Of a DNA stretch of 24,000 nucleotides, positions 1-24,000 are shown in pieces. The notes below the pieces were generated by a model. The model did no database searches and was not told the DNA's origin. It worked only from the letters and a program-made list of their open reading frames with translations. A program made the translations under genes and the position numbers. The first letter of the stretch is position 1. The number at the start of each line of letters is the position of its first letter. Origin of the DNA: Glaciecola sp. (GTDB lineage: Bacteria; Pseudomonadota; Gammaproteobacteria; Enterobacterales; Alteromonadaceae); the NCBI GenBank assembly GCA_049650345.1, contig JBARZY010000078.1, positions 47,830 to 71,829 on the forward strand, read 5' to 3'.

Positions 1-49
1 GGCCAACAATGACGCGTGGCATCAATTTAATCAAAAATTAGTGAACTAA
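1..49 (+). CDS. azoR: 3'-terminal fragment of the FMN-dependent NADH-azoreductase gene (inverted copy), cut by the window edge
   Basis: Frame 2-49 reads ANNDAWHQFNQKLVN followed by a stop. This is identical to the C-terminus of the 13514-14104 CDS and is the mirror of 13514-13562. Confidence 0.7.
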   Translation, partial: ANNDAWHQFNQKLVN

Positions 50-131
50 AGTAGCACGTAAGCACTATATATTATCACTAACGGCGGCAATTTGAATGTG
101 GCTGTTACGTGTTCCTAGTTGAGTGTGATGT

Positions 132-158
132 AAGCCCCGCTGTTAGCGGGGCTTTTTT
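132..158 (+). terminator. Rho-independent terminator hairpin between azoR and the glutathione peroxidase gene (left copy)
   Basis: The stem is aagccccgc / gcggggctt with loop tgtta, followed by T6 on the + strand and preceded by A-rich sequence on the opposite strand. Confidence 0.75.
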
Positions 159-166
159 ATAGTAAC

Positions 167-733
167 TTACTTGCCAGCTTCCACGCTTGCGCCTGATGCC
201 AACGCTTTATTTATATCCACTAAAAAGTCTTCGTCTTGTGGCTTAACGCGACTGCCGTAATGTGTCACTGTTTGGCCGTCTTTACTCATAAGATATTTAT
301 TGAAGTTCCACTTCGGTGTTTTACCAGTAAGTCTTGCCAATTGCGCGTACAACGGATCGACGTCATCGTTACGCACCGAAATAGGTTCAAACATTGGGAA
401 ATTTACGCCATAAGTCAGCTCACATACCTCAGCCGTTTTGGTTTCATCGTCATATTCTTGTGCAAATGAATTTGATGGGAATCCAACCACAACTAAGCCC
501 TTGTCTTTGTAGTCACTGTATAGTTGTTCAAGACCTTCAAACTGCGGCGTAAATCCACACTTACTAGCAGTATTCACAAACAAAACTGCTTTGCCAGCAT
601 AGGCTTCACACATATTAACCACTTCTTGTGAGTTAAGCTTTCGTTTCATATGCTTTAATAAACTAGGGCACTGGTTTGCATAAGATATTGTAGTAGTGCC
701 AAGTAATAGGGCTGCGATTAATAGTCGTTTCAT
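167..733 (-). CDS. Glutathione peroxidase family protein with an N-terminal signal peptide (left copy)
   Basis: It carries the GPx signatures VNTASKCGFT (peroxidatic Cys) and GFPSNSFAQE, plus WNFNKYL. The preferred start is the ATG at 733 (MKRLLIAALLLGTTTISYA, signal-like) rather than the ORF-track start at 766. Confidence 0.85.
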   Translation of the reverse strand: MKRLLIAALLLGTTTISYANQCPSLLKHMKRKLNSQEVVNMCEAYAGKAVLFVNTASKCGFTPQFEGLEQLYSDYKDKGLVVVGFPSNSFAQEYDDETKTAEVCELTYGVNFPMFEPISVRNDDVDPLYAQLARLTGKTPKWNFNKYLMSKDGQTVTHYGSRVKPQDEDFLVDINKALASGASVEAGK

Positions 734-967
734 GTATTTTTCCGTAGAGTTAACGAGTTCAGTCATTAATAATTTGATTTTGGTAGTTTAGATCATTCCG
801 AGCTCTTGATAGTATGACTGCATAAACGCAAATATCAAAGCTGATGCTCGGGTTGATGTTTGTCGTAACAGTACAACACAGGTGCATCGCGTAGTTATCA
901 CACCATTGATACACAAATACGTTGAGGCCATTCAGTTTCTTTACATAACATTAATAAGAAAGAAGAT

Positions 968-3472
968 ATGTCAAAACAACTTAAAATAAGTGCCATCGTG
1001 GCTAGCATATGCTTAGTCGCGGCTTGTAATACCACAAATGCAAGCAAGACTGAGTCAGAAATGGCTACGCCGTATGTAATTAAAAAAGTGACACAACAAA
1101 CAGAAAATCCAACGCCGCAAGTGCTTGCTGATATTCAACTCTCAATTGAACAGATCATGTCAGATCCAGATTGGTTAGGTCGCCAGCCTCAGAGAGCTCG
1201 TTTTTCTCCTTTAGGCGACACAATTACCTATCAACGTAAACGTGAAGGCTCAGTGGTTAATGATTTGTATGCAACGCGTGCAGGAAATGGAAATGGCGAA
1301 GTGGTGCCGTTTGCACAGATGCACGCACTTTCTCATAGTCAATTAATTACTGATAACGATCTTCCGTTTGTTGCTTGGTTATATGAAGGAAACGTGTTTG
1401 TCCAAGACAAAACCAGTAAGGTCATCAAACAACTATCTAAAGATGCATATGCTGCTCGTAATTTAGCTTTTTATGAAAATACTGAACGAGGTATAAGCGG
1501 AGTATCCTTTCAACGTGGCAACAGTTTTTATATTATTGACGTTAACACAGGTGTGCAATCTCAACTGTTTGCGTGGCAATTTGCAGAAGCGCCCAAAGGG
1601 CTCACGCCACCGGCAGACTATATTGCCGATCAACAGCAACAATTAATTAAATACGTTCAAGTGCAACGCAATAATCGTCAAGCAAGGTTTGATTATGAGC
1701 AACAAAAACAGGGCGCTGACAACACTATTATGGCAACGCAGTTGTATTTTAATAAAGGATATGAAACCGTATTTGCCAGTGTGTCGCCAAATGGTAACTA
1801 CGCCATAATTGCCACACGTGAAGATAAGCCAACGCGCAGCGAAAACGATATTATGCCCGATTACATCGAAGAAAATGGTCGTATTAAATCGCAATCTGTT
1901 CGCAAGCGTGTAGCAGATGCTGAGCCCGAGTCGCATCAGCTTTATTTTGTAGATGTTAACAAGGGCTCATACACGCCTTTAAGTTACGCATCGTTACCGG
2001 GCTACAACGAAGATGTATTAGCACAGGTAAAACAAGAAAATGCTAAGGCAAAAGGCGAGACGTATACGGTGAACCGTTTGCCCCGGGATATTGGCTTAAT
2101 GTACTACGGCTATGCAACCGAGCCTCCTATTAAATGGCACGATTCAAGCACATATGTAGCGCTAATGATTGAGGCATGGGATAACAAAGACCGTTGGATA
2201 GTAAGTGTTGACGTAAATAACCCTGCTTTAACTAACCAACATAGACTGCATGACAGTGCATGGGTTAACTATCGTTACAATCAGTTTGGTTGGTTTAATG
2301 ATCAAGCGCGCTTATATTTACTCAGCGAAGAGTCTGGCTATTCGCATCTGTACAGCAAAGCATTAAATGGCAAATTGACGCCAATTACCCAAGGTCGCTT
2401 TGTGGTAAATGACGTTGTACTGAGTCAAGATGACGCCAAATTTTATTATAAAGCTAATGTGAAACACCCAGGCATTTACGAAATATATCAGGTGTCTTCA
2501 ACAGGTGGCGATGCAACGGCACTGACTGATTTAAATGGCATGACCGATTTTGTATTAAGCCCAAATGAAAAAGAATTACTGCTAACTCACTCATCGTTGG
2601 CGATGCCACCAGAATTATATACCCTAGATTTAAACACTAACGCGCCGCCGACACAGCTCACCAACACCGTTAGCGATGCATTTTTATCAATTGATTGGAC
2701 TGTACCCACCATTGTGCCCATTGCATCGAGCCATACTGAACAACCTATTTATTCAAGGGTTTACACGCCTTCAGCCACTAGCACTGAAAAACAAAAAGCT
2801 GTGGTATTTACTCACGGTGCGGGCTATTTACAAAATGCACATTTAGGTTGGTCTGGTTATTTCAGAGAATTTATGTTCCATAGCTTCTTAGTGAGTAAAG
2901 GCTATGTTGTACTTGATATGGATTACCGAGCTTCTGCAGGCTATGGTCGCGATTGGCGCACCGCCATTTATCGACAAATGGGCACCCCAGAAGTAGAGGA
3001 TTTGAAAGACGGCGTAAATTGGCTAGTTAATAATGCGAATGTTGATGCAAAGCGTGTGGGCACTTATGGTGGATCGTATGGTGGCTTTTTAACCTTTATG
3101 TCGTTGTTCACCGAGCCTGATTTATTTCAAGCAGGTGCGGCAATACGCCCGGTATCTGATTGGGCGCACTATAACGTTCCGTATACTTCAAACATACTCA
3201 ATACGCCTGATGTTGACCCTATTGCATACGAGCGCAGTTCGCCCATATATTTTGCTGAAGGTTTAACCAAGCCATTGTTAATCAACGCGCCCATGGTTGA
3301 CGATAACGTATTTTTTGTAGATGTAGTTAGGTTAGTACAACGTCTTATTGAGCTTGAAAAACCGCATTTTGAAACCGCGATTTACCCAGTAGAGCCACAT
3401 GGTTTTGTACAGCCAAGTTCGTGGCTAGATGAATACAGACGTATATTTAAATTATTTGAAGAAAATTTATAA
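968..3472 (+). CDS. S9 family (prolyl oligopeptidase / dipeptidyl peptidase-like) serine peptidase, predicted lipoprotein (left copy)
   Basis: The protein is 834 aa. The N-terminus ends in the lipobox LVAAC. The C-terminal alpha/beta-hydrolase domain has a GGSYGG nucleophile elbow, DDNV (candidate Asp) and EPHGF (candidate His). A long N-terminal beta-propeller-like region precedes it. Confidence 0.85.
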   Translation: MSKQLKISAIVASICLVAACNTTNASKTESEMATPYVIKKVTQQTENPTPQVLADIQLSIEQIMSDPDWLGRQPQRARFSPLGDTITYQRKREGSVVNDLYATRAGNGNGEVVPFAQMHALSHSQLITDNDLPFVAWLYEGNVFVQDKTSKVIKQLSKDAYAARNLAFYENTERGISGVSFQRGNSFYIIDVNTGVQSQLFAWQFAEAPKGLTPPADYIADQQQQLIKYVQVQRNNRQARFDYEQQKQGADNTIMATQLYFNKGYETVFASVSPNGNYAIIATREDKPTRSENDIMPDYIEENGRIKSQSVRKRVADAEPESHQLYFVDVNKGSYTPLSYASLPGYNEDVLAQVKQENAKAKGETYTVNRLPRDIGLMYYGYATEPPIKWHDSSTYVALMIEAWDNKDRWIVSVDVNNPALTNQHRLHDSAWVNYRYNQFGWFNDQARLYLLSEESGYSHLYSKALNGKLTPITQGRFVVNDVVLSQDDAKFYYKANVKHPGIYEIYQVSSTGGDATALTDLNGMTDFVLSPNEKELLLTHSSLAMPPELYTLDLNTNAPPTQLTNTVSDAFLSIDWTVPTIVPIASSHTEQPIYSRVYTPSATSTEKQKAVVFTHGAGYLQNAHLGWSGYFREFMFHSFLVSKGYVVLDMDYRASAGYGRDWRTAIYRQMGTPEVEDLKDGVNWLVNNANVDAKRVGTYGGSYGGFLTFMSLFTEPDLFQAGAAIRPVSDWAHYNVPYTSNILNTPDVDPIAYERSSPIYFAEGLTKPLLINAPMVDDNVFFVDVVRLVQRLIELEKPHFETAIYPVEPHGFVQPSSWLDEYRRIFKLFEENL

Positions 3473-3482
3473 AAAACGTCAC

Positions 3483-3511
3483 AAAAAACGCAGTGTATAC
3501 TGCGTTTTTTT
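3483..3511. terminator. Bidirectional rho-independent terminator between the convergent peptidase and rhomboid genes (left copy)
   Basis: The structure is A6, cgcagt, loop gtat, actgcg, T7. The symmetric A and T runs would allow termination on both strands. Confidence 0.8.
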
Positions 3512-3518
3512 ATGGGCA

Positions 3519-4115
3519 TTAGATGGTTGATGGTTTATGTAACCTAACACTAGGTAGCAAAACACCCAACATTATGCCCGCAGTGGCACCGTATAAATGC
3601 GCATCAATCGCCACGGAGGCACCGATTAAATTAGCCATAAAATCGTTAGTGCTGAAGAAGCGCTCGTCAATTAGTTTAATGATTAGGCCTGCCAATAACA
3701 AATATGCGCTAACACGCTTGTGTTTGAAATCTTGTATTATGCCCCATGCAAACACACCATGTAACACACCCGACAAACCCACATACGCATTTAAATGAGG
3801 GCTTGCTAGCCACACCAATATCGACACAAATAAACTAGTAATCACAAAAACTGCTAAATAATTGCGCGCACGGTAATACTCGCCGTGCAATAACCATAAT
3901 AAAAATAGGCCTGCTAGATTGACAGCCAAATGATACGTATTAGTGTGCAAAAAGTGCGCGCTTAACAATCGCCACCATTGATGTTGTGCAATACCTTGTC
4001 GTGTGAAGTCTAGGTATTCTGTAACATAAGTGGGCAGGGTATATGCCACCAAACTTAATACCGCCACCACTATAATAGGTATAAATTGTGATGATTTTGT
4101 TGGCAAGTCGCCCAT
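3519..4115 (-). CDS. Rhomboid family intramembrane serine protease, short 6-TM form, possibly rhombosortase (RrtA-like) (left copy)
   Basis: The protein is 198 aa and polytopic. It has WRLLSAHFLHTNTYHLAVNL (the rhomboid WR/H..H..N block), GLSGVLHG (GxSG catalytic Ser) and AHLYGATAG (catalytic His). The small size and lack of extra domains fit rhombosortase. Confidence 0.8.
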   Translation of the reverse strand: MGDLPTKSSQFIPIIVVAVLSLVAYTLPTYVTEYLDFTRQGIAQHQWWRLLSAHFLHTNTYHLAVNLAGLFLLWLLHGEYYRARNYLAVFVITSLFVSILVWLASPHLNAYVGLSGVLHGVFAWGIIQDFKHKRVSAYLLLAGLIIKLIDERFFSTNDFMANLIGASVAIDAHLYGATAGIMLGVLLPSVRLHKPSTI

Positions 4116-4235
4116 TAAATCGCCTTACTTTGTTCGGTTATAGATATATCTAAATATATAAAACAATAGTTTAGCTTTATTTACGTCTTGGGGTTAAGTA
4201 AAATTCGAGTATTCTTTAAGCATTTTCGAGTTAGC

Positions 4236-4994
4236 ATGATCAAGCAATCCCTACATAATCATATTTTGACTATTTCTATTAGCCGTATAGAAAAGAAAAA
4301 TGCACTCATTCCTGCAATGTATGATGACATGGCTCAAGCGATACTCGATGCCCCAAAAAACCAAGCAAAGGTTATTATTATAAAGGGTGAGGGCGGTATA
4401 TTCACGGCAGGTAATGATGTGGGTGAGTTTATAAAATCGGCAGAGCAAGACAATAAAGAGGTCAACGAAACGTACCGGTTTATGCAAGCTTTGTTGCACT
4501 GTAAGTTACCAGTTATTGCGCAAGTAGAAGGCTTAGCAATCGGCATCGGTTCTACCTTATTGTTGCATTGTGATTTTGTTTTAAGCGATGCTAATACAAA
4601 ATTTGCTATGCCTTTCATTAATTTAGGATTGGTCCCTGAATACGCATCCAGCTATATTGTTCCCAGAGTTGCGGGAAGGCTAAAGGCGGCTGAGCTCTTG
4701 ATGTTAGGAGAGGTTTTTTCTGCGCAAATGGCGCAAGAGTGTGGGTTTGTTTCTCGTATTTACAAAGAGAACTTGTCCGAGCAGGTATGGGATTTAGCAT
4801 GTAAACTGGCGTCGAAACCTGCCGCTGCCTTACAGCAAACCAAAGCCTTACTACAGCCAAATATTGACGACATAGCACAACATATCGACACTGAGTTAAG
4901 CGTATTTGTAAGCGCGATGCAAAGCGAACAAGCAAAAGAAGCATTCAATGCATTTATAGAAAAACGGGCGGTAAATAATGAAGTGTTTAAATAG
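4236..4994 (+). CDS. Enoyl-CoA hydratase/isomerase (crotonase) family protein (left copy)
   Basis: The crotonase fold is indicated by ISRIEKKNAL, GEGGIFTAGNDV and VAQVEGLAIGIGSTLLLHCDF (oxyanion-hole region). The preferred start is the ATG at 4236 (MIKQSL...) rather than the TTG at 4188. Confidence 0.85.
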   Translation: MIKQSLHNHILTISISRIEKKNALIPAMYDDMAQAILDAPKNQAKVIIIKGEGGIFTAGNDVGEFIKSAEQDNKEVNETYRFMQALLHCKLPVIAQVEGLAIGIGSTLLLHCDFVLSDANTKFAMPFINLGLVPEYASSYIVPRVAGRLKAAELLMLGEVFSAQMAQECGFVSRIYKENLSEQVWDLACKLASKPAAALQQTKALLQPNIDDIAQHIDTELSVFVSAMQSEQAKEAFNAFIEKRAVNNEVFK

Positions 4995-6750
4995 GCCAGC
5001 TAGTAAGCTGTTTAGCTGCGCAGTGGCGTTGGGTTTGGGTCTACTTGGCGCATCAGTTTATGCACAAAGCAGCAAAAACCTTGAGGATAGAGAGCCAGAA
5101 GCTGCAACAGGTGTTCAGCAAAAAGCGTTCGATAGCACTAACAATTACATGGTAGTTGCAGCAAACCCTTATGCAGCATGGGCGGGTAAACAAATCATAG
5201 AGCAGGGTGGCAGTGCAATAGATGCTGCGGTAGCTATTCAAGCAATGTTAACCTTGGTTGAACCACAATCATCAGGTATTGGTGGCGGTGCTTTTATTAT
5301 GTATTGGGACAACACCAAACAAAAGTTGCACACCTTTGATGGCCGCGAAACAGCACCAAAAGCCAGCAACCCTTATATATTTTTGGAAAACGGCGAGCCA
5401 ATGGCGTGGCGTGATGCCGTTGTAGGCGGTAAATCGGTTGGCGTACCAGGTGTATTGAGAGCACTTGATATGGCACATAAAAAGTTTGGTAACTTAGCGT
5501 GGAAAGACCTTTTCACTGACACCATTAAGCAATCACGAGAAGGTTTTGTGGTATCTGAGCGCTTAGCGAAATTGATTGCACTTGATTATCACCCCGGTTT
5601 AAATAAATTCACCTCTGCCAGTAATTACTTCAAACCTAATGGGGTTGGGTTAAAAGCCGGCACTTTACAGAAAAATCCTCTATTAGCGACTACTCTGCAA
5701 AAAATAGCCTTAGGTGGTGCTGATGCATTCTATACGGGTAGTATTCCTGAAAACATTGCGAAAACCGTGCGTACAGCATCTGTCAACCCAGGCCTGCTTA
5801 GCGCTGACGATTTTGCGAATTATCGCGCAATTGAGCGAAGACCTATGTGTAATCCTTATCGAGCATATAAAATATGTGGTATGGCGCCGCCTAGCTCTGG
5901 GGGCGTATCGGTGTATAAAATTCTAAAATCGCTAGAACGTTTTGAATTATCAAAGTACACCCACAATAGCGTAGAATTCGCACATTTATTCACGCAATCG
6001 AGTGCCTTGGCATTTGCCGATAGAGCCCATTATATAGCCGATTTAGACTACTTAGATATGTCTGTGGTTCCGCTAGTGAATCCAGGTTATATTCGCAGGC
6101 GAGCTGCAGACATCAGTTTAGCTGTGCCTTTTGAAAAGGCATCAGCTGGTAAACCTTATGCAAGCATGCAGTTTGGCAAAGATAACGCTTATGAACGCAT
6201 GAGCACGAGTCACATATCCATTGTTGATAAACAAGGCAATGCGGTATCCATGACATCAAGCATTGAGTTTATGTTTGGCTCAGGTTTAATGGTGGAAGGG
6301 TTTTTGTTAAACAACCAATTAACCGATTTTTCGCTTAATCCCATGCGCGATAACACGCCAGTGCTTAATAGGGTGCAACCTGACAAGCGTCCTCGCAGCG
6401 CAATGAGCCCAACTATGGTGTTTGATGACAGTGGTAAATTACATTTGGTCGTGGGTTCGCCTGGCGGAAGTCGTATCATTAATTATGTGGCACAGACAAT
6501 TTTTAATGTACTTGATTTTGGTCTAGATATTCAAACAGCGATATCTGCCCCGCGTATCTCAAACCGAAATGGCGCGACCACCTTAGAGGCCAATACCAGT
6601 ATTACAAGGTTAAAATCGGAACTTGAAAATAAAGGGCATGAGATCAACGTTAGAAATTTGAATAGCGGACTGCATGGGATTCAGATTATTGATGGCGTAT
6701 TGCATGGAGGCGCTGATCCCCGTCGTGAAGGCGTTGCTGTAGGACAATAA
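4978..6750 (+). CDS. ggt: Gamma-glutamyltransferase (periplasmic, autoprocessing Ntn hydrolase) (left copy)
   Basis: The protein is 590 aa with a signal peptide (...LGLLGASVYAQ). The motif MS|TSHISIVD contains the nucleophile Thr (compare E. coli TTHYSVVD). It also has GSPGGSRII and SSGIGGGAF. It overlaps the upstream crotonase gene by 17 nt. Confidence 0.92.
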   Translation: MKCLNRPASKLFSCAVALGLGLLGASVYAQSSKNLEDREPEAATGVQQKAFDSTNNYMVVAANPYAAWAGKQIIEQGGSAIDAAVAIQAMLTLVEPQSSGIGGGAFIMYWDNTKQKLHTFDGRETAPKASNPYIFLENGEPMAWRDAVVGGKSVGVPGVLRALDMAHKKFGNLAWKDLFTDTIKQSREGFVVSERLAKLIALDYHPGLNKFTSASNYFKPNGVGLKAGTLQKNPLLATTLQKIALGGADAFYTGSIPENIAKTVRTASVNPGLLSADDFANYRAIERRPMCNPYRAYKICGMAPPSSGGVSVYKILKSLERFELSKYTHNSVEFAHLFTQSSALAFADRAHYIADLDYLDMSVVPLVNPGYIRRRAADISLAVPFEKASAGKPYASMQFGKDNAYERMSTSHISIVDKQGNAVSMTSSIEFMFGSGLMVEGFLLNNQLTDFSLNPMRDNTPVLNRVQPDKRPRSAMSPTMVFDDSGKLHLVVGSPGGSRIINYVAQTIFNVLDFGLDIQTAISAPRISNRNGATTLEANTSITRLKSELENKGHEINVRNLNSGLHGIQIIDGVLHGGADPRREGVAVGQ

Positions 6751-6767
6751 GATATCAATTGCGTATT

Positions 6768-6795
6768 AAAAAAGGGAGCAATTGCTCCCTTTTTT
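6768..6795. terminator. ggt intrinsic terminator hairpin, which is also the symmetry axis of the 13.5-kb palindrome
   Basis: The structure is A6 (6768-6773), gggagc (6774-6779), loop aatt (6780-6783), gctccc (6784-6789), T6 (6790-6795). The axis falls between 6781 and 6782, in the middle of the loop. Confidence 0.85.
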
Positions 6796-6812
6796 AATAC
6801 GCAATTGATATC

Positions 6813-8585
6813 TTATTGTCCTACAGCAACGCCTTCACGACGGGGATCAGCGCCTCCATGCAATACGCCATCAATAATCTGAATCCCATGCAGTCCGCTA
6901 TTCAAATTTCTAACGTTGATCTCATGCCCTTTATTTTCAAGTTCCGATTTTAACCTTGTAATACTGGTATTGGCCTCTAAGGTGGTCGCGCCATTTCGGT
7001 TTGAGATACGCGGGGCAGATATCGCTGTTTGAATATCTAGACCAAAATCAAGTACATTAAAAATTGTCTGTGCCACATAATTAATGATACGACTTCCGCC
7101 AGGCGAACCCACGACCAAATGTAATTTACCACTGTCATCAAACACCATAGTTGGGCTCATTGCGCTGCGAGGACGCTTGTCAGGTTGCACCCTATTAAGC
7201 ACTGGCGTGTTATCGCGCATGGGATTAAGCGAAAAATCGGTTAATTGGTTGTTTAACAAAAACCCTTCCACCATTAAACCTGAGCCAAACATAAACTCAA
7301 TGCTTGATGTCATGGATACCGCATTGCCTTGTTTATCAACAATGGATATGTGACTCGTGCTCATGCGTTCATAAGCGTTATCTTTGCCAAACTGCATGCT
7401 TGCATAAGGTTTACCAGCTGATGCCTTTTCAAAAGGCACAGCTAAACTGATGTCTGCAGCTCGCCTGCGAATATAACCTGGATTCACTAGCGGAACCACA
7501 GACATATCTAAGTAGTCTAAATCGGCTATATAATGGGCTCTATCGGCAAATGCCAAGGCACTCGATTGCGTGAATAAATGTGCGAATTCTACGCTATTGT
7601 GGGTGTACTTTGATAATTCAAAACGTTCTAGCGATTTTAGAATTTTATACACCGATACGCCCCCAGAGCTAGGCGGCGCCATACCACATATTTTATATGC
7701 TCGATAAGGATTACACATAGGTCTTCGCTCAATTGCGCGATAATTCGCAAAATCGTCAGCGCTAAGCAGGCCTGGGTTGACAGATGCTGTACGCACGGTT
7801 TTCGCAATGTTTTCAGGAATACTACCCGTATAGAATGCATCAGCACCACCTAAGGCTATTTTTTGCAGAGTAGTCGCTAATAGAGGATTTTTCTGTAAAG
7901 TGCCGGCTTTTAACCCAACCCCATTAGGTTTGAAGTAATTACTGGCAGAGGTGAATTTATTTAAACCGGGGTGATAATCAAGTGCAATCAATTTCGCTAA
8001 GCGCTCAGATACCACAAAACCTTCTCGTGATTGCTTAATGGTGTCAGTGAAAAGGTCTTTCCACGCTAAGTTACCAAACTTTTTATGTGCCATATCAAGT
8101 GCTCTCAATACACCTGGTACGCCAACCGATTTACCGCCTACAACGGCATCACGCCACGCCATTGGCTCGCCGTTTTCCAAAAATATATAAGGGTTGCTGG
8201 CTTTTGGTGCTGTTTCGCGGCCATCAAAGGTGTGCAACTTTTGTTTGGTGTTGTCCCAATACATAATAAAAGCACCGCCACCAATACCTGATGATTGTGG
8301 TTCAACCAAGGTTAACATTGCTTGAATAGCTACCGCAGCATCTATTGCACTGCCACCCTGCTCTATGATTTGTTTACCCGCCCATGCTGCATAAGGGTTT
8401 GCTGCAACTACCATGTAATTGTTAGTGCTATCGAACGCTTTTTGCTGAACACCTGTTGCAGCTTCTGGCTCTCTATCCTCAAGGTTTTTGCTGCTTTGTG
8501 CATAAACTGATGCGCCAAGTAGACCCAAACCCAACGCCACTGCGCAGCTAAACAGCTTACTAGCTGGCCTATTTAAACACTTCAT
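6813..8585 (-). CDS. ggt: Gamma-glutamyltransferase (right copy, identical)
   Basis: The 590-aa translation is identical to that of 4978-6750. Confidence 0.92.
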   Translation of the reverse strand: MKCLNRPASKLFSCAVALGLGLLGASVYAQSSKNLEDREPEAATGVQQKAFDSTNNYMVVAANPYAAWAGKQIIEQGGSAIDAAVAIQAMLTLVEPQSSGIGGGAFIMYWDNTKQKLHTFDGRETAPKASNPYIFLENGEPMAWRDAVVGGKSVGVPGVLRALDMAHKKFGNLAWKDLFTDTIKQSREGFVVSERLAKLIALDYHPGLNKFTSASNYFKPNGVGLKAGTLQKNPLLATTLQKIALGGADAFYTGSIPENIAKTVRTASVNPGLLSADDFANYRAIERRPMCNPYRAYKICGMAPPSSGGVSVYKILKSLERFELSKYTHNSVEFAHLFTQSSALAFADRAHYIADLDYLDMSVVPLVNPGYIRRRAADISLAVPFEKASAGKPYASMQFGKDNAYERMSTSHISIVDKQGNAVSMTSSIEFMFGSGLMVEGFLLNNQLTDFSLNPMRDNTPVLNRVQPDKRPRSAMSPTMVFDDSGKLHLVVGSPGGSRIINYVAQTIFNVLDFGLDIQTAISAPRISNRNGATTLEANTSITRLKSELENKGHEINVRNLNSGLHGIQIIDGVLHGGADPRREGVAVGQ

Positions 8586-9327
8586 TATTTACCGCCCGTT
8601 TTTCTATAAATGCATTGAATGCTTCTTTTGCTTGTTCGCTTTGCATCGCGCTTACAAATACGCTTAACTCAGTGTCGATATGTTGTGCTATGTCGTCAAT
8701 ATTTGGCTGTAGTAAGGCTTTGGTTTGCTGTAAGGCAGCGGCAGGTTTCGACGCCAGTTTACATGCTAAATCCCATACCTGCTCGGACAAGTTCTCTTTG
8801 TAAATACGAGAAACAAACCCACACTCTTGCGCCATTTGCGCAGAAAAAACCTCTCCTAACATCAAGAGCTCAGCCGCCTTTAGCCTTCCCGCAACTCTGG
8901 GAACAATATAGCTGGATGCGTATTCAGGGACCAATCCTAAATTAATGAAAGGCATAGCAAATTTTGTATTAGCATCGCTTAAAACAAAATCACAATGCAA
9001 CAATAAGGTAGAACCGATGCCGATTGCTAAGCCTTCTACTTGCGCAATAACTGGTAACTTACAGTGCAACAAAGCTTGCATAAACCGGTACGTTTCGTTG
9101 ACCTCTTTATTGTCTTGCTCTGCCGATTTTATAAACTCACCCACATCATTACCTGCCGTGAATATACCGCCCTCACCCTTTATAATAATAACCTTTGCTT
9201 GGTTTTTTGGGGCATCGAGTATCGCTTGAGCCATGTCATCATACATTGCAGGAATGAGTGCATTTTTCTTTTCTATACGGCTAATAGAAATAGTCAAAAT
9301 ATGATTATGTAGGGATTGCTTGATCAT
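8569..9327 (-). CDS. Enoyl-CoA hydratase/isomerase family protein (right copy, identical)
   Basis: This is the mirror of 4236-4994, with the ATG at 9327. Confidence 0.85.
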   Translation of the reverse strand: MIKQSLHNHILTISISRIEKKNALIPAMYDDMAQAILDAPKNQAKVIIIKGEGGIFTAGNDVGEFIKSAEQDNKEVNETYRFMQALLHCKLPVIAQVEGLAIGIGSTLLLHCDFVLSDANTKFAMPFINLGLVPEYASSYIVPRVAGRLKAAELLMLGEVFSAQMAQECGFVSRIYKENLSEQVWDLACKLASKPAAALQQTKALLQPNIDDIAQHIDTELSVFVSAMQSEQAKEAFNAFIEKRAVNNEVFK

Positions 9328-9447
9328 GCTAACTCGAAAATGCTTAAAGAATACTCGAATTTTACTTAACCCCAAGACGTAAATAAAGCTAAACTATTGT
9401 TTTATATATTTAGATATATCTATAACCGAACAAAGTAAGGCGATTTA

Positions 9448-10044
9448 ATGGGCGACTTGCCAACAAAATCATCACAATTTATACCTATTATAGTGGTGGC
9501 GGTATTAAGTTTGGTGGCATATACCCTGCCCACTTATGTTACAGAATACCTAGACTTCACACGACAAGGTATTGCACAACATCAATGGTGGCGATTGTTA
9601 AGCGCGCACTTTTTGCACACTAATACGTATCATTTGGCTGTCAATCTAGCAGGCCTATTTTTATTATGGTTATTGCACGGCGAGTATTACCGTGCGCGCA
9701 ATTATTTAGCAGTTTTTGTGATTACTAGTTTATTTGTGTCGATATTGGTGTGGCTAGCAAGCCCTCATTTAAATGCGTATGTGGGTTTGTCGGGTGTGTT
9801 ACATGGTGTGTTTGCATGGGGCATAATACAAGATTTCAAACACAAGCGTGTTAGCGCATATTTGTTATTGGCAGGCCTAATCATTAAACTAATTGACGAG
9901 CGCTTCTTCAGCACTAACGATTTTATGGCTAATTTAATCGGTGCCTCCGTGGCGATTGATGCGCATTTATACGGTGCCACTGCGGGCATAATGTTGGGTG
10001 TTTTGCTACCTAGTGTTAGGTTACATAAACCATCAACCATCTAA
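9448..10044 (+). CDS. Rhomboid family intramembrane serine protease, possibly rhombosortase (right copy, identical)
   Basis: This is the mirror of 3519-4115 with an identical translation. Confidence 0.8.
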   Translation: MGDLPTKSSQFIPIIVVAVLSLVAYTLPTYVTEYLDFTRQGIAQHQWWRLLSAHFLHTNTYHLAVNLAGLFLLWLLHGEYYRARNYLAVFVITSLFVSILVWLASPHLNAYVGLSGVLHGVFAWGIIQDFKHKRVSAYLLLAGLIIKLIDERFFSTNDFMANLIGASVAIDAHLYGATAGIMLGVLLPSVRLHKPSTI

Positions 10045-10051
10045 TGCCCAT

Positions 10052-10080
10052 AAAAAAACGCAGTATACACTGCGTTTTTT
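10052..10080. terminator. Bidirectional rho-independent terminator (right copy)
   Basis: This is the mirror of 3483-3511: A7, cgcagt, atac, actgcg, T6. Confidence 0.8.
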
Positions 10081-10090
10081 GTGACGTTTT

Positions 10091-12595
10091 TTATAAATTT
10101 TCTTCAAATAATTTAAATATACGTCTGTATTCATCTAGCCACGAACTTGGCTGTACAAAACCATGTGGCTCTACTGGGTAAATCGCGGTTTCAAAATGCG
10201 GTTTTTCAAGCTCAATAAGACGTTGTACTAACCTAACTACATCTACAAAAAATACGTTATCGTCAACCATGGGCGCGTTGATTAACAATGGCTTGGTTAA
10301 ACCTTCAGCAAAATATATGGGCGAACTGCGCTCGTATGCAATAGGGTCAACATCAGGCGTATTGAGTATGTTTGAAGTATACGGAACGTTATAGTGCGCC
10401 CAATCAGATACCGGGCGTATTGCCGCACCTGCTTGAAATAAATCAGGCTCGGTGAACAACGACATAAAGGTTAAAAAGCCACCATACGATCCACCATAAG
10501 TGCCCACACGCTTTGCATCAACATTCGCATTATTAACTAGCCAATTTACGCCGTCTTTCAAATCCTCTACTTCTGGGGTGCCCATTTGTCGATAAATGGC
10601 GGTGCGCCAATCGCGACCATAGCCTGCAGAAGCTCGGTAATCCATATCAAGTACAACATAGCCTTTACTCACTAAGAAGCTATGGAACATAAATTCTCTG
10701 AAATAACCAGACCAACCTAAATGTGCATTTTGTAAATAGCCCGCACCGTGAGTAAATACCACAGCTTTTTGTTTTTCAGTGCTAGTGGCTGAAGGCGTGT
10801 AAACCCTTGAATAAATAGGTTGTTCAGTATGGCTCGATGCAATGGGCACAATGGTGGGTACAGTCCAATCAATTGATAAAAATGCATCGCTAACGGTGTT
10901 GGTGAGCTGTGTCGGCGGCGCGTTAGTGTTTAAATCTAGGGTATATAATTCTGGTGGCATCGCCAACGATGAGTGAGTTAGCAGTAATTCTTTTTCATTT
11001 GGGCTTAATACAAAATCGGTCATGCCATTTAAATCAGTCAGTGCCGTTGCATCGCCACCTGTTGAAGACACCTGATATATTTCGTAAATGCCTGGGTGTT
11101 TCACATTAGCTTTATAATAAAATTTGGCGTCATCTTGACTCAGTACAACGTCATTTACCACAAAGCGACCTTGGGTAATTGGCGTCAATTTGCCATTTAA
11201 TGCTTTGCTGTACAGATGCGAATAGCCAGACTCTTCGCTGAGTAAATATAAGCGCGCTTGATCATTAAACCAACCAAACTGATTGTAACGATAGTTAACC
11301 CATGCACTGTCATGCAGTCTATGTTGGTTAGTTAAAGCAGGGTTATTTACGTCAACACTTACTATCCAACGGTCTTTGTTATCCCATGCCTCAATCATTA
11401 GCGCTACATATGTGCTTGAATCGTGCCATTTAATAGGAGGCTCGGTTGCATAGCCGTAGTACATTAAGCCAATATCCCGGGGCAAACGGTTCACCGTATA
11501 CGTCTCGCCTTTTGCCTTAGCATTTTCTTGTTTTACCTGTGCTAATACATCTTCGTTGTAGCCCGGTAACGATGCGTAACTTAAAGGCGTGTATGAGCCC
11601 TTGTTAACATCTACAAAATAAAGCTGATGCGACTCGGGCTCAGCATCTGCTACACGCTTGCGAACAGATTGCGATTTAATACGACCATTTTCTTCGATGT
11701 AATCGGGCATAATATCGTTTTCGCTGCGCGTTGGCTTATCTTCACGTGTGGCAATTATGGCGTAGTTACCATTTGGCGACACACTGGCAAATACGGTTTC
11801 ATATCCTTTATTAAAATACAACTGCGTTGCCATAATAGTGTTGTCAGCGCCCTGTTTTTGTTGCTCATAATCAAACCTTGCTTGACGATTATTGCGTTGC
11901 ACTTGAACGTATTTAATTAATTGTTGCTGTTGATCGGCAATATAGTCTGCCGGTGGCGTGAGCCCTTTGGGCGCTTCTGCAAATTGCCACGCAAACAGTT
12001 GAGATTGCACACCTGTGTTAACGTCAATAATATAAAAACTGTTGCCACGTTGAAAGGATACTCCGCTTATACCTCGTTCAGTATTTTCATAAAAAGCTAA
12101 ATTACGAGCAGCATATGCATCTTTAGATAGTTGTTTGATGACCTTACTGGTTTTGTCTTGGACAAACACGTTTCCTTCATATAACCAAGCAACAAACGGA
12201 AGATCGTTATCAGTAATTAATTGACTATGAGAAAGTGCGTGCATCTGTGCAAACGGCACCACTTCGCCATTTCCATTTCCTGCACGCGTTGCATACAAAT
12301 CATTAACCACTGAGCCTTCACGTTTACGTTGATAGGTAATTGTGTCGCCTAAAGGAGAAAAACGAGCTCTCTGAGGCTGGCGACCTAACCAATCTGGATC
12401 TGACATGATCTGTTCAATTGAGAGTTGAATATCAGCAAGCACTTGCGGCGTTGGATTTTCTGTTTGTTGTGTCACTTTTTTAATTACATACGGCGTAGCC
12501 ATTTCTGACTCAGTCTTGCTTGCATTTGTGGTATTACAAGCCGCGACTAAGCATATGCTAGCCACGATGGCACTTATTTTAAGTTGTTTTGACAT
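10091..12595 (-). CDS. S9 family serine peptidase, predicted lipoprotein (right copy, identical)
   Basis: The 834-aa translation is identical to that of 968-3472. Confidence 0.85.
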   Translation of the reverse strand: MSKQLKISAIVASICLVAACNTTNASKTESEMATPYVIKKVTQQTENPTPQVLADIQLSIEQIMSDPDWLGRQPQRARFSPLGDTITYQRKREGSVVNDLYATRAGNGNGEVVPFAQMHALSHSQLITDNDLPFVAWLYEGNVFVQDKTSKVIKQLSKDAYAARNLAFYENTERGISGVSFQRGNSFYIIDVNTGVQSQLFAWQFAEAPKGLTPPADYIADQQQQLIKYVQVQRNNRQARFDYEQQKQGADNTIMATQLYFNKGYETVFASVSPNGNYAIIATREDKPTRSENDIMPDYIEENGRIKSQSVRKRVADAEPESHQLYFVDVNKGSYTPLSYASLPGYNEDVLAQVKQENAKAKGETYTVNRLPRDIGLMYYGYATEPPIKWHDSSTYVALMIEAWDNKDRWIVSVDVNNPALTNQHRLHDSAWVNYRYNQFGWFNDQARLYLLSEESGYSHLYSKALNGKLTPITQGRFVVNDVVLSQDDAKFYYKANVKHPGIYEIYQVSSTGGDATALTDLNGMTDFVLSPNEKELLLTHSSLAMPPELYTLDLNTNAPPTQLTNTVSDAFLSIDWTVPTIVPIASSHTEQPIYSRVYTPSATSTEKQKAVVFTHGAGYLQNAHLGWSGYFREFMFHSFLVSKGYVVLDMDYRASAGYGRDWRTAIYRQMGTPEVEDLKDGVNWLVNNANVDAKRVGTYGGSYGGFLTFMSLFTEPDLFQAGAAIRPVSDWAHYNVPYTSNILNTPDVDPIAYERSSPIYFAEGLTKPLLINAPMVDDNVFFVDVVRLVQRLIELEKPHFETAIYPVEPHGFVQPSSWLDEYRRIFKLFEENL

Positions 12596-12829
12596 ATCTT
12601 CTTTCTTATTAATGTTATGTAAAGAAACTGAATGGCCTCAACGTATTTGTGTATCAATGGTGTGATAACTACGCGATGCACCTGTGTTGTACTGTTACGA
12701 CAAACATCAACCCGAGCATCAGCTTTGATATTTGCGTTTATGCAGTCATACTATCAAGAGCTCGGAATGATCTAAACTACCAAAATCAAATTATTAATGA
12801 CTGAACTCGTTAACTCTACGGAAAAATAC

Positions 12830-13396
12830 ATGAAACGACTATTAATCGCAGCCCTATTACTTGGCACTACTACAATATCTTATGCAAACCAGTGCCCTAG
12901 TTTATTAAAGCATATGAAACGAAAGCTTAACTCACAAGAAGTGGTTAATATGTGTGAAGCCTATGCTGGCAAAGCAGTTTTGTTTGTGAATACTGCTAGT
13001 AAGTGTGGATTTACGCCGCAGTTTGAAGGTCTTGAACAACTATACAGTGACTACAAAGACAAGGGCTTAGTTGTGGTTGGATTCCCATCAAATTCATTTG
13101 CACAAGAATATGACGATGAAACCAAAACGGCTGAGGTATGTGAGCTGACTTATGGCGTAAATTTCCCAATGTTTGAACCTATTTCGGTGCGTAACGATGA
13201 CGTCGATCCGTTGTACGCGCAATTGGCAAGACTTACTGGTAAAACACCGAAGTGGAACTTCAATAAATATCTTATGAGTAAAGACGGCCAAACAGTGACA
13301 CATTACGGCAGTCGCGTTAAGCCACAAGACGAAGACTTTTTAGTGGATATAAATAAAGCGTTGGCATCAGGCGCAAGCGTGGAAGCTGGCAAGTAA
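12830..13396 (+). CDS. Glutathione peroxidase family protein with signal peptide (right copy, identical)
   Basis: This is the mirror of 167-733, with the ATG at 12830. Confidence 0.85.
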   Translation: MKRLLIAALLLGTTTISYANQCPSLLKHMKRKLNSQEVVNMCEAYAGKAVLFVNTASKCGFTPQFEGLEQLYSDYKDKGLVVVGFPSNSFAQEYDDETKTAEVCELTYGVNFPMFEPISVRNDDVDPLYAQLARLTGKTPKWNFNKYLMSKDGQTVTHYGSRVKPQDEDFLVDINKALASGASVEAGK

Positions 13397-13404
13397 GTTA
13401 CTAT

Positions 13405-13431
13405 AAAAAAGCCCCGCTAACAGCGGGGCTT
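13405..13431 (-). terminator. Rho-independent terminator downstream of azoR, in the convergent gap with the gpx-like gene (right copy)
   Basis: This is the mirror of 132-158. The T-tract follows the hairpin on the minus strand, which is the azoR sense strand. Confidence 0.75.
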
Positions 13432-13513
13432 ACATCACACTCAACTAGGAACACGTAACAGCCACATTCAAATTGCCGCCGTTAGTGATAATATATAGTG
13501 CTTACGTGCTACT

Positions 13514-14104
13514 TTAGTTCACTAATTTTTGATTAAATTGATGCCACGCGTCATTGTTGGCCTCTTCACCCATGGCAAGCCCTTCAATATAGTAAAATGT
13601 CACGTTGGTTAAGCCAATAAACGCCAAAAAATCACGTACAAATGTGGTTTGTGAATCCATCGCCGTACCCTCGTATTTACCACCTCGGGCAGCAATAACC
13701 GTGACTTTTTTACCTTCTAACAAACCAATCGGACCGTTTTCAGTGTATTGGAACGTTACGCCAGCACGTGCAATACGGTCAAAGTATGCTTTAAGTGTTG
13801 AGGGTACGCCAAAATTGTACATTGGTATAGCCAAGACAATTTCGTCAGCTTGTTGCACTTGCGCCACATAATTGTCTGAAATTGCCGCTAGGGCTTTTTG
13901 CTCTTCGTCTCGTTGCTCTTCTGCTATGCCCCATGCTTGCATTTCAAGCCCCTGTAAATGAGGAATATTGTCGGCGTGTACATCAACAGACGTAAGTTGA
14001 ATCGTTTCGTTTACTTGTAATGCATCAACATAACGTTGAGCCGCTTTATTGCTATTGCTATTTTCGCCCTGCAGGCTTGAATTAATCACTAATACTTGTT
14101 TCAT
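13514..14104 (-). CDS. azoR: FMN-dependent NADH-azoreductase
   Basis: It is strongly similar to E. coli AzoR, for example PMYNFGVPSTLKAYFDRIARAGVTFQYTENGP.GLL.GKK and an N-terminal MKQVLVINSS. The preferred start is the ATG at 14104, which has GAGG upstream, rather than the GTG at 14119. Confidence 0.88.
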   Translation of the reverse strand: MKQVLVINSSLQGENSNSNKAAQRYVDALQVNETIQLTSVDVHADNIPHLQGLEMQAWGIAEEQRDEEQKALAAISDNYVAQVQQADEIVLAIPMYNFGVPSTLKAYFDRIARAGVTFQYTENGPIGLLEGKKVTVIAARGGKYEGTAMDSQTTFVRDFLAFIGLTNVTFYYIEGLAMGEEANNDAWHQFNQKLVN

Positions 14105-14240
14105 GTTTGTATGCCTCACCTTAGTTAGCTATATTTATTTGTATATAGTGACTTTCATAATAGCCTTATATTTTAGAATAAAAATAGCTAAAATTAGCAC
14201 AAAACAACCTATTAATTAGAACGATTTGCAACACATATAT

Positions 14241-15500
14241 TTAGCTGACAAGGTAGAAGGCTTGTTGCATATCGTCAATAATATCCTCAGCCGCCTCAAT
14301 ACCAATAGACATTCTCACTAAGGTCTCAGAAATCCCCATTTCTTTACGTTGCTTAGGCCCATTTTCATAAAATATGGTAGTGGCAACGGGCAAAATTAAG
14401 GTGCGAGTATCACCTAAATGAGTCGCACTAATAACCAAATCTAGGGCATTGATAAATGCCCGCATGTTGACATGTGGCTCAAGTTCAAAGCTTAATATGC
14501 CGCCAAATTCTCCATTGAATAGGTGTTGCGCACGCTGATGTTGAGGATGGTCAGGCAGTCCAGGGTAATAAACCGTACTGACATGCGCTTGCTGATGCAA
14601 AAACTTGGCAATCGCTAACGCATTTTCACTGGTTTTTTGCATCCGCATGGATAAGGTTTCAAGCCCTACAGAAATAAGATGTGTTGATTGCGGCGCTAGG
14701 GTTGCCCCCATATCACGCAAGCCTTTTTTACGAATTTGAGTAATGCCCCATTGTTCGGATGGTGCGTTTTTGTACACATCAAGTATATTGTCATACTGTT
14801 GCCAATTAAAATTACCCATATCTACTACTACGCCACCAAGCACATTGCCATGACCACCAATATATTTGGTTAACGACGTTGTTAACAAATTAGCGTGGAT
14901 GGTGTTTGCGTCTAGCATTACAGATGGCGTCATGGTGTTGTCTACCACAAACAATAGCTGTAAGCGTTGACACAATTTACCAATGTTAATTAAATCGGCT
15001 ACCTGCGTACCCGGGTTAGCAATGGTTTCACTAAATACCAATTTTGTATTTTCAACAATAACCTGCTCAACCTTGTCAGCACTGCTCACGTCAACGTACG
15101 TCACCTTAATGCCGAAGCGCGTAAGTGAATCGATAAAACTGCGCGTATTGCCAAATAAATACTTACTGACCACAATATGGTCACCCGCTTGCAACAAAGA
15201 AAACATAACCGCACTTATAGCTGCCATGCCTGTTGAAAAGGTGGCCGCAGTCATACCGCCTTCTAATTCGGCAAGTATATTTTGTAACGCCAACGCTGAA
15301 CCTGATGAGCTACGAGAGTATACATGACCGGCTTTTTTGCCTTGAAACACCGCTTCTAAATCAGCCACATCGTCAAATTCAAATAACACTGAATTATTGG
15401 TCGCTTCATGTACCGCGCCGTGTTGGGGTTTGTTAATTAAGCGGTCAGCGTGTACCAGTTGTGACGCAATATTGCGCTGAGCGATTGATTTATTTTTCAC
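14241..15500 (-). CDS. Cys/Met-metabolism PLP-dependent enzyme (cystathionine gamma-synthase / O-acyl-homoserine sulfhydrylase family)
   Basis: The protein is 419 aa. SLTKYIGGHGNVLGG is the PLP-lysine S-x-T-K...GH motif, and YSR...LE.R.A.LEG-like and DNTMTP blocks are present. The start is GTG with AAGGA upstream. The exact substrate cannot be called from sequence. Confidence 0.8.
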   Translation of the reverse strand: MKNKSIAQRNIASQLVHADRLINKPQHGAVHEATNNSVLFEFDDVADLEAVFQGKKAGHVYSRSSSGSALALQNILAELEGGMTAATFSTGMAAISAVMFSLLQAGDHIVVSKYLFGNTRSFIDSLTRFGIKVTYVDVSSADKVEQVIVENTKLVFSETIANPGTQVADLINIGKLCQRLQLLFVVDNTMTPSVMLDANTIHANLLTTSLTKYIGGHGNVLGGVVVDMGNFNWQQYDNILDVYKNAPSEQWGITQIRKKGLRDMGATLAPQSTHLISVGLETLSMRMQKTSENALAIAKFLHQQAHVSTVYYPGLPDHPQHQRAQHLFNGEFGGILSFELEPHVNMRAFINALDLVISATHLGDTRTLILPVATTIFYENGPKQRKEMGISETLVRMSIGIEAAEDIIDDMQQAFYLVS

Positions 15501-15736
15501 TTTTATTCCTTGATAACCAATAAAGCAGATATAAAGAGCTTGAAAACTTGCTTCTTGACTCCTTTAAACACCGTTGCAACACAAAATTTGTACAACGACG
15601 CATACCATTGACCTACAAGTATGAATGTTACCATACAATCGCGCTTTGGTAATTTTCAAGGCTCAGAATAAAACACTATGAATTAGCTTATTTTTGTTGT
15701 TGCAGTATTTGTTGTGTGAATTACACTAGCATCCTT

Positions 15737-16504
15737 ATGTGTATATTGTTTATTGCTGTTAATCAGCACCCTAAATTTCCATTAATAATTGCAGCGAATC
15801 GCGATGAATTTCATCAGCGACCCACTCTTACGTCTCATTTTTGGCCAAGCCATACTGATGTGCTAGCCGGCAAAGACCTTAGTGCTGGTGGCACATGGAT
15901 GGGCATAAACCAAAATGGACGTATTGCCGCACTTACCAACATTCGTGCGCCTGGCAAAGAACGATTAAATGCCATTACTCGCGGCGAATTAGTGACTAAT
16001 TTTCTGACCACACAAACAGACGTTACAGACTATTTAAATACCCTGCAAAACACGCATCTAAAGTATAATGGCTACAACTTGTTATTTGGTGAATTAAACC
16101 AATTACACGTGTACAATAGCTTCGAAAATAAAGCATATAAACTTGATGACGGTGTTTATGGCTTATCGAATGCCAGTTTAAATAGCCCTTGGCCAAAAAT
16201 TGATGCTGGCCGCGATGCACTGGCTAATTATTGTCAACATGCCAATATACTCAGTCGCGAACATTTGTTTGAGCTGCTTAAAAGTCAGCAAGCTGCGCAT
16301 GATGATGAATTACCGAATACTGGCATTCCTATTGAGTGGGAACGCAAATTATCATCAATATTCATTCAAAGTGCTGACTACGGTACACGTTCAAGTACCG
16401 TTTTATTAATAGATAATAACAATCACTGTTTTTGGGAAGAACGCACCTTTAACTCAAATGCAGAAATGACAGACACTAAAGTGTTTGAATTTGACTTAAC
16501 ATAG
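15737..16504 (+). CDS. NRDE family protein (TANGO2/DUF833-like)
   Basis: The N-terminus is MCILF, followed by the family-defining IIAANRDEF motif. I chose the start at ATG-TGT (15737) because the family characteristically begins Met-Cys. The ORF-track GTG at 15716 is an alternative. Neither start has a clear Shine-Dalgarno sequence. Confidence 0.72.
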   Translation: MCILFIAVNQHPKFPLIIAANRDEFHQRPTLTSHFWPSHTDVLAGKDLSAGGTWMGINQNGRIAALTNIRAPGKERLNAITRGELVTNFLTTQTDVTDYLNTLQNTHLKYNGYNLLFGELNQLHVYNSFENKAYKLDDGVYGLSNASLNSPWPKIDAGRDALANYCQHANILSREHLFELLKSQQAAHDDELPNTGIPIEWERKLSSIFIQSADYGTRSSTVLLIDNNNHCFWEERTFNSNAEMTDTKVFEFDLT

Positions 16505-16625
16505 TTGCTTTTTTACCAAATATAAAGCAGCTAGGTTTTATTCAGACCAATGCCACGCAGTGGCATTATGACCAAATGCGATATCGCATTTTATTATTTA
16601 GCTCTTCTAAAAGGAAACATTACTC

Positions 16626-17816
16626 GTGTTTGAAACCTTGCCAGCGCTTGCTCCCGATCCGATCCTTGGTTTATCTGCTGCTTTTAAAAAAGACACTAAC
16701 CCTAACAAAATTGATTTAGGAGTTGGCGTATATAAAGATGAACAGGGCAACACACCTATCTTAGATTCAGTTGCTAGCGCTCAAAAAATTCTATTAGCCA
16801 ACGAAACCTCAAAGGTATATATCACACCTCAAGGTAACCAAGGTTTTATTAATGGCATGCTTGACCTATTACTGGGTAGCCAATCTGTTTTGCTAAAAGA
16901 TTCACGCGTAGCGGCCGTGCAAGCCCCTGGTGGCTGCGGTGCTTTGCGTATATTGGCAGAATTACTGGTTCGTGTTAACAGCAAAACCAAGGTGTGGGTA
17001 AGTGACCCTACGTGGGCAAACCACATTCCATTATTGGGTGATGCTGGCCTTGAACTTCACACTTACCCGTATTTTGACAAAGAAAGCGCGTCAATAAAGT
17101 TTGATGAAATGATGGATTGTTTATCAAACGTCAGTAAAGACGATGTTGTGTTGTTTCATGGCTGTTGCCACAACCCTACCGGCGCTGATTTAAGCAAAGC
17201 GCAGTGGCAAGAAATTGCAAAGTTAGCCAGCAAAGTTGGGTTTTTACCGTTTATTGATACTGCATATCAAGGCTTTGGTGATGGCATAGAAGAAGACGCA
17301 TATGGCTTGCGCTTACTCGCCGAAAGCGTTGATGAAGTTATCGTTGCCGCATCATGCTCTAAAAACTTTGGCCTCTACCGTGAACGCGTTGGTTTAGCTG
17401 CCATTATTTGTAAAGATAGCGCCACAAAAGATATTGCGCAGTCGCAGATTCAATCTGTGGCACGCGGTATCTATTCAATGCCGCCTTCATATGGCGGTGC
17501 TTTAGTCGATATTATTTTGAATACCGACAGTTTGCACAAGCAATGGGTAAATGAAGTTAACGACATGCGCAACCGTATGGCTGATTTACGTGCAATGCTA
17601 GTTAACAACCTACAAGCTCAAGGGGTTGATAAAGACTTTAGCTTTATTAATACACAAAAAGGAATGTTCTCATTTTTATGTATTCCTCCTGAGCAAGTGC
17701 GTTTGTTGCGCAGTGAACATGCGGTTTACTTTGTTGATTCTAGTCGCGTTAACATTGCGGGAATTAACCACAATAATGTTGAAGCACTTGCAAAAGCAAT
17801 CGCCAGTACTTTGTAA
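16626..17816 (+). CDS. aspC: Aspartate/aromatic amino acid aminotransferase (class I, AspC/TyrB type)
   Basis: It is colinear with E. coli AspC: MFE...PDPILGL, LGVGVYKDE.G.TP, FHGCCHNPTG, and SKNFGLYRERVG with the PLP lysine. The start is GTG with AAAGGA upstream. AspC and TyrB specificity cannot be distinguished by eye. Confidence 0.9.
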   Translation: MFETLPALAPDPILGLSAAFKKDTNPNKIDLGVGVYKDEQGNTPILDSVASAQKILLANETSKVYITPQGNQGFINGMLDLLLGSQSVLLKDSRVAAVQAPGGCGALRILAELLVRVNSKTKVWVSDPTWANHIPLLGDAGLELHTYPYFDKESASIKFDEMMDCLSNVSKDDVVLFHGCCHNPTGADLSKAQWQEIAKLASKVGFLPFIDTAYQGFGDGIEEDAYGLRLLAESVDEVIVAASCSKNFGLYRERVGLAAIICKDSATKDIAQSQIQSVARGIYSMPPSYGGALVDIILNTDSLHKQWVNEVNDMRNRMADLRAMLVNNLQAQGVDKDFSFINTQKGMFSFLCIPPEQVRLLRSEHAVYFVDSSRVNIAGINHNNVEALAKAIASTL

Positions 17817-17826
17817 TACTTGTTAT

Positions 17827-17849
17827 CAGAGTGCACCCAGTGCACTCTG
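17827..17849 (+). terminator. Candidate intrinsic terminator after the aminotransferase gene
   Basis: A perfect 10-bp stem cagagtgcac / gtgcactctg with loop cca lies 10 nt after the stop. The downstream sequence (catcttactttgttg) is only moderately T-rich. Confidence 0.5.
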
Positions 17850-18024
17850 CATCTTACTTTGTTGTCACATTTTCTTCATACAACCGTCACCCACTAGTCA
17901 CTAATACTTCACCTTTGCGTAATGCACCTGTTTTACCCTGTTAAAAAATGGTGTTTAGACCTTTTCCGCTATTGCTAATTAGACAAATACTTTTGTATGG
18001 CATAGCACTAAAAATAGGTAAATT

Positions 18025-19719
18025 ATGTTAAGTGCGAAACGCGTTATTTCTGAACGTTATCCCAACGTAGCCAACAACAAGCTGCTACATAGACCCGCTA
18101 CAGCAGTGTTAAAGCATCTATTTTGTGAGCAACAAATTAACCAATTTGCAGAGCAGTATCCACATCTAAGTAGCTTTGATTTTGTTGAACAAGTACTGGC
18201 CCATTTGTCCTTTACCTACCGCCTAAATAGCGCTCAAAAAGAGCACATTCCTGATAGTGGACGTGTAATAATTATTGCTAATCACCCAATTGGATCACTT
18301 GATGGCCTGGCCTTGGTAAAATGTGTTAAAGAGGTTCGCAGCGATGTGAAAGTGATTGCGAATGAATTGCTAATGGAAATTGAGCCACTGCATGAGATAT
18401 TGCTACCTGTTAACAACATGCAGGGCAACACACCAAAGCAAAACCTACAAAACATTAGTAAGCACCTTGAGTCAGAAGGTGCGGTAATAGTATTTCCTGC
18501 AGGCGAAGTATCAAGATTGCGACCTCAAGGTGTGCGAGACACAAAGTGGCACAGTGGTTTTTTGCGAATAGCAAAAAGTAACAAATGCCCTATTGTACCT
18601 ATTTATATTAATGCAAAAAATTCAGCCTTATTTTATGGGGTGTCTATGCTGTACAAACCCGCTGCCACGGCTTTGTTAGTAAAAGAAATGTTTCATCAAA
18701 AAAACAAACATATTGATATGACAATTGGCGAGCTGATTCCGTATTCGTCATTTGCTGCCATGCCCCTTAATGTTAAAGAACAAGTAAAACTGTTTAAAAA
18801 GCATTTGTATCAAATAGGCAAAAACAAAGATGGCGTGTTTCAAACCCAGCGTCCAATTGCCCCACCAGAGGAGCGTCGTGAGTTATATAAAGCACTTAAA
18901 AACGAATGTGAGTTGTTAGGTGAAAGCGCTGATGAAAAGCTGATTTATTTATATAAACATACCTCTAGCTCGCCTATTATGCGTGAGTTAGGACGATTAA
19001 GAGAAGTCACATTTAGAGCGGTTGGTGAAGGTACTAATGAGCGTCGTGACGTAGACAAATACGACAAGTCTTATTTTCATCTAATTTTGTGGGACAAAAA
19101 TGAGTTAGAAATTGCCGGTGCTTATCGATTTGCTGACGCAAAAGCCCTGCATGAGCAAAACAAAAGTTTGTACTCTGAAACATTGTTTGATTACAACGAA
19201 TCTATGCATGAGTACTTTGCAGCTGGTTTAGAGCTAGGCAGAAGCTTTGTGCAACAAAAATATTGGGGAAAACGCAGCCTAGATTACTTATGGATAGGCA
19301 TTGGTGCGTTTATTCGGAAACACCCCCAATATCGATACTTATTTGGACCCGTTACGTTGAGCGCGCAACTGCCTAAAGCGGCTGTTGATTTAATCACGCA
19401 GTTTTTCTTGCACTTTTTTCCAGACAACGATCATATTGCGAACGCCAAGCTACCCTATATAACAACGCTTAACGAACAACATCCTTTTGTAAACATCGAG
19501 TACAAAGAAGCACAAGTGCTATTGAAAAGTAGCTTGGCTTCCCTCAACGTTAGCTTGCCTACCTTGTATAAGCAGTACGGTGAACTATGTGAAAATAATG
19601 GGGTAAGATTTACTGCGTTTAATATTGACCCTGACTTTCAAGACTGTATTGACGGATTAGTGATGGTAGATTTGCAAAAGTTAAAGCCCAAAAAACGTAA
19701 ACGTTATTTGGGCAATTAA
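18025..19719 (+). CDS. Two-domain acyltransferase with an N-terminal PlsC-like lysophospholipid acyltransferase domain and a C-terminal GNAT/OlsB-like N-acyltransferase domain (OlsF-like aminolipid synthase candidate)
   Basis: The N-terminal half has IIANHPIGSLDG (an acyltransferase His...Asp block) and VIVFPAGEVSR (an FPEG-type block). The C-terminal half has RELGRLREVTFRAVGEG and LELGRSFVQQKYW, typical of the COG3176 'putative hemolysin'/OlsB-like GNAT family. Confidence 0.7.
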   Translation: MLSAKRVISERYPNVANNKLLHRPATAVLKHLFCEQQINQFAEQYPHLSSFDFVEQVLAHLSFTYRLNSAQKEHIPDSGRVIIIANHPIGSLDGLALVKCVKEVRSDVKVIANELLMEIEPLHEILLPVNNMQGNTPKQNLQNISKHLESEGAVIVFPAGEVSRLRPQGVRDTKWHSGFLRIAKSNKCPIVPIYINAKNSALFYGVSMLYKPAATALLVKEMFHQKNKHIDMTIGELIPYSSFAAMPLNVKEQVKLFKKHLYQIGKNKDGVFQTQRPIAPPEERRELYKALKNECELLGESADEKLIYLYKHTSSSPIMRELGRLREVTFRAVGEGTNERRDVDKYDKSYFHLILWDKNELEIAGAYRFADAKALHEQNKSLYSETLFDYNESMHEYFAAGLELGRSFVQQKYWGKRSLDYLWIGIGAFIRKHPQYRYLFGPVTLSAQLPKAAVDLITQFFLHFFPDNDHIANAKLPYITTLNEQHPFVNIEYKEAQVLLKSSLASLNVSLPTLYKQYGELCENNGVRFTAFNIDPDFQDCIDGLVMVDLQKLKPKKRKRYLGN

Positions 19720-19730
19720 TAAGAGGGGTA

Positions 19731-20492
19731 TTAAGCTAACATGCCGCCATCAACAACAACGCTAGCGCCAGTGGTATAGCTAGAGGCATCAGACACCAAA
19801 TACAGCACGGTTCCAGCCATTTCATCTGGGTCAGCTACGCGTCCCAACGGAATAACTTTTAATGCCGTTTTTAGAATATTGTCGTTAGTTGTTAATGCCG
19901 ACGCAAATTTAGTGTCAGTTAAACCTGGTAGTAAAGCATTTACTCTAATATTTAGCTTGCCGCACTCTTTTGCAAACGATTGCGTCATGCTAATTACTGC
20001 CGCTTTAGTAATAGAATAAATACCTTGCATGTCTCCTGGCGAAATACCATTAACCGATGCTGTATTAAGTATTACGCCACCACCCTGTTCTTTCATCATG
20101 TTGCCTGCTGCAATTGACATAAAGAAATAACCGCGGATATTTACATCAACAGTTTTGCTGTAAGCGGCTAGGTCAGTATCTAGTATATGGCCAAAGTAAG
20201 GATTAGCCGCGGCATTGTTGACTAAAATGTCAATGCGCCCATGGGTGTCTTTAATATGTGTAAAAATAGCATCAATTTGTGACATTTCACCCACATGACA
20301 AGGAAACGCAGATGCCTTTCCGCCATCAGCAACAATGCTATCAGCAACTGCTTGGCAAGCATCAATTTTCCGGCTAGACACAATTACATGTGCTCCCCTA
20401 GCAGCCAGTAAACGCGCTATAGACTCGCCAATACCGCGACTCGCGCCAGTGACTAGGGCAATTTTTCCTGTTAAATCAAATAAGTCTTTCAT
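19731..20492 (-). CDS. SDR family oxidoreductase (classical short-chain dehydrogenase/reductase)
   Basis: It has TGASRGIG (cofactor-binding TGxxxGIG), NNAA, and the S...YSITK catalytic Ser/YxxxK. It is the last gene of the minus-strand operon, with AAGGA upstream of the ATG. Confidence 0.88.
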   Translation of the reverse strand: MKDLFDLTGKIALVTGASRGIGESIARLLAARGAHVIVSSRKIDACQAVADSIVADGGKASAFPCHVGEMSQIDAIFTHIKDTHGRIDILVNNAAANPYFGHILDTDLAAYSKTVDVNIRGYFFMSIAAGNMMKEQGGGVILNTASVNGISPGDMQGIYSITKAAVISMTQSFAKECGKLNIRVNALLPGLTDTKFASALTTNDNILKTALKVIPLGRVADPDEMAGTVLYLVSDASSYTTGASVVVDGGMLA

Positions 20493-20513
20493 TTTGTTAT
20501 CCTTATATAATGT

Positions 20514-21281
20514 TTACGCCAGCATGCCGCCGTCAATGGTAAAGGCATGGCCATTCATAAAGCTGCTTTCATCACTGGCCAACCAGGCTATGGCACCAGA
20601 AATTTCTTCCACTTTGCCTAAACGCTTTTTGGGACTCGCTTTAATAATGGCGTTTTGGCTACGCTCGTCTAGTTTAGCTAAAGTGTTTTGCACCATAGGT
20701 GTATCAATAAAGCTTGGACACACTGCATTAAAGCGCATGTTTGCGCGCGCATATTCAATGGCAGCGGTTTTTGTTAGGCCCATTACGCCATGCTTTGATG
20801 CACTGTATGCAGAGATACCTGGTGAAGAGCGTAAACCCGCTACCGACGCTACATTAATTACATTACCGCCGCCTTGTGGTGCCATTATGCCAATTGCTGC
20901 GCGCATACAATGCCACACGCCTTTCAAGTTAACCGCAATGTTACTGTCAAAGTCGTCATCACTGAGTTCATGCATAGGCGCAGGTTTATGATCAATACCG
21001 GCGTTGTTTACTACTACGTCAAGGCCACCAAGCGTATTAGCAGCAAAACCAAAAAGTGCTCTAACTTGATCAGCCTGAGTCACATCTACCTTGTGAAAGG
21101 TTAAATCATGACCTTTGTCGGTCGCCTCTTTCACCAAACTATTACCTTGTTCTTCTGACAAGTCGCCAATAACCACTTTTGCCCCGCGACTTGCTAGTAA
21201 CATCGCGCTGGCGGCTCCAATACCCGATGCCCCGCCTGTAATAAGGATGCGTTTACCATTTACATTTGCTGCTGGATTCAT
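20514..21281 (-). CDS. SDR family oxidoreductase
   Basis: It has TGGASGIG, NNAG and the YSASK catalytic motif. The preferred start is the ATG at 21281, which has AGGAG 7 nt upstream, rather than the GTG at 21287 that overlaps the upstream stop. Confidence 0.88.
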   Translation of the reverse strand: MNPAANVNGKRILITGGASGIGAASAMLLASRGAKVVIGDLSEEQGNSLVKEATDKGHDLTFHKVDVTQADQVRALFGFAANTLGGLDVVVNNAGIDHKPAPMHELSDDDFDSNIAVNLKGVWHCMRAAIGIMAPQGGGNVINVASVAGLRSSPGISAYSASKHGVMGLTKTAAIEYARANMRFNAVCPSFIDTPMVQNTLAKLDERSQNAIIKASPKKRLGKVEEISGAIAWLASDESSFMNGHAFTIDGGMLA

Positions 21282-21283
21282 TT

Positions 21284-22288
21284 TCACTCTCCTACTTTAA
21301 GCACAAGTTTGCCAAAATTCTCACCCTTAAATAGCATCATTAAGGTATTTGGAAAGGTTTCGATGCCATCAACAACATGTTCTTTCACGACCATATCGCC
21401 AGCTTGAATCCACGTCGCAATGTCTTTCATTGCAGTGGGGTATTCTTTTATGTTGTCAAAAACAACGATGCCTTCCATTCGTGCTCGGTTAACCAATAAT
21501 GATAAATAGTTTGATGGTCCTTTTACCGCAGTAGTATTGTTGTATTGACTAATTGCGCCACATATTACAATTCGCGCGCGAAAGTTTATTTGCGTTAAAA
21601 CATCGTCAAGAATGTCACCACCCACATTATCGAAAAATACATCAACCCCTTTTGGACAGGTTTGCTTTAGGGCTTTTTTAACGTCTTCATTTTTGTAATC
21701 AATCGCGGCGTCAAAGCCCAGTTCATCAATTAAGAATTGGCATTTTTCTTTACCCCCAGCTATACCTACTACGCGACAGCCTTTAATGCGCGCAATTTGG
21801 CCAACCAAGCCACCAACAGCCCCAGCAGCGCCTGATACAACCACCGTTTCTCCTGCTTTTGGCTCGCCACTTTTTAGAAGACCAAAATAGCCTGTCATGC
21901 CGGGCATACCCAACACACCCAAATAATAAGACAGCGGTGCTAAACGCGCGTCAACTTTGTGTAAGCCCGTACCATCACTAATAGCGTAGCTTTGCACACC
22001 GTTGTAGCCACATACACAGTCGCCTTCAGCGAAGTCTGGATGATTACTTTGCACTACATGACCCACCGTACCGGCACGCATTACGTCACCAATTTGTACG
22101 GGTTCGATATATGATTTTGCATCATTTAACCAACCGCGCATTGCAGGATCTAGCGACACATATTCAACCTTAATCAGTAATTCACCGTCTGCAATGTCAG
22201 GTAATGTGGTTTCGGCATAATCCCATGTATCTGCAGTAGGCTCGCCAAACGGCCTTGCTTTTAATCGCCATTGTTTTGAAACTGTCAT
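21284..22288 (-). CDS. NADP-dependent oxidoreductase of the zinc-independent MDR family (YncB/CurA / alkenal-enone reductase-like)
   Basis: The protein is 334 aa. It resembles E. coli CurA/YncB (VSLDPAMRGW, VVQSNHPDF.EGD) and has a GAAGAVG nucleotide-binding motif. AAGGAG lies immediately upstream of the ATG. Confidence 0.85.
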   Translation of the reverse strand: MTVSKQWRLKARPFGEPTADTWDYAETTLPDIADGELLIKVEYVSLDPAMRGWLNDAKSYIEPVQIGDVMRAGTVGHVVQSNHPDFAEGDCVCGYNGVQSYAISDGTGLHKVDARLAPLSYYLGVLGMPGMTGYFGLLKSGEPKAGETVVVSGAAGAVGGLVGQIARIKGCRVVGIAGGKEKCQFLIDELGFDAAIDYKNEDVKKALKQTCPKGVDVFFDNVGGDILDDVLTQINFRARIVICGAISQYNNTTAVKGPSNYLSLLVNRARMEGIVVFDNIKEYPTAMKDIATWIQAGDMVVKEHVVDGIETFPNTLMMLFKGENFGKLVLKVGE

Positions 22289-22299
22289 ATTGTTCTCCT

Positions 22300-24000
22300 T
22301 TAGAACCAGTCTGCTTGCATGTCAGTGCACACCGAGTTATTGCTGTGTAGTAACTGAAGGTCGCGCTCAATTGCGGGTAATTCCCAGTCAATGAAATACT
22401 TAGCGGCTTGTAGTTTCCCTAAGTAGTAATGTTGTTTTTGTGCATCATCGGTTTTCGCCAATAACGCTTCTGCTTTACTTGCTTGGCGCAACCAAATCCA
22501 ACTAACAACAATGGTAGAAAACACATTCATCATAGCCTGCGCGTTACCCGTAAGCGTATTTGCCTCAGCGGTGCGCATAATGTTACCTAAATGGACTAAG
22601 ACTTTATGTAGTTGCGTTAAATATGGCGTGAGTTTAGCGGCCATTGCTGCACTTTGTGCAGTTGTAATAGCGCTTAAATCTTGTTGAATTTCTTGTTGCA
22701 GTATTTGTAAGCCTAAGCCGTTACTTTGCCACAATTTTCTAAATGACAAATCAAGCGCTTGAATACCATTTGTGCCTTCATGGATGGGATTTAAGCGATT
22801 GTCACGCCAAAATTGTTCTGACATATATTCACGGGTGTAGCCTGAGCCACCCAGCACTTGAATACCTAAGTCGTTCGCTTTAGGGCCATATTCTGACGGC
22901 CATGCTTTTAGTACCGGGGTGAGTAAATCGAGCATTTCACTCAGTTCTGTCTTGCGGGTTTCGTCTTCGCAAGTATTAATACGGTCGATTAAATTAGACC
23001 CATACAAACACAACGACATACCGCCTTCGGTATACGCTTTTTGCGCTAACAACATACGCTTTACATCACCATGTAAAATAATGGGCGCTGCCTCATCTTC
23101 AGGTTTATTATTTGGAGCAACGCGTCCTTGCGTGCGGTCTTTTGCATAATCTAATGAGTATTGATAACCTCTGTAGCCAATCATGGCCGCACCAAAACCA
23201 ACGCCAATACGGGCTTCGTTCATCATCATAAACATATAACGCAAACCAAAATGCTCTTGCCCTACCAAGTAGCCATGACAATCATCGTTTTCACCAAAAC
23301 TGAGCGCTGTTGAGGTAGTACCTCGATAGCCTAACTTATGTAATAACCCAGCAAGATGCACATCGTTGCGTGGTCCAACTGACTTGTCGTCGTTTAAGCG
23401 AAATTTAGGCACAATAAATAAAGAAATTCCTTTTACGCCCGCAGGACCGCCAGGTATCTTGGCCAGTACTAAATGCACTATGTTGTCAGATAGCTCGTGC
23501 TCACCGCCCGATATATAAATTTTGCTACCTTTAATGCGGTATGTACCATCGCTTTGCTTGGTTGCTGTGGTTTTAATATCGGCTAGGCTAGACCCTGCAT
23601 GGGGCTCGGTTAGTGCCATTGTACCGGTAAAATCACCGGTTAACATACGAGGCATAAATGCTGCTTTTAGCTCATCGTTAGCAAAATGCGAAATAACATT
23701 TATTGCCGCTGCCGTAAGAAATGGATACGCTGTTGTTGATGGGTTGGCCGCCATAAAATAGCCCGAAACTGCTGTCATAACGGTTTCAGGTAACTGCATG
23801 CCGCCGTCTTCAAAGCTATACCTGCCAGCAATAAAACCCGACTCTCTAAACGCATCAAACGCGACTTTTACGTCATCAATCATGCTGACTTTCTTGCCGT
23901 CAAATTGTGGCTCATTTTTATCTGCTATGTGATTGTGAGGTAAAAATAGGTTTGCCGCCATTTTGTGTGCTGTGTCTAATACAGCATCAAATGTTTCGCG
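22300..24000 (-). CDS. Long-form acyl-CoA dehydrogenase, with the 5' end probably outside the window
   Basis: ACAD blocks are present (TEPHAGSSL, IYISGGEH, GGSGYTREY). The reading frame stays open from the ATG at 23961 to position 24000 (RETFDAVLDTAHK precedes the M), so the true start may lie beyond the window. Confidence 0.85.
   Translation of the reverse strand, partial: RETFDAVLDTAHKMAANLFLPHNHIADKNEPQFDGKKVSMIDDVKVAFDAFRESGFIAGRYSFEDGGMQLPETVMTAVSGYFMAANPSTTAYPFLTAAAINVISHFANDELKAAFMPRMLTGDFTGTMALTEPHAGSSLADIKTTATKQSDGTYRIKGSKIYISGGEHELSDNIVHLVLAKIPGGPAGVKGISLFIVPKFRLNDDKSVGPRNDVHLAGLLHKLGYRGTTSTALSFGENDDCHGYLVGQEHFGLRYMFMMMNEARIGVGFGAAMIGYRGYQYSLDYAKDRTQGRVAPNNKPEDEAAPIILHGDVKRMLLAQKAYTEGGMSLCLYGSNLIDRINTCEDETRKTELSEMLDLLTPVLKAWPSEYGPKANDLGIQVLGGSGYTREYMSEQFWRDNRLNPIHEGTNGIQALDLSFRKLWQSNGLGLQILQQEIQQDLSAITTAQSAAMAAKLTPYLTQLHKVLVHLGNIMRTAEANTLTGNAQAMMNVFSTIVVSWIWLRQASKAEALLAKTDDAQKQHYYLGKLQAAKYFIDWELPAIERDLQLLHSNNSVCTDMQADWF

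Follow-up and report, generated by a model that had tools for sequence, protein, structure and literature searches.

Long perfect palindromes without a spacer are substrates of SbcCD, are cleaved and are not stably kept in bacteria. The 24,000-nt stretch of Glaciecola sp. DNA analyzed here (the window) begins with such a palindrome, and the question raised by this locus is whether the structure is part of the genome of the organism or a product of the way in which the contig was obtained. We consider it to be a foldback artefact, of whatever kind, nucleated at a native 50-bp hairpin, with a probability of about 0.9. An earlier note made from the sequence alone had put a foldback artefact first and a recent duplication second, and this ranking is supported by the different continuation past the ggt terminator in a sibling genome, the MAG GCA_042096235.1 (Glaciecola sp., contig JBELLY010000014.1).

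The earlier note had described a perfect spacerless palindrome of at least 13.5 kb in which five complete genes and the 3′ end of azoR are mirrored, and both parts of this description have been borne out. In a base-by-base comparison of window positions 1-6781 with the reverse complement of 6782-13562, no mismatches and no indels have been found over the 6781 bp, and this identity of the arms is far beyond chance. The symmetry axis lies between 6781 and 6782 with no spacer, and the paired coordinates sum to 13563. The size of at least 13.5 kb is a lower bound, as the left arm reaches window position 1 and its outer end is out of view. To the right of the palindrome the window runs on for at least 10.4 kb (13563-24000). 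Neither repeated 14-mers nor any other marking feature have been found at the outer end of the right arm (13562/13563). The arm may end there because the window was cut at an arbitrary point, because strain variation makes a branch in a metagenome graph or because a read ended, and the last of these would favour a physical foldback molecule.

Each arm comprises five complete ORFs with mirrored twins and the last 49 nt of an azoR-like gene, the only part of that gene inside the palindrome (13514-13562, with the mirror fragment at 1-49 on the + strand). The gene identities proposed earlier are backed by Pfam and NCBIfam, with two refinements: the presumed rhomboid protein is a rhombosortase, with a score above the TIGR03902 cut-off, and the name azoR has to be weakened to azoR-like, since FMN-dependent NADH-azoreductase is the best family but matches below the curated cut-off. 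The enoyl-CoA hydratase has been called as a protein of 252 aa in the sibling, and the NCBIfam crotonase families match it below their cut-offs.

Table 1 Features of the palindromic region in window coordinates, with the mirrored twin of each gene
Feature	Position	Strand	Remarks
Left arm	1-6781		Inverted copy of 6782-13562, running to the window start
Right arm	6782-13562		Native copy, contiguous with 13563-24000; collinear with sibling contig JBELLY010000014.1
Perfect inverted repeat, 50 bp, AATTGCGTATTAAAAAAGGGAGCA followed by ATTGCTCCCTTTTTTAATACGCAATT	6757-6806		Native; the repeat centre is the axis of the giant palindrome
52-mer CAATTGCGTATTAAAAAAGGGAGCAATTGCTCCCTTTTTTAATACGCAATTG	6756-6807		C, the 50-nt repeat and G; sole word telling the palindrome from the native genome
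ggt, gamma-glutamyltransferase, 590 aa	6813-8585	-	TIGR00066 425.5 bits (above cut-off), Pfam G_glu_transpept; twin 4978-6750 (+)
Enoyl-CoA hydratase/crotonase family, 268 aa from TTG	8569-9375	-	Pfam ECH_1; twin 4188-4994 (+)
Rhombosortase, 198 aa	9448-10044	+	TIGR03902 165 bits against a cut-off of 84; twin 3519-4115 (-)
S9-family peptidase, 834 aa	10091-12595	-	Pfam DPPIV_N and Peptidase_S9; twin 968-3472 (+)
Glutathione peroxidase-like, 199 aa	12797-13396	+	Pfam GSHPx; NCBIfam glutathione peroxidase below cut-off; twin 167-766 (-)
azoR-like FMN-dependent NADH-azoreductase, full copy	13514-14119	-	Pfam Flavodoxin_2, FMN_red; best NCBIfam matches are azoreductases, below cut-offs

The earlier reading of the axis had made no mention of a native repeat and has to be amended on this point, as the axis falls exactly on the midpoint of a perfect inverted repeat, 50 bp long, that is native to the locus. 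The identical 50-bp sequence is found in the sibling (locus L006, positions 11780-11829), where it lies between ggt and a convergent 153-aa ORF, and it looks like the ggt terminator hairpin. As DNA it folds into a hairpin of -24.6 kcal/mol (z = -11.5), the strongest in the locus, and as RNA it forms a 22-bp stem. Within the 22.5-kb sibling locus it is the longest perfect close inverted repeat, the next perfect one having arms of 12 nt. This position of the axis bears on the mechanisms listed in the earlier note, namely a missing SMRTbell adapter or an unsplit nanopore template and complement, in which it would be a coincidence that the end of a fragment lay at the repeat centre. Reads of this sort do exist in ONT genomic DNA (PMC12338684), and they yield spacerless palindromes and often extend contig ends; however, the axis would have had to match to the base the single 50-bp perfect repeat of the locus, roughly 1 chance in 10^4, and HiFi data are virtually free of foldback reads (PMC12338684). 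Such a random-end origin is therefore hardly probable. Since the axis sits on the centre of the native repeat, mechanisms nucleated by the repeat itself (graph mis-traversal or snap-back self-priming) are to be preferred over random fragment ends.

The genomic context of the repeat is provided by the sibling, with which window positions 6757-22595 are collinear at 99.956% identity, with seven SNPs. Three of the seven (9707, 9720 and 9980) fall in the rhombosortase gene and lead to the substitutions S87L and I178T; no exact-protein record has been found for this window-specific variant. Four strain-specific SNP alleles are present in both arms, mirrored. Past the axis the sibling shares just 25 nt with the window and then continues into unrelated sequence encoding the 153-aa ORF, a GST-like gene, a 149-aa ORF, PALP, AAA and others, all of them absent from the window. 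We infer that the left arm is an artefactual copy, because it differs from the right arm at no position and stands where the sibling (loci L006 and L009) has its native downstream genes. The region downstream of ggt in close relatives, a comparison proposed in the earlier note, thus favours an artefact, as the ggt terminator is followed by other unique sequence in a MAG that is 99.96% identical.

More distant relatives and other samples have also been searched. In a GGT protein scan of genome contigs the relatives did not exceed 65% identity. Two Glaciecola MAG loci (L001 and L002), with a GGT 65% identical, carry ggt followed by the same downstream genes as in the sibling (149-aa ORF, PALP, AAA and 392 aa), from which we take this arrangement to be ancestral. 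Correspondence of the 153-aa ORF of the sibling to a 152-aa ORF beside ggt in L001 was considered and rejected (BLASTP E = 1.9); the 152-aa ORF matches the 149-aa ORF of the sibling instead. Exact-protein matches for GGT, S9 peptidase, GSHPx and ADH have been found only in the sibling MAG and in Logan ERR12652137, and a 36-mer from the ggt 3′ end is absent from metagenome contigs. A homologue search with the GST-like protein of the sibling yielded no third assembly, the next-best match being 56% identical. Sample SRR28062645 contains a 2.5-kb contig of the native downstream region, which ends 39 nt short of the repeat and does not reach the axis.

The sibling also bears on the idea that the palindrome is a covalently closed hairpin telomere of a linear replicon (of the protelomerase type) that has been read around its end. 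Reading around such a telomere gives a spacerless perfect palindrome at what could be a contig end; in the sibling, however, the corresponding site lies well inside a contig (56.6 kb) and is flanked on either side by ordinary chromosomal genes. Moreover, the Pfam calls of the region include no protelomerase and no phage or plasmid genes, megablast gave no plasmid match and the 28-mer core of the hairpin is absent from viral contigs. The telomere reading, the least probable of all those considered here, has been rejected, as the context in the sibling contradicts it and neither a replicon end there nor, among the Pfam calls of the region, a resolvase has been found.

How a native repeat of 50 bp may give rise to the palindrome can be followed in the words that cross the axis. 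For k up to 51 none of these words is novel in comparison with the native sibling, both strands being considered, and at k = 52 exactly one is (Table 1); in its native counterpart the 50-nt repeat runs into ACCCTGCTTGGG. When a de Bruijn graph is built from the native sequence, the unitig halts for k up to 49 at a node of in-degree 2 within the repeat, and an out-branch to A (native) or G (foldback) is seen at k = 51. When the junction between the repeat and the downstream sequence was left unsequenced in a simulation, the unitig folded back for k up to 51, and the simulated k = 33 unitig, compared base by base, equals window positions 1-18585 except for four SNPs, each counted twice. In Logan ERR12652137 two independent k = 31 contigs end exactly 30 nt into the repeat, one on each side, as predicted, and their stopping at the predicted node shows that real assemblers meet a branch at the repeat. 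Exact arms (at silent and intergenic sites too), a non-palindromic continuation in close relatives and a junction derivable from the native sequence, by a fold at a native repeat of length k or more, are the marks of an artefact, and all three have been found.

These results are consistent with a de Bruijn graph mis-traversal at the repeat, and we give about even odds to the palindrome having been made in silico in this way. The left arm would then not be present in the genome of the organism: the path of the assembler would leave ggt, enter the 50-bp repeat and exit along the reverse complement of its entry route. A palindrome that exceeds k in length coincides with its own reverse complement in a graph of this type, so that the fold-back exit always has the backing of k-mers at full coverage. 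Were the few k-mers linking the repeat to the true downstream sequence missing (as may happen at low coverage, common in MAGs), that branch would be lost, and the resulting “unsafe” palindromic unitig, consisting of the ggt side, the repeat and the reverse complement of the ggt side, could be taken over by later larger-k or path-extension stages. The source assembly may have been built by a mis-traversal of this kind. Against it stands the outer end of the arm at 13562/13563, with no repeat or feature to make a graph vertex, and the sibling MAG assembly went through the 50-bp repeat without trouble, so the error is not inevitable.

Precedents for such contigs have been published. Palindromic contigs produced by SPAdes (n = 81) have been judged to be assembly errors (PMC9455707), SAG assemblies have been shown to contain palindromic contigs (bioRxiv 10.1101/2023.06.06.543983), and unsafe or palindromic unitigs arising at low coverage have been treated in theory and in tests, SPAdes and MEGAHIT emitting palindromic unitigs whole (PMC9528984). 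Like the published palindromic contigs, the window has a segment and its exact reverse complement side by side; identical genes are annotated twice, in mirror order, and the copies have not diverged. It would share with de Bruijn palindromic unitigs the inverted self-overlap in the graph combined with incomplete coverage, and the simulation reproduces its structure. Whereas the published palindromes usually occupy the whole contig, the window extends at least 10.4 kb past the right arm.

A real if lesser possibility is that the fold took place in vitro and that the molecule was then sequenced and assembled faithfully, which would still make the palindrome an artefact. A nascent or nicked strand whose end lay shortly beyond the 50-nt repeat would snap back and be extended by a polymerase, so that the strand copies itself; the enzyme could be phi29 in MDA (single cell or low biomass) or a repair or end-prep polymerase in a long-read library. 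The product would be a hairpin-joined inverted dimer which, when read through, gives a spacerless palindrome centred on the repeat. The location of the axis exactly at the centre of the strongest hairpin of the locus (-24.6 kcal/mol) agrees with this route, as does the end of the arm at an unremarkable mid-gene position, which fits the end of a read or molecule. Inversions account for more than 85% of MDA chimeras, and more than 70% of the junctions are primed at complementarities of 2-21 nt (PMC1855051), while about 0.55-0.6% of the reads in ONT genomic DNA libraries are foldbacks, thought to originate in library preparation and able to tangle assembly graphs (PMC12338684). The occurrence of palindromic contigs in SAG assemblies (bioRxiv 10.1101/2023.06.06.543983) also fits. 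With both types of molecule the window has in common an inverted self-join primed at short complementarity and a junction without adapter or spacer. It differs from the MDA chimeras in that these typically contain an intervening deletion (PMC1855051), whereas the join in the window is perfectly symmetric on the 50-bp native repeat, and from the nanopore foldbacks in that their breakpoints have not been reported on hairpin centres (PMC12338684), where the join in the window lies. Furthermore, a rare chimera should normally be outnumbered by reads that follow the native continuation, unless the contig had already ended at this point.

The same repeat could also have nucleated a genuine and very recent inverted duplication in vivo, to which we give a slim chance. 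If the DNA broke or a fork stalled at the repeat, the 3′ end would snap back and prime synthesis, and the outcome would be either a symmetric precursor of tandem inversion duplication (TID), a model reportedly put forward by Kugelberg et al. in 2010, or a giant palindrome made by replication of a break with a hairpin cap. Both models predict an axis just where it lies, at a short native inverted repeat, and zero divergence of the arms fits a very recent event. Nothing within the window contradicts it directly, as the second junction would fall to the left of position 1. A junction centred on a short native inverted repeat and identical arms are shared with the Salmonella TID model and yeast ODIRA (PMC4689423), but these take place in vivo, with a second junction and raised copy number, and bacterial centres are quickly remodelled. 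Stable products have remodelled, asymmetric centres, whereas that of the window is perfectly symmetric, which speaks against a structure that has been maintained. SbcCD acts on long perfect palindromes that have no spacer, and work on this from the Leach laboratory is listed in PMC7999016. The native arrangement is carried by the 99.96%-identical sibling and by two other samples, a trivial graph error gives the same structure, and the prior for artefacts of such shape is high (PMC12338684; PMC9455707; bioRxiv 10.1101/2023.06.06.543983; PMC9528984). Slimmer still is the chance that a newly formed inverted duplication that is still symmetric, or the replicated form of a break capped by a hairpin, arising by snap-back at the ggt terminator repeat, has been caught before remodelling of the SbcCD type.

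With a foldback artefact as the preferred explanation, the palindrome most likely has no significance as biology. Gene counts should include ggt and the S9 peptidase, rhombosortase, hydratase and peroxidase genes a single time each, and the left arm of 6.8 kb should be removed from the assembly. The locus provides a clean worked example of how a palindromic contig of several kilobases, with an inflated gene copy number, can grow out of a native perfect inverted repeat that exceeds k in length, in this case a terminator of 50 bp. As the whole claim hangs on one 52-nt junction word, it can be tested simply by searching for this word in the reads. A real palindrome would mean that a giant and unstable structure had been caught directly in a wild bacterium, which is rare; as an in vivo duplication it would increase the dosage of ggt and the other genes of the arm, those for the S9 peptidase and rhombosortase among them, and a symmetric TID precursor, otherwise only inferred, would have been captured in an environmental Glaciecola-like genome.

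A base-by-base comparison of the reverse complement of window positions 6782-13562 with positions 1-6781 revealed neither mismatches nor indels, and the two arms meet between 6781 and 6782 without a spacer. The exact mirrored arms described in the earlier note were thus confirmed, as were the twin ORFs in mirror order, every ORF of at least 100 aa in one arm having its mirrored counterpart in the other. The left arm reaches window position 1 and the length of the palindrome is a lower bound within the window. The proposed gene content of each arm (five complete genes and the azoR 3' end) also stood, with the 'rhomboid' gene refined to rhombosortase and azoR to azoR-like. The 17-nt overlap of ggt and the enoyl-CoA hydratase gene suggests an operon.

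An exact-protein look-up with GGT returned two public contigs: JBELLY010000014.1 (56.6 kb, GCA_042096235.1, NCBI name 'MAG: Glaciecola sp.'), referred to here as the sibling, and one k=31 Logan contig of ERR12652137. The sibling differs from window 6757-22595 by 7 substitutions in 15,839 nt (99.956% identity). Past the axis it tracks the window for 25 nt only; the sequence after that is ACCCTGCTTGGG..., and next come a convergent 153-aa ORF, a gene for a GST-like protein, a 149-aa ORF, genes for a PALP enzyme and an AAA ATPase, and others, none of which is present in the window. The earlier note had asked what lies downstream of ggt in close relatives, and this contig provides the answer by leaving the repeat into other genes. 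At two more distant Glaciecola MAG loci, L001 and L002 (GGT 65% identical), the genes behind ggt are homologous to the sibling's 149-aa ORF, PALP, AAA and 392-aa genes; this shared synteny indicates that the sibling's continuation is the ancestral state and that of the window the odd one out. The native downstream block is also present in a third sample, SRR28062645, with 100% identity across 2.5 kb. The 153-aa ORF and the 372-aa GST-like gene, located directly behind the repeat, between ggt and the 149-aa ORF (11828-13518 of the sibling locus L006), are missing from L001 and L002. Neither product matched NCBIfam models, and the nearest homologue of the GST-like protein in a large protein collection is just 56% identical.

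Features of the window and their coordinates
Feature	Window position (strand)	Observation
Left arm	1-6781	
Right arm	6782-13562	
Glutathione-peroxidase-like gene		Complete in each arm; family profile matches
S9 peptidase gene		Complete in each arm; DPPIV_N and Peptidase_S9
Rhombosortase (rhomboid-type protease) gene	9448-10044	Complete in each arm; NCBIfam TIGR03902, above cut-off
Enoyl-CoA hydratase family gene		Complete in each arm
ggt		Complete in each arm; TIGR00066, above cut-off
azoR-like gene		Only last 49 nt in each arm
ggt/enoyl-CoA hydratase overlap	8569-8585 (-)	Mirrored at 4978-4994
TANGO2-family protein gene, bacterial	15716-16504 (+)	Pfam PF05742 (sibling annotation); no match in NCBIfam
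Candidate bifunctional ornithine lipid synthase OlsF gene	18025-19719 (+)	564 aa, full-length match; NF052615 853 bits, cut-off 620
Short-chain dehydrogenase genes	19731-20492, 20514-21287	
218-aa ORF	20335-20991 (+)	Antisense overlap with both dehydrogenase genes; uncalled in sibling; probably not a gene

Since the sibling stops matching 25 nt past the axis, the native genome holds a 50-bp perfect inverted repeat (arms of 25 nt, gap 0), the centre of which is exactly the axis of the giant palindrome. The centre, ...GATATC AATTGCGTATTAAAAAAGGGAGCA|ATTGCTCCCTTTTTTAATACGCAATT GATATC..., lies 31 nt past the ggt stop codon, and the element looks like a bidirectional terminator, its G+C-rich stem bordered by runs of A and T; as single-stranded DNA it folds with -24.6 kcal/mol (z = -11.5). 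No other perfect close inverted repeat of the 22.5-kb sibling locus is as long; the runner-up has 12-nt arms. Plasmid and viral searches for the site and locus gave no match, and a hairpin telomere is contradicted by the internal location of the site in the sibling contig, with housekeeping genes on both sides. Foldback at a random end, through a missing SMRTbell adapter or unsplit template and complement as listed in the earlier note, is disfavoured, because it requires a fragment to end, to the base, at the midpoint of the locus's single 50-bp repeat.

When the axis region was compared with both strands of the native sibling, no novel words were found at any tested length up to 51 nt and exactly one novel 52-mer (6756-6807, C + repeat + G), so the entire 13.5-kb structure hangs on a single junction word. 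De Bruijn graphs of the native sequence were simulated for various k. At k <= 49 the unitig from ggt halts at a node of in-degree 2 within the repeat, at k = 51 an A/G out-branch appears, and at k = 55 and 77 the repeat is resolved. The halt predicted for k = 31, 5 nt past the axis, is the exact end of the ggt-side Logan contig L007 (window 6777), and the GST-side contig L010 ends at the mirror position (10372 of the sibling locus L009), which shows that the branch is encountered by real assemblers. Both contigs (ERR12652137, k=31), approaching from opposite sides, break off after exactly 30 nt of the repeat. A unitig graph disrupted by a palindrome longer than k leaves just this signature, and such paired ends are a handy general flag for palindrome-broken sites.

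A perfect palindrome longer than k is its own reverse complement in the graph. The repeat can then be entered either from ggt or from the reverse-complemented downstream side, and it can be left either towards the downstream side or towards the reverse-complemented ggt; if the junction k-mers to the downstream side were lost in a coverage gap, the unitig would fold back through the repeat. We deleted only the k-mers spanning the repeat-to-downstream junction and took the maximal unitig in the doubled graph, and at each tested k <= 51 it crossed the repeat and returned along its own reverse complement. Checked base by base, the k = 33 unitig equals the ggt side plus the reverse complement of itself and is identical to window 1-18585 save four strain SNPs, each counted twice. 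The simulated fold-back corresponds to the 'unsafe unitig' situation of Rahman and Medvedev, who also show that palindromic unitigs are output in full by SPAdes and MEGAHIT (PMC9528984). In SPAdes isolate assemblies 81 palindromic contigs have been judged assembly errors (PMC9455707), and such contigs are known from single-cell assemblies too (bioRxiv 10.1101/2023.06.06.543983).

The four arm SNPs between window and sibling (9707, 9720, 9980 and 10514) are all mirrored in the left arm, as expected if a single data set supplied one arm as a copy of the other. Of the seven SNPs in 15.8 kb, three (9707, 9720 and 9980, mirrored at 3856, 3843 and 3583) cluster in a 274-bp stretch inside the rhombosortase gene, and two of these three are nonsynonymous (S87L and I178T); the remaining four of the seven are synonymous. 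Local selection or recombination over a short tract could account for the cluster.

The same sequence would result from an in-vitro snap-back, in which a strand whose 3' end lies shortly beyond the repeat folds on itself and is extended by phi29 (MDA) or a library-prep polymerase. MDA chimeras are mainly inverted, with priming at 2-21 nt of complementarity (PMC1855051), and foldback reads constitute about 0.55-0.6% in ONT genomic DNA libraries, probably arising in library preparation (PMC12338684). What chiefly favours snap-back over the graph mechanism is the arm end, an unremarkable mid-gene spot at which no repeat was found: it would fit the end of a molecule or read, but an arbitrary cut of the window or a branch caused by strain variation in the metagenome graph would explain it equally well.

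Palindromes and tandem inversion duplications in vivo are thought to begin by snap-back at a short inverted repeat, a model reportedly put forward for the latter by Kugelberg et al. in 2010, and the location of the axis at such a repeat is compatible with a real event of this kind. A genuine inverted duplication is nevertheless very improbable, as long perfect palindromes are not stable in bacteria that have SbcCD, the centre shows no remodelling at all, the native arrangement occurs in the 99.96%-identical sibling and two other samples, and the error-free graph simulation yields the same sequence.

The evidence, strong but circumstantial, argues with a probability of about 0.9 that the palindrome is a foldback nucleated at the native 50-bp terminator palindrome and not a real genomic feature. 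The ranking of an artefact first in the earlier note is supported and sharpened by pinning the fold to this element. It is advisable to trim the left arm and to count its genes only once.
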